Source: Caulobacteraceae bacterium
GTDB taxonomy: Bacteria; Pseudomonadota; Alphaproteobacteria; Caulobacterales; Caulobacteraceae
DNA length: 55,963 nt
Reading direction: 5' to 3'
NCBI GenBank assembly: GCA_019747095.1
Contig: JAIERG010000172.1
Coordinates: 1-55,963 of the forward strand
The notes below the pieces were generated by a model that was not told the origin of the DNA, made no database searches, and saw only the letters and a program-made list of their open reading frames with translations. Positions within the stretch are counted from its first letter, which is position 1, and every line of letters starts with the position of its first letter. This document shows, one piece after another, positions 1 to 55,963 of this stretch. Both the position numbers and the translations under genes were made by a program.

Positions 1-232
1 CTGCGCGGTCGCGGGAAGCTCCTAGCCGGGAGCGGAGGGGCCTCTTCCCCTCAGCCTTGGTTCCACCCGGTTCGTCCTGACGCCGCCTCTTAAGCCCACG
101 ACGGGCGCCGACCCCCAGAGAGCCGACGGACCCCGGGGGCTTTGGTTCCCCGGGCAATCCCGCGATCGACCCCGCCGCGCGTCCGGGTCCTGGGCCCAGG
201 ACGCCTTCCCCATCGCGACGGGACAGGGCCGA
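1..232 (-). ncRNA. Candidate structured non-coding RNA, truncated by the window edge
   Basis: No credible ORF. Several hairpins: 35-52 GAGGGG/CCCCTC, about 131-154, and the palindrome GTCCTGGGCCCAGGAC at 187-202. TACAAT -10-like box on the minus strand at about 232-237. Confidence 0.35.
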
Positions 233-346
233 TTGTAAGGGGGTTGGATATGCGGGCGCGATCAGGGCGTCTCAATCGAGACGGGCATTGGATTCATTGG
301 GGGAATCCGGGCGTCTTTGGATGATTGGGAAAAACAGCGCGCGTTT

Positions 347-371
347 CTCCCTCTCCCGGAGAGAGAGGGAG
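347..371. repeat. REP-like hairpin CTCCCTCTC...GAGAGGGAG just downstream of the DUF559 gene
   Basis: Inverted arms visible; same core as the hairpins at 757-777 and 906-926. Confidence 0.75.
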
Positions 372-374
372 TCG

Positions 375-743
375 TTAGGGGAGAGGGACACCCCTCGCCA
401 GCTCGACCTGGGACCGGATCGCATCGAGCACATCCGGCAGCCGGGCCATCACATCCGCGTTCGGGAAACGCATCACCGACCAGCCGAGGGTCTCGATATC
501 CCGCTGGCGGTATTGGTCCTTCAGGTCACGGTCGTCGTCGTCATGGACCCCGCCGTCCAATTCGATCACCAGCATCAGGGCGTCGCAGGCGAAGTCCGCG
601 AAGTAGGGGCCGATGGGGTACTGGCGGCGGAACTTCAGTCCGTCGAGCTTGCCGTTGCGCAGCGCCTGCCAGAGCTTGGCCTCGGCCGCCGTCTGGGCTC
701 GGCGGAGGGCGCGGGCGAAGGTGGTTTTGGAGTCGCGCGGCAT
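375..743 (-). CDS. DUF559 / Vsr-like endonuclease domain protein
   Basis: Motifs ARALRR..T.AE..LW..LR, FRRQYPIGPYFADF, IELDGGVH and GWSVMRF.N. ATG at 743; the longer ORF start runs through the repeat. Confidence 0.88.
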   Translation of the reverse strand: MPRDSKTTFARALRRAQTAAEAKLWQALRNGKLDGLKFRRQYPIGPYFADFACDALMLVIELDGGVHDDDDRDLKDQYRQRDIETLGWSVMRFPNADVMARLPDVLDAIRSQVELARGVPLP

Positions 744-756
744 GTCGGGTTCCACA

Positions 757-926
757 CCCTCTCCCAGAGGGAGAGGGCTTGAGCGCCCGAGAGCCGTCAG
801 GCGATCGGACTTGCGCGAAAGGGTGAGGGGTTGGGGTGCCAACCGGCAAGAGGGAAACCCCTCACCCTTTCGGTTTGCGGATCGCTGCGCTCTCCGAACC
901 TCAAGCCCTCTCCCTATGGGAGAGGG
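757..926. repeat. About 170-bp composite inverted repeat (REPIN/CIR-like) upstream of DUF559
   Basis: Terminal hairpins CCCTCTCCC-N3-GGGAGAGGG at both ends, plus pairing arms AGGGCTTGAG/CTCAAGCCCT and CGAAAGGGTGAGGGGTT/AACCCCTCACCCTTTCG. Confidence 0.85.
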
Positions 927-1022
927 AAGCCGACGCCGTCTCCACGCCCGGCCAGTCGGCGAACACCCGCTCTGCCGTCGGAGAGCGGAGGCGGTTGCGG
1001 GAGCAGAGGAAGAGGAGGTTGG

Positions 1023-1652
1023 TCATTCTGGCCAGCAGTATCGGACGTCAGAGACAACGCTGATGTTCTCCGAGCGCTGATGACGCGCCGGAATTTGGGT
1101 CAAGTCTCTCGGCCACGCTCCTGAATGTCCGCGCTCGGCAGCCCACGCCGAAAGCGCGGCATCAAGTTGATGATCGTCCACGATATTCAACTTTAGGACC
1201 CTGGCGTATTCACTCCACTCCACTGCCGCCCGCTGATCGACTAGGCCTCTCGGATATCGTCGACCGAGTCCAAGCGCGGTCCACAGAACCTTCGGGTGAG
1301 TCTCTGTCAAGAAGATGCTTGGCCAAGCTTGGCGCAGCCGCCCGGCAAGGACGGCTCCCTGGACGCTCATTGATCCATAAAGTCCATTCGCACTGACCAC
1401 GCTATTGCGGCACTCGGGATAACGCGAGCGCAGAAACTCATCGGCACCGCGCCAGCCTGAGGGAGTGCTTTGCCAGAACAGAAGTGTGTCGATACCGGCG
1501 GCAACTGGAGCGGAGGACACTTCAGCCGTAGCCCACGCCACCGCTTCATCTACGGAACTTACAGTGGCGCAGTCGATCGAGTGGCTGGCGGCGTCGTAGA
1601 GCGCCACACCAAAGCCCTTCAGGCCTCCAGGGTCGAAACCGAGGTAAATCAC
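1023..1652 (-). CDS. DUF429-like predicted nuclease (RNase H fold)
   Basis: N-terminal YLGFDPG, central AGID, ETHPK and C-terminal [12 protein letters not shown] start overlaps the pccB stop (GTGA). Confidence 0.7.
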
Positions 1653-3181
1653 AACGGAATGTTATCGTGCTTCTTCCACGGGTTCGTCTGCACCTTCCCC
1701 TGCAGCGTCCGTAGCGCCTTGATCAGGCGTCGCCGCGTGCCGTGGGGCATGATCACGTCGTCGATGTAGCCCAGGCCCGCCGCGACGAAGGGGTTGGCGA
1801 AGCGGTCCTTGTATTCGGCCTCGCGGGCCGCGAGGGCCTCGGGGTCGCCGGCCTCCTTGCGGAAGATGATCTCGACCGCGCCCTTGGCGCCCATGACGGC
1901 GATCTCGGCCGAGGGCCAGGCGTAGTTGACGTCGCCGCGCAGGTGCTTGGAGCTCATGACGTCGTAGGCGCCGCCGTAGGCCTTGCGCGTGATGACGGTC
2001 AGCTTGGGCACCGTGGCCTCGGCATAGGCGAACAAGAGCTTGGCGCCGTGCTTGATCAGGCCGCCGTACTCCTGGCGTGTGCCGGGCATGAAGCCGGGCA
2101 CGTCGACGAAGGTCACCAAGGGAATGCCGAAGGCGTCGCAGAAGCGGACGAAGCGGGCCGCCTTCCTCGAGCTGTCGATGTCGAGCACGCCCGCCAGGAC
2201 CTGGGGCTGGTTGGCGACGATGCCGACGGGCTGGCCGTCCAGACGGCCGAAGCCGCAGACGATGTTCTTGGCGAAATCCGCGCCGATCTCGAAGAAGTCG
2301 GCCTCGTCGACCGTCTTCAGGATCAGCTCCTTCATGTCATAGGGCTGGTTCGGATTGGCGGGGACGAGGGTGTCCAGGCTGTCCTCGTCGCGCTCGGGGT
2401 CGTCGTAGCTGTCGCGGACGGGGGGCTTTTCGCGGTTGGACAGGGGCAGGAAGCCGATCAGGCGGCGCACCTCCATCAGGGCCTCGATGTCGTTCTCGAA
2501 GGCCCCGTCGGCGACGCCGGACTTGCCCGCATGGACGCGGGCGCCGCCCAGGTCCTCGTGGCTGACGACCTCGTTGGTGACCGTCTTCACCACGTCCGGG
2601 CCGGTCACGTACATGTAGGAGGTGTCCTTCACCATGAAGATGAAGTCGGTGATGGCCGGGGAATAGACGTCGCCGCCCGCGCAGGGGCCCATGATGACGC
2701 TGATCTGGGGGATGACGCCCGAGGCCAGGGTGTTCTGGAGGAAGATGTCGGCATAGCCCGCGAGGCTCTCGACACCCTCCTGGATGCGGGCGCCGCCGGC
2801 GTCATAGAGGCCGATGATGGGGGCGCCGTTGGTCAGCGCCATGCCCATCAGCTTGACGATCTTGGCCGCGTGGGCGCCGCTGAGTGAGCCGCCGAAGACC
2901 GTGAAATCCTTGGAGAAGACATAGACCAGGCGGCCCCCGATCGTGCCCCGACCGGTGACCACGCCGTCGCCGGGGACGCGCTGCTTCTCCATGCCGAACT
3001 GGTGGGAGCGATGCTCCACGAACATGTCGGTCTCTTCAAAGCTGCCTTCGTCCAGCAGGACCTCGATGCGTTCGCGCGCGGTCAGCTTGCCCTTGGCGTG
3101 CTGGGCGGCGATGCGGGCCTCCCCTCCCCCCAGACGGGCGGCGGCGCGGCGGGCTTCGAGCTGTTCGAGAATGGCTTGCAT
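1649..3181 (-). CDS. pccB: Propionyl-CoA carboxylase beta subunit
   Basis: 510 aa; [30 protein letters not shown] and C-terminal KKHDNIPL. Confidence 0.95.
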
Positions 3182-3229
3182 GGGCGACGGTCTCCTTGGG
3201 GCGAGGGTTAAGGAGACGCGCGCGCGGTG

Positions 3230-3281
3230 GCAAGGCTATGGGGCAAGGCTAGGGCGCAAGGCTATGGGGCAAGGCTGGCAG
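3230..3281. repeat. 4 x 13-bp tandem repeat (GCAAGGCT core) upstream of pccB; possible operator
   Basis: Units at 3230, 3243, 3256 and 3269. Confidence 0.8.
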
Positions 3282-3284
3282 ACG

Positions 3285-3602
3285 TCAGGCGTCGGTGCCC
3301 GGTGAGGTGGGAGCCGTTATCGCCGCCAGCCGCTGCAGCTCGGCCACATGGGCGGCGAAGGCCCTGCGCCCCGGAGGGGTCAGGGCGATCCAGGTCCTCT
3401 GACGGCCGTTCTCGGCCGCCTTGGTCAGGGTGACGTGACCGGCCTCCTCCAGCTGTTTCAGGTGCTTGGACATGACCGAGTCCGAGACCTTGATGGCGTC
3501 GCGCAGCATGGCGAACTCGGCGCTGTCGACGCTCGACAGGATGGCGCAGATCTGCAGCCGACCCGGGGCGTGGATGACCGGATCGAAGGCGGGCGTGGTC
3601 AC
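3285..3602 (-). CDS. Winged-helix transcriptional regulator (MarR/ArsR-like, HTH_34 type)
   Basis: FDPVIHAPGRLQI...SKHLKQLEEAGHV...RTWIALT..GR. GTG start overlaps the upstream stop. Confidence 0.85.
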   Translation of the reverse strand: MTTPAFDPVIHAPGRLQICAILSSVDSAEFAMLRDAIKVSDSVMSKHLKQLEEAGHVTLTKAAENGRQRTWIALTPPGRRAFAAHVAELQRLAAITAPTSPGTDA

Positions 3603-4048
3603 CGCGGCTCCTCGGCCAGCTCCTTGCGATAGACCCGCATCCACCAGCGGCCGAAGGCGAAGGTGACGACGAAGGCCAGAGCGCCGCTGAGCAGGGGCGA
3701 CCACCAGGGCCCGCCGAAGGATCGCGTCCAGATCGACAGGCCCAGACAGCCGATCAGGATGACCCACATCAGGACGACCCCCGCCCTCGCCCGCCGGGGA
3801 ACCCAGGCGTTGATCCACCAGCCGAAGCGATTGCGCCACCAGCTGCCCATCCAGAACACGACGCCCAGCGAGGCCAGGGACACCAGGGCGGGCGAGACCT
3901 CGTCATAGCCGAGACCGACGTACAGGGCCGCGATGAGGGAGCCGAACAGGATGTCCCAGCCCACCGGATATTCGACGTTGCGCACGATCTCGGCCTTCGC
4001 CGCGCGGATCGAGGCGAGCGCCTCGGTCGGGGTCATGTCATCCTGCAT
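3599..4048 (-). CDS. Small four-TM membrane protein coupled to the wHTH regulator
   Basis: Four hydrophobic segments; GTGA overlap with the downstream gene. Confidence 0.8.
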   Translation of the reverse strand: MQDDMTPTEALASIRAAKAEIVRNVEYPVGWDILFGSLIAALYVGLGYDEVSPALVSLASLGVVFWMGSWWRNRFGWWINAWVPRRARAGVVLMWVILIGCLGLSIWTRSFGGPWWSPLLSGALAFVVTFAFGRWWMRVYRKELAEEPR

Positions 4049-4059
4049 CTGCGACCTCG

Positions 4060-4127
4060 CTTTCCATTCCGGAAAGCTAGCGAAGACTTTCCGATGTGGA
4101 AAGTGAAAACTTTCTAATGTGGAAAGT
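4060..4127. promoter_or_regulatory. Three palindromic operators CTTTC(C/T)-N5-GGAAAG
   Basis: 4060-4076, 4086-4104 and 4109-4127, directly upstream of the membrane protein/wHTH operon. Confidence 0.8.
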
Positions 4128-4136
4128 GACGACGAC

Positions 4137-4556
4137 CTATTTCCGCAGCAGGTGGTCGCGGGCGGCGTTGAGGCGGGCGGCGAGGCCCTCGGTGCCGCCC
4201 TGATCGGGATGGGCGCGGGCCATCAGGCGGCGCCAGGCGGCGGTGATGTCCTGGGCCGTCGCCTCGGCGGAGACACCCAGGATGGCGCGGGCCTCGGCAT
4301 CAGACAGGCCCTCGGCGCGCGGCGGGACCGCGCGGATGCGCGACGCCACCGTCAGCCACAGGGCGGCGGCGCAGAGGCCGGCGCCGGTGATCCAGACACC
4401 GCGAGACAGGGCCAGAAGTCCCCCGGCCAGAAGGGCGGCGGAGATCAGGGTGGCGGCGACCCGCCACTGGCCCCGGCGAGGTCCCTCGGTCTGGCGGCCC
4501 AGACGGATCAGCGCCCAGACGACCACGCCCGCCAGGACGAGCGAGATCAGGCCCAC
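4137..4556 (-). CDS. Membrane protein with C-terminal J-domain
   Basis: TM segments followed by EARAILGV...AHPDQGG...LNAARD. Confidence 0.88.
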   Translation of the reverse strand: MGLISLVLAGVVVWALIRLGRQTEGPRRGQWRVAATLISAALLAGGLLALSRGVWITGAGLCAAALWLTVASRIRAVPPRAEGLSDAEARAILGVSAEATAQDITAAWRRLMARAHPDQGGTEGLAARLNAARDHLLRK

Positions 4557-4568
4557 GGGATCATCCGG

Positions 4569-5408
4569 TCAGGCGGCGGCGTCGAGCGCGGGCAGGCTGA
4601 CGTCCTCCAGCCCCAGGGCCTGCATGAGGTTTCGCATCTCCTGACGCGCCGCGACGTGGGCCAGGGACACGGCGACCGGGCGGACCTCATTGGACAGGTC
4701 CGCCACCGTCAGGCCGAAGGGGAAAAGCTCGCGGTAGATGACCCGATCGCGCAGGCCCGGACCGACGCGGAAACCGACGCGCTTGGCGAGTTTCAGCATG
4801 CGCTCTTCCAGACGCTTGCGGTTGCGGGCCTCGGCGACGGCGAGGCGGTTGGTGACCACGACCCAGTCGATGGCGGCGTGGCGACCTTCCTTGATGGCGC
4901 GGTGCTTTCTCGCCTCCCAGACGCTCTCGGAATAGGTCGAGGGCTTGAGCAGCTCCAGCGTCACGGGATCGACCGTGCCCAGCATGTCGAAGTCGACGAA
5001 GCTGTCGTTCATCGGCGTGACGATCTGGTCGGCGCAGGCGTGGGCGGCTCGCGACAGGGGGGTGTCGCCGCCGGGGGTATCGATCAGGATGACCTCAGGG
5101 CCCGAGGCCCTCGCCTGTTCCAGGGCAGCCTCGAAGCGGGCGACCTGCTCGGCATCATCGGCCCGGGCCAGCGCCTTGCCATCGCCCAGATCCGGCTCGG
5201 ACGGCATGGGCAGGGTGACACCGTTGGCGGCGGTCCAGGCCGCGCGATGGGCGAAGAAGTGGCTCATCGATCGCTGACGCAGGTCCAGGTCCAGGATGGC
5301 GACCCGGCGACCCGCGTGCAGGAGGCCGCACACGATATGGATGGCGAGCGTGGACTTGCCCGCCCCGCCCTTTTCATTGCCGACGACGATGACCTGAGGC
5401 TGCGTCAT
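4569..5408 (-). CDS. mipZ: Division plane positioning ATPase MipZ
   Basis: GNEKGGAGKST, DLDLRQRS, TPMNDSFVDFD and RVIYRELFPFGLT. ATG at 5408. Confidence 0.95.
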   Translation of the reverse strand: MTQPQVIVVGNEKGGAGKSTLAIHIVCGLLHAGRRVAILDLDLRQRSMSHFFAHRAAWTAANGVTLPMPSEPDLGDGKALARADDAEQVARFEAALEQARASGPEVILIDTPGGDTPLSRAAHACADQIVTPMNDSFVDFDMLGTVDPVTLELLKPSTYSESVWEARKHRAIKEGRHAAIDWVVVTNRLAVAEARNRKRLEERMLKLAKRVGFRVGPGLRDRVIYRELFPFGLTVADLSNEVRPVAVSLAHVAARQEMRNLMQALGLEDVSLPALDAAA

Positions 5409-5427
5409 GACCCGTTCCGTTGCGGCC

Positions 5428-5494
5428 GACTCACTGCCCCGGCCAAGGATCGACAGACTCACCAGCGGCGAGGCGATCGTCAACGAAAGGTTAA
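5428..5494 (-). promoter_or_regulatory. mipZ promoter region: near-consensus CtrA box and two GANTC (CcrM) sites
   Basis: TTAA-N7-TTGA on the minus strand at 5480-5494; GACTC at 5428 and 5456. Confidence 0.5.
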
Positions 5495-5528
5495 GTGAAA
5501 CCTGTGGGTGCCGATGCCCCCACCGCCG

Positions 5529-6149
5529 CTATCCCCGGCGAAGGCAGCCCAGCTGGGCGGCGTCCGCCGCGCGACAGACCGCGCGCGCGGTCTCGGCCGG
5601 AGCCTCGACCTTCAGCCGGGTCAGGGTGCGGCCGTCCACGGTCACGGCCTCGAACGCAGGGGTCAGGGCCGATACGGCACCGCCGGCTGCGGCGATGCGG
5701 GTCCAGGCGTCGCGGGCGGCGGCCGGACTGGAAAAGGCGCCGAGCTGAAGGGTTTCGGCCACCGCCTCGGGACGAAGCTCGTGCGTCGCGCGGGTGACCT
5801 CCTGAACCACCGCGCGGGTGACGGCGGGCGCGGCGGCCTCGACAACGGCCGGGGCGGCGCGTTCGACGGCACCGCGCAATCCCGCGTCCCGGGCATCCCA
5901 CAGGGCGTGGGGATCCATGACCTCGACGCGAAGCGCGCCGGGTTGGGCCACCTGCTCGGCTGTGACGAAGGCCGGACGCAAGCCGGCCTCGGCCGCGGTG
6001 GCGGGGGCGTCGCCGTCGAGCGGGATCTCAGCGATCGAACGGGCCAGGTTCTCGAACCGGTTGGGATCGCTCTCGACGAAGCCGCAGGAGCCTGTCGAGA
6101 GGCCAAGAAGGCCGATCAGCACTGGACGGAGCATTCTGCTGGGCGTCAT
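5529..6149 (-). CDS. SPOR-domain lipoprotein
   Basis: Signal with Cys (GLLGLSTGSC); C-terminal LQLGAFSS..AA...W and C...C typical of SPOR. Confidence 0.75.
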   Translation of the reverse strand: MTPSRMLRPVLIGLLGLSTGSCGFVESDPNRFENLARSIAEIPLDGDAPATAAEAGLRPAFVTAEQVAQPGALRVEVMDPHALWDARDAGLRGAVERAAPAVVEAAAPAVTRAVVQEVTRATHELRPEAVAETLQLGAFSSPAAARDAWTRIAAAGGAVSALTPAFEAVTVDGRTLTRLKVEAPAETARAVCRAADAAQLGCLRRG

Positions 6150-6225
6150 AAGGCCACCCTTAGCCGAGGACCTCTCAAGGCCCGGCGAACGAACACGCTT
6201 AAGTCGCAGGGTTAATCCGGTAAGC

Positions 6226-7089
6226 ATGAACGATCACCCTGCCCTGCCTGTCGCGCGAACCGTCACGGGATTGCGCGAGACCGTGCGCGGCTGGCGGCGG
6301 CAAGGACTGGGCGTGGCCTTCGTGCCGACGATGGGCGCGCTGCATGAAGGACACCTGACGCTAGTGCGCGAGGCCGTGCGCCGCGCAGACCGGGTCGTGG
6401 CCAGCGTCTTCGTCAATCCGACCCAGTTCGCCGCGCACGAGGACCTGGGGACCTATCCCCGGCGCGAGGCGCAGGACGCCGAGCTTCTGGCGAGCGCGGG
6501 CTGTCATCTGCTGTTCGCCCCGACGGTGGAGGAGATGTACCCCGACGGCTTCACCACGGCGGTGAGCGTGGGCGGACCATCGCACGGGCTGGAGACGGAC
6601 TTCCGGCCGCACTTCTTCGGCGGGGTCGCGGTGGTGGTGGCCAAGCTGCTGAACCAGGTGCAGCCCGACGTCGCCGTGTTCGGGGAAAAGGATTACCAGC
6701 AGCTGCTGGTCGTCCGCCGCATGGCGCGGGACCTGGATATCCCCACCGAGATCGTGGGATCGCCGACCGAGCGGGACGGGCACGGTCTGGCCCTGTCGTC
6801 GCGCAACGCCTACCTGTCCGAGGCTGAACTGGCGATCGCGCGGCGGCTGAACGGGGTGCTGGCGCAAGCCGCGATCAAGGCCGCGGACCGACGGCCGCTG
6901 GCCTCGGTAGAGCGCGACGCCTACGCCGACCTGCTGAAGGCCGGGTTCGAGCGGGTCGACTACGTCGCCGTGCGCCGGGCCGAGGATCTGGCCGTGTTCG
7001 CCAACGGGGTCGTTGACGCGCCGGCGCGGATCCTGGCCGCCGCGTGGCTGGGCAAGACGCGCCTGATCGACAACATGGCCGTCGGCTAG
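6226..7089 (+). CDS. panC: Pantoate--beta-alanine ligase
   Basis: VPTMGALHEGH, FVNPTQF, FGEKDYQQ, LSSRN and RLIDN. Confidence 0.96.
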   Translation: MNDHPALPVARTVTGLRETVRGWRRQGLGVAFVPTMGALHEGHLTLVREAVRRADRVVASVFVNPTQFAAHEDLGTYPRREAQDAELLASAGCHLLFAPTVEEMYPDGFTTAVSVGGPSHGLETDFRPHFFGGVAVVVAKLLNQVQPDVAVFGEKDYQQLLVVRRMARDLDIPTEIVGSPTERDGHGLALSSRNAYLSEAELAIARRLNGVLAQAAIKAADRRPLASVERDAYADLLKAGFERVDYVAVRRAEDLAVFANGVVDAPARILAAAWLGKTRLIDNMAVG

Positions 7090-8285
7090 CCTGCGGCCAA
7101 GCGCGCCAGCCTGGGCTTGACCATCGGAATGGTCAGCATGGTCGACCCCACGGCCATGAGCAGCAGAGCCGTGAAGGCCGTGTTGGTGATGATCCCCTTG
7201 TCCAGCAGGATGTTGGCGAAGATGATCATGATCAGGGCCTTGGTCTGGAGCAGCCAGCCGATCACGGCCGCCTCCCCCTTGGGCCACTTAAGGATACGTC
7301 CGGCGAGGTGGACGCCTGCCAGCTTGCCACTCACCGCCGCGACCAGCAGCAGCGCAGCCGCGCCGAAGACCATAAGCCCCCCCATGTCCCACTGGGTGCG
7401 CAGGCCCGTCGACAGGAAGAAGACCGGCATGATGGTCATCAGGACGATGTGGCGGAAGCTGTCCATCTGCTTCTCGTCGAACAGGTCACGGTCCAGAACC
7501 ACGCCTGCGAGGAAGGCCCCGACCATGTAGTGGAGCCCGGCCCAGTCGGCGACGAAGCCAATCGCCGCCAGCCAGATCAGGCCGATGTACCACCGGTCAC
7601 GCTCCTGGACCCGGTGCATCAGGGAACGGACGGCGATCGCCGCCACGGGGAAGCCGACCAGAAAGACGGCCTGACGACCCAGCCGGTCCCAATCCAGAAT
7701 GATCAGCGCCAGCACACCCCAGATCGCGATGTCATCCAGGCTGGCGTAGCGGAGTACGCGCTGACCCAGGTCCTTTCTCAGCACGCCCAGCTTGTCGAGG
7801 AACAGCACCAGGATCGGCAGGGCGGTGACAGCGCAGGCCATGCCCATGCCCGCCAGCACCTGCCAGGTCTGGCCGCGCTCGCCCACCCAGCCCGGCGTCT
7901 GCAAGAGGACGGCGGCGGCGACACAGCCGAACACCAGCGGGGTCGCGAGCGCCAGCCCGGCGGTGACGCCGGTTTCCACGCGGTTGGTCCAGGCGGCTTT
8001 CAGATCCAGCTCGATACCCGCCAGCCAGACGAAAATCATCACCGCCCACCAGGCGACGCCGTTCAGCGACTGAATCACTTCCGGTCGGAAGACGAAGGCG
8101 TAGTAGTCCGGGAAGACGGCCCCCAGAACGCCCGGCCCGAGCAGAATGCCACCGATGATCTGGACGACCACAAGGGGAGCGTAATGCTCGGTCCTGAACA
8201 GCCTCCAGACCAGATAGGGCACGCTGAATATGATCAGCATGGCGATCAGGAAGATTTCAGTCGTATTCATGGGCGGGCCGGACAT
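7086..8285 (-). CDS. Cation:proton antiporter (CPA2 family)
   Basis: Multi-TM; GILLGP, TALPIL, ASLDD, GAFLAG and PVFF..TGL. Start at 8285 or 8270. Confidence 0.88.
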   Translation of the reverse strand: MSGPPMNTTEIFLIAMLIIFSVPYLVWRLFRTEHYAPLVVVQIIGGILLGPGVLGAVFPDYYAFVFRPEVIQSLNGVAWWAVMIFVWLAGIELDLKAAWTNRVETGVTAGLALATPLVFGCVAAAVLLQTPGWVGERGQTWQVLAGMGMACAVTALPILVLFLDKLGVLRKDLGQRVLRYASLDDIAIWGVLALIILDWDRLGRQAVFLVGFPVAAIAVRSLMHRVQERDRWYIGLIWLAAIGFVADWAGLHYMVGAFLAGVVLDRDLFDEKQMDSFRHIVLMTIMPVFFLSTGLRTQWDMGGLMVFGAAALLLVAAVSGKLAGVHLAGRILKWPKGEAAVIGWLLQTKALIMIIFANILLDKGIITNTAFTALLLMAVGSTMLTIPMVKPRLARLAAG

Positions 8286-8371
8286 GGGGCGGACTGTAGA
8301 CGATTCTGGTCTGGCTTGACGCTTGGGGCGAACTCCCCTCCCCTGCTCGTGGGATGAGGGGGAATTCGAAC

Positions 8372-8908
8372 ATGAAACGCATGATGACGGCGCTCGCCTG
8401 CGCGGGAAGCGCACTGGTGGTCGCGGCCTGCGACGGACAGATGACCACGACGGTCAGCAGTACGGCCGACGAAGGAGCCACGCCTATGGTGCTGGCCTCG
8501 AGCGACATCGAGGCTGGGCGCTACCTGGTTCTGGTCGGCGGCTGCAACGACTGCCACACCCCGCAGTACGCCATGACCAACGGGGCCCAGCCACCGGAAG
8601 CGGAGTGGCTGAAAGGCTCGACCGAGGGCCATACCGGTCCCTGGGGCACGACCTATGGGAAGAACCTGCGCCTGACGACACAGCGACTGAGCGAGGATCA
8701 GTGGGTGGAGTTGCTGGCCACCGGATCCAGCCTGCCGCCGATGCCGTGGCCGAGCGTGCGAGCCATGTCGGACGCCGACAAACGGGCCATCTATCGCTAC
8801 ATCCGGCAGCTGCCCGGCGAGGCCGGCGAACAGGCTCCCGATCCCTTGCCGCCGGGTGTCACCCCGCCGCCGCCCGCCCCGCCCGCTGGCGCGGCTCCAG
8901 CGGGCTGA
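8372..8908 (+). CDS. Monoheme cytochrome c lipoprotein
   Basis: Lipobox VAAC, heme motif CNDCH, distal PPMPW. Confidence 0.82.
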   Translation: MKRMMTALACAGSALVVAACDGQMTTTVSSTADEGATPMVLASSDIEAGRYLVLVGGCNDCHTPQYAMTNGAQPPEAEWLKGSTEGHTGPWGTTYGKNLRLTTQRLSEDQWVELLATGSSLPPMPWPSVRAMSDADKRAIYRYIRQLPGEAGEQAPDPLPPGVTPPPPAPPAGAAPAG

Positions 8909-8912
8909 CGCC

Positions 8913-9683
8913 TCAGGCGATCGCGCCGACGCAACCTTCGGCGTCGCCCGGCGTCAACTGGGCATCGGTGAGAGCCAGGGTCCAGCCGTGGTGTGTGTTC
9001 AGCCCCCAGCGGCGGGCACCACCACCATCGCCGGCGTCGCCGCCCGCCGTGACGATCACACTGCGACCCTTGGGAAGGGCGGCGGGGTCGATCTTGCCGA
9101 CTGCCAGAGAGCTGGGCTGCCCCCCCGCCTGGCCGAATCCGTCGAAGACGCTGAGGCTCGACCAGTCGCGGCGCAGGCCAACCCACCAGGGGTCGTCGGT
9201 GTTCACGGCCAGAACCGCCACGCCCTTGGCCTCGGCGGCGAAAGTGAGCGCGGCCTGGGCATCGCGGACCATGCGGATCGCGGCCGCCGAGCCGAAGCGG
9301 TGGCGGGCACCGTCAAAGGCTCGCGTCGGATCGACCGGGGCCCAGACCTGCACCTGGAGCTTGCCCTGCTGGGCCAGACCCCAGCCGACGATCTCGCGCC
9401 AGAGCCCTTCGACGGCCGTGGTGTTTTCGGGCTGAGCCCTGGACAAAACCCGCGAGAGAACCGTCTGCTCGCGGTCCGGGCGCAGCTTGGTGTGGGGTCC
9501 GTGCGGGGCGTCCTTGGCGAGGCCGACCTTGGCGGCGATGGCAAGGCGCTTCTGGAACAGGGCCAGCATCTCGTCATCGATCAGGTCGATCTCGTGACGA
9601 AGCGCAGCGAGCGCCATCTGCTCGGGCGACAGGTCGTCAGGGTTCATTTCGGGCCAGACTTGCTGGAGGTTCGATTTCGACAT
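8913..9683 (-). CDS. Chorismate mutase (AroQ type) with C-terminal extension
   Basis: LAALRHEIDLIDDEMLALFQKR...VG..K...RPDRE; WREI. Confidence 0.88.
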   Translation of the reverse strand: MSKSNLQQVWPEMNPDDLSPEQMALAALRHEIDLIDDEMLALFQKRLAIAAKVGLAKDAPHGPHTKLRPDREQTVLSRVLSRAQPENTTAVEGLWREIVGWGLAQQGKLQVQVWAPVDPTRAFDGARHRFGSAAAIRMVRDAQAALTFAAEAKGVAVLAVNTDDPWWVGLRRDWSSLSVFDGFGQAGGQPSSLAVGKIDPAALPKGRSVIVTAGGDAGDGGGARRWGLNTHHGWTLALTDAQLTPGDAEGCVGAIA

Positions 9684-9797
9684 GGGGTGAAGGCTTTCAA
9701 CGGGTGCATTTCGACGTGAGGGGTGCGTGGGTGCGCCGCCGCCCTGGTCCAGGGCGGTCGCCGGCGAGGCTGTCAGGTGCGGGAAGCGCGCCTGGCC

Positions 9798-9899
9798 TCA
9801 GCCGGCGTATCGAAAGCCGTAAAAGCGATAGCCGAGATAAAAGGAGCCGGCCGCGCGCGAACGGGGCGAAAGGGTCGAGAGGCAAGCGCGCGCAGACAT
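9798..9899 (-). CDS. Putative Phe/Tyr leader (attenuator) peptide, 33 aa
   Basis: Hand translation MSARACLSTLSPRSRAAGSFYLGYRFYGFRYAG*; 3 Phe and 4 Tyr in the last 14 codons; 114 nt upstream of chorismate mutase. Confidence 0.8.
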   Translation of the reverse strand: MSARACLSTLSPRSRAAGSFYLGYRFYGFRYAG

Positions 9900-9966
9900 G
9901 ATCAGGCTCGGTTTTCGGGCCAGCAGCGGCCCTTAACCCCTAAAGACACGCAAGGATCGTGCGTCG

Positions 9967-10548
9967 TCAACCCGGTTCGCGCGCCAGGAGGACAAACCGC
10001 GTGCGGTTCGTGTCTGAATCCTGGACGTCGTTGCGAAGAATCGACAGGCCGTAGACCTCTGCGGCAGCGACCGGAGCCAAGGCGGCGCGGGTGCGGTCGC
10101 CGAGTTCGGAGACCTCGCGAGCGGCACCGGCGGTGTCGAAGGCCTCAACGACGTCCAGGCCAAGCGCCGCGATCTTGGCCGTGCATTGGCGAAGCGCTAC
10201 CGGGTGGCTGTGGACGGTGCGCAGGTGGCCGACCTCGGCGCCGGGGACGGCCATCAGGGCGATCTGGATCTTGCGCCAGACCTCGGCCACGACAAGAAGT
10301 CCGGATTGGGCAACAAGGGTAGCCGCTGGCTCGACCACCCCGATGGTGGAGTTTTCGACGGGGATCAAAGCGCAGTCGCAAGTGCCGGATGTCACCGCTT
10401 CAATGGCTTCGGCGAAGGTCTCGAACGGCACATGTTCGTCCCACGGGCGGAGTTCAATACAGGCTTCATGGCTGAAAGCTCCTGGCGCGCCCTGGAATGC
10501 CGTGCGGCCCCCACGCTCGTCCCCGTCCGGTCGTCCGATCTGTTCCAT
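9967..10548 (-). CDS. pheA: Prephenate dehydratase, catalytic domain only (no ACT domain)
   Basis: AFQGAPGAFS, PVENSTIG, SHPVALRQC, DTAGAA and NRTRF, then a stop 8 aa later. Confidence 0.85.
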   Translation of the reverse strand: MEQIGRPDGDERGGRTAFQGAPGAFSHEACIELRPWDEHVPFETFAEAIEAVTSGTCDCALIPVENSTIGVVEPAATLVAQSGLLVVAEVWRKIQIALMAVPGAEVGHLRTVHSHPVALRQCTAKIAALGLDVVEAFDTAGAAREVSELGDRTRAALAPVAAAEVYGLSILRNDVQDSDTNRTRFVLLAREPG

Positions 10549-10670
10549 ACCCACTTTCCACCTGCATCCTCCACATGCGCGGCGAACCGGGCTGCGGCAA
10601 GGCGGTTTTCGACCTGTTCGGCCGCATGGCCGGCTACTAGGTTGGACCTCTGCATGGAAACAGGGCGACG

Positions 10671-11846
10671 ATGATCCAGACGACGAGCGGCTCGCGAAGG
10701 TCCGTGCTCTTCGGACTCGGAGGACTGGCGCTGTCGGGGTGCGCGACGACGCCGATTGTCGAAACGGTCCGGCCGCGCTTCGTCATCCCGCCGCTGGTTC
10801 CGATCGACGCTCGGGTCGAGCGGATCACGCGGATCACCGTCTGCCTGAGGCCGTTTCGCGCCGTCGGACCGCGCATCGAGGCCGAGGCGTTCGGGGACAA
10901 GCGGCTGGTGCACAACTACGGACATGGCGGGAGCGGATGGTCGCTGTCCTGGGGATCGGCTGAGATGGCCCGCGACCTCGCGCTGTCAGGCGGAGTCGGC
11001 CCGGTCGCGGTGATTGGTTGCGGAGCCATCGGCCTGACCACCGCGACCCTGTTGCGCCGCGCCGGAGCCGAGGTGACCATTTACGCGGCCGAGCGCCTGC
11101 CCCAGACGCGCTCGGCCCGCGCGACGGGCGTCTGGTCCCCGGATTCGCGGATCGCCGACGCAGACCGGGCACCGCTCGGCTTCGCCAAACGCTGGGAGGA
11201 CATGGCCCGGGCCTCCTGGGCGATGCATCAGACCTATGTCGGGCAACCCGCCGACCCGGTGGCCTTCATGGATCAGTATCTTCTGTCAGACTCGGGCCCT
11301 CGCCCACAGACTGCTCAACGCCAGCAGGGGGCCGTCACCGTCCGCTTCGCCCAGTACATGTCTCGCCTCAACGATCTCACACCACGCTCGGTCGAGATTC
11401 CCGCAGACGCCCTGCCGTTCAATAAGCCGCGCGTGCGCAAGAGCGCCAACATGCAGTTCAACATCTCCGAGCTCGGGCGCAGGCTGATGGCCGATTTCCT
11501 GCTGGAGGGCGGCCGGATCGAGACTCGCACCTTCCATTCGCCGTCGGAGCTGTCCGCGCTCGGCCAGCCCGTGATCGTCAACTGCACGGGCTATGGCGCG
11601 CGCGCCCTTTTCGGCGACGAGAGCATCGTGCCGGTGCGCGGGCAAATGACCTGGCTGCCGGCGCAGCCTGAGGTGCGTTACGGCCTCTACTACCGAGGGA
11701 TCGGGGTCACGACGCGGCCCGACGGCATCGGCCTGCAGGTCCTGGACGGCGACATGATGGGCTATGGCTCGATCGACGAAACGGCGAGCCAAGACGAGGC
11801 GCGGGAAGCCGTGCGGCGCACGGCGGCCCTGTTCGAGGAGAAGTAA
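10671..11846 (+). CDS. Tat-exported FAD-dependent oxidoreductase, D-amino-acid oxidase-like (permuted)
   Basis: SRRSVL...LSGC signal; HNYGHGGSG, VIGCGAIG, VNCTGYGA and PVRGQ. Confidence 0.85.
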   Translation: MIQTTSGSRRSVLFGLGGLALSGCATTPIVETVRPRFVIPPLVPIDARVERITRITVCLRPFRAVGPRIEAEAFGDKRLVHNYGHGGSGWSLSWGSAEMARDLALSGGVGPVAVIGCGAIGLTTATLLRRAGAEVTIYAAERLPQTRSARATGVWSPDSRIADADRAPLGFAKRWEDMARASWAMHQTYVGQPADPVAFMDQYLLSDSGPRPQTAQRQQGAVTVRFAQYMSRLNDLTPRSVEIPADALPFNKPRVRKSANMQFNISELGRRLMADFLLEGGRIETRTFHSPSELSALGQPVIVNCTGYGARALFGDESIVPVRGQMTWLPAQPEVRYGLYYRGIGVTTRPDGIGLQVLDGDMMGYGSIDETASQDEAREAVRRTAALFEEK

Positions 11847-11850
11847 ACCT

Positions 11851-13221
11851 TCAGGCCGCCGCCGAGCGCGCCAGACGACCGGTCTTCAGGCGCTCGGCGA
11901 TCAGGAAGGCCAGTTCTAGCGCCTGATCCGCGTTCAGGCGGGGGTCGCAATGGGTGTGATAGCGGCTGCTCAGGTCGTCCTCGGTCACGGCCTGGGCCCC
12001 GCCGATGCATTCGGTGACGTTCTGGCCGGTCATCTCCAGATGGACGCCGCCGGGATGGACCCCTTCGGCTTCGGCCACGTCAATGAAGCCCTTCACCTCG
12101 CCGATGATGCGGTCGAACGGGCGGGTCTTGTAGCCGCTCTGGGCCATCAGGGTGTTGCCGTGCATCGGGTCGATCGACCAGATCACGCGCTTTCCATGCG
12201 CCTTCACCGCCTTCATCAGGCGCGGCAGGCGGTCATGCACCTTGTCGTGGCCGAAGCGGCCGATCAGTGTCAGGCGGCCCGGCGTATTGTCGGGATTGAG
12301 CGCATCGATCAGCGGCAGCAGATCATCGGGCTCCATGGTCGGGCCGCACTTCACGCCGATGGGGTTTCGGATGCCGCGCATGAACTCGACGTGGGCGCCG
12401 TCCAGCTGGCGGGTGCGCTCACCGATCCACAGCATATGGGCCGAGGTGTCGAACCATTCGCCCGACGCCCCGTCCAGACGGGTGAGCGCGCTCTCCACGT
12501 TCAGCAGCAGGGCCTCGTGCGAGGTGAAGACCTCGACGCGGCTGAGGTCCGGATGCGTCTCGGGGGTGACGCCGACGGCCTCCATGAAGGCCAGGGCCTC
12601 GGCGATCTTGTCGGCCAATTCGCGGTACTGCGCTCCCACCCCGCTGTCGGCGAAACCCTGGGTCCAGCGGTGGATGTTGTAGAGGTCGGCATAGCCGCCA
12701 CCCGCGAAGGCGCGCAGCAGGTTCAGCGTCGAGGCCGACTGGTTGTAGGCTTTCAGCAGGCGTTGGGGGTCCGGCAGCCGCTCTTCAGGGGTGAAGGCCG
12801 AACCGTTGATGTTGTCGCCGCGATAGCTGGGCAGGGTGACGCCATCGATCGTTTCGGTCGGAGCGGAACGGGGCTTGGCGAACTGGCCGGCGATGCGCCC
12901 GACCTTCACCACGGGCTTCCGACCCGCGAACGTCAGGACCACCGCCATCTGCAGCAGCAGGCGGAAGGTGTCGCGGATGTTGTCGGTCGAGAACTCCTTG
13001 AAGCTCTCGGCGCAGTCGCCGCCCTGGAGCAGAAAGGCCTCTCCCGCCTCGACCTGGGCCAGGCGGTCCTTGAGACGACGGGCTTCGCCCGCGAAGACCA
13101 GGGGCGGAAGCGCGCGCAGCTCGTCCTCGACCGCAGACAGGGCGCGCGGGTCCGGATAGTCCGCCGGCATGTGCAGGGCGGTCTTGGTTCTCCAGCTTTC
13201 GGGGGTCCAGCGCGTACTCAT
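11851..13221 (-). CDS. Class II DAHP synthase
   Basis: [37 protein letters not shown] and CDPRLN. Confidence 0.96.
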
Positions 13222-13272
13222 GGGGCCAAGATAGGCTTCTCGCGCCTGCGAAACAATGAACTCGGCGTGCCG

Positions 13273-14667
13273 TCAGCCAGCGTTGGTTTCCGGGGTCTGT
13301 TTGACCTTCAGCGTCACCAGCTCCTCGGCCATGGTCGGGTGGACGGCGCAGGTGGCGTCCCACTGGGCCTTGGTCAGGCCCGCCTTCACGGCGATGGCAG
13401 CCAGCTGGATCATCTCCGGAGCCTCTGGACCGACGATGTGAACGCCGACGACGCGGTCGGTGCGGGCGTCGACCACCAGCTTCATCAGCATGCGCTCGTC
13501 CGAACCGGTGAAGGCGTACTTCATCGGCCGGAAGCGCGTGACGTAGACATCGACATCACCGGAGAAGGCCCGGCGGGCCTCCGCCTCGGTCATGCCGACG
13601 ACGCCGACCGGCGGCTGGCTGAAGACAGCCGTGGCGACGGCGTCGTAGTCGAAGCTCTGCGGATTGTCGCGGTAAACGGTCTCGTGAAAGGCCACGGCCT
13701 CGCGGATGGCGACCGGCGTCAGGTTCATCCGGTCGGTAACGTCGCCGATGGCCCAGATGCTGTCGACATTGGTCTTCGAGAAGGCGTCGACCTTGATCGC
13801 GCCCTTCTCGTTCAGCTCGACCCCGGCCGTCTCGAGCCCCAGACCCTTGACGTAGGGTTCCCGGCCGGTGGCAAACATCACGACGTCGGTTTCCAGTTCC
13901 ATGCCGTTCTCGAGCACGTTGAGCAGGCCGCTGTCCGTCTTGCGGATCTCGGTGTGCTGGCAGCCGAGGATGACCTTGATGCCCCGCTTTTCGATCTCGG
14001 CGGCGAGGTGGGCGCGGACGTCGTCGTCGAAGCCGCGCAGGATGTTGGGGCCGCGATAAACGAGCGTCGTCTCGACCCCGAGCCCCGCGAAGATCCCGGC
14101 GAACTCCACCGCGATATAGCCGCCGCCCGCGATCAGGATGCGCTTCGGCAGTTCCGGCAGATGGAAGGCCTCTTCCGAGGTGATGGCGTGCTCGATGCCG
14201 GGGATTTCGGCCGGCAGCCAGGGGCGGCCGCCCGTGGCGATCAGGATGCGCTCGGCCGTGACGATCAGATCGCCGCCGTCCTCGCCCTTGCCGGCGATGG
14301 CGACGGTGTGGGCGTCCTTCAGCACGGCGCGGCCGTGGATCAGCTCGACCCCAGCCTTGCCCAGATTGGCGACGTAGAGGCCCGACAGGCGCGCGATCTC
14401 GACGTCCTTGGCGTGGATGAACCTGGGCCAGTCGAAGCTGGCCTCGACCGTCCAGCCGTAGCCTTCCGCGATCTCGAATCCGTGGGCGAAGTCCGAGGCC
14501 ATGACCATGAACTTCTTGGGCACGCAGCCCCGGATCACGCAGGTGCCGCCGACGCGGTGCTCCTCGGCCACCGCCACGCGCTTGCCGGACAGGGCCGTGA
14601 GGCGGGCCGCGCGGACCCCTCCGGAGCCCGCGCCGATGACGAAGAGATCGTAGTCGTAGGTCGTCAT
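13273..14667 (-). CDS. gor: Glutathione-disulfide reductase
   Basis: GAGSGG, GGTCVIRGCVPKK, GGGYIAVE, LTPVA and HPTMAEE. Confidence 0.96.
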   Translation of the reverse strand: MTTYDYDLFVIGAGSGGVRAARLTALSGKRVAVAEEHRVGGTCVIRGCVPKKFMVMASDFAHGFEIAEGYGWTVEASFDWPRFIHAKDVEIARLSGLYVANLGKAGVELIHGRAVLKDAHTVAIAGKGEDGGDLIVTAERILIATGGRPWLPAEIPGIEHAITSEEAFHLPELPKRILIAGGGYIAVEFAGIFAGLGVETTLVYRGPNILRGFDDDVRAHLAAEIEKRGIKVILGCQHTEIRKTDSGLLNVLENGMELETDVVMFATGREPYVKGLGLETAGVELNEKGAIKVDAFSKTNVDSIWAIGDVTDRMNLTPVAIREAVAFHETVYRDNPQSFDYDAVATAVFSQPPVGVVGMTEAEARRAFSGDVDVYVTRFRPMKYAFTGSDERMLMKLVVDARTDRVVGVHIVGPEAPEMIQLAAIAVKAGLTKAQWDATCAVHPTMAEELVTLKVKQTPETNAG

Positions 14668-14928
14668 CTCGGGCCCCGCGCTGTGTTCGAAAGCAGCGTC
14701 TGAATAGTCTGAATCGTCTGGAATCGGTCCCGCCGCGAGCGCCCGGGAAGGGCCGGGATGTATGGAGTGCGGCGGTCTGCGGCAAGACGATCCGGCATCG
14801 ACTTCGATCCGCAACGACGCTGCGTTACGGCTGAGCCTGAAACCTCCGGCGAAGTCCTGGCGAAGACGTCGTCAGGGAATCGAACCAGCGTCGGGCGATC
14901 ATCGGGGACGAAGGACGAGGACGCACGC

Positions 14929-15669
14929 GTGGAGCCGACGACCATCCTGATGATCGCGGTCCTGATGGGGATGGGCGCGGCGCTCTATACGTCGGTCGGC
15001 CATGCCGGAGCCTCGGCGTACCTCGCCATCATGGCCCTGTTCGCCGTCGAGCCGGAGGTGATGCGGCCAACGGCGCTCGTTTTGAACGTGCTGGTCGCCA
15101 GCTATGCGACGGTTCGATACGTGCGCGCCGGGCGGTTCAACCTGTCGCTGCTTCTTCCGTTCGTGATCGCGGCCATTCCGTGCGCCTTCATCGCCGGGCG
15201 GTTTCCCTTGCCGCCGGAGCTTTATCGGCCCGTGGTGGCGGCGGTGCTGTTTCTTGCGGCGCTTCGACTGTTATGGCCCCGGCCGATCGCGGCGCTCGGC
15301 GATCCCAAACCGCCGCATAGCGGGCTGCCGCTTTTGGCCGGAGGCGCGATCGGGACACTGTCGGGACTAACCGGGACCGGCGGCGGCATCTTCCTGAGCC
15401 CCCTGATCCTGCTGATGGGATGGGAGACGCCGCAGAAGACCTCGGGCGTGTCGTCGGCCTTCATCCTGTGCGTGTCGATCTCGGGACTGCTGGGCAGTCT
15501 GAGCACCGTCGGGCGGCTGCCCGCAGAGCTGCCGTGGTTCGTGCTGGCGGTGGCCATCGGGGCCGTGGTGGGGACTTTCGTCGGCATCCGGCGCCTCAGT
15601 GGGCCGCGGCTGCTTCAAGCGCTGGGGATCGTACTGCTGATCGCCTCGGCCAAGCTGGCGTTGGGGTAA
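14929..15669 (+). CDS. Sulfite exporter TauE/SafE family membrane protein
   Basis: VGHAGAS and GLTGTGGGIFLSP repeats; multi-TM. GTG start after GAGGA. Confidence 0.85.
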   Translation: MEPTTILMIAVLMGMGAALYTSVGHAGASAYLAIMALFAVEPEVMRPTALVLNVLVASYATVRYVRAGRFNLSLLLPFVIAAIPCAFIAGRFPLPPELYRPVVAAVLFLAALRLLWPRPIAALGDPKPPHSGLPLLAGGAIGTLSGLTGTGGGIFLSPLILLMGWETPQKTSGVSSAFILCVSISGLLGSLSTVGRLPAELPWFVLAVAIGAVVGTFVGIRRLSGPRLLQALGIVLLIASAKLALG

Positions 15670-15673
15670 GCCC

Positions 15674-16357
15674 CTAGGGCAGCAAGGTCCGCACCCCGCC
15701 GTCCTCGCCGATGATGGCCTCGTCGGCGAGGTCGAGGAACAGGCCGTGCTCGACCACGCCGGTGATCAGCTTCAGGTCGTCGGCGAGGCGGACCGGGTCG
15801 TGGATGGCCTGGCATTTCGCGTCGTAGATGACGTTGCCGCCATCGGTGCGGACAACGCCGCGATCGGCCTGACGCAGGCGGGCGGGCATCTGGATGTCGT
15901 GGTCGGCGAGCACATCCATGATGCGGTTGGCGGTCGACCGATGGCCGAAGGCGACGACCTCGATGGGCAGGGGAAAGGCGCCCAGCACCGGCACCACCTT
16001 GGCCGCGTCGGCGATGACGATGCAGCGGTTGGACGCCTCCCACACCAGCTTCTCGCGCAGCAGCGCCGCCCCTCCACCCTTGATGAGGGCGAGACCGGGA
16101 CCGACCTCGTCGGCTCCGTCGACGGTCAGGTCGATGCGGGAGACGTCGTCCAGCGCAGCCAGCGGCAGGCCCAGCTCACGGGCAAGATCGGCGGTCTTCT
16201 CCGACGTTGGGACGCAGCGGAGGTCGGACAGGCCGCGCGCCGCCAGCGCCTTGACGAACCAGGCGGCGGTGGAGCCGGTGCCCAGCCCCACGACCATGCC
16301 GGGCTCGACGCGCAGGGCGGCGGCTTCGCCGGCGAGCTGTTTCTGGAGGTCAGACAC
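15674..16357 (-). CDS. rpiA: Ribose-5-phosphate isomerase A
   Basis: GLGTGST, DGADEV, IKGGGAALLREK and GVVEHGLF. Confidence 0.96.
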   Translation of the reverse strand: MSDLQKQLAGEAAALRVEPGMVVGLGTGSTAAWFVKALAARGLSDLRCVPTSEKTADLARELGLPLAALDDVSRIDLTVDGADEVGPGLALIKGGGAALLREKLVWEASNRCIVIADAAKVVPVLGAFPLPIEVVAFGHRSTANRIMDVLADHDIQMPARLRQADRGVVRTDGGNVIYDAKCQAIHDPVRLADDLKLITGVVEHGLFLDLADEAIIGEDGGVRTLLP

Positions 16358-16362
16358 GCACA

Positions 16363-16503
16363 ATCCTCACTCGCGCAGCGGGGGAGGGGGACCGCGAAGC
16401 GGTGGAGGGGGCAAGCTGCAGACGGCGACGTGTGAGGTCGCGCCCTCCACCACCCGGCGGGGGGTGCCCCGCCCCCCCCGCGCTGCGCTTGCTGGGGAGG
16501 ATC
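16363..16503. repeat. CIR/RIME-like intergenic inverted repeat element between glmU and rpiA
   Basis: ATCCTC...GGGGAGGGGGACCGCGAAGCGGTGGAGGGG on the left and CCCTCCACC...GGGGAGGAT on the right; ends ATCCTC/GAGGAT are complementary. Confidence 0.7.
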
Positions 16504-17851
16504 ATTTGCGCTCAGCCTTCTTCGCCCTGGCTTTCTCGCGGAAGGCGGCACCTCCACCCTCCTTGGTGATCTGACGGGCGCGGCCGAACGCCAGCGCGTC
16601 AGCGGGCACGTCCTGGGTGATCACCGACCCAGAGCCGACCAGCGCGCCCGCACCGATCGACACCGGCGCGACGAGCGAACTGTTCGAGCCGATGAAGGCC
16701 CCCTCGCCCACCTCGGTGCGCGCCTTGTTGAAGCCGTCGTAGTTGCAGAAGATCGTGCCCGCCCCGACGTTGGCACCCGCGCCGACCGAGCCGTCGCCCA
16801 GATAGGCCAGATGATTGGCCTTGGCACCCTTTTCCATGCGGACGGCCTTTACCTCCACGAAGTTGCCGACCTTGACGTCTTCGCCCAGGTCCGCGCCCGG
16901 GCGCAGACGGGCGTAGGGGCCGACCTCGGCGCCCGAGGCCACCGTCGCGCCCTCGATGTGGGAGAAGCTACGGATGCGGGCGTTCTCCGCGATCCTCGCC
17001 CCCGGGCCGAAGACGACGAAGGGTTCGATGACCGTGCCCGCGCCGATCTGGGTATCCCAGGCGAAGTGGACGGTGTCGGGCGCGCTCATGGTCACGCCGG
17101 CGGCGAGGAAGGTCTCGCGCTGGACCTTCTGGAACAGGGCCTCGGCCTGGGCGAGCTCGGCTTGGGCATTCACGCCCATGACGGCATCTTCCGAGGCCAT
17201 GACCGCCCGGGTCGGGGCTCCCTGGCCGCGCGCAAGCGCCACGACGTCGGTCAGATAGTATTCGCCCTTGGCGTTGTCGTTGGTGACCCGGCCCAAAAGC
17301 TCGAACAGCAAGCGGGCGGGCGCGGCCATGACGCCGGAGTTGCAGGTGGTCAGGGCCAGGACCTCGGGCGAGGCCTCCTTGGCCTCGGTGATGGCGGTCA
17401 GGACATCGCCGTCCATGACCAGACGGCCATAGGCGCCAGGGTCGCGGGCCTCGAACCCGATGACCGTGACCCCGCCGCCGCCGAACACCGGCGCGATGTC
17501 GGCGGCGCGCAGAAGGGGCACGTCGCCGTAGGTGACGACCACCTCTCCGTCGAAGTCGGCGAGCAGGCTCTCGGCCGCGCGGACGGCGTGGCCGGTGCCC
17601 AGCGGCGGGTCCTGGACGGCGATGGCGGCGGCGCCCAACCGCTTTTCGACATGGGCGCGGACCTCGGGCGAGTGGTTTCCGACGACCACGACGATGCGCT
17701 CGCAGCCGAGTCCCTCGGCGGCGTCGATGGCGTGGTCCAGCATGGCGCGGTGGCCGACGCGATGCAGCACCTTGGGCACAGGCGACTTCATCCGCGTGCC
17801 CTGGCCGGCGGCGAGGATGACGGCGGCCCGTCGTGTCGAGTGGCTGGTCAT
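16502..17851 (-). CDS. glmU: Bifunctional UDP-GlcNAc pyrophosphorylase/glucosamine-1-P acetyltransferase
   Basis: [38 protein letters not shown] and hexapeptide repeats. Confidence 0.97.
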
Positions 17852-17918
17852 GAATCGGTCCGGCGGCTAGTCACCACGGCGGTCTAGCCCATCGGCGGAC
17901 GCGACGGGAGAGACGGCG

Positions 17919-18632
17919 ATGATCGAACAGGACCTGATCGGCTGGACGATCGGCTTCGACCTCGACGGCACCCTTGTGGAGACCCACGAGGACCTGATCG
18001 GCACCCTGAACCGGATGCTGGCGCTCAAGGGCCTGCCGCCCTGCCCGGTTGAAGGGGCGCGAGACCTGATCGGTGCAGGGGCAACCGCCCTGCTGGTCCA
18101 TGGCTTTGAACGCGCGGGGGCCTCAGCTGGGGACGCCCGCGATCCGACCCTGCTCGAGGCCTTCCTTTCCGACTATGTCGCGCACATCGCGGACCATTCG
18201 CGGCCGTTCGAGGGCGTGGTCGAGACGCTGGAACGACTGTCGGCGCGGGGCGCGACCCTGGTGGTGGTGACCAACAAACGCTCGGACCTGTCAGAACTGC
18301 TGCTCGGAAAGATCGACCTGACACGCCACTTCGCCGCCATCGTGGGGCCCGACCGGGTCAGCGCGAGGAAGCCCGCTGGCGCGCATTTCATCGAGGCCGT
18401 GACATCGGTCGGCGGCGATCCCGCGCGCGCCATCATGGTCGGCGACGCGGCCCCCGACATCGGCACGGCGCGGGATGCCGGCGTGCCGGTCATCGGCGTC
18501 ACCTTCGGCTACACGCCGACGCCGATGGAAGACATGGAACCCGACGTGATCGTCGACTCGTTCGAGGACGTCGAGGAAGCCGTCGACATGCTGGTGGTCG
18601 ACCACTACGTCCTGAAGGCGATGGCCGGGTAA
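17919..18632 (+). CDS. gph: HAD hydrolase, phosphoglycolate phosphatase-like
   Basis: FDLDGTL, VTNK, KP and MVGD...D. Confidence 0.8.
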   Translation: MIEQDLIGWTIGFDLDGTLVETHEDLIGTLNRMLALKGLPPCPVEGARDLIGAGATALLVHGFERAGASAGDARDPTLLEAFLSDYVAHIADHSRPFEGVVETLERLSARGATLVVVTNKRSDLSELLLGKIDLTRHFAAIVGPDRVSARKPAGAHFIEAVTSVGGDPARAIMVGDAAPDIGTARDAGVPVIGVTFGYTPTPMEDMEPDVIVDSFEDVEEAVDMLVVDHYVLKAMAG

Positions 18633-18636
18633 GGCC

Positions 18637-18888
18637 TCAGGCCGCACCCGCCATGAAATCGTAGACGTCAGCCGCACGCGTCACGGTGATGGCAATGCGG
18701 TCATCGCGAATTTCGATCTGGCCGCGCGCCACGGGGTGGTTGTTGGCCAGGATCCAGACCTCGTCCTGCTCGGTCGCGTCCAGCGGAATGACCGCGCCGC
18801 GTCCCATTTTCAGCAGCTGGGCCATTGGCAGCACGGACCGGCCGAGCACGACGGAAAGCTCGACGTTGACGGCCTCGACCTGGCTCAT
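18637..18888 (-). CDS. FliM/FliN (SpoA) family protein
   Basis: VELSVVLG...LLKMGRGAVIPLD...ILANN..VARGQI. Alternative start at 18933. Confidence 0.85.
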   Translation of the reverse strand: MSQVEAVNVELSVVLGRSVLPMAQLLKMGRGAVIPLDATEQDEVWILANNHPVARGQIEIRDDRIAITVTRAADVYDFMAGAA

Positions 18889-18964
18889 GGTGACTCCGGG
18901 CGCACCGGAGGCAACGGGCGGCTGATCTTGCATTGGTGATCCTCAGGAGCACATTGGGCCGGTC

Positions 18965-19675
18965 ATGCTTGCCGAGCCGTTAAGCGCCGCCCCCTCGAAC
19001 TCCTTGATTCGCCCCGACGGACGCTCCGTCGAATGGGTCGTCGCCTCGGGCCGCGTCGCCTATGAGGACGCTGTGGCCGAGATGGAGGCCCGGGTCGCCG
19101 CCATCGCCGCGGGCGAGACGTCCGAGCGGGTCTGGCTGCTGGAGCATCCGCCACTCTATACGGCCGGAGTTTCGGCCAGGGACGAGGACCTGCTGGTGCC
19201 GGACCGGTTTCCGGTCCACCGGACAGGGCGCGGCGGCCAGTTCACCTATCATGGCCCAGGCCAGAGGGTGGCCTATGTCATGCTGGACCTGAACCAGAGG
19301 GGCCGGGACGTGCGCGGGTTCGTGCGGGGACTGGAAGACTGGATCGTCGGGGCGCTGGCCGAATTCGGGGTCGATGCGGGGGTACGCGATGGGCGAGTCG
19401 GGGTCTGGGTGGAACGCAAGGGCCCCGGTTGGAGCCGCGAAGACAAGATCGCCGCCATCGGGGTGAAGGTCCGCAAGTGGGTCAGCTTCCACGGCATAAG
19501 CCTGAACGTGGAACCCGACCTGGGCCACTTCGGCGGCATCGTGCCCTGCGGCATCGCCGAGCACGGAGTGACCAGCCTGGTCGACCTGGGCGTTCCTGTG
19601 ACGATGGATGAAGCCGACGCGGCCTTGAAAGCCAGCTTCCTGCGGGTGTTCGGGCCCGTTGAGCAGGTCAGGTAA
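18965..19675 (+). CDS. lipB: Lipoyl(octanoyl) transferase
   Basis: [34 protein letters not shown] and IVPCG. Confidence 0.96.
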
Positions 19676-19680
19676 AGACG

Positions 19681-20781
19681 TCAGGTCGCTTCACTGCGAC
19701 CCTGAAGACTCGTCTCGAAATCCATGAAGATGTCCATCAATTCCGGCGCGGTTGGCGCGGGCGAGTTGGGTCCGAACCTGAACTTCCAGAAACTGACCAC
19801 GTGCTGGATGGCTCCCAACTGCTCGCCGAGCCGGTTGAAGAGAGACGGAGCCTTCAGCAGGAATTCCCGGAAGATCAGGGGGTCGCCATCCTGGGTGAGA
19901 CCCGCATAGGCCGTGTCATAGATCTGCAGCGTCTCGCGGGTGTCAGAGCGGGCCTTGCGGATCAGCTTGCCCACCACGTCACGGCCCCGGCTGATGTATT
20001 CCTTGGCGTCCTGATCCATCGGACCGATGGCCTTTATGCTTGCGACCTTGGTCATGACGCCGACGAGGTCCTCGGTCATGCTGCCGAGGGTCCACTTGAA
20101 GTAGAGGAACCCTTTCCAGCAGAAGATGCCCTCGTCGTATTCCTCGGGACTAAGGCGCAGGACCTCGCCGAGCGAGTCCATCCGGTCACCGGACGCGTTG
20201 GACAGGATCTTGGCGGCCATGCGGCCGACCGAGTTGGATGACGCCTTTGCTCCGCCCAGACTGAGCTGAACCAGGGGTGTGATCTCGCCCTCGACGAACC
20301 GCAGCATCTTCTGCATGTCACCCTCACTGATCGCGAAATAGCATGCGGCAGGCGTGATCCCGCCCCGTTGCAACTGTTCACGCAACAGGAAGGGATCCAG
20401 CGAGGGCAGATCGTCGATGAGTTTGAGCGTTCTGTAGTCGGGGTGATCGGGCGTGATGCCGAAAACCTCCTTCAGGATCGCGAGGTGGTTGATCTGGTTG
20501 AAGAAGACGTAGCGACCACCGGCTTTCAGCTCGCGACTGTCGATCGGCAGGAGGATCTTGGTGCCGACCCGTCGTGAGCCCCGAAACAGGTCGGTCTCGT
20601 TGCGTCGCAGACGATGCTTGATCAGCAGCGCGCGGTTCAGACCGGGCGTCTGGAAGAGGGGCTGCTCGCGCCATGCTTGGGTATGGCCGTGCAGCTTGGC
20701 CACATGGGACAGGTTCAGCACCCGCGCGGTCGAGGCGGACCGCTCGAGGAATTCCAGACTTCGAATGGCACGATCAGACAT
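19681..20781 (-). CDS. Hypothetical protein (about 366 aa)
   Basis: Long ORF with globular, protein-like composition (e.g. LPSLDPFLLRE, WKGFLYFKW); function not recognised. Confidence 0.75.
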   Translation of the reverse strand: MSDRAIRSLEFLERSASTARVLNLSHVAKLHGHTQAWREQPLFQTPGLNRALLIKHRLRRNETDLFRGSRRVGTKILLPIDSRELKAGGRYVFFNQINHLAILKEVFGITPDHPDYRTLKLIDDLPSLDPFLLREQLQRGGITPAACYFAISEGDMQKMLRFVEGEITPLVQLSLGGAKASSNSVGRMAAKILSNASGDRMDSLGEVLRLSPEEYDEGIFCWKGFLYFKWTLGSMTEDLVGVMTKVASIKAIGPMDQDAKEYISRGRDVVGKLIRKARSDTRETLQIYDTAYAGLTQDGDPLIFREFLLKAPSLFNRLGEQLGAIQHVVSFWKFRFGPNSPAPTAPELMDIFMDFETSLQGRSEAT

Positions 20782-20966
20782 GCCGACCCACAAACCGCGA
20801 ACAAGAGCCCCTGCCTTCAACCACAGGAGGCTTCCGGAGCCTTAACGTCGAACGCAGACGCGAAGAAACTTATGATCGCACGCGGTTTTCCGCAGGGGCG
20901 ACAACAAATACAGCTCGACGCCCCCTGAAGCGGTGGGCCATCTCACGACTGAATCGATCAGGGAAA

Positions 20967-21041
20967 TGGTGGATGCGACAGGGATTGAACCTGTGACCCC
21001 CTCGGTGTGAACGAGGTGCTCTCCCGCTGAGCTACGCATCC
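20967..21041 (-). tRNA. tRNA-Val(CAC)
   Basis: GGATGCG acceptor stem, CCTCG-TTCACAC-CGAGG anticodon arm, GGTTCAA T-loop, encoded CCA. Confidence 0.97.
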
Positions 21042-21164
21042 ATCTCTCGGGGAGGCGGGGACATAGCTCGCTCGATCCGAGGTGGCAAGCGGATCATCGA
21101 CTTCCAAGGAATAGCCCCCTTCCCTTCCGGTTCCGCCTCCGCTATCAGCGCGCCTCCGATGCGA

Positions 21165-21249
21165 GCGGTCGTGGCGGAATTGGTAGACGCGCAGCGTTGA
21201 GGTCGCTGTGGGGCAACCCGTGGAAGTTCGAGTCTTCTCGACCGCACCA
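21165..21249 (+). tRNA. tRNA-Leu(GAG)
   Basis: GCGGTCG acceptor stem, CAGCG-TTGAGGT-CGCTG anticodon arm, long variable arm, GTTCGA, CCA. Confidence 0.97.
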
Positions 21250-21315
21250 TCCGATGTGAACAGGGAAGAGATCGGCGCTACCGGCTGATACATATCGAGA
21301 GAGGGAGGCCTCCGC

Positions 21316-22719
21316 GTGAGCGAACAATCCGCCACTCTCGATCCCCACGTCATCGAAGACCACGAGGCGCTGGACGAGGACTATGTCCTGACCGCTGCCT
21401 TCGTCGAGAAGGTCGTCGACGCAGCCGACGACGGCGATGGCTTGCGCCTGCGCAGCCTGCTGGAAGACCTGCATCCCGCTGACGTCGCCGATCTGATGGG
21501 ATTCCTGACGGCCGAGCATCGCGCGGTCGTGGTGCTGTGGCTGCCGCCGGAGCTGTTGGCCGAGACCCTGCCGGAGCTCGACGACGGTATCCGCGAGGAA
21601 GTGCTGGAGCGGGTGCCGGCCGGCGCACTGGCCGAGGCCCTTCAGGAACTCGATTCCGATGACGCCGCAGCCGTGGTCGAAGACCTGGAAGATGACCAGC
21701 GCGAGAAGGTGCTGGCCGCCATGCCGGCCACCGACCGGGCGGCCATCGAGAGCTCGCTGCAGTATGCCGAGGACACCGCCGGGCGCTTGATGCAGCGCGA
21801 GGTGATGGCCGCGCCGCAGTTCTGGACCGTCGGGGACACCATCGACCACGTGCGGGCCCAGGGCGAGGACCTGCCCGAGCTGTTTTTCGACATCTATGTC
21901 GTGGATCCCCTGAACCGGCCGGTCGGGGGCATTCCGATCAGCGGCCTGTTGCGCGCTGCGCGTTCGGTGAAGCTGGCCGACCTCATGGAGCCGGTGAACG
22001 AGATCGCCGCCGACACCGACCAGGAAGAGGTCGCCTACATCTTCGAGAAGTATCACCTGATCTCGGCGCCGGTTGTGGACGCGGGCGGCCGGCTGGTCGG
22101 GCAGATCACCGTCGACGACATCGTCAACATCATCCAGGAAGAGAACCGCGAGGACATCCTGCGCCTTGCCGGTGTGTCCGATGAGAGCCGGGGCGCGGGT
22201 GTGTTCGGCGTGGTTCGCTCACGCATCCCGTGGCTCCTGGTTAACCTCGGGACTGCAGTCTTCGCCTCGCTTGTCATCGGCCAGTTCGCCGACGAGCTGG
22301 AGGCGCTGGTCTATCTGGCGATCCTGATGCCGATCGTGGCCTCGATCGGCGGCAACGCCGGGACCCAGGCCTTGACGGTGGCGGTGCGCTCGCTGGCGGC
22401 TCGCGAGCTGACGTCGGCCAACACCCCGCGCATCCTCGGGCGCGAAATCATGGTGGGACTGTTCAACGGAACAGCGGTCGGAGCCCTGCTGGCCGGGATC
22501 GCCTGGATATGGTTCGGCGAGCCGCTGCTCTCTCTGACGATTGGACTGGCGGTCATCATCAACCTGTTCGCGGCAGCCCTGGCCGGAACGCTGGTGCCTC
22601 TGGCGCTCGACAGACTGGAGCGGGATCCCGCAGTCTCGTCCCCCGTTTTCGTCAGCTGGATCACCGATACGATCGGATTTCTTTCGTTCCTGGGTCTGGC
22701 GGGCGTGATCCTGTTGTAA
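21316..22719 (+). CDS. mgtE: Magnesium transporter MgtE
   Basis: Acidic N-domain (LHPADVA), CBS pair, R.PWL, GGNAGTQ and DPA..S. Confidence 0.95.
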   Translation: MSEQSATLDPHVIEDHEALDEDYVLTAAFVEKVVDAADDGDGLRLRSLLEDLHPADVADLMGFLTAEHRAVVVLWLPPELLAETLPELDDGIREEVLERVPAGALAEALQELDSDDAAAVVEDLEDDQREKVLAAMPATDRAAIESSLQYAEDTAGRLMQREVMAAPQFWTVGDTIDHVRAQGEDLPELFFDIYVVDPLNRPVGGIPISGLLRAARSVKLADLMEPVNEIAADTDQEEVAYIFEKYHLISAPVVDAGGRLVGQITVDDIVNIIQEENREDILRLAGVSDESRGAGVFGVVRSRIPWLLVNLGTAVFASLVIGQFADELEALVYLAILMPIVASIGGNAGTQALTVAVRSLAARELTSANTPRILGREIMVGLFNGTAVGALLAGIAWIWFGEPLLSLTIGLAVIINLFAAALAGTLVPLALDRLERDPAVSSPVFVSWITDTIGFLSFLGLAGVILL

Positions 22720-22721
22720 GT

Positions 22722-22736
22722 CGGCCCGGTCCTTGC
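22722..22736 (+). promoter_or_regulatory. Sigma54 promoter of spmX
   Basis: CGGCCCGGTCCTTGC fits GG-N10-GC; spmX is TacA/sigma54-dependent in Caulobacter. Confidence 0.7.
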
Positions 22737-22788
22737 GCCGTCGTGCCCGAGGCCAAGCCGTCCTGTCTCGTTTTGGGTCAATTGTCCG

Positions 22789-24465
22789 GTGTCCGACGCA
22801 GTCCAGCCCATGAAGAAGGTCTCCCGGGAGGGGATCGTCCTCATCAAGAGTTTCGAGGGTTTTCGGCCCCGCTCGGTCGCGCGGCCCGAAGGCGGCTGGA
22901 TCATCGGCTATGGGCACACCCTGTCGGCGCGCGAAGGCGCGACGGTGTCCGAAGCCGATGCCGAGCTGTTGCTCCGCTATGACCTTCTTCAGATCGAGAA
23001 GCGCCTGAACGAGACGGCGGCCGATCGGTTGAACCAGCACCAGTTCGATGCCCTGGTCAGCTTTGCCTTTTCCGTGGGGCTTGAGGCGTTCGAGGCGTCC
23101 GACGTCCTTTCGAAGCTGTCCGCCGGGGAGGCGAGCGCGGCCGCCGAAGCTATGCTTGGGTGGCCTGAGACGCGCAGTCCATCAGCAGGCGCGCGGCGTC
23201 GCACCGCCGAACGCGCATTGTTCACGGCAGACCCGAGCCGGCCGGTCGCGCTGGCCGAGCTGCTGGCCGCGCCGGTCGCGGAACAGTCGACGATGGTTGC
23301 GCATGAAGCTCCGGTCGAGGCCGCAGAGCCGCTGGCTGACAAGGCCGCGCCGATAGAACCGACCGATCGGACGGAGCCTTCGGCCGCAGCGGCCGAAACC
23401 TCGCTGGGGGAGCGAACCCTCGAGGACCGCGTGGCGCAAGCCGAGCCCGCGCCGGTCGAGCCGCTGGTCGCGGCCGTCGCCGCCCTTCTCGGGGAGATGG
23501 ACGGAACGCCGGTCGGACCAGCCGCTGCGCCGATCGTGCCGACGTTTGAGGCCCCCTCCATTCCGGCTCCCTCTGCGCCAGAGCGCGCGGAAGTGACCGC
23601 GGAGGCTGTCGTACCGGTCGAGCCCTCTGCGACTGCTGATGCCGACATATCCGTGCACGCCGAGGCCCCTGCCGAAGTCGAGCATGCGGTCAAGGTCGAA
23701 GCACCCGTCGAAGTCGAGGCCACAGGATTGGCCGAGGCGACGTCGACCGGAGTCGAACCCGAACCTCACGACGAACGTCATGCAGCGGCCAACTCGGTCG
23801 AACCGGCTATTGCATCTGAGCCTGTCGTTCCTGCTGCCAAACCCGACGCGTCAGCGGTCGCTGAACCCGTCCTGGAGGTCGCCGCTGAGGTGCCGTCGGA
23901 AGCCCTTGCTGTCGGCATGGTTGGCGAGAGGTCTGTTTCGACCATAGCGCTCAACGCCCAGCGGTATTCGCCCTATGGCGCGCCGATCATCGGTCCCCTG
24001 CCATTCCTGGCCCCGGCGGAACCGGCAGAGCCAACCGAGGCAACGGAAACCGCCGAGAGCCTGGTCCTGACGTCACCCGAGGATGCCCCGGCCCCGCTGG
24101 TGGTCCGTCCCGCCTGGACCGCCGAAGAGCGCGCCGAGGTTGATGCCGCTCCAGCCGGCGAAAGCCTGTTCGGCGAGGATCTGAGCCTGACCCAGGGTGG
24201 TCAGCCCCTCGGCCGTCCCGACTTCGAGCCCGAGGCTCCGGAGCGATTCGACTGGAGCGAGACCGGGGCTTTCGTCGTCATGGGCGCAGTGGGTTTGACC
24301 GCGTTCGGGGCGTCGATGGCCGCCTTCCGGCTGGCCTCCGAACAAGGCGGTGGAGACGAGACCAGCATCATTGGCTGGGTTCTCGCGGTGATCGGTGTCG
24401 CTTGCGTGGGCGTGTCGTCCTTCAATCTGTATCGAAAGTTCGGCCTGGCGGGCAGCGACCGCTAG
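22789..24465 (+). CDS. spmX: Polar development protein SpmX (phage-lysozyme domain, Pro/Ala/Glu-rich linker, 2 TM)
   Basis: IKSFEG...IGYGHT, NQHQFDALVSFAF and RRR.AE..LF; two C-terminal TMs; lies between mgtE and ivd. Confidence 0.9.
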   Translation: MSDAVQPMKKVSREGIVLIKSFEGFRPRSVARPEGGWIIGYGHTLSAREGATVSEADAELLLRYDLLQIEKRLNETAADRLNQHQFDALVSFAFSVGLEAFEASDVLSKLSAGEASAAAEAMLGWPETRSPSAGARRRTAERALFTADPSRPVALAELLAAPVAEQSTMVAHEAPVEAAEPLADKAAPIEPTDRTEPSAAAAETSLGERTLEDRVAQAEPAPVEPLVAAVAALLGEMDGTPVGPAAAPIVPTFEAPSIPAPSAPERAEVTAEAVVPVEPSATADADISVHAEAPAEVEHAVKVEAPVEVEATGLAEATSTGVEPEPHDERHAAANSVEPAIASEPVVPAAKPDASAVAEPVLEVAAEVPSEALAVGMVGERSVSTIALNAQRYSPYGAPIIGPLPFLAPAEPAEPTEATETAESLVLTSPEDAPAPLVVRPAWTAEERAEVDAAPAGESLFGEDLSLTQGGQPLGRPDFEPEAPERFDWSETGAFVVMGAVGLTAFGASMAAFRLASEQGGGDETSIIGWVLAVIGVACVGVSSFNLYRKFGLAGSDR

Positions 24466-24507
24466 GCCCCTCCCCTCACCCGCGCGGATCATGCTAGGGC
24501 GCGAGGC

Positions 24508-25668
24508 ATGAGCATCCCCAACGCCCCGCAATCCATGGAATTCGGCCTCGGCGAGACGGCCGACGCCATCCGCGACACCACCGCCCGCTGGGCTGCCGAC
24601 CGGCTGGCGCCGCGCGCTGCCGAGATCGACGAGACCAACACCTTCGCCCGCGACCTGTGGCCCGAGATGGGCGAACTGGGCCTACACGGCATCACGGTCG
24701 AGGAAGAGTGGGGTGGCCTCGGCCTGGGCTATCTCGAACACTGCGTGGCGATGGAGGAGGTGTCGCGCGCCTCGGCCTCGATCGGCCTGAGCTACGGCGC
24801 CCACTCCAACCTGTGCGTCAACCAGATCCGCCGCTGGGGCACCGAAGAGCAGAAGCGCCGGTATCTGCCAAAGCTGATCTCGGGCGAGCACGTCGGGTCG
24901 CTGGCCATGTCCGAGGCCGGATCGGGCTCGGACGTCATGTCGATGAAGACGCGCGCGGAGAAGAAGGGCGATCGCTACGTCCTGAACGGGACCAAGTTCT
25001 GGATCACAAACGCTCCGCACGCCGAGACCCTGGTCGTCTACGCCCGCACCGGTGAAGGCAACGGCGGCGTCACCGCCTTCCTGATCGAGAAGGGAATGAA
25101 GGGGTTCAGCGTCTCCAAGAAGCTGGACAAGATGGGCATGCGCGGGTCGGACACCGCCGAGCTGGTGTTCGAGGACTGCGAAGTGCCGGAAGAGAACGTC
25201 ATGGGCGGCGTCGGCCGCGGCGCAGCGGTGCTGATGAGCGGGCTCGACTATGAGCGTGCGGTACTGGCGGCCGGGCCGCTGGGGATCATGCAGGCAGCGC
25301 TGGACGTGGTTCTTCCTTACGTCCGCGACCGCAAGCAGTTCGGTAAGGCCATCGGGTCGTTCCAGCTGATGCAGGGCAAGGTGGCCGACATGTACGTCGC
25401 CCTGAACTCGGCGCGGGCCTATGTCTATTCGGTCGCCAAGGCGTGCGATCAGGGGCTGACCACGCGATACGACGCAGCAGGCGCGATCCTGCTGGCCAGC
25501 GAGAACGCGGTGAGGGTGACGCTGGAGGCGGTTCAGGCCCTGGGCGGCGCGGGCTACACGAAGGAATGGCCGGTCGAACGCCTGGTGCGCGACGCCAAGC
25601 TGTATGACATCGGTGCCGGCACCAACGAGATCCGTCGGTTCCTGATCGGGCGGGAGTTACTCGGATAA
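24508..25668 (+). CDS. ivd: Isovaleryl-CoA dehydrogenase
   Basis: [31 protein letters not shown] and [10 protein letters not shown]. Confidence 0.93.
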
Positions 25669-26501
25669 TGGCCGCTTCCGCCCAGCCTTGGCTGACCACC
25701 GAACGGTTCGGTGCGGGTCGTGGCTGGCGGGTCAGCCTGGCGCGCGACGCCTTCGCGCTATGCATCATGACAGCCGCTTACTTCGGCCTGTTTGTCCTGA
25801 CGCGAGACGCCCCCTTTATCGAAATTGTCCAAGCGACGTTGAGGAACGTCGTATCGCTCGCGCTGGTCGCGGTCCTTGCACGGCCCTGGATCCGCAGGGC
25901 GCTGGGTCTGACCGTGCGTTTGCAGTTTATCGCGCACGCTGGAATGGCTTTTGCCTTCTCGTTTTTCTGGCTCTGGGTTCTGACAGTGACGGGCGCACTC
26001 CTCGGGGCCGCGTCGGTCATGCGCTTCGTGGTGAACCCGTTCCTGTTCGGTGCTGCCGCTGAGTGGCAGATGTTTCAGGGCTTGTTCGTCTACGGCCTGC
26101 TGGCCTGCCTCGTGGCACTCGACATGCGGCCTGCGCGCGGTGGGGTCATCGTGCTCACAGCGGATGAAGCAGCGGGGGCTGCGCGCTTCCTCGTCCGTGA
26201 TGGGGAAGATATCCGTCCTCTTGCGATGGACCAGCTGGTCGTAGTGCGCGGTGCAGACGACTATTCCGAACTGGTCACTGTGGACGGCGACCGCCTGGTT
26301 CAGACCCGGCTGGCCGAGTTCGAACGGATGCTCGATCCCGCCCGCTTTGTGCGTGTCCACCGCTCTGCCATCGTCAACCTGGATCGTATGGTGAGGGCTG
26401 AGCCGGCGGGCGGAGGACGGCTGTTGATCCACATGGAGGCCGGACCGACGGTTCATGCCAGCCGGGCGGGTGCCCGCGCCCTGAAAGACCGGACGCTCTG
26501 A
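25668..26501 (+). CDS. Membrane-anchored LytTR-domain regulator
   Basis: Four N-terminal TMs; C-terminal GADDY...FVRVHRSAIVN...SR. Confidence 0.88.
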   Translation: MAASAQPWLTTERFGAGRGWRVSLARDAFALCIMTAAYFGLFVLTRDAPFIEIVQATLRNVVSLALVAVLARPWIRRALGLTVRLQFIAHAGMAFAFSFFWLWVLTVTGALLGAASVMRFVVNPFLFGAAAEWQMFQGLFVYGLLACLVALDMRPARGGVIVLTADEAAGAARFLVRDGEDIRPLAMDQLVVVRGADDYSELVTVDGDRLVQTRLAEFERMLDPARFVRVHRSAIVNLDRMVRAEPAGGGRLLIHMEAGPTVHASRAGARALKDRTL

Positions 26502-26504
26502 GCG

Positions 26505-26540
26505 CCATTTACCGAAACGGCGATGTCCGTTGGCCGAAAC
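26505..26540 (+). promoter_or_regulatory. LytTR-type direct-repeat operator
   Basis: CCATTTACCGAAAC and CCGTTGGCCGAAAC, 22-bp period, upstream of the amidohydrolase. Confidence 0.65.
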
Positions 26541-26599
26541 TTGCCTCCAAGCGAACGGTCGCGCCCTAAGGAGGGTCTCAAGCAAAGGGAAGCGCATCA

Positions 26600-27871
26600 A
26601 TGAGACGGGCAGCTTGGATGATACTGGCGTGGGCGTTCGCCAGCGGCGCAGCAGCGCAGACGCCTGGCGAAGCTCTCTACCATGGCGCCCAGGTCTGGAC
26701 GGGTCAGGGCTTTGCATCCCGGGACCTCGCGGTTCGAGGCGATCGCATCGTGGACGCCAACGAACTCGGGCCGAATGCAGCACGTGTGGATGTCACTGGC
26801 CGCTGGCTGACGCCCGCCTACGCCAACGCCCATGCGCACATAACCAACGCAAATCTCGAAACCAGCCAAGTCTTCACCGACAGCGGCGTCTTCTATGTCT
26901 GGAACCCGGGAACAATCGTTCTGACGGCGGAAGACAAAGCCTTTTTCACACGGTCGGACGTCTATGATGTCCGGATCGCACAAGGAGCCATCACCGAACC
27001 CGGCGGCCATCCAGAGCGACTGTATGTCGAAATCCTGTCGCCGTATGTCTATGGCGGGCGACCGCTGGAGTGGTTCATTGGAAACGCTTTCCACTATGGC
27101 ACGACGCCCGCGGAGATCGACGCGGCCCTGGACCTGCTGGTCTCCCAGGGCGCGGACTTCGTGAAAGCCATGCTCCTGAACTCGGAGCGCTATGAGACAC
27201 TCAGGGACGACCCGGAAGCTTATGGAAACAAGGGTCTGAACCCGGAAAACTTTCCCTATCTGGTCCGGGCCGCTCACGCACGCGGTCTCATGGTCGCCGT
27301 CCATGTCGAGACTGCCCATGATCTGGTGGTGGCGGCGAGCGCCGGCGCCGATGTCGCGGCCCACCTGCCAGGTTACGGCGGTGGGGAGGGCGAAGCGCTG
27401 GAACGGATGCGGATTACGCCCGAGCAGGCGCTGATCATCGCCCAATCGGGTATGCGGGTCACACCGACCTACAGCGTCATCCTGGGCCTCGCCTACGACG
27501 ACGATGGCGTGATGAAGCCAGGGTACATCGAGCAGATGGCGCTTCAGGGGGACAATCTGAGGGTTCTGCGCGACGCGGGTGTGCCGGTCTTGATCGGAAC
27601 AGACGGCCGTGGCCCGATCTTCCCGGAGGCCGAGCACATCGTCGAGCTCGGTGTCGCTTCGCCGGAAGAAGTCACACGTATGGTTCTGGAAACCGCGCCT
27701 GTCCTGTTCCCGGAGCGGCGCATCGGCTGCCTCGACGCCGGTTGCGAGGCCGATTTCCTGGTTCTGGACGCAGATCCGACGGTCGATATCGCGGCGTTGA
27801 GGCAGATCAACCGGAGGATCATGCAAGGTCATGAGCTTGCGACAGCTTTGTCGTCACCGAACAGACCGTGA
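26600..27871 (+). CDS. Secreted amidohydrolase-family protein
   Basis: Signal peptide, NAHAH (HxH), FVK, VAVH, IGTD and G.L..G..ADFLVL..DP. Confidence 0.85.
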   Translation: MRRAAWMILAWAFASGAAAQTPGEALYHGAQVWTGQGFASRDLAVRGDRIVDANELGPNAARVDVTGRWLTPAYANAHAHITNANLETSQVFTDSGVFYVWNPGTIVLTAEDKAFFTRSDVYDVRIAQGAITEPGGHPERLYVEILSPYVYGGRPLEWFIGNAFHYGTTPAEIDAALDLLVSQGADFVKAMLLNSERYETLRDDPEAYGNKGLNPENFPYLVRAAHARGLMVAVHVETAHDLVVAASAGADVAAHLPGYGGGEGEALERMRITPEQALIIAQSGMRVTPTYSVILGLAYDDDGVMKPGYIEQMALQGDNLRVLRDAGVPVLIGTDGRGPIFPEAEHIVELGVASPEEVTRMVLETAPVLFPERRIGCLDAGCEADFLVLDADPTVDIAALRQINRRIMQGHELATALSSPNRP

Positions 27872-27917
27872 GAATCACGCGACCATCGACTAACGACGGC
27901 ACATGGGGAGGTCTGTC

Positions 27918-28349
27918 ATGGCAAAACGACTTGGCTTGATCATCGTCGTCCTCATGCTCACAGGCTGCGTCAGCGTGGACGTGGAGAGGCTCGAGACCCG
28001 AGGGGATGCCGTTTGCGCGGCAGGACTGTCGCCGACTCCCGTCGCCCATCTCTATTTCGGTCGGTACATCGGCGGGACACTGGGAGTGTCGGACGCCGAC
28101 TGGCAGGACTTCGTGGATCGCGAGATCACGCCGCGCTTTCCCAACGGCTTGAGCGTCGCTGACGTCTCGGGCCAGTGGCGCGGACCCGACGGCGTGATTG
28201 TGCGCGAGCCCTCGAAGTCGGTCATGGTCGTGCTGTCGGGCGCCGAGAGCGATCCCGCCGCGCTGGATGCGATCCGCACCGCCTATGTCGACCGCTTCGA
28301 CCAGGATGCGGTCATGCTGATCCAGCAGACCGTCTGCGTCGGATTCTAG
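27918..28349 (+). CDS. DUF3574-family lipoprotein
   Basis: Lipobox LTGC; LYFGR, F...ITPRFP.GLSV, GQW, E.SK and F.QDAV. Confidence 0.8.
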   Translation: MAKRLGLIIVVLMLTGCVSVDVERLETRGDAVCAAGLSPTPVAHLYFGRYIGGTLGVSDADWQDFVDREITPRFPNGLSVADVSGQWRGPDGVIVREPSKSVMVVLSGAESDPAALDAIRTAYVDRFDQDAVMLIQQTVCVGF

Positions 28350-28487
28350 CCCCGGCCGCGAGGCCGGAGGAGCGCTGCGGCGTCTTGCCCGGTTTCGTCA
28401 GGATCGTCTCGCCTTGCGGAATGTTAAGTGGCGCAGGGTAACGCTCGCCCCTAGATCACGGCCCTATCCCGCCCGGACCCGTCGCCG

Positions 28488-29150
28488 ATGCCCGACTACG
28501 ACTATCAGAGCGACCGACGCCGGTTCTCCGAAGTGCTCGAGGACATCGGGGCCAAGGACGACGAGAAGCTGTATCTCGGCGAGCTGGTTAACGCGTTCGG
28601 CGAGCGCGGTTTTGGCGCACTGATGGTGTTCTTCGGCCTGGTCAACGCCATTGCCTCGCCGATCCCCGGAACGACAACGGTTCTGGGCGCGCCCATGCTG
28701 CTGATCTGCCTGCAGCTGGCGACACGGCGCGACCAGCTGTGGATGCCGAAATGGGCGCTGAAATCCAGCCTGCCGCGCCAGAACTATCGCGAAGTCGTCG
28801 ACAAGGTGCGAAAGCCCCTGACCATGATCGAGCGGCTGTCCAAGCCGCGCCTGGGGTTTATGTCCAGCGAGGTCGCCGAGGTCCTGATCGGTGTCACCTG
28901 CTGCCTTCTGACGGTCATCGTCATGCTGCCGATCTTCGGGGGCAATCTGTTTCCGTCCCTGTTCGTCGCCCTTTTCGGCTTTGGGCTGATGCAGCGGGAC
29001 GGGGTGGCGATCGGGGTGGCCTGGATCGGTGTCGCGGGGTTCTGCGTCTTCGTCTGGCTGGCGTGGGAGGTGATCTCGCGCCTGTTCCTGGCCAGCGCGG
29101 GCCTGTGGTCGGGGGCCTGGCAATGGGTCGCCGGCCTGTTCGGTGGCTGA
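28488..29150 (+). CDS. exoD: Exopolysaccharide synthesis protein ExoD family
   Basis: FGERGFG, PIPG, LWMPKW, KPRL, N.FP and RDG. Confidence 0.88.
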   Translation: MPDYDYQSDRRRFSEVLEDIGAKDDEKLYLGELVNAFGERGFGALMVFFGLVNAIASPIPGTTTVLGAPMLLICLQLATRRDQLWMPKWALKSSLPRQNYREVVDKVRKPLTMIERLSKPRLGFMSSEVAEVLIGVTCCLLTVIVMLPIFGGNLFPSLFVALFGFGLMQRDGVAIGVAWIGVAGFCVFVWLAWEVISRLFLASAGLWSGAWQWVAGLFGG

Positions 29151-29246
29151 CCCTACGCGCTCAATCAGCGAGGCTCCGCAAGCCGAGCGGTAGCGCCACA
29201 AACCTGCGCTCAAGCAGCGAGACGCCGCGCGTCGAGCGGCAGCCCA

Positions 29247-29430
29247 CAACAACAAAGGGCCGCCGGATCGCTCCGACGGCCCACATTGTCTGACCGCTTG
29301 GCGGCCGACCGATTATCCGTCTGAAAGGATCAGACCCGGACCTCGCCAGAGGACCAGCAACCGGTCACCGCACGGGTATGGGACAATGAGATCACTGGAT
29401 CACCTCCTTTCGACTGTTGAACAGGGAGTT
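29247..29430 (-). ncRNA. Putative sRNA or small-ORF transcript, possibly Caulobacter CC2171-like
   Basis: Own terminator (stem 29257-29282 followed by TTTGTTGTTG), extended SD GAAAGGAGGTGATCCAG and a 21-codon ORF at 29330-29395. Family name is recalled from synteny and is unverified. Confidence 0.55.
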
Positions 29431-29512
29431 GAAAGTTAGGGGTGCTTCGCCCCGATCGAAAAGTCCTGATGCCGACTTCGTGATCTCGCCGCGCGTCCGG
29501 CGCCAGCTGTCA

Positions 29513-29543
29513 GAAAAGAACGCCCGGGGCGAACCCCGGGCGT
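29513..29543 (-). terminator. Rho-independent terminator of flagellin
   Basis: ACGCCCGGGG-TTCG-CCCCGGGCGT followed by TCTTTTC on the minus strand. Confidence 0.88.
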
Positions 29544-29551
29544 CCCTGTGC

Positions 29552-30382
29552 TTAGTTCCTGAACAGCGACAGGAGGATCTGCGGCGACTGGTTGGCGATG
29601 CCCAGCGCTTGAACCCCGAGCTGCTGCTTGGTCTGCAGCGACTGGAGCTTGGCGCTTTCCTTCGCCAGATCGGCGTCCACCAGATTACCCACTCCGGATT
29701 GAAGCGCGTCCGTCAGTTTCCCGACGAAGGTGCGATGGGTCTCCAGAGCCTTCGCCTTGGTGCCCAGACGCGCCAGCGCGCCCGAAACCCGGTCGATGGA
29801 GGTGTTCACCAGACCCAGCGCCGTAGTGGCGAGCGTCGAGGTGCCGATGGTCGTGGTGGCCGTCACGGTGACGTTGGTCGATCCCAGAGCCAGAATCTCC
29901 GCCTGAACCGTCAGGGTCGCGGTGCCGGCCGCATTGGCCAGGGCCGCGAAGCCCGTCGCGCCTGTCCTCAGCAGGTTGATCCCGTTGAAGTCGGCGTTGT
30001 TGGTCACAGCTGTGATCTGGTCACGGATCGCCTTGAAGTCCTCGTTCAGGGCCGACCTCGATGCCGTAGACAGCGACCGATCCGTCGCCGCCAGCGCCTT
30101 CTCCTTCAGTTGCAGCAAGAGGTCAGAGACGCTCTCGCCGGCCGCCAAGCTGACGTCGACCGCCGATATGCCGCGGTCGAGCGATGATTTGACCGCCCCC
30201 AGGGCGCCGATATCGGCCCGTTGACCCTGGGCGATGGCCCAGATGGCCCCGTTGTCCTTGGCATTGGACACCTTTTTGCCGGTGTTGATCCGGGTCTGGG
30301 TGGCCGCCAGCTCGACGTTGGTGGCGTTCAGGTTCTGAAGCGCGATCATCGCGCCAAAGTTGGTGTTGACCGAGTTGGCCAT
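29552..30382 (-). CDS. Flagellin (Flj-type)
   Basis: NSVNTN.GAMIALQNL, KDNGAIWAIAQ and NLVDADLAKESAKLQSLQTKQQL. Confidence 0.96.
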   Translation of the reverse strand: MANSVNTNFGAMIALQNLNATNVELAATQTRINTGKKVSNAKDNGAIWAIAQGQRADIGALGAVKSSLDRGISAVDVSLAAGESVSDLLLQLKEKALAATDRSLSTASRSALNEDFKAIRDQITAVTNNADFNGINLLRTGATGFAALANAAGTATLTVQAEILALGSTNVTVTATTTIGTSTLATTALGLVNTSIDRVSGALARLGTKAKALETHRTFVGKLTDALQSGVGNLVDADLAKESAKLQSLQTKQQLGVQALGIANQSPQILLSLFRN

Positions 30383-30459
30383 GAGACAGTCCTTCCATTC
30401 TGGTCGGGGGATGACGGCCTTCTGGCCGCTGAACCGGTTCTGGTCCTGCGCGCGCACAC

Positions 30460-30554
30460 GCAAGGGCCGGGCCGTTCCGATCCGATTGAAAGGATTGAGA
30501 AAGTTTCTGGAGGCAGGACGCTCGGCGAGAGTTCGCCCGGCAATTTCTCGCCGG
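30460..30554 (-). promoter_or_regulatory. Sigma54 promoter plus FlbD ftr enhancer elements of flagellin
   Basis: CGGCCCGGCCCTTGC (GG-N10-GC) at 30460-30474, AT-rich spacer, and ftr-like CTCGGCGAGAGTTCGCCCGG and CCCGGCAATTTCTCGCCGG at 30521-30554. Confidence 0.78.
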
Positions 30555-30722
30555 TGACGCTCAGCCCTTTCCTACCTCTCGGTCATCCTCGGACTTGATC
30601 CGCGGATCGACCGTGGACTCTGCGCAGGCGGGACGCGGGGGACAGGTGGCCCAACTGCCAAAGTGCCCAAGCCGCAGAAAACAGACCCTCGGCACAAGTC
30701 CCAGGATGACGGTCCATGAGGC

Positions 30723-31088
30723 CTAAGCCGCCTGCTGACCGCCCTGGGGCGCGAGGCCCTGCATGATCGCGCGGTTTATGTCGATCAACGGTTCAAAGTC
30801 TTCCTCGCCCCGCATGATGGCCGAGGAGTGCCGCCCGACGAACAGGCTCAGCGAGATGATCTGGGCCCGGACCGGATTGTTCAGCTGGTTGGAGGGATCG
30901 GCGCAATCGGTAGCAAGCACCGACCAGAGACGGCGGTTCCAGTCGAGCGCGTCGATGCGGGTCTTCACATCCGATGGATCGACCTGCGAGGCGTGGATAA
31001 GGGCGCGGGTCACCTGGCCGAAGAGACGGTACTCCATCTCGCGCGGGGTCTCGGCGCGCGTCGATGCCTGGGAATAGGCCGAAAGCAT
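30723..31088 (-). CDS. flaF: Flagellar biosynthesis regulator FlaF
   Basis: AY...[22 protein letters not shown]...RAQIISL and LIDINR.IM.GL. Confidence 0.94.
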
Positions 31089-31471
31089 CAGGTCAGGCTT
31101 TCCTCGTAGTCGACAATCTTCCGGGCGCTCATCAGGGCCTTGTAGTACTCGCGCGCCATGACGTGCTTCGAACAGGCCACGCATTCGGCCATGATCGCCG
31201 GGTTGCGGGTGGCGTTCATGAACTCCGACAGGCGGGTGACGAACTCGTCGTACACCTTGGGAACGGCCGCCTCGTCCAGATACATCATCATGACCGGGAA
31301 ATAGATGCGCTTGGCGGGAGTCGTGACCTCCTCCACCTGCATGATGTCCTTTTCCCGTAGCACCGAGGCCTTGTTCTGGAGGATCAGCACGCCACGCCGA
31401 TCACCGTTCTGGACGACCGCGCCGTTCAGAACGAACTTCTCTCCGGGCTTCAAAGACAGCTTCAGCGGCAT
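31088..31471 (-). CDS. flbT: Flagellar biosynthesis repressor FlbT
   Basis: [26 protein letters not shown]; YYKAL. Confidence 0.95.
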
Positions 31472-31619
31472 GAGCCGGGCCTCCGTTACGCTCCACCCGA
31501 CGTTTGCCTAGCCGGAGGTTGACTGAGAGACGTTAAACGCCCGTGGTTAACCATGTGCTATGACACCACACGCCAAGGTGGACTCAGGCTCAGAACCGCC
31601 AAGCCCGCTTGAGACGCCC

Positions 31620-33419
31620 ATGCCCTTCGCCGCTTCCAGTGATCCCCTGCCCTCCGAGTTGGCCCTCGGCCATATGCCGGTGCGTCAGGACGCGACCGGA
31701 GACGCCGCCTCTCCCGCCGCGATCCGGCGGCTGTCCCATGCGCTCGCCAATCCGCGGGGACCGAGCCTCAAGGCGCAAAAGAAGGCGATCGAGCAACTGA
31801 AAGCCGCCGTCGCCTCGATCCGTGTCGGAGATTACCAGGCCGCCACGAAGCGGACCCTGACCCTGCTGCAGGCCGACGAGAGAAACGGTCTGGCGTGGCA
31901 TGTGCTGGCGATCGCCCAGGAGAAGAGCGGACGTCTGTCTGAGGCCCTGAACGCCTATGACGCCGCCTTGCGCATCCTGCCCGAGGATCCGGCCATCGCC
32001 CATGATCTCGCGCGCCTGGCGCAGCGCCTTGGGCATCTGGAAATCGCGGAAAAGCTGCTGCTCAAGTTTCTGTCGGTCGAACCGGGCCATATCGAAGGCA
32101 CGAACAACCTGGCCTGTGTGCTGCGCGACCAGAAGCGCTACGACGAGGCGATCGACCGGCTGCGCGACCTGATCGCCATCGAGCCGGAAAGCCCGACGTT
32201 ATGGAACACCCTTGGCACGGTCCTGTCCGATCAGGGACGTATGGGCGAGAGCCTTCCCTTCTTTGATGAGGCCCTGAGGCTCGACGAGGGTTTCGCCAAG
32301 GCGCGCTACAATCGGGCCAACGCCTTGCAGCCGCTCGGGCAACCCGAACGGGCCCTTGCCGACCTCGACCACGCCTTGCCGGGTGCCGAGACCCCCTATG
32401 AGCGGGCCATGATGCGCATGGCGCGTTCCATGCTGCTCATGGGCATGGGGCGCTTGCGCGAAGGCTTCGCGGAATACGAAGTCCGTTTCGATCCGGAGAT
32501 GCCTGAGGCCATGAATGTGGCCGTGGACGCGCCGCGCTGGGACCCTTCAAGAGAGAACATCCGAGGCAAGCGGCTATTGGTCGTCGGAGAACAGGGCATC
32601 GCTGACGAAATGGTCTTCGGCACCTGCCTGCCCGATGTGATCGATGCCGTTGGTCCCGATGGAAAGGTCTTCATCGCGGTCGAGGAACGGCTGATCGATC
32701 TGTATCAGCGCAGCTTCCCGACAGCGGTCGTGGGAGGACATCGCGCGGTCCGCATCGAGGGCCGCCTTCATCGCTACTGCCCCTTCATGGAAGAGATTGG
32801 CGAAACCGAGGGCAAGGCCGACGCCTGGGTTCCCATGGCGGCGCTGCTCGCGGTCTACCGTGCGGACATCTCGGCCTTCCCGGACCGGGACGGATATCTC
32901 ACGCCGGATCCCGAGAAAGTGGCGCGCTGGAAACGCGAGCTGGAAGACCTCGGGCCGGGGTTCAAGGTCGGCCTGCACTGGAAGAGCCTCATCCTCACCG
33001 GCGTCCGCGCGCGATATTTTTCGAGCTTTGAGCGGTGGAAGCCGGTCCTGACGGCGCCCGGATGCGTCATGGTCAATCTGCAGTGCGGGGACGTGTCCGA
33101 GGATCTGGCGGCAGCAGAAGCGGCAGGCGTGCGTATCTGGACCCCACCGATGAACCTGAAGGATGATCTGGACGACCTGGCAGCGATTTCCTGCGCGCTG
33201 GACCTCGTGATCGGCCCAGGCATTGCCGGAACCAACATTGCGGCGGCCGCTGGCGCGCGGACCTGGTTGATCCATGCGCCAGACGACTGGCACCTGCTCG
33301 GCACCGACCGCTATCCCTTCTATCCGCGCGTGCGCACATTCGCGACCGGCGGCTTCGACGGTTGGCCGCGGGCCATCGCCGAGGTCCGCGCCGCGCTTGA
33401 GGCTGAGGTCTCGGTCTGA
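31620..33419 (+). CDS. flmG: TPR + GT-B flagellin glycosyltransferase (FlbA/FlmG)
   Basis: N-terminal TPRs; EQGIADE, VGLHWKS, NLQCG and ALDLVIG; divergent from flbT. Start at 31560 or 31620. Confidence 0.8.
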   Translation: MPFAASSDPLPSELALGHMPVRQDATGDAASPAAIRRLSHALANPRGPSLKAQKKAIEQLKAAVASIRVGDYQAATKRTLTLLQADERNGLAWHVLAIAQEKSGRLSEALNAYDAALRILPEDPAIAHDLARLAQRLGHLEIAEKLLLKFLSVEPGHIEGTNNLACVLRDQKRYDEAIDRLRDLIAIEPESPTLWNTLGTVLSDQGRMGESLPFFDEALRLDEGFAKARYNRANALQPLGQPERALADLDHALPGAETPYERAMMRMARSMLLMGMGRLREGFAEYEVRFDPEMPEAMNVAVDAPRWDPSRENIRGKRLLVVGEQGIADEMVFGTCLPDVIDAVGPDGKVFIAVEERLIDLYQRSFPTAVVGGHRAVRIEGRLHRYCPFMEEIGETEGKADAWVPMAALLAVYRADISAFPDRDGYLTPDPEKVARWKRELEDLGPGFKVGLHWKSLILTGVRARYFSSFERWKPVLTAPGCVMVNLQCGDVSEDLAAAEAAGVRIWTPPMNLKDDLDDLAAISCALDLVIGPGIAGTNIAAAAGARTWLIHAPDDWHLLGTDRYPFYPRVRTFATGGFDGWPRAIAEVRAALEAEVSV

Positions 33420-33420
33420 A

Positions 33421-33446
33421 GGAACGTCGCCGTATGTCGCCGCGTT
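33421..33446 (+). promoter_or_regulatory. SigT/EcfG general-stress promoter
   Basis: Exact GGAAC-N17-CGTT, followed by RBS GGGAGG and ATG at 33471. Confidence 0.8.
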
Positions 33447-33470
33447 GACCTCCCACACAGGGAGGCGACC

Positions 33471-33914
33471 ATGCCCGACACCGATATCGGCCTTGACGAA
33501 CAGGACCAGTCCGAAGTGTTCGACGAGGACAACTTCGACCCCGCCGACGCCGGTGCCCCGGCGAACGAATTCAGGACGTTCGAGGAACTGCCGGACGTGC
33601 TGGATGTGACATCCGCCGAGGGCGACGCCGACGAGGAGGAGTTCGACGAGGACGACCTCGATCTCGACGACGAGCTGAGCGCCGAGGGCGTCGAGCCCGA
33701 CGCCGACCCATTGTTCGGCGCGGACGCGGCGCGGATGAGCGATCAAGATCCGGGCACCGACCAGCCGGGCGAAAACGAGGTCGAGCTGGTCTACGCCGGC
33801 CTGATGGAAGACGTGAGGGGTGCCCAGGCCAGCGCCGCTCACTGGGAAGCGAAGCGCCTGTCCGACGATGACATCGAAGACCTGGGCTACGCCGACAAGG
33901 GAGACGACCAATGA
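33471..33914 (+). CDS. Highly acidic hypothetical protein
   Basis: Good RBS; D/E-rich; ATGA overlap with the next gene. Confidence 0.8.
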   Translation: MPDTDIGLDEQDQSEVFDEDNFDPADAGAPANEFRTFEELPDVLDVTSAEGDADEEEFDEDDLDLDDELSAEGVEPDADPLFGADAARMSDQDPGTDQPGENEVELVYAGLMEDVRGAQASAAHWEAKRLSDDDIEDLGYADKGDDQ

Positions 33915-34141
33915 CCCACATCGACCCGCTGAACGCGGTCGCCGACAAATCCCACGGCAAGGACGATCATGACGTTGACGGCGCGGCGTTCCACATTGCC
34001 CTGCCGCTTGGCGAGAGCAAGCACGACCACCTCGCCGAACACGAGGCCGGGGCTGAGAGCCGCCAAGAGGCCCTGATCGACGAAGGTGTGGAGGAGACCT
34101 TTCCCGCAAGCGACCCGGCGACGCCCAAGCGCATCACCTGA
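33911..34141 (+). CDS. Small hypothetical protein with IDEGVEETFPASDP motif
   Basis: RBS GGAG; coupled to the upstream gene. Confidence 0.8.
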   Translation: MTHIDPLNAVADKSHGKDDHDVDGAAFHIALPLGESKHDHLAEHEAGAESRQEALIDEGVEETFPASDPATPKRIT

Positions 34142-34217
34142 TGGCCGCGCGGCAAACTGATCGTTGTTAACCGGCCGCGTCATCGGCTAGGGCTGGCTCG
34201 AGCAACCGGAGCCATCC

Positions 34218-35090
34218 ATGACGCGGCCGACCGACCGGTTCGAGGGCACCTCGGACTATATCGCTACCCAGGATCTGAAGATCGCGGTCAACGCCGCGGT
34301 GGCCCTAGAGCGGCCTCTTCTCATCAAGGGCGAACCCGGCACGGGCAAGACGGTGCTGGCTTATGAGCTGGCCAAGGCACTGAACGCGCCCCTGATCACC
34401 TGGCACGTCAAATCGACGACCAAGGCTCACAACGGTCTCTATGAATACGATGCGGTCAGCCGACTGCGCGACAGCCAGCTGGGCGACGAGCGCGTTCACG
34501 ACGTCCGCAACTATCTCAAGCCCGGCAAGCTGTGGGAGGCCTTCACCAGTCCGGTTCGCCCCGTTCTGTTGATCGACGAGATCGACAAGGCCGACATCGA
34601 GTTCCCCAACGACCTGCTGCAGGAACTCGACCGCATGGAGTTCTTCGTCCAGGAGACAGGAGAAACGATCAAGGCGGGCGTCCGTCCCGTGGTCGTGATC
34701 ACATCGAACAACGAGAAGGAGCTGCCCGACGCCTTCCTGCGCCGCTGCTTCTTCCACTACATCCGCTTCCCCGACGACGAGACGATGAAGGCTATCGTCG
34801 AGGTCCATTTCCCCGGCATCAAGCCGCGGCTGGTCTCCGAGGCACTAAAGACCTTCTACGAGATCCGCGACACGCCAGGCCTGAAGAAGAAGCCGTCGAC
34901 GTCAGAGTTGCTGGACTGGCTTAAGCTGCTTATGGTCGACGATGTCCAGCCTGAGACGCTGCGCGAGACCCATCCGCACAAGTTGATCCCGCCCCTGCAT
35001 GGTGCCTTATTGAAGAACGAGCAGGATGTGCATCTGTTCGAGCGACTGGCGTTCCTCAATCGACGCGAAGGCGCGCGGCCCGGCGGCTAG
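34218..35090 (+). CDS. MoxR-family AAA+ ATPase
   Basis: GEPGTGKT, LLIDEIDKAD and TSNNEKELPDAFLRRC. Confidence 0.93.
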   Translation: MTRPTDRFEGTSDYIATQDLKIAVNAAVALERPLLIKGEPGTGKTVLAYELAKALNAPLITWHVKSTTKAHNGLYEYDAVSRLRDSQLGDERVHDVRNYLKPGKLWEAFTSPVRPVLLIDEIDKADIEFPNDLLQELDRMEFFVQETGETIKAGVRPVVVITSNNEKELPDAFLRRCFFHYIRFPDDETMKAIVEVHFPGIKPRLVSEALKTFYEIRDTPGLKKKPSTSELLDWLKLLMVDDVQPETLRETHPHKLIPPLHGALLKNEQDVHLFERLAFLNRREGARPGG

Positions 35091-35203
35091 AGAAACGCCG
35101 CATTCTGCACATGCGACAGACAGATATCGTCAGACGCCTTACGGCGATTTCACTGGAACAGCCGCTGCTTTTGTTCGAGATGAGGGGTGAAAGGACCGCC
35201 AGA

Positions 35204-36076
35204 ATGCGTCTGCCCGCTCTCGCCCCGATCTGTCTCGCTGCCGCTCTGACGGCCGCCTGCGACGGGGAGAACTCCGTGCGGATCTCGGCAACCGAGACAC
35301 AGGCCGAAAACCCCGGTGTGCTCAAGGTGATCGACACCCTCCAGTGCCCCGAGACGATCGGCGTCTTGACCCGCAAGGGGTCGGCCCACGATGGCGGCGA
35401 TCAATGCCTCTACACCGGGCCCCGGGGCGCCGAGGTGTCTCTGAAGCTGGTTCGATTGGACGATCAGCCGATCGAGACCATCCTCGACCGCTTCGAACAG
35501 GACCTTATGCAGTCCATGCCGCATACAGCGGCGTCACTGGCGGCTTCGCAAGAGGAAGCAGCAGCACGCGCAGCGGCGGACGCGGCCTCCGGTGAGGCCG
35601 AGGCGGCCACGGATCAGGCTCGCGACGCTGCAGCTGAGGCTGCGGGCGAAAGCGCTCGCGTGCGCGCGCCCGGTCTGGCTGTGGATGCAGAAGGTGACCG
35701 GGCCAACGTTCGGCTGCCGGGTTTGACCGTGGATGCCGAGGGCGATCAGGCGAGCGTCCGTATCGGCGGGTTCTCGATCGAAGCGGATGACTCCAGCGGG
35801 ACCGTCGATGTCTCTTCGGCCAACGAGACGGTCAGCGTCCAGGCGCGTGATGACGCCGCTGAGATTCGCACCCGCGTGCCGGGCGACGCCGTGCGAACCA
35901 CCTACATCCTGACCGACAACCGGCCGGCCGATCAGGGCTGGCGCCTGGTCGGGTTCGAGGCGCGCGGCCCCAGCGGGGGCCCGGTCGTCATCGCCGTGGT
36001 GCACGCCAAGGACCGGAACAGCGACGGCGTGTTCGACTCCGCCAAGGACCTGGTGACCCTCAACGTTGGGGAATAG
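35204..36076 (+). CDS. Hypothetical lipoprotein
   Basis: Lipobox LTAAC; beta-rich repeats VR.PGL.VDAEGD.A. Confidence 0.75.
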   Translation: MRLPALAPICLAAALTAACDGENSVRISATETQAENPGVLKVIDTLQCPETIGVLTRKGSAHDGGDQCLYTGPRGAEVSLKLVRLDDQPIETILDRFEQDLMQSMPHTAASLAASQEEAAARAAADAASGEAEAATDQARDAAAEAAGESARVRAPGLAVDAEGDRANVRLPGLTVDAEGDQASVRIGGFSIEADDSSGTVDVSSANETVSVQARDDAAEIRTRVPGDAVRTTYILTDNRPADQGWRLVGFEARGPSGGPVVIAVVHAKDRNSDGVFDSAKDLVTLNVGE

Positions 36077-36143
36077 AGGATGCTGGCTTGATCCCGGCTG
36101 CGGGATGGGTCACCTGACCGGCCGACCGACAGGACCACACGCC

Positions 36144-36809
36144 TTGGACTCCACGCCTAAACGAAAGCCTGCGCGCCGCGCCGCCTCCAAGCCTGCGCCA
36201 CGGGCCTGGCAGAGGATGTTGTCTGGCCGACGCCTCGATCTGCTCGACCCCTCCCCTTTCGACATCGAGATCGAGGATATCGCTCACGGCCTGGCGCGCG
36301 TCGCCCGCTGGAACGGCCAGACGGTTGGCGAGCACGCCTTCTCGGTGGCCCAGCATTCCTGCGTAGTGGAGGAACTGGCGGCCTATCTGCGCCCCGGGCT
36401 CGAGCCGAAGTGGCGACTGACGGCGCTGCTGCACGATGCCTCGGAGTACGTGATCGGGGACATGATCTCGCCATTCAAGGCTGCGCTGGGCGTGAGCTAC
36501 AAAGCCTTTGAGGCTCGGCTCGAAGACGCCATCCATGTGCGCTTTGGACTGCCCGCCGAGACCCCTGTCGAGATCAAAAAGCTGATCAAGGCGGCGGACA
36601 AGGCCTGCGCCTACTTTGAAGCGACCCAGCTGGCCGGTTTCAACGCCGACGAGGCGCTGGGGTTCTTCGGCCCACCCCCGGCCGGCTATCACATCCTGAT
36701 CGAGCCGCTTCCTCCGTCGGTAGCGCAGGGCCGATACGTGGAACGCTATCGCATCCTGTCCGAGGCCATGGGGGTACTTGCGGGACCCGACGCCTGGCAT
36801 ACGGAATAG
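36144..36809 (+). CDS. HD-family phosphohydrolase (YfbR-like)
   Basis: IEDIAHGL..VARWNGQ, SVAQHS, LLHDASE and KAAD. Start uncertain. Confidence 0.88.
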   Translation: MDSTPKRKPARRAASKPAPRAWQRMLSGRRLDLLDPSPFDIEIEDIAHGLARVARWNGQTVGEHAFSVAQHSCVVEELAAYLRPGLEPKWRLTALLHDASEYVIGDMISPFKAALGVSYKAFEARLEDAIHVRFGLPAETPVEIKKLIKAADKACAYFEATQLAGFNADEALGFFGPPPAGYHILIEPLPPSVAQGRYVERYRILSEAMGVLAGPDAWHTE

Positions 36810-36813
36810 ACCG

Positions 36814-37755
36814 ATGAGCTGGGGCGGAGAGCGCGGCGTCCGGATCAGCCTTTCAGCCGTCGTCATGGCGCTGCGCTCAGGCCGGCTCTGCGTCCTGACC
36901 ACACAGACCGCCGAAGGTGAGCTGGCCCTGCCGTTCGGTCCGTTCGATCCGGCCCATGACCGCACGTTCGAGCTCGCGCTGCGTGCATTCGTCACCGCCC
37001 AGACAGGCTTCAAGCTGGGCTTTGTTGAGCAGCTCTACACATTTGGCGATGCCGGTCGCGACGCCCCGCGGGCGACGCAGGGTCCCGACGAAAGACGCGA
37101 GATTTCGGTCGGCTACCTGGCCCTGACCTCCGATGCGGTCGACATGATCCCGCCAGAGGCCCGCTGGACCGCGGTGCTGGACCTGTTTCCCTGGGAGGAC
37201 CGGCGCGGCGGCGGTCAGCCGGCTCAAGACGCCATCAGGGCCGGACTGATGCAATGGGCCGCTGGTGACGCCCGAAGGCTCACGCGGATCGAGGCCCTTT
37301 TCGCAACCGGCCCGTCACAGCGCTGGGACGAGGCTCGCGTTCTTGAGCGGTTCGAGCTGCTCTACGAAGCCGGCCTGGTGGCAGAAGCGGCGCGGGACCG
37401 CGAAGATGCCTGTCCCCTGCCGCTTGGCGACCGGTCCATGGCCTCCGACCACCGCCGCATCCTGGCGACCGGCCTGGGTCGTCTGCGCAGCAAGCTGCGC
37501 TACCGGCCAGTCCTGTTCGAGCTGATGCCGGAGACCTTCACCCTGTCCGAACTGCAGGCGGCGGCGGAAGCCGTCGTGGCCCTCAGCCTGCACAAACAGA
37601 ACTTCCGCCGGGGCGTGGAACGCACAGGCCTTGTGGCCGCGACCGGTCGCCTGTCGACAGGAACGGGCGGACGGCCGGCCGAACTCTTCCGCTACACGGG
37701 GGTCTCCAATACAGACGGTCAGGCCGCCGGCCTCGCCCTCCCCGCCCTTCGCTGA
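36814..37755 (+). CDS. NUDIX-wHTH regulator (NrtR-like)
   Basis: EQLYTFGD, DHRRIL, FTLSELQ, NFRR and GGRPAELF. Confidence 0.85.
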   Translation: MSWGGERGVRISLSAVVMALRSGRLCVLTTQTAEGELALPFGPFDPAHDRTFELALRAFVTAQTGFKLGFVEQLYTFGDAGRDAPRATQGPDERREISVGYLALTSDAVDMIPPEARWTAVLDLFPWEDRRGGGQPAQDAIRAGLMQWAAGDARRLTRIEALFATGPSQRWDEARVLERFELLYEAGLVAEAARDREDACPLPLGDRSMASDHRRILATGLGRLRSKLRYRPVLFELMPETFTLSELQAAAEAVVALSLHKQNFRRGVERTGLVAATGRLSTGTGGRPAELFRYTGVSNTDGQAAGLALPALR

Positions 37756-37848
37756 TGACCCGATCGACCCGAGCAACTTCCAGCTTGCGGTGACCACGCC
37801 GCGCGATTAGACAAGCGCCTCGCTTTCAACCAAGCGCTTGGTCCCCGC

Positions 37849-37938
<90 letters not shown>

Positions 37939-38124
37939 CCGTTCTGACCTGAAGCCGACGGGTCCCTGACACCAGCGAAATACCCTCGACATTACCGTGA
38001 CATGCCCGGAACCGGAGACGCATTCGCGGTCTCTGCGGTCGCTCTTCCGTCCCTGATCCAGCCAATATGCCGACTTCGTCTCTGCTGAGCGCGAGACGGG
38101 TCCCTTTCCCGTGACCGGCCGCGA

Positions 38125-38303
38125 TCCCTGATAACAGGGAAGTACTGGGAAAACTTCCACCGGCGAACGATTTCGGCATGACGCCGCGCTCCGCAAACCC
38201 CCGCCCCTGCTGGGTTCAGCGGTCCTGGCGCGTTGGATTTCCCGTAAACTGAACAGGGAATATTCCCCGAGCTTGCAGGGAATATTCTTGGGCGATCAGG
38301 GAA
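38125..38303. repeat. CAGGGAA repeat array between tRNA-Ser and the recombinase
   Basis: Palindrome TCCCTG-ATAA-CAGGGA at 38125-38140; direct copies at 38254, 38276 and 38297. Confidence 0.75.
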
Positions 38304-38328
38304 CGGGTCGCCTGGAGCAGGCGACCCT

Positions 38329-39966
38329 CTAGGCGGCGTAGAGACGCCGCTGCTCAGTCCAGTCGAGCGGCAACTCGGCCCGGGTGACTGCTTCCAGCGT
38401 CAGACCCACCGGCTGTCGGCCATCGAGGATGGCGGCCTTCAGATCGGGGGCGAGGAAGGCGGGCTTGATCATGCGTCGGACAAAAGCGCCGGACACGCCC
38501 TCGGCCTCGGCAATCTGGTTGATGCTGTCGATCTCGCCGGCGAACAGTCGACGCTTCCACGCCTCGGCGCGGATCAATGCTGAGGCCATGACCCGATCGA
38601 TCCGGGTCGAAGCGATAGCCGTTGAGCCCTCTGGCCCGACGGCGACCATCGTTCCACCCCGACGAACGAGACGGACCTTGATCTCCGTCATGGGCAAGTT
38701 GCCGCGTCGCTCCAGGCGATCGATACCAACGCGGCTCTCCGGGATCAGATCGCGCGCGGCGATCTTGAGACGCTCCTCGTCGAACCTGATGATCACGGCG
38801 TCCGCAGCCACCTCGATGCGGTCGATCACGTCACGAACGGTCGTCCAGTCGGGCGTGACTGATGCGCTGTCGATGATCCGCATCTCGCCCAGACGCCGCA
38901 CAACGATGTCTTCAAGCAGCGGTGCCGAGATGCGCGAGACTGCGCCGGCCTTGTCGGGTCGCCCAGTCGTGAGCGCGGTAGAGACATAGTAGTGGTAGCT
39001 GGGCTTGTTCGGCTTGGTCGCCTTGACCGGAGACATCGGGTTGCCGGCGGAATCAAAAAGCAGTCCCATCAGCGGCGCGCCCTTGTGCGGGCGGCGGGCT
39101 TCACCGGGCAGGCGCTGTTTGCGATCGTTCTCGTCGAGGCGAGCCTGCACGGCATCAAAGGTCACGCGGTCGATGATGGCCGGATGCTGGCCGGGATAGC
39201 TCTTGGTCTTATGGGGTATCTCTCCGACGTAGGTGCGGTTACGCAGCAAATGGAACAGCGCGCCGCGGTCCATCGGCTGGCCGCCGGTCTGAACTCCGGC
39301 CTTGGTCGTCCGACGTTTTGACACGACCCCAGCCATTGTCAGTTCCTGGTGGACCTGATGAACCGAGCCGGTCTCCAGATAGCGGCAGAAAATCCCCCGT
39401 ACGGTCTCAGCCTCCGTCGGATTGATGACCAGGGTTCGCCCTGACGCCTCGTATCCGAGGGGCACTCCACCCCCCATCCACATGCCGAGCTTCTTGGAGG
39501 CAGCGATCTTGTCTCGGATCCGCTCACCGGTCACCTCGCGCTCGAACTGGGCGAAGGACAGAAGGACGTTGAGGGTCAGCCGGCCCATGGAGGTCGTGGT
39601 GTTGAAGGCCTGGGTAACGCTGACAAAGCTGGCGCCTGCCTTGTCCAGGACATCCACGATCCTGGAGAAGTCGGTCAGGGCGCGGGTCAGGCGGTCGACC
39701 TTGTAGACCACCACCACATCGATCCGGCCTGATGCTACATCCGCCATCAGCCGCTTTAGCGCCGGCCGATCCATGTTGCCGCCGCTGAACCCGCCGTCAT
39801 CATAGATTTCGGGAAGCAGAGTCCACCCCTCGCCGGCCTGGGAGAGGACATAGGCGGCGCAGGCGTCGCGCTGCGCGTGGAGCGAGTTGTAGTCCTGCTC
39901 CAGGCCCTCTTCGGTGCTCTTGCGGGTATAGATGGCGCAGCGAATGGGACGACCGGCGGGCTTCAT
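38329..39966 (-). CDS. Large serine recombinase
   Basis: AIYTRKS (catalytic Ser), DGGFSG..MDRPAL, KVDRLTR, FAQFERE, G.W.GG..PLGY and HPAII. Confidence 0.95.
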   Translation of the reverse strand: MKPAGRPIRCAIYTRKSTEEGLEQDYNSLHAQRDACAAYVLSQAGEGWTLLPEIYDDGGFSGGNMDRPALKRLMADVASGRIDVVVVYKVDRLTRALTDFSRIVDVLDKAGASFVSVTQAFNTTTSMGRLTLNVLLSFAQFEREVTGERIRDKIAASKKLGMWMGGGVPLGYEASGRTLVINPTEAETVRGIFCRYLETGSVHQVHQELTMAGVVSKRRTTKAGVQTGGQPMDRGALFHLLRNRTYVGEIPHKTKSYPGQHPAIIDRVTFDAVQARLDENDRKQRLPGEARRPHKGAPLMGLLFDSAGNPMSPVKATKPNKPSYHYYVSTALTTGRPDKAGAVSRISAPLLEDIVVRRLGEMRIIDSASVTPDWTTVRDVIDRIEVAADAVIIRFDEERLKIAARDLIPESRVGIDRLERRGNLPMTEIKVRLVRRGGTMVAVGPEGSTAIASTRIDRVMASALIRAEAWKRRLFAGEIDSINQIAEAEGVSGAFVRRMIKPAFLAPDLKAAILDGRQPVGLTLEAVTRAELPLDWTEQRRLYAA

Positions 39967-40394
39967 GCGGCTTCCGTTTCCCTGAGGCCGAAGAATCGCG
40001 GTCCGTTCCATCGGACACCGGTGATCAGCCTGGCTACCTTGGAGAGGCTGGCGTGCTTTGCGCCGTTCCAGATGAAGCCGTCTTGAACCACCTGGACCTC
40101 GTGGCGTTGGCCCTGCCACTCCCGGATGAGCGTGGAGCCTGGCTTGAACGCAGCGGTGCGCACCTTGGACTTATGGCCCATGCGATGCCTGGAGACCGCG
40201 CTGGTCAGGCGGCGGTCGGGACTGACGGCACCTTGGCCTGAAGCATTCATCTGCAGCGCCTCGGCCAGCGCACGGCGCAAGAGGTCAGGGGAGCGGACCG
40301 GGGGCGGCTCACCAAGCCGCTCCCTCCACACCGCCCGAAGCGCATCGACGTCCATGGCTGTGAGGCTGACCAGAGTTTCGCGCAGGTCACTGAT
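39963..40394 (-). CDS. DUF2924 family protein (expected start codon reads ATC)
   Basis: LRAVW, PGSTLIREWQG..HEV and SLSKVA..ITGVRWNGPRFFGL; ATGA overlap with the recombinase. Confidence 0.8.
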   Translation of the reverse strand: MSDLRETLVSLTAMDVDALRAVWRERLGEPPPVRSPDLLRRALAEALQMNASGQGAVSPDRRLTSAVSRHRMGHKSKVRTAAFKPGSTLIREWQGQRHEVQVVQDGFIWNGAKHASLSKVARLITGVRWNGPRFFGLRETEAA

Positions 40395-40663
40395 GACGGC
40401 GACGCCTCTGCGGGCTCGGCAACCTGAGCGATGCGCCAGACCCGCCGATCGTCTGTCTTCTCGCTCGTGACAGCGTGTCCCTTCTTCTTCAGCGCACCGG
40501 CCATGGCTCCGCGAACGGAGTGGGCCTGCCAGCCGGTGGCCTCGATCATCGCCGGCATGTCGGCTCCCTCCTCGCGCGCTAGGATCGTGATCAGCCGATC
40601 CAGCTTGGAGGATGGGCGCGGCCTGGGCGCGGCGGGCAATTCTGTCTTTGATGTTCGGGGCAT
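40247..40663 (-). CDS. DUF3489 family wHTH protein (reads through its expected stop at about 40391)
   Basis: SK...I..L.R.EGA, ATGWQAHSVRG..AGALKKKG and RVWRI. Confidence 0.8.
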   Translation of the reverse strand: MPRTSKTELPAAPRPRPSSKLDRLITILAREEGADMPAMIEATGWQAHSVRGAMAGALKKKGHAVTSEKTDDRRVWRIAQVAEPAEASPSSVTCAKLWSASQPWTSMRFGRCGGSGLVSRPRSAPLTSCAVRWPRRCR

Positions 40664-40988
40664 TGTGCATGTTCCTCGGATCAACGAGCGCGGGGTTGCG
40701 CTCTACTGAGCCGAGCCCGGACTGCCGGGCGGGAACGGGATCACTACCGCTTGCTGTGCGGCGCAAGTCCAGTCGGACAAGCGGCCTCTCGCGGAAAACT
40801 GCAGCGCCGCCCTTGCGGCCCTGTTGTGAAAAATCCACCTCCGTTCGTCGGACTTAATCCGGCGCTGTCGGCAGAACATCGGGCTTCGTCCCACCGGGCA
40901 TTCGACAGGTTCCCCTCATCATCACCGGCGTCAGCCGCACGCGCTTGCGCGATTGCGATCCTGTGCCCGCTTGTCTGGAGACCTGATC

Positions 40989-42437
40989 ATGACGATCGAC
41001 CCTGCCCAAACCATTGCCCGGCAAATCCCTCCATCCGTCACCCTGGCGGTGGAGCTCGTTGCCATCGTCGCCCTCGTACTTGGCCGCCAACTTCGAATTC
41101 ACACGAAGAGCATGATCGAAGCGATGGCCGCCTGCATTCGGCAGTTCGGCTTTCTGATCCCGGTCCTTATCGACGCAGAGAACCGGGTCATCTGCGGCAA
41201 GGGCCGGGTGGAGGCTGCTCGCCTGCTCGGCATGACCGAAGTCCCCTGTATTCGCATCACCCATCTGTCGGAGGCCGAGCGACGGGTGTTCGCCATCGCG
41301 GAGAACCAGCTCGGCCAACTCGCCGGCTGGGACAACGAGACCCTGAAGCTTGAACTGCAGGAGCTGTCGGGCATGGACCTGAGCTTCAGCCTGGAGCTGA
41401 CCGGCTTTTCCTCGGCCAAGATCGACAGCATCATTTTCGGCGGCGACAGCGGCGACCGCAGCGAAAACGCCATCCCTGCCCTGCCCGATCAGATCACCAG
41501 CCGGATGGGCGACCTGTGGCAGTTGGGCAACGGCCGCCTTCTCTGTGGAGACGCCACCGAGCCTGCCAGCTTCGCCAGGCTGCTCGGCGGTGAGAAGGTC
41601 CGCTGCGTCTTCACGGATCCGCCCTACAACGTTGCCATCGCGGGCCACGTCACGAGCGGCGGCAAGCATGGCGAGTTCGTCATGGCGTCCGGCGAGATGT
41701 CCGATGACGAGTTCACCGGATTCTCGACCAAGGGGATGGCAAGAGCGGCTGAAAACCTCATCGACGGCGGCCTGCTCTACTGGTGCATTGACCACCGGCA
41801 TGTGGAGCACACGCTCGCCGCGGCATCGGCCGCCGAGCTGGAAAGACTCAACCTTATCGTCTGGGACAAGAAGGCCGGCGGCATGGGCAGCTTCTACCGC
41901 TCCCGTCACGAGCTAATCTTCCTGTTCAGAAAGCCCGGCGCTTCGCACGTGAACCGGGTGGAACTGGGCAAGCACGGGCGCGACCGATCCAACGTCTGGA
42001 CCTATGAGGGGGTCAACGGGTTCGGACCCGCCAAGGCCAAGGCGCGGGAAATGCACCCAACCGTCAAGCCACTCGCCCTCGTGCGCGACGCCATCCTCGA
42101 CTGCACGGCCAAGGGTGATGCGGTCCTCGATCTGTTCAGCGGCAGCGGCACGACGCTCATCGCCGCAGAGCAGATCGGGCGCCGCGGCTTCGCCACCGAG
42201 CTTGACCCCTGTTACGTCGATGTGGGCGTCATCCGCTGGCAGGAGTTCACCGGCCGGGAGGCGCGTCTAGCCTCGACCGGTCAGACGTTCAGGGAGGTCC
42301 GCGCCGAACGCGCCAGCGTCTCAGAGGCTAGTGTCTCAGAGCCTGTGTCACCGCAGGAGGAGGCCGCGTCGCCGCCCGCCGGCATCAACGCGGTGGCCGC
42401 CCCGCGTGTCCGGGTTCGCACCCGTCTGGCCGCCTGA
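40989..42437 (+). CDS. ParB-N domain + beta-class DNA methyltransferase
   Basis: I.QFGF..PVLID...I.G.GR; TDPPYN (motif IV), HPTVKP, DLFSGSGTT (motif I). Confidence 0.92.
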   Translation: MTIDPAQTIARQIPPSVTLAVELVAIVALVLGRQLRIHTKSMIEAMAACIRQFGFLIPVLIDAENRVICGKGRVEAARLLGMTEVPCIRITHLSEAERRVFAIAENQLGQLAGWDNETLKLELQELSGMDLSFSLELTGFSSAKIDSIIFGGDSGDRSENAIPALPDQITSRMGDLWQLGNGRLLCGDATEPASFARLLGGEKVRCVFTDPPYNVAIAGHVTSGGKHGEFVMASGEMSDDEFTGFSTKGMARAAENLIDGGLLYWCIDHRHVEHTLAAASAAELERLNLIVWDKKAGGMGSFYRSRHELIFLFRKPGASHVNRVELGKHGRDRSNVWTYEGVNGFGPAKAKAREMHPTVKPLALVRDAILDCTAKGDAVLDLFSGSGTTLIAAEQIGRRGFATELDPCYVDVGVIRWQEFTGREARLASTGQTFREVRAERASVSEASVSEPVSPQEEAASPPAGINAVAAPRVRVRTRLAA

Positions 42438-42449
42438 GGGAGATGATCG

Positions 42450-42836
42450 ATGTCTGACGATTACGCGGTCGGCTACGGCCGACCACCCCAGGCCACCCGG
42501 TTCAAGGCCGGCCAGTCCGGCAACCCCAAGGGCCGCCCCAAGGGATCGCACAATCTGTACACCCTGCTCCACGACGCCATGCAGACCCGCGTCCCCGTCA
42601 CGATTGAGGGACGTCGGGTCTATCTGACCAAGGCGGAGGTGGCCGTCCGCCAACAGGTCGATAACGCCGCCAAGGGCGACCTGCGGGCTCTCGCTTTTCT
42701 GGTCAAGGCGATGGCCCAGGCCGTGCCGCCGCCTACGGGCTCTTCGGCGGACCAGAGGACCGAGCTCACCACGGAGCAGTGCAATGCGATCTTCGAGGCC
42801 CTTGTCCGGGAACACGCTACGGAGGGCGGGCTATGA
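42450..42836 (+). CDS. DUF5681 protein (small terminase-like)
   Basis: VGYGRPP..TRFKAGQSGNPKGRPKG; KGD.RA; ATGA overlap with TerL. Confidence 0.85.
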   Translation: MSDDYAVGYGRPPQATRFKAGQSGNPKGRPKGSHNLYTLLHDAMQTRVPVTIEGRRVYLTKAEVAVRQQVDNAAKGDLRALAFLVKAMAQAVPPPTGSSADQRTELTTEQCNAIFEALVREHATEGGL

Positions 42837-44326
42837 AAGCCCTCCCAATGCCCGTCGAGGACCTCCTGTTCGTACGCGCACGCGACGACTTCGGCACCTT
42901 TCTCGAACTGACTTTCGCATCCCTCAACCCCAAGGTCGAGCTGGCGAGGGGCTGGTACCTGTCAGCCATGATCCAGGCGTTGATCGAGATCGCAGACGGC
43001 TCCAACCGTCGTCTGCAGATCACCGTGCCGCCCCGTCATCTGAAGTCGATCATGACGACGGTGGCCTTCTCGGCCTGGATGATGGGCCGCGACCCGACCT
43101 GCAAGATCATCTGCGCCAGCTACGGCCAGGAGCTGGCCTCCTCCCTGTCGCGCGACTTCCGCAAGGTGATCTCCTCGGACTGGTACAAGAGGGTCTTCCC
43201 TGTCACGGCCGCCTCCATCGACAGGGAAACCGAGAACGAGGTCAGGACCAAACAGGGTGGCTTCCGGTTCGCCACGGCGGTCGGATCGGCGGTCACAGGC
43301 TACGGTGCCGATCTGATCATCATTGACGACCTCCTGAAGGCCGCCGATGCCTCCTATCCTGAAGCCAGGGCGAGGGCTCAGCGGTTCGTGGACGAATCCC
43401 TCTTCACCCGCCTGAACGACAAGGCCAGCGGAGCCGTCATCGCCATCCAGCAACGCCTGCATGAAGACGACGTCTCCGCCCACCTGACCGCGAAGGGCGG
43501 CTACCGCCATCTGAACCTGCCGGCCATAGCCGTTCGGGACGAGATCATCGCCCTCACGCGCGGCCGCACACACCTTCGCCGGATCGGCGATGTCTTGAAC
43601 CCCGACCGGGAGCCGATGTCGGTTCTGGACGAGATCCGGGTCGGCCTCGGGTCACGGGCATTTGAGGCCCAATACCAGCAGAACCCCACACCAGCCGACG
43701 GAGACATCCTTCGTTGGGATCGCATCCAGTTCCACGATGACGACCCCCTCGACTATCGGACCCGCGATGGCCGGCGACTGCTCCACAAGGTGGTCATGAG
43801 CTGGGACACGGCCGACACGGTCTCGCCGTCCGCCGACTATTCGGTCGGGACCGTGTGGGGCCATGACGGCACGGCCTGGAAGCTGCTCGACCTCATACGG
43901 GTCCGCCTGGCCTATTCCGATCTCTTGGCCCGTATCCGCGCAGAGCGCCGCAAATGGCTCGCCGATCTCATCATCGTCGAGGAGGCCGGGGTCGGGCGCG
44001 CCATCCTCGATACCCTTTCACGGGATTGTAGACGTCTGAGCGAACCGGAGCACCACGCGCCCTACTGCGCTCGTCTGGCCGCGTCGCCGAGGCTGGGCAA
44101 GGCGGAGCGGTTCGCCGCCGCTTCAGACCCCCTCTACTCGGGTAAGGCCCTCCTCCCACGCGACGCGCCTTGGCTTGAAGACCTGCGTCGCGAGATGATG
44201 GCATTCCCGAACGGTCGCCATGATGACCAGGTCGACAGTATCAGCCAGTTCCTGAACTGGACGGTCGGTCGTGGCGGACGACAGCTGTTAGATCCTCGCA
44301 GGGCCGATCGGACCAGAACACGATGA
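42833..44326 (+). CDS. Phage terminase large subunit
   Basis: PPRHLKS (Walker A), IIIDD (Walker B), QRLHEDD, AQYQQNP, SWDT, DYS and FPNGRHDDQVDS. Confidence 0.92.
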   Translation: MKALPMPVEDLLFVRARDDFGTFLELTFASLNPKVELARGWYLSAMIQALIEIADGSNRRLQITVPPRHLKSIMTTVAFSAWMMGRDPTCKIICASYGQELASSLSRDFRKVISSDWYKRVFPVTAASIDRETENEVRTKQGGFRFATAVGSAVTGYGADLIIIDDLLKAADASYPEARARAQRFVDESLFTRLNDKASGAVIAIQQRLHEDDVSAHLTAKGGYRHLNLPAIAVRDEIIALTRGRTHLRRIGDVLNPDREPMSVLDEIRVGLGSRAFEAQYQQNPTPADGDILRWDRIQFHDDDPLDYRTRDGRRLLHKVVMSWDTADTVSPSADYSVGTVWGHDGTAWKLLDLIRVRLAYSDLLARIRAERRKWLADLIIVEEAGVGRAILDTLSRDCRRLSEPEHHAPYCARLAASPRLGKAERFAAASDPLYSGKALLPRDAPWLEDLRREMMAFPNGRHDDQVDSISQFLNWTVGRGGRQLLDPRRADRTRTR

Positions 44327-44366
44327 GTCCACCCGAATGAAGCTCGTGCCATCGCGGTCTCTGGTT

Positions 44367-45077
44367 CTACGAGCAGATCTGATTCCAGCTTTGGGCAAAC
44401 TCCTGTGGGGCCATCATCTCCTCCAGCACCGGCCCGAACGTCTCTCCCGAGGCGATGAACCGCTGAAAACCCGTGCGGCCTCCAAACCCATTGGTGGCGT
44501 TGATCTCGCCGCACACCATGGGGGTAGAGCCCTGGAAGATGACGAAGCGGTTGTTGCGAAACCGGACCGCCCCCGGGTCGCGCATCTGGTCGCGGACCGC
44601 GATCTCGGTCCTAGCGATCCAGAGCGCCTGCTGGGTCGGGTCATGAAGCTTCTCAGCCGACGCGATGGTGGCGTCGCCCGTGGCGGCGATCTCTCGGTCC
44701 CGGGCGCGGGCCAGCCGCTCGGCCTCTGACGCCTCTTCCTCCGCCAACCGGATCTGCTCCTCGGCCGCAGCCTCGCGCCGCTCTTCCTCAAGCTCAGCGC
44801 GCGCGGCAAGGACCATGTCGTCGTTTAGGGGGCAGTCGCGCAACTGAGCAGTCTGGCGGCACACCTGGACCCGGTCGGCCCATTCCGCAGCCGCTATGTG
44901 CTCGGGACGTGTCACCGGCACGCTGTTCAATCCCGTGAATGCCACGAACCCTGCCGCCGCGATCCCGCCGCCCTGCCAGCGCCTTTTCATGAACCAGAAG
45001 GGCTTTACCACCCCTGCCAGCCCGAACAGGCTGCCCATGATGGCCAAGCCTGAAACTGCACCCACGACGCCGTCCAT
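44367..45077 (-). CDS. Membrane-anchored hypothetical protein
   Basis: Two N-terminal TMs, coiled coil, and C-terminal RDP..VRF...VCGEINATNGFGG..GFQRF. Confidence 0.75.
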   Translation of the reverse strand: MDGVVGAVSGLAIMGSLFGLAGVVKPFWFMKRRWQGGGIAAAGFVAFTGLNSVPVTRPEHIAAAEWADRVQVCRQTAQLRDCPLNDDMVLAARAELEEERREAAAEEQIRLAEEEASEAERLARARDREIAATGDATIASAEKLHDPTQQALWIARTEIAVRDQMRDPGAVRFRNNRFVIFQGSTPMVCGEINATNGFGGRTGFQRFIASGETFGPVLEEMMAPQEFAQSWNQICS

Positions 45078-45143
45078 AAGAGTCCCCGCTTCCTTGCCGG
45101 CCGCACCATGCGGCCACTGCCCAGACCCCGGATCACAGTTCTG

Positions 45144-45220
45144 CAACCTATGAGTCTCACCTAACTTGTGGTCGCTCACTCTCGCCCGACCGGTCAACTG
45201 GAAATGAGACTCATCGGCTG
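45144..45220. promoter_or_regulatory. Inverted operator pair (C-box-like) between divergent genes
   Basis: CAACCTATGAGTCTCA (45144-45159) matches the reverse complement of 45205-45220 (CAGCCGATGAGTCTCA) at 14/16. Confidence 0.6.
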
Positions 45221-45256
45221 TCGTCCGACAGGATGCGGTGAAGCCACCCTGAGCGC

Positions 45257-45469
45257 ATGGATGTGCGCAAGAGACTGGGACTGCGCCTGCAGCGCCTGCG
45301 CCAGGAGCGCGGTCTCTCGCAGGAGGAGTTGGCCGACCGATCAGGCCTTCATCGGACCTATGTCTCTGGCGTGGAACGTGGGGTGCGCAACCCCACCATC
45401 ACGGTCCTCGACAAGCTCGCCAAGGGGCTAGAGGTGACCCTTCCAGACCTGGTCACTCTCGGCGACTGA
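45257..45469 (+). CDS. XRE-family HTH regulator (C-protein-like)
   Basis: LR..RGLSQEELA..SGLHRTYVSGVERG.RNPT...L.KLA..L. Confidence 0.93.
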   Translation: MDVRKRLGLRLQRLRQERGLSQEELADRSGLHRTYVSGVERGVRNPTITVLDKLAKGLEVTLPDLVTLGD

Positions 45470-45689
45470 TCGGCTGGCTACGGCGCTCTAGGACCTCCAT
45501 AGCGGCCGCCAGGGTAGCGAAGTCTGCAGCCTGTGAGAGGAGGATGCGGCCGCTTACGTCGAACCGGAGAAGATCGACGTCGGTGCAAAGGACCTGAGAG
45601 GAGTCGAGGAGTGCTGAGGCCAGCACCCCGAGGCGTAGCTTCGCCTCCAGGGCATCTTCACGATCAAGTTGAGGCTCGTCATCGGTCAT
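45453..45689 (-). CDS. Small hypothetical protein
   Basis: 78-aa helical ORF convergent on the XRE gene; family not recognised. Confidence 0.45.
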   Translation of the reverse strand: MTDDEPQLDREDALEAKLRLGVLASALLDSSQVLCTDVDLLRFDVSGRILLSQAADFATLAAAMEVLERRSQPISRRE

Positions 45690-45842
45690 GGCCCGACTAC
45701 CGCTCTGACGGAGGCCTTAGTCCAGTGGAGAAGTCAGAAATGCGCCAGAAGCGGTCATTGGGGCACCCTCGGAAAGCGCACGTCACGAGCAACGATCGGA
45801 GGCGAAAAGGTTCGTTCTCATGAGTCTGAAGCTCGCCCTGCC

Positions 45843-47600
45843 TCAGCGGGCTGCGGCTCTCAAGCGCTCGTCGAGCCGGCGGTATTCATTCGCCTCGGCT
45901 ATTTCCGGTGCCGCGGCTCTCAAACGGTCGAGGATGTTCCTGAGCTCATTGGCCATCCAGATCTGATCAATATCTATGCACCTGTGGAGGAGCGTCAGGG
46001 TTTCCCTGGGATGTCGCTCAGGGTGGGCAGAGGCTGCGAGTTCGTGGAGAACCATATCGGCGCTGCCTCGGACAAGATGGGGCAAAAGCGCCTGCAGGGC
46101 CTGAGGAAACGTCTCATCCAAGGCCACGATCGCCCGCGCGAATTGGGACGCAACGCCTCTGCCGTGCGGATCAGGCTCGGGTGGCCAGACCCGGGCGAGC
46201 AAAGGGCCGACCCGTTGAACCCAGGCGTCGTCGGCGGAGAGTTCGTCCACCGCCCCGTCCGCAAGGTCGCGCAAATAGCTGGCGATCCAGGCCGCCGCCT
46301 CGGACTTTAGGCGCTCCGGCATGGCGCGGATCGCGTCTCTGGCGGCGTCTCGCGGCAGTTCGTCGACGCCGAACTCCACGCCGACCAGCATTAGCATCGC
46401 CGCGAGTTGGGTTCCCGCCGTGCCCAATCCTTCGAGGCGCTCGGGCGTGAAAGAGGGCAGGAAGTAGGGTTTGAGCGCTTGCCAAAGGCGTTCGTCGATA
46501 CGGGGCTGCCATCCGAACCCCTGCCAAGCGGCGGTAGCCTCCACTTCATCGCGCCAGTCAAACAGCGAAAGCAGATGGGCGCGAGTCCAGTCCGGGTCGA
46601 CCGCATAGAGATAGGACAGGCGCGAGGCGGCGATCACCCGCGCTGGCCGATGTCCCGGCTCCGCGGGGGTCAGCAGTCGCGTCAGGCGCGCCAATGCATC
46701 GTCCGGTATCTCCTGCCCTACCTTCAAGCCCCGACCGAACAGGGCATCGAAGAAGGCCGACGCCAAGGAACCCATGGAGCGGTTGATCGCCAGACCGACC
46801 CATCCGCCTCGTTCCGGTGCCTCGGCATTGTCCGGATCCCTAGCCGCCGCGGCGAGAACGCGATCGAAGACGGCCCAGAAGGGGTCGCCCGCGCCCGGAG
46901 AGGGCCGCGCCTTGGCCGCCACCTCCAGAACATCGGCCGCGGCCCGCGCCACATCGGCTTGGTTCAGAAGCCCATCCGGCAAGCCGAGCAGGAGCGGAAG
47001 CAGGCGATTGCGAGTGTCCGGCGAGCGCGCTTGGTCGCGCAAGCCCCAAAGGCCGTGAACCCAGATGTCGGCTTGGTCGGGCTCCGTCGGCGTGAGCTGG
47101 AGAACGTCGACGGCTTTGGCCGGGTCTTGGGCGGCAAACTCCCGCCAGTTCTCAAGCGCGCCTTCGCGCTCGTCGCTCGCCTCCCTCAGCTCGACCGCCA
47201 GCTCTTCGGGCTCCATCCGGGCGAGATCGTTAACCTTGAGGCGCGTATCGGGGCCGACGCGGAACTCCATCCAGGTCGAGAAGTCGGCGCGTTCCCCTTC
47301 GGCAACTTCCCACTCGGGGTAGAGACCACGCAGACGCCCCGCCTCGGCCTCAAGCGCGGCGGTGAGCGGAGGTTCGCCGAGGCGCTGCAAGATCGAAAGA
47401 CGGTCAAAGATACGGCGATCGCGCGACAGGGTTCGCCGATCCAAGTCCAGCCGAGCCAACAGCGCCTCGGGCGGTCCCGCGACCAAAAGCGTCGATACGG
47501 CCTCTCTCGTCGCTTCGTCGCCGTGGCTCCACAGGCGACGAAGCAGGTCCATCACCTCCTTGCGAGCGCCTGAACTCCACAGGAGCGGGATGTCAGTCAT
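45843..47600 (-). CDS. C-terminal half of a Dsr1-like defence protein (helical-repeat/DUF4020-like)
   Basis: LWS....EVM.LL, AIN..MG, L..VDPDWTR..LL..FDW and AAWQGF.W.PR; own ATG with upstream GGAG, overlapping the SIR2 ORF by 8 nt. Confidence 0.7.
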   Translation of the reverse strand: MTDIPLLWSSGARKEVMDLLRRLWSHGDEATREAVSTLLVAGPPEALLARLDLDRRTLSRDRRIFDRLSILQRLGEPPLTAALEAEAGRLRGLYPEWEVAEGERADFSTWMEFRVGPDTRLKVNDLARMEPEELAVELREASDEREGALENWREFAAQDPAKAVDVLQLTPTEPDQADIWVHGLWGLRDQARSPDTRNRLLPLLLGLPDGLLNQADVARAAADVLEVAAKARPSPGAGDPFWAVFDRVLAAAARDPDNAEAPERGGWVGLAINRSMGSLASAFFDALFGRGLKVGQEIPDDALARLTRLLTPAEPGHRPARVIAASRLSYLYAVDPDWTRAHLLSLFDWRDEVEATAAWQGFGWQPRIDERLWQALKPYFLPSFTPERLEGLGTAGTQLAAMLMLVGVEFGVDELPRDAARDAIRAMPERLKSEAAAWIASYLRDLADGAVDELSADDAWVQRVGPLLARVWPPEPDPHGRGVASQFARAIVALDETFPQALQALLPHLVRGSADMVLHELAASAHPERHPRETLTLLHRCIDIDQIWMANELRNILDRLRAAAPEIAEANEYRRLDERLRAAAR

Positions 47601-49650
47601 GGGCCAACAGCTCCAGACGCTCGGCGTCAGAGAAGTGATCGCTGTGCGCCATCGCCGCCACGCACAAGCGTCGGAACGCGAGGTAGGGAACGGTTCGCCA
47701 GCGCGCCACGTAGTGTCTCCCGAGGTGCGGCTCGTGCTCGTCGAGATATACCCACCCGCGCCAGAGTAGATCGAACAGCGATGTCCATTGTTCGTGGTTC
47801 CGGTTTTGATCGTGAGGGACGACGGACGGGCGCTGATAGGTGCTGGGGTCCACGGCTATCGTCGCCTGATCGGCGGCTGCATAGACATCCAGAACAGCTG
47901 TCAGGGCATACGTGAGGTCTGGCAAAAGAGCCGCCCAGAACCGCTCCGGTTCGGGTCGGCGGTCCACGATCTCGACCAGCCTCGCCAGATGGTCTTGGTC
48001 GGCCAGCTTCACTTCGACTTCCGCGACACCGCGGAACCGCTCGCCGAAAGTCTCCGGATCGTCCTCATCTGTCTGAACGCGACGGGTCAGGGAGACGTCT
48101 AGGTCCAGCACCGGCCGCAGGGCCGACTGAATCTCGAGCCTGAGCCAGGCCGGCTCCGCTGCGGTCGCGATCGCGGCGGCGGCGACCCGGCCCGGATGTT
48201 CCATCGCATGGGCGAAGGTCCAGTACCCCTCGGACGAGACGATGCGCCAGAACCGCTGGAGGCCGTCCGGGAGCGTCGGACCGTCCGCGAGGCGGCGTCG
48301 GACGGCCTCACGAAGCTGATGATGCAGCCGGCGGTTTGCACGGAGTTTGGCGATGATTCGGTCGACAAGCCCCTCGCTGCACAGGTGCCTGACGAGCCAA
48401 GGGATCAGGTTGCGGCTTACGGATGGCAAGACGCTGTTGCGATGATCCTCGACGACTGGGAACAAGGGATCGATATGCAGAGCCGGCGCCGCAGGTGCCG
48501 GCCGCTCCGCCTCATGCGCGATCTCAAGTTGTCTCCGGTGGGTCTCAACGATGTCGCGATCACGAGCCTCGAACGCGTCGAACCATTCGATCGGGGCCGG
48601 GACATCCGGCGTCGCCCGTCCCGGATCCGGCTCGCCGACACGGGCGAAGGTCCGCGCGCCGTGCCCGTCGTCTCCGGCGCGTCCAGCGACCGCCCAGAGG
48701 AGGTTGTCCGTGTCGGTCGGCGCGATCCGGTCCGGCCGGAAGGGCGCAATGCGGCGGATCAGGGCCAGCGTATTGGCTAGATAGTCCGCCCGGGCCTCGG
48801 CCCAAGCGACGAGCGTGTCCTTGAGCAGCCGGTGATGGCGGGCCTGGTTGTAGAAGATCGGCTCTAGCTTGCGGTCGGTGAAAGGCTGCCGCGGAGGCAG
48901 CGTTCGGCCCCTATAGGGCGTGAAGATGTAGGCTGGCCCGCGTGCGCGGACGACGCGGGCCTCCGCGTCTTCGGCCGCGAAGGCGTCGGTCATGTAGCGC
49001 AGGACAGGATCGTTCAGACTGTATCCGATGAAGAGGACCGTGAAGTCGGCAAACAACCGGGCCACGAAGCGTGCCGCCCAGGCCTCAGTCAGATAGGCGC
49101 GACCGAAGTCGGCGCTGGTGAGCACGAGATCTGTGTTCGGCGCGGCGCCTAGGCGACCGTGCAGATAGACTAGGCTGCGCCAGCTGGCCGTGCGGTCGTT
49201 GCGCGGAATGGGGAGGATGGGCCCTGCGTGATAGTCGTGCCCCGGCAGCAGGCCCGCCTCCGCCTGTTCGAACAGATGGTCAAAATTGGTGGTGATCAAC
49301 CGCATCCCTTCGGAGCGGCGCAGGCGAGCGAGGGCGAGGATCGCCCGGTGCATGTCGAGGTCGCGGGCCGGCTGAGAGAGCCGTTCGACGACCGTTTCCC
49401 TCACCCGTGCCGCGCTCACCCGGCTTTCGAGGAATCCGAGCAGACGGTCAGGCCAATCCCAGTCCTTGTGGCGCGGGCCGGGCGGGACCTGGCCCAGTTC
49501 GGCGAAGCAGTGTTCGACCAGTCCCCGGTAGTCCGGCAACCCGGCGCCCATGGAGATGCCCGCGCCGCAGAAGATCACGACACGATCGTCTTCCAGATCT
49601 TGGACGAGGCTGTCCGGGACGACGGGGCCATGGCGGACGAACTGAGGCAC
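47593..49650 (-). CDS. SIR2-domain NADase, N-terminal half of a Dsr1-like anti-phage protein
   Basis: QF...GP.VPD.L...VVIFCGAGIS..AGLP, ITTNFD, YLHG, LVLTSADFGRAYLTE.WAARF and FIGYSLNDP; C-terminal PS...H.QN. Confidence 0.85.
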   Translation of the reverse strand: MPQFVRHGPVVPDSLVQDLEDDRVVIFCGAGISMGAGLPDYRGLVEHCFAELGQVPPGPRHKDWDWPDRLLGFLESRVSAARVRETVVERLSQPARDLDMHRAILALARLRRSEGMRLITTNFDHLFEQAEAGLLPGHDYHAGPILPIPRNDRTASWRSLVYLHGRLGAAPNTDLVLTSADFGRAYLTEAWAARFVARLFADFTVLFIGYSLNDPVLRYMTDAFAAEDAEARVVRARGPAYIFTPYRGRTLPPRQPFTDRKLEPIFYNQARHHRLLKDTLVAWAEARADYLANTLALIRRIAPFRPDRIAPTDTDNLLWAVAGRAGDDGHGARTFARVGEPDPGRATPDVPAPIEWFDAFEARDRDIVETHRRQLEIAHEAERPAPAAPALHIDPLFPVVEDHRNSVLPSVSRNLIPWLVRHLCSEGLVDRIIAKLRANRRLHHQLREAVRRRLADGPTLPDGLQRFWRIVSSEGYWTFAHAMEHPGRVAAAAIATAAEPAWLRLEIQSALRPVLDLDVSLTRRVQTDEDDPETFGERFRGVAEVEVKLADQDHLARLVEIVDRRPEPERFWAALLPDLTYALTAVLDVYAAADQATIAVDPSTYQRPSVVPHDQNRNHEQWTSLFDLLWRGWVYLDEHEPHLGRHYVARWRTVPYLAFRRLCVAAMAHSDHFSDAERLELLAHD

Positions 49651-49907
49651 GCGATGCGGTTCCGGGAAGACTGTGAACTGCCAAGGTGGTGACGGAGTCG
49701 CAGCTCTACCTCAAGAGGTATTGTTGCCAGATAATCAAGATAGCATCCCGCCTGTCGGATGGGTCTCAGTCGACCGCATACTTCTCGCGCCAGAGCGGAC
49801 ACTTCGAACCGCTGCTTTAAGCCAGAGTCGGTCATTCCCGCCCTCCCCGTTCTGCGCCTAAGCCTCATTCCGCGAAACGAAACCGCCCGTTCGCCGACTG
49901 ACAGCAC

Positions 49908-50043
49908 CGGATAGAGATCATGTTCGGGCGGCTCAAAGACTTGCGACGCGTGGCAACACGCTACGACCGATGCCCGACCGTCTTCCTCTCCGCCGTCGCC
50001 CTCGCTGCTGCCGTGCTCTTCTGGCTATGAGTCCTGACCCTAA
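49908..50043 (+). mobile_element. IS5-family remnant (transposase 3' end and right end)
   Basis: Reads RIEIMFGRLKDLRRVATRYDRCPTVFLSAVALAAAVLFWL*, then GTCCTGACCC-TAA. Confidence 0.85.
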
Positions 50044-50060
50044 GCCGACGATAGTAGAAC

Positions 50061-50085
50061 GACGGCGGGGTCAGCCCCCGCCGTC
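50061..50085 (-). terminator. Hairpin after the DUF3299 operon
   Basis: GACGGCGGGG/CCCCGCCGTC 10-bp stem; weak U-tract. Confidence 0.5.
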
Positions 50086-50097
50086 CCCCTAGCAGGA

Positions 50098-50718
50098 TCA
50101 TCCATCGACACGCTCGACGATCCGGGCCGTCGCGCCGTTCATCTGGAAGAACAGCCCTTTTTCCCCGTTATCGGCAAGGGTCAGCACCCCGGTGACCTCG
50201 ACCCGGTGATAGCCCGCAGGGATCGGCCGGCGCAGGGTCACCTCAATCACCTCATTGGGCTCGGCAGGCGGGTGGAAGAAGCAGACGGGGGTGTAGGGAG
50301 AGATCAGGAAGTGACGTGTGCGCAGGCTCGATTCCAGTGGGAGCATATAGCCCTGAAGCGTGATCCGACCCCCGGCCATGTCTCTCACGCTTTGCGGGTG
50401 GGCCGCCTGGAACAGCTGGGACCGTTCATCGATCGTGATCCGGGTCTGGCGCAGGACCCGCCACATCGGGCCGTCGGCCGTGGGCAGATTGAGCTGCATG
50501 GCTCGCTCTTCGGCGAGCTCGGCGGCCAGAGGATCGGCGGCCGACGCGTTCTCAAGGGCTTCGGCAGCCTGGGACAGGGGGACTTCGATGAAACCGAGCC
50601 CGGGCTCCAGCGCCATCTCCCCGGGTGTGACGGCGGCGGGCGCGTCGGTCGCGGATTCCATCGGCCGACACCCGGCGGCCAGGAGCAGCAGCAGGGCGAG
50701 CGCAACACGATTGGGCAT
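50098..50718 (-). CDS. DUF3299 lipoprotein (ZrgD-like)
   Basis: Lipobox AAGC; GYMLPLE, FLISPY..VCFFHPP..PNEVIEV. Confidence 0.82.
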   Translation of the reverse strand: MPNRVALALLLLLAAGCRPMESATDAPAAVTPGEMALEPGLGFIEVPLSQAAEALENASAADPLAAELAEERAMQLNLPTADGPMWRVLRQTRITIDERSQLFQAAHPQSVRDMAGGRITLQGYMLPLESSLRTRHFLISPYTPVCFFHPPAEPNEVIEVTLRRPIPAGYHRVEVTGVLTLADNGEKGLFFQMNGATARIVERVDG

Positions 50719-51953
50719 CAGCCGCCTACCAGGGTGCGTACGACCGACGTCCGGGCGGCGATCCACCCCGGCAAGATCGAACCGATCAAGCCCAGCGCCA
50801 CTGCGACGATCACCAGCAGCAACTCCGCCAAGCCGGGTACCGGCAAGGGCAACGCATGCCCGCCCGGCCCGGTGGCCGCGACGGTCTCGGCGACGGCCCT
50901 GGCCCCAAAGGCCCCGATCACCCCGCCAGCGAGCCCCAGCAGTCCACCCTCCATCAGGCTCAGCGACATCATGCGAGCGGGAGAGGCCCCCAAGGCGAGC
51001 AGCAGGGCGATCTCGCGCCGCCGCGCGTACACTGCAGCGATCAGGGCGATCAGGAAGCCGACGCCGGACAGGACCAGCAGGGCGACGCCCAGCCCCGCGA
51101 TGGCTTGCGAGCCCGCGCCGACCAGGGCCGCCAGACGGCGTGCTTCCTCGGGCGGAGCGGCCGGTTGCAGGTCCGGCGTCCCCGCGATGCGACGCGGCAG
51201 CACGACTGCCGCCAGCGGCGACCGATAGCGGACCAGCACGGCCGTGATCTCGCCGACCGCGTCGACGCCCTCCTCGCCCGTCGCCGCGGCGTGATCGTGG
51301 GCGTGATCGTGGTCGTCCGCACCGCCCACCGCCTCGTCATCGTGACCGTGCAACGCCCAGACGCTGCTCAGATCGGTCAGGACCAGGCGGTCGATGACCG
51401 CGCCCGTTGGCCCGAGGATCCCGACCACCCGGTAAGGCTGGTCCGCGTGCGCCTCCCCGCCTGACAGACCATGCTCGCCCGCAAACGAATCGCCGATCGA
51501 GAGCGACAGACGACGCGCTGCCTCGTGCCCGAGGACGGCCTGCATGGGATCGTCCCATACCGACCCCTCGACGACCTCCGCGCCATAAAGACCGAGATAC
51601 TCTGTGGTCGTACCGACGATCCGGGCTCCGGCCACGCTGTCGCCCAGCGACACGGGCACGGCCGCCTCGACGAGAGGATCGCCAGCGAGCGACGCCTGAA
51701 CGGACAGCGGGATGTTGCCCGTCGGCGCATCCACCTGGAACAGCGTCGAGGTCACGATTTGCAGCGGACTGCCTTTGGCTCCCACGACCAGATCGACCCC
51801 TGCGAGATCGCGCGTCAGCCGATCTTCGGCCGCGCGCTGAAGTAGCAGCACTGACCCCAGGACGGCGACGGCGACCGCCAAGCCGAGGGCATGGAAGGCC
51901 CAGGTGAAGGGGGCCCTTCGGATCAGAGCCGCGACCAGACCGAGCGCCGTCAT
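50718..51953 (-). CDS. ABC transporter permease (MacB/FtsX type, ZrgC-like) with His-rich loop
   Basis: DLVVGAKGSPLQ, P.GNIP, P.SLGDS, HGHDD...DHDHAHDH and RRREIALL.ALGA. Confidence 0.9.
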   Translation of the reverse strand: MTALGLVAALIRRAPFTWAFHALGLAVAVAVLGSVLLLQRAAEDRLTRDLAGVDLVVGAKGSPLQIVTSTLFQVDAPTGNIPLSVQASLAGDPLVEAAVPVSLGDSVAGARIVGTTTEYLGLYGAEVVEGSVWDDPMQAVLGHEAARRLSLSIGDSFAGEHGLSGGEAHADQPYRVVGILGPTGAVIDRLVLTDLSSVWALHGHDDEAVGGADDHDHAHDHAAATGEEGVDAVGEITAVLVRYRSPLAAVVLPRRIAGTPDLQPAAPPEEARRLAALVGAGSQAIAGLGVALLVLSGVGFLIALIAAVYARRREIALLLALGASPARMMSLSLMEGGLLGLAGGVIGAFGARAVAETVAATGPGGHALPLPVPGLAELLLVIVAVALGLIGSILPGWIAARTSVVRTLVGG

Positions 51954-52672
51954 CGCGGCCTCTCCATCTCGATGATGGCACCCATCCGGTCACGCAGGCG
52001 CTGGTCGTGGGTCGCGACGATCAACGCCGCCCCGGTTTCACTGGCTATCGCAAGCAGCAGGTCGGCGATCCTCTCGGCATTGACGTCGTCCAGGCTGGCG
52101 GTGGGCTCGTCGGCCAGGATCACGGCCGGCGAAAGCAACAGCGCCCGCGCGATGCCGACCCTCTGGGCCTCGCCCCTGCTGAGCGTCTCGAACCGCCGTT
52201 TGGCCAGAGACGCCATCCCGACCCGGTCGAGCAGATGCATCGCCCGCTCGCGATCCTGAGGAAGGCCCACGGCGAAGGCGCCCAGCAGGACATTGGCCAG
52301 AGCAGACAGTCCTGCCACCCCGTGAATGTCCTGAAAGACCAATCCGATCTGGCGACCGCGCAGACGATCACGCTGCGTCCGGTTCAACGCGCCCAGCCGC
52401 ACACTGTCTACAACCACGTCGCCCGAAATGGGCGAGAGGAGCCCGGCCAAGGTCATCAATAGCGTCGTCTTTCCACATCCGGACGGGCCGAGCAGCAGTC
52501 GCGCCTCCCCCGTCCCAAGCGCGAGATCGCGGACCGCTGTCAGCACGACCTCGTCCCGACCGATCCGCAAGTCCACGGTCTGGATCGCGGGAGTAGCGAG
52601 CGCTCCGGTTTTGCCAACCCGATCTTCGGAGATGTCGATTTCGCGCTGGATTCTTCTCTCCCGCCCTTGCAT
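51950..52672 (-). CDS. ABC transporter ATP-binding protein
   Basis: GPSGCGKT, LSRGE.QR, ILADEPT and ATHD. Start uncertain. Confidence 0.92.
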   Translation of the reverse strand: MQGRERRIQREIDISEDRVGKTGALATPAIQTVDLRIGRDEVVLTAVRDLALGTGEARLLLGPSGCGKTTLLMTLAGLLSPISGDVVVDSVRLGALNRTQRDRLRGRQIGLVFQDIHGVAGLSALANVLLGAFAVGLPQDRERAMHLLDRVGMASLAKRRFETLSRGEAQRVGIARALLLSPAVILADEPTASLDDVNAERIADLLLAIASETGAALIVATHDQRLRDRMGAIIEMERPR

Positions 52673-52676
52673 TGGG

Positions 52677-52691
52677 TGTTACATTATAACA
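52677..52691. promoter_or_regulatory. Zur box
   Basis: TGTTACATTATAACA, close to the consensus TGTTATAnTATAACA; lies between divergent zinc operons. Confidence 0.85.
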
Positions 52692-52721
52692 TATCAACCC
52701 CCGGCGTGAAGTGGATGACCG

Positions 52722-53105
52722 ATGGCGGGTGTTTTGCGAGCTCCAAGTTTTGACGGCATGGCGATGTCACTCTCGGGCCTGTGCATTCTTCACTGCTTGG
52801 CGCCTCCGGTCTTCGCCATCGCACTGCCGTTTCTGGGCGTGCTGGCGGAGACGGAGTGGGTCCACTGGCTGTTCGTGGCGCTTGCCATCCCCGCCTCGGC
52901 GCTCGCGCTTTTCGGCTCGTTCGGAGGCGGCTCCGCCAGCCTCATTCTCAGCGCGACCGCAGGCCTCGGCCTGCTAATCGCCGGCGCGGCCGGCTGGCCG
53001 GACCACGGCAGCGAGACGCTGATGACCGTCTCAGGCGGGCTGGTGCTCGCCGCTGTCCACGCCTTGAACTGGCGAAGGGCGCGACGGCCTCATGGGCGGT
53101 CCTAG
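52722..53105 (+). CDS. MerC-domain membrane protein
   Basis: D...M.LSGLC.LHCL..P, EWVH, and E...TV.GG..L...H.LN. Confidence 0.85.
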   Translation: MAGVLRAPSFDGMAMSLSGLCILHCLAPPVFAIALPFLGVLAETEWVHWLFVALAIPASALALFGSFGGGSASLILSATAGLGLLIAGAAGWPDHGSETLMTVSGGLVLAAVHALNWRRARRPHGRS

Positions 53106-53568
53106 AGCCGCGTCCACCCTGCCGCCCAGGGCGCTGTCCCTCGCGGAGCGGACCTGCGCCGAAGCGGGCGGCAAGCTGACGGCACCGCGCCGCGAGGTCC
53201 TGTCCTTGCTCCTCGAGGCTGACCAGCCTCTCGCCGCCTACGACCTGATCGAGCGCATGCAGGCGTTGCGCGGCCAGACCTATCCGCCGACTGTCTATCG
53301 CGCGCTCGAGTTTCTGGAACGGGCCGGGCTTGTCCATCGCATCAGCAGCCGCAAGGCCTACGTCGCCTGCAGAGGCACCGAGCCCCACCACCGCCCAATC
53401 TTCCTGGTCTGCCGCGAATGCAACGCAGCCACGGAGGTCACCGCGCGCGAAACGGAGACGCTGCTTCAAACCCTGGCGCAGAACGCGGGCTTTGAAAGCG
53501 AGCAGATCGTGCAGGAGGTTCAGGGCCGATGCCGCGCCTGTGTCGAAGCCGCCTGTGAGACGGCCTAA
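53092..53568 (+). CDS. zur: Fur-family regulator, Zur-like
   Basis: LT..RR.VL, AYDL, PPTVYRALEFL...GLVHRI.S..AYVAC, and two CxxC motifs. Confidence 0.82.
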   Translation: MGGPRAASTLPPRALSLAERTCAEAGGKLTAPRREVLSLLLEADQPLAAYDLIERMQALRGQTYPPTVYRALEFLERAGLVHRISSRKAYVACRGTEPHHRPIFLVCRECNAATEVTARETETLLQTLAQNAGFESEQIVQEVQGRCRACVEAACETA

Positions 53569-53613
53569 AGACTGGAACGTCCCGTCAGGCATTCAGCCTT
53601 CAGGGCAACGCTC

Positions 53614-54297
53614 TCAGTCGCGTTCGGCGGCCAATGCGATCCGGGCCTGACCGCCCACGGCACTCCCGACCACCTGGCCCAGCGGTTCGATAGCACCGTC
53701 CGAAGTCACCCGAACCACACCGATCTCGCCCTCCGCCAGCCGCAGGCCAGTGGCGCGGAAGATGTTGCCCGCATGGCTGACCAGCGCTGTGTTGGCCTGA
53801 CGGCCCGCCAATCCGCGCAGGATTGTCGCGAATTCCTCGCCTGCCGCGATCACGTCGCGACCGCCTTCGACCTCGAGGTTTGGGTGGATGAGGCGCGGAT
53901 CGACGGTGTAGTCCCCGAACATGAACCGGGCTGTTTCGGTCGTCCGACACATGGGGCTACTGATGACGTCCGACGTCTCGATCCCCAGCGCCCGCAGCGC
54001 GAACCCGGTCTCCTGCGCCCCGGCGATGCCGGCCACGGACAGATTGCGTTGCGCTGCGCAGTCGGTCGCCGGCTGGGTATAGTCGTCGTCCCGTGACGGA
54101 ACTTCCGTCCTTTCATGGCGGACCACCAGGACAACGCCGCCCGACCTCATCTGTTCGATGAGTTGGGCGGTCGCGTTCGCGCCTGGCGTGGCAGCACTCT
54201 GGTTCGCGGCGTGGGCGACAGGCGGCACTGTCTGGGCCCAGGAGGGGTCGCAAGAGAAAGCGAACGCGGTCAGGGCGGCGAGAGCCACGAGCTTCAA
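53614..54297 (-). CDS. Secreted histidine phosphatase family protein
   Basis: Signal peptide; VVRH, QRNLS..G, SSP.CR..ETA and LVSH. Confidence 0.8.
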   Translation of the reverse strand: MKLVALAALTAFAFSCDPSWAQTVPPVAHAANQSAATPGANATAQLIEQMRSGGVVLVVRHERTEVPSRDDDYTQPATDCAAQRNLSVAGIAGAQETGFALRALGIETSDVISSPMCRTTETARFMFGDYTVDPRLIHPNLEVEGGRDVIAAGEEFATILRGLAGRQANTALVSHAGNIFRATGLRLAEGEIGVVRVTSDGAIEPLGQVVGSAVGGQARIALAAERD

Positions 54298-54311
54298 GGA
54301 AGAGTCTCCTT

Positions 54312-55163
54312 CTATAGTGGGCAGTCAGACATTTTACGCGGGAGCTGTCCGACAGCGATGAGCGCCCGCGACGGCACATTGAACGGCTGGTCTGCAACCT
54401 CACCGCGGCTCAGGCGTAGCCGCCCTCGCAACGTCCCGCGTTCCGATGGATCCAGGGCGACCCAACCTTGGAACTGCTGGAAAATGCGATCGGCGTTGTC
54501 GGCGAGCCAGTTGGCCGAGGCGATCTCCCAGTCCCGCTCGAAAGCAAAGACCGTCACCTCCGCCGACCCCGCCTCAGTCATCTCAACACGCAGCCTGTCT
54601 GGATCGCTCAGCACCCCCAATCCTTCGGGATGCGGCGGATATGCCCGGCCCGGGAACGTCTCCCGCCAGACTGAGTCGAAGAGGATGGCGGGCCCGGCTC
54701 CTCGCGGGTCCGCCCAGGTCGCCACGACGACTCGCCCCCCCGGCCGCACCACGCGATGTAGCTCACGCAGGCCCTGCCGCCAGTCCGGAAACAGCATGAC
54801 GCCAAACAACGAGAACGCCGCATTGAATACGGAGTCGCACAACTGCAAGGCTTGGCCATCCATGACTCGGGCTTCGCAGCCTGAGGGTCCGAAACCGCCC
54901 TCGGCGAACCGGAACGCCACCCGATTAACCATGCCGGGCGAGAAGTCTGTCGCCAGAACGGACCCACCACCAGCCGCTGCTTCTAGGGCCAGGGCCCCGG
55001 TGCCCGTCGCCACGTCGAGCACGCGCTCGCCCGGCGTCACGCCCCCACCCAGCCTCAGCGCCTCCACCGCGAACTGCCGCGTAACCGGTTCGGCGAGCGC
55101 CTCATAGGCCATGGCCGCGTCCGTCCAGACGTCGGCCCTTTGACACGCGCTGGAGACGCTCAC
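54312..55163 (-). CDS. Class I SAM-dependent methyltransferase
   Basis: VLDVATGTG, DFSPGM, FG.M.FPD and RVVRPGG. Confidence 0.88.
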   Translation of the reverse strand: MSVSSACQRADVWTDAAMAYEALAEPVTRQFAVEALRLGGGVTPGERVLDVATGTGALALEAAAGGGSVLATDFSPGMVNRVAFRFAEGGFGPSGCEARVMDGQALQLCDSVFNAAFSLFGVMLFPDWRQGLRELHRVVRPGGRVVVATWADPRGAGPAILFDSVWRETFPGRAYPPHPEGLGVLSDPDRLRVEMTEAGSAEVTVFAFERDWEIASANWLADNADRIFQQFQGWVALDPSERGTLRGRLRLSRGEVADQPFNVPSRALIAVGQLPRKMSDCPL

Positions 55164-55889
55164 GCGGCCTCCGCACGCGGTCCCCAGTGCGGGAAAGGAT
55201 CAGCGAGCTTGCGCCAACGCTCCGGGCCCCGCTCCATCTCGATGCGGGTCAGCAACGCCTGATCTAGCTTGGAGGTCAGAAGGTCGCGGTTCATGCCTGC
55301 TCCAATCAGCACAATCTCCTGCCGCCGGTCTCCATAGGGGTGACGCCAGACAGCCTCGAGCAAGCCAAGCCATTCCGGATTGTCGTCGGGCCAGCGTTCC
55401 TTGGGAACCGACGCCCACCAGAGGCCGCCCCATTCATGCTCCGTCACCGCCCCGGCCTGGCTCCAAGACCCGACATAGGCCATTCGACTGGCTAGCCAGA
55501 AGAAGCCCTTTGATCGCCAGACGCCAGGCCACTCCTTTTGGAAAAGATCATACAGGCGCTGCGGGTGAAAAGGCCGCCGCGCCTTGTAGACGAAGCTTGA
55601 TACCCCGTACTCCTCGGTCTCGGGCGTGACTTCGCCGCGAAGCGCCCGACTCCATCCGGCTGCGCTCTCGGCCTTGTCCATGTCAAACAGACCGGTGCCC
55701 ATCACCGACGCCAGCGGGACACGCCCTCGCTCGGCCCGCATGATCCGGGCTGATGGATTGAACTGGCGCATCATGGCCTCCAGCAGGCCGAGATCGCGCT
55801 CTGGCAAAAGGTCGCTCTTGTTCAACACAATGACATCAGCGAACTCGATCTGATCGACCAGCAGATTGGCGACCGTCCTCTCATCATCG
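55160..55889 (-). pseudogene. 3' part of a COG0523 (ZigA/YciC/CobW) zinc GTPase, interrupted by an IS
   Basis: DDERTVANLLVDQIEFADVIVLNKSDL, PETEEYG, RPFHP.R, RSKGFFWLA and GDRRQE; similarity stops at the IS end. Confidence 0.8.
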
Positions 55890-55963
55890 TGACGTGACCC
55901 CCGTTTCTCATCCAGCCATAACGAGAGTCCTAGGTTGATCTGAGCTGTGATCGGCTGGGTTGG
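55890..55963 (-). mobile_element. End of an IS3-family element (partial)
   Basis: Begins TGACGTGACCCCCGTTTCTCATCCAGCC, a TG-type terminus resembling IS407-group ends, exactly where COG0523 similarity is lost. Confidence 0.6.

Follow-up and report, generated by a model that had tools for sequence, protein, structure and literature searches.

A tRNA gene followed by a recombinase and a pair of phage terminase genes, with no capsid gene among its neighbors, raises the question of what such a locus packages and into whose heads. The 55,963-nt stretch of DNA analyzed here (the window) holds six genes after tRNA-Ser(CGA), encoding a serine recombinase, DUF2924, DUF3489, a ParB-methyltransferase, DUF5681, and the large terminase subunit (TerL); the original prediction had described this tRNA-anchored set as a possible satellite or packaging parasite, and all the parts that it named were recovered in place. 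The comparisons below indicate that the locus is one member of a widespread family of 7–9 kb islands with intact TerL and integrase and no recognized virion or replication genes, which occur in roughly one in fifteen of the alphaproteobacterial genomes sampled and likely travel in the heads of another phage. The annotated features are:

37849..37938, + strand: tRNA-Ser(CGA), intact, the integration target (ARAGORN, Rfam)
37933..37938, + strand: crossover core, the final six tRNA bases (CCGCCA), and left element junction (junction comparisons)
37939..38328, no strand: non-coding left arm of the element (identity to relative L169; Rfam)
38254..38303, + strand: CAGGGAA in three phased copies, 22 and 21 bp apart (repeat search of genome and loci)
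38329..39966, - strand: large serine recombinase (LSR), 545 aa, Resolvase and Recombinase domains (Pfam, PHROG)
39963..40394, - strand: DUF2924, predicted recombinase partner, with a weak RAMA-like C-terminal half (Pfam, model, read comparison)
40391..40663, - strand: DUF3489, predicted winged-helix protein (Pfam, structure prediction)
40989..42437, + strand: ParB-N / N6_N4 DNA methyltransferase fusion (Pfam, PHROG, motifs)
42450..42836, + strand: DUF5681, likely small terminase subunit (gene position in phage LE3)
42833..44326, + strand: TerL, large terminase subunit, 497 aa (Terminase_6C; phrog_38; TIGR01630)
44367..45077, - strand: hypothetical accessory protein with a membrane anchor, recurring behind TerL, no named family (loci survey, PHROG)
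45257..45469, + strand: XRE-family HTH regulator (Pfam, PADLOC; in 32/81 loci)
45453..45689, - strand: 78-aa conserved hypothetical protein (loci survey)
45843..49650, - strand: anti-phage sirtuin Dsr1, cargo, in two overlapping frames (NCBIfam NF041818, PADLOC)
50098..55963, no strand: metal/zinc cluster with DUF3299, ABC, MerC, Fur, and CobW, element membership not established (Pfam)

The left end of the element was placed by comparison with relatives: identity to the copy in genome G077 runs past the crossover core although the tRNA gene differs, the L084 and L083 junctions compared with each other also locate it, and the left arm is 92.6% identical to that of L169 over 435 nt. A second genome carries a 96%-identical copy of the island at a tRNA-Ser gene other than this one, and comparison across the family identified the last six bases of tRNA-Ser, -Ala, -Met, and -Val genes as targets, with the tRNA staying whole. 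The common core measures 6 nt in L084, L088, and L258, and no direct repeat of at least 12 nt was found downstream in the module loci. In 25 of 50 loci, a tRNA 3′ end faces the recombinase from no more than 1.3 kb away. Tandem junctions or stacking were seen in L019/L083, L034, L098, and L167; attP-type junctions, where observed, can be tandem arrays. An Rfam scan of the left arm yielded no family besides the tRNA, the phased repeats matching no RNA family, and a promoter and terminator scan gave results at chance level. The phased CAGGGAA cluster is unique within the genome and is present in 35 of 111 module loci versus 0 of 60 phage loci, making it a candidate protein-binding array, either pac-like or accessory to att.

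Both ends could be placed in three relatives (L084, 7.3 kb; L088, 7.4 kb; L258, 8.8 kb), which contain only the core genes and small ORFs, plus a transposase in L258; no replication or virion gene was recognized in the three, although the small ORFs could hide a replication protein of an unfamiliar family. Within the window, two att profiles, the second built from non-IS sites only, located no far end, and a 33-nt motif considered as the far att site was rejected, as its occurrences are mostly IS6 ends. The contig terminates in a repeat common to 12 other contigs, so the far end is not visible and the zinc genes, which come after an IS6-type end at 49896–49908, are not assignable to the element. 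Among 20 genomes of the genus, almost every one has different DNA beyond this tRNA, and therefore no ancestral neighbor gene can be fixed. The defense and zinc cargo noted at the outset is present as Dsr1 and DUF3299/ABC/MerC/Fur/CobW. The two Dsr1 frames (47593–49650 and 45843–47600) cover NF041818 positions 2–696 and 701–1262, respectively. Identity to the G077 copy stops just past the 78-aa gene, at about 45760, a position that probably marks a slot for swappable cargo. No junction joining the end of the element to its start was present among the matches listed for contigs of four runs on 36000–55963, contigs being a form of data that drops rare forms.

The recombinase retains its catalytic motifs, which are 94–100% conserved, and shares 51% identity with AcaML1 Gp3, its C-terminus matching Gp1/Gp2; in AcaML1-type prophages, this extra C-terminal domain has a small gene of its own. 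The genes for DUF2924 and the recombinase overlap at ATGA, as do those for DUF5681 and TerL, and this coupling bears out much of the two divergent coupled operons proposed originally; the overlap of the DUF3489 stop with the DUF2924 start, however, is destroyed in the window copy at 40392. Here the DUF2924 start codon is altered, the next ATG lying at 40355, and the DUF3489 stop is lost, its frame continuing to 40247. The overlap is intact in relative L169 and in run X5, and run X1, possibly the source sample, is the same as the window at this junction; the window copy is slightly damaged there. When co-folded, the LSR–DUF2924 pair scored 0.74 versus 0.01 for the best control, with runs sharing at least 46% of contacts and a partner pLDDT of at least 67, and the mark used was calibrated on known cases: of 78 solved complexes 51 reached it, against 2 of 108 pairs that were mismatched. 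The models thereby predict that DUF2924 binds the recombinase as a partner, in keeping with the accessory role first suggested for it. Known large-serine-integrase directionality factors use the DBD2/coiled-coil junction and reverse recombination, according to the available part of PMC11795197, whereas the predicted DUF2924 contact lies elsewhere, at residues 464–537 in the extra C-terminal domain. Neither DUF2924 nor DUF3489 is specific to the element, both also occurring in complete AcaML1/WO-type prophages, and PDB profile searches with DUF2924, DUF3489, and DUF5681 returned nothing below E 0.05.

On the opposite strand, the methyltransferase retains its DPPY, FxGxG, and GxxR motifs. DUF5681 is likely the small terminase subunit (TerS), because its homolog in phage LE3, which overlaps terL and stands before the portal gene, takes the small-terminase position. 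Its single-sequence fold was poor (pLDDT 55); the alignment-based model reached 77.6. The model had no PDB match at E ≤ 0.001 and matched DUF5681 proteins only in BFVD, and the fold resembled the NV1 small terminase weakly (Z 3.5, rmsd 7.6, 55 aligned), tied with unrelated rows. TerL matches phrog_38 (E 2e-90) and TIGR01630 (above cut-off), and most likely starts at ATG 42833 and not at GTG 42779. It does keep the ATPase and nuclease motifs noted originally, with motif III, Walker A, Walker B, and the nuclease acids all present; over 106 rows, conservation is 97–100% for the nuclease residues and for those of the ATPase, coupling motif included. TerL is under purifying selection, with a median dN/dS of 0.07 over 19 pairs and 0.12 for the window copy versus L001. 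All but two of the 77 module TerLs (75) group in a single clade that lacks portals (SH-aLRT 98), and the TerL tree roughly mirrors host families; two island copies carry a TerL from another phage lineage while retaining DUF5681 and the methyltransferase, and five loci (L302, L304, L313, L317, and L320) have the methyltransferase and DUF5681 without TerL. These trees, computed quickly or with FastTree and lacking bootstrap and one-clade tests, do not establish the donor or the sequence of events. Sister prophage TerLs end in a short conserved C-terminal tail of 27–29 aa with an end motif in 7 of 9, whereas module tails are longer and variable (median 42 aa; end motif in 3 of 112). This replacement could reflect lost portal docking; TerL tails differ among other true phages too, and are conserved inside module subclades.

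Of the genes called between 38329 and the end of the contig, none encodes a portal, capsid, tail, primase, or relaxase, as had been noted originally, and head or packaging proteins made up 0 of 149 same-strand proteins after TerL from 118 module loci (controls 4/4). In a class-wide sample of 40 TerL loci, 27 were module-type without a portal and seven were prophages that have a portal and lack the module. Genes for a primase, GpA terminase, portal, capsid, and baseplate were found in separate prophage loci. The LSR operon lies within 10 kb of TerL in just 37 of 81 loci, partly owing to contig ends. Ninety further loci from viral collections carry the same gene set, and two sets of viral contigs (19 and 149) were tested for terminal repeats indicative of an excised circle, none having them. 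Because these contigs resemble trimmed integrated regions, their inclusion in IMG/VR does not show that they were encapsidated.

We favor, at somewhat better than even confidence, the reading of this island as a replication-less, tRNA-integrated packaging parasite that has its own terminase and uses helper-phage heads. Comparison across the family shows insertion at the last six tRNA bases, with tandem stacking and no loss of the tRNA; DUF2924 would bind the recombinase C-terminal domain as an accessory subunit, and either DUF2924 or the winged-helix DUF3489 is a candidate excision switch. As its LE3 counterpart suggests, DUF5681 would act as small terminase and recognize a site on the element where packaging starts, for which the phased repeats close to att are a candidate; the ParB-methyltransferase may mark or license this site, a role already suggested for the phage ParB-Tls locus. 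TerL would then cut the DNA, dock on the helper portal, and pump element DNA into empty heads. Given the absence of a replication gene, the substrate for packaging would be either excised circles or tandem copies still in the chromosome, like SaPI lateral cotransduction, and downstream defense cargo would be carried along. [quoted passage not shown] A broader, joint version is put forward only tentatively, as one that may well fail in some part: a new class of replication-less, packaging-only satellites with a whole terminase, a TerL swapped to fit helper portals, packaging from tandem chromosomal copies, and DUF2924 as a methylation-reading recombinase subunit tying excision to packaging.

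A terminase repurposed for defense or self-maintenance seems unlikely, if worth serious consideration: the methyltransferase would mark self, TerS–TerL would cut unmarked DNA or jam invader packaging, and the island would move otherwise, by general transduction, vesicles, or transformation. Retention of the methyltransferase in 75 of 81 loci fits this, as do the divergence of module TerL tails from sister prophages, the nearby defense cargo, the absence of a replication gene, and the top PADLOC match of the XRE protein, a restriction-modification control protein. However, XRE matches are generic, PADLOC models match none of TerL, DUF5681, DUF2924, or DUF3489, variants without TerL retain TerS, and a ParB-methyltransferase beside the terminase is the ordinary phage ParB-Tls arrangement (AcaML1; PMC6536676, available part), a linkage that can be inherited. 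We regard as improbable a device for lateral transduction of downstream DNA, in which in situ headful packaging would move cargo or host DNA among kin and the element would only sometimes be rebuilt. The absence of replication genes, the many PBMT-TerS-TerL operons without a recombinase inside 10 kb, cargo exchange directly after the core, the resemblance of the TerL tree to host families, and the precedent of PICI in situ packaging (PMC12829572, as far as available) would suit it, but near-identical copies inserted site-specifically at different tRNAs and complete att-bounded units show that the unit itself moves.

Even less probable is an element that parasitizes RcGTA-type gene transfer agents (GTAs) specifically. 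The host genome has the GTA marker, with a GTA-type head cluster on separate contig C225, and the 7–9 kb unit approximates the small DNA capacity of GTA heads; nevertheless, the marker, GTA_TIM, turned up in just 27 of the 80 genomes searched, and in only 6 of the 37 that belong to the class-wide sample, although this domain may be missing from some GTA clusters, and the GTA helper envisaged at the outset is disfavored. In RcGTA, TerL is followed by portal, protease, and capsid genes in one cluster, whereas the island TerL stands without these. Decay of a prophage could be argued from the phage homologs of every part, the junction lesion and split Dsr1 of the window copy, and relatives broken by IS elements or frameshifts, yet it is largely refuted and retains very little credence: module TerLs form one deep portal-free clade under strong purifying selection, complete att-bounded units exist, the same gene set recurs in the 90 viral-collection loci, and the gene combination mixes two phage families. 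Head–tail modules in homologous loci and relaxed TerL selection had been named beforehand as signs of decay; the opposite was found for each, and a distinct, intact, mobile class is supported.

Such a family would explain part of the defense-cargo turnover at tRNA 3′ ends in Alphaproteobacteria and, if the packaging-only reading is true, would constitute a built-in lateral-transduction machine for defense islands there. It makes testable the docking of a terminase on a non-cognate portal and the role of the ParB-Tls methyltransferase, suggests roles for three DUFs, and draws attention to serine integrases that have a six-base tRNA end as target in several isoacceptors.

A literature search that covered few subscription papers found no published description of this element. 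SCC (Ccr) elements likewise have a large serine recombinase, insertion at a gene 3′ end that spares the gene, tandem stacking, and variable cargo; the island recombinase differs, scoring 112 bits against the CcrB model (cut-off 900), and SCC elements are not known to carry a terminase. Five island genes have homologs in AcaML1 (JX507079.1) and WO-type (AB036666.1) prophages, including the recombinase (51% and 32%, respectively) and DUF2924 (39% and 31%), and AcaML1 also has DUF3489 (47%) and ParB-methyltransferases (38% and 32%). These phages, however, have a primase, lambda-type GpA terminase, portal, capsid, tail, and baseplate, all absent from the window, and AcaML1-type prophages have a split recombinase; the phased repeats were absent from the prophages (0 of 20). 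The phage ParB-Tls locus similarly places a ParB-fused methyltransferase directly upstream of the terminase genes, followed in phages by portal and head genes (PMC6536676, available part), without which the island locus stands.

Among satellites, tycheposons and VEIMEs are alike in targeting tRNAs, in tandem junctions and swappable cargo, and in that some have serine recombinases, some TerS, and some no known replication genes; in the available parts of their descriptions (10.1101/2020.12.28.424599; PMC9618062), though, they carry TerS or a capsid gene and not TerL, VEIMEs are presumed to borrow the helper TerL, and tycheposons duplicate a partial tRNA with att typically about 40 nt, versus the 6-nt core of the island. 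PICIs/SaPIs, as portrayed in the accessible part of PMC10085698, are also small chromosomal islands with an integrase, no virion genes, defense cargo, and tandem copies, and their regulator and small terminase have candidate counterparts in the island, but they have a primase-replicase and usually a tyrosine integrase, whereas the island has a serine integrase, its own TerL, and a ParB-methyltransferase. The PICI-type regulator AlpA had no match, an XRE HTH occurring in 32 of 81 loci, and the TerL-less variants with methyltransferase and DUF5681 show the TerS-only pattern of PICIs. The cfPICIs are the only satellite family in that part of PMC10085698 with terL in the core, but they have capsid, portal, and head–tail adaptors, of which the island family has none. 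Satellite models, to the extent that these sources cover them, thus have TerL borrowed from a helper (PICI, VEIME) or paired with its own capsid and portal (cfPICI); a TerS and TerL family without portal, capsid, or replicase sits between the two, and would lack most of the core components of either.

The window is contig C239 in a draft genome of 3.0 Mb, and its host is probably a Brevundimonas-like alphaproteobacterium, because the NrtR-tRNA-Ser flank is common to the window and compared locus L005. All of the genes that the original prediction had placed beside a tRNA were found:

37849-37938: tRNA-Ser(CGA), preceding the element
38329-39966, minus strand: large serine recombinase (DUF2924 and DUF3489 also lie on the minus strand)
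40989-42437, plus strand: ParB-N/N6-N4 methyltransferase
42450-42836, plus strand: DUF5681
42833-44326, plus strand: TerL

Beyond TerL, the order is hypothetical protein, XRE regulator, 78-aa ORF, two-frame Dsr1, and metal/zinc cluster. Family searches of the window gave zero matches to portal, capsid, tail, primase, or relaxase families, in agreement with the absence of these genes noted earlier. A single base at 40392 abolishes the stop codon of DUF3489 together with the start codon of DUF2924, both of which are present in L169 and sequencing run X5, and the window copy is therefore slightly damaged; run X1 agrees with the window at this position. The anti-phage gene Dsr1 (45843-49650) occupies two overlapping frames corresponding to profile positions 2-696 and 701-1262, which may reflect a frameshift, assembly error, or natural split. 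Twelve other contigs also have the terminal 55 bases of the window (within 55890-55963) at an end; these bases are a multicopy, IS-like repeat that breaks the assembly.

The gene set is real and widespread. A TerL scan of species-representative genomes yielded 206 relatives; among the best 80 of these plus the window (81 loci), an in-house codon-based gene caller detected, within 10 kb, DUF5681 (77 loci), the methyltransferase (75), the recombinase (37), DUF3489 (34), and DUF2924 (31). The two operons are arranged in several different orders. In an even sample of the class, TerL matched at E <= 1e-30 in 49 of 401 genomes, and of a further 41 places at E < 1e-64, 40 were retrieved; 27 of the 40 were module-type without a portal match, seven were prophages that lack module genes and have a portal following TerL, three were phage-type without a portal match, and three were ambiguous. 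The region downstream of TerL was surveyed in 118 module loci, of which 99 extended 3 kb or more past TerL and 77 extended 7 kb or more. Among same-strand proteins of at least 200 aa within 7 kb, 156 were listed and 149 scanned; seven were omitted as an IS gene or as close duplicates of proteins already in the scan. Head or packaging families were matched by none of the 149, and all four controls were identified as portal or major head; the lone partial "tail protein" match, in L012, lies past the recombinase operon. Among 149 further loci from a viral collection, 100 had the methyltransferase with DUF5681, of which 90 had TerL, 89 the recombinase, and one, with a different gene order, a portal. 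GenBank MT839917.1 carries an identical module gene set. No description of the element was found in the literature searched, on which closed supplements and subscription papers may bear, and the family is apparently undescribed. In L086 and L087, the module is followed after TerL by RecE-like exonuclease and Erf-like annealing genes.

TerL is intact and under selection, as judged from alignments. In 106 rows assigned by the analyst as module-type, conservation was 100% for the Walker A Lys, Walker B Asp-Asp, motif III Gln-Arg, and first nuclease Asp, and 97-98% for the remaining nuclease acids, confirming that the ATPase and nuclease motifs are kept; internal stops occurred in two of 160 rows. 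Pairwise NG86 dN/dS was 0.02-0.33 (median 0.07; 19 informative, non-independent pairs, one additional pair being identical) and 0.12 between the window and L001, with no sign of relaxed selection; decay of the locus is very improbable. In a quick IQ-TREE phylogeny of 111 chosen rows, a single clade (SH-aLRT 98) adjoining the TerLs of portal-bearing prophages contained 75 of the 77 module TerLs. In L167 and L168, the module is kept with a TerL that groups with phage contig L138, which suggests a second capture in this tree, built without an outgroup or one-clade test.

Insertion was resolved by comparing copies. The copy in genome G077, with a recombinase 96% and a left arm 92.6% identical to those of the window, follows another tRNA-Ser, one 74% like that of the window. 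The NrtR-linked tRNA of G077 is 100% identical to the window's and has other DNA beyond it. L084 is a complete 7.3-kb unit from tRNA-Ser to a conserved far arm, both ended by the same six bases, and in L083/L019 (94-99% identical to L084) the far arm, six bases, and left arm are joined directly; the crossover thus falls within the last six bases of the tRNA. L088, of 7.4 kb, and L258, of 8.8 kb and carrying a transposase inside the methyltransferase, are also bounded at both ends, and non-core ORFs of the bounded elements gave no match to replication families. Of 50 loci, 25 have a tRNA 3′ end facing the recombinase, the tRNA being Ser in 17, Met in 4, Ala in 3, and Val in 1. A far arm was sought in the window and not found; identity to the G077 copy extends to about 45760, at which point the two differ in cargo. 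A search of run contigs, compared loci, and viral-collection contigs revealed no circular form. Phased CAGGGA repeats, a motif chosen by eye from module loci and counted descriptively with kin over-counted, occurred near att ends in 35 of 111 module loci versus 0 of 60 phage loci, with gaps of 21-22 bp in 56 of 79; a phased pair was present in 44 of 189 TerL-module loci, 0 of 20 AcaML1-like prophages, two of 28 recombinase-only loci, and four of 3000 random windows. The whole genome holds a single cluster (38254-38303).

Several observations concern neighboring sites. In an IS6 subfamily, one end is similar to the far arm across roughly 30 bp (L167:12326, L067:14729, L080:20661, G000:C186:13482), and in three loci an element starts right at such an end; IS ends may serve the recombinase as surrogate sites. 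Three tandem ∼213-bp units between tRNA and element (L003:4470-5120), each ending in the six-base core, are possibly a non-autonomous mini-element. The 3′ end of this tRNA-Ser is a hotspot for insertion within the genus: the DNA beyond it differs in nearly all of 20 genomes (L182-L201), with other recombinases, both serine and tyrosine, among its genes.

DUF5681 is likely TerS, because its homolog in phage LE3 overlaps terL, with the portal next. Fold searches yielded no clear match to a small terminase. Weak DUF5681-like matches (E about 0.002-0.005) occur in lytic phages (OP902295.1, MF158040.1, related Shigella/Citrobacter phages, NC_041880.1), and a DUF5681-like gene three genes upstream of terL in phiPMW may encode a TerS that lacks annotation. 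In phage AcaML1, four module genes have homologs (recombinase 51%, DUF2924 39%, DUF3489 47%, methyltransferase 38% and 32%); in WO, the recombinase and DUF2924 do. DUF2924 is present in 90 of 401 class genomes; one complete 5-Mb genome (G155:C1) carries nine copies. Forty analyst-chosen DUF2924 loci away from TerL matches included many AcaML1-like prophages with a split recombinase and many fused-recombinase islands at tRNAs; five (L302, L304, L313, L317, L320) had the methyltransferase and DUF5681 without TerL, and in four of these DUF5681 was about double length or duplicated. RAMA matched 15 of 73 DUF2924 proteins at E <= 0.01 (best 6.5e-05), with the window protein below the family cut-off. 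RAMA reads methylated DNA. For DUF2924, modeled from the window frame beginning at the altered start position, the predicted binding site on the recombinase is residues 464-537 (score 0.74 versus 0.01 for the best control; contact agreement at least 46%, partner pLDDT at least 67); 51 of 78 solved pairs and two of 108 mismatched pairs attained this mark. Known directionality factors are predicted to bind at a different site (PMC11795197). DUF3489 had scattered HTH matches and is listed as winged-helix in PMC4520260, and the DUFs are mentioned in passing in PMC8954984 and PMC10299305.

By comparison of loci, the element combines site-specific insertion with an intact terminase under selection and no recognizable virion or replication genes. 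We somewhat favor a model in which TerS would recognize the element, TerL would dock on the portal of a helper, and DNA would be packaged from circles or tandem copies, as PMC12829572 describes for SaPIs. Two HK97-type portals in the host genome, along with two further Terminase_6C genes, could belong to helpers. Diverged tails count against packaging: sister prophage TerLs have a C-terminal tail of 27-29 aa with a shared motif in seven of nine, whereas in the module the tails vary, run longer (median 42 aa), and carry the motif in three of 112, but the tails of other true phages are equally variable. A role in defence or addiction is unlikely, use as a lateral-transduction device for flanking DNA more doubtful still, and parasitism of a GTA quite improbable, GTA_TIM being found in 27 of 80 genomes. 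Elsewhere in the host genome, a compact cluster (G000:C224:11978-20631) of terminase-like, capsid-like, protease-like, portal, and integrase-like ORFs lacks an obvious tail and resembles a capsid-forming satellite, the portal alone being confirmed by family search; a GTA-type head cluster (TerL, portal) at C225:1431-6593 appears short, and another TerL lies at a contig end (C189:17751-19345).

The element under the favored packaging model would work like a phage satellite, yet it falls outside three known classes. Lacking a primase, it is not a PICI, and lacking capsid and portal, not a cfPICI, as defined in PMC10085698; without a partial-tRNA repeat, it differs from tycheposons as defined in 10.1101/2020.12.28.424599 and PMC9618062. 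Its methyltransferase-terminase block corresponds to the known ParB-Tls locus, as presented in PMC6536676.
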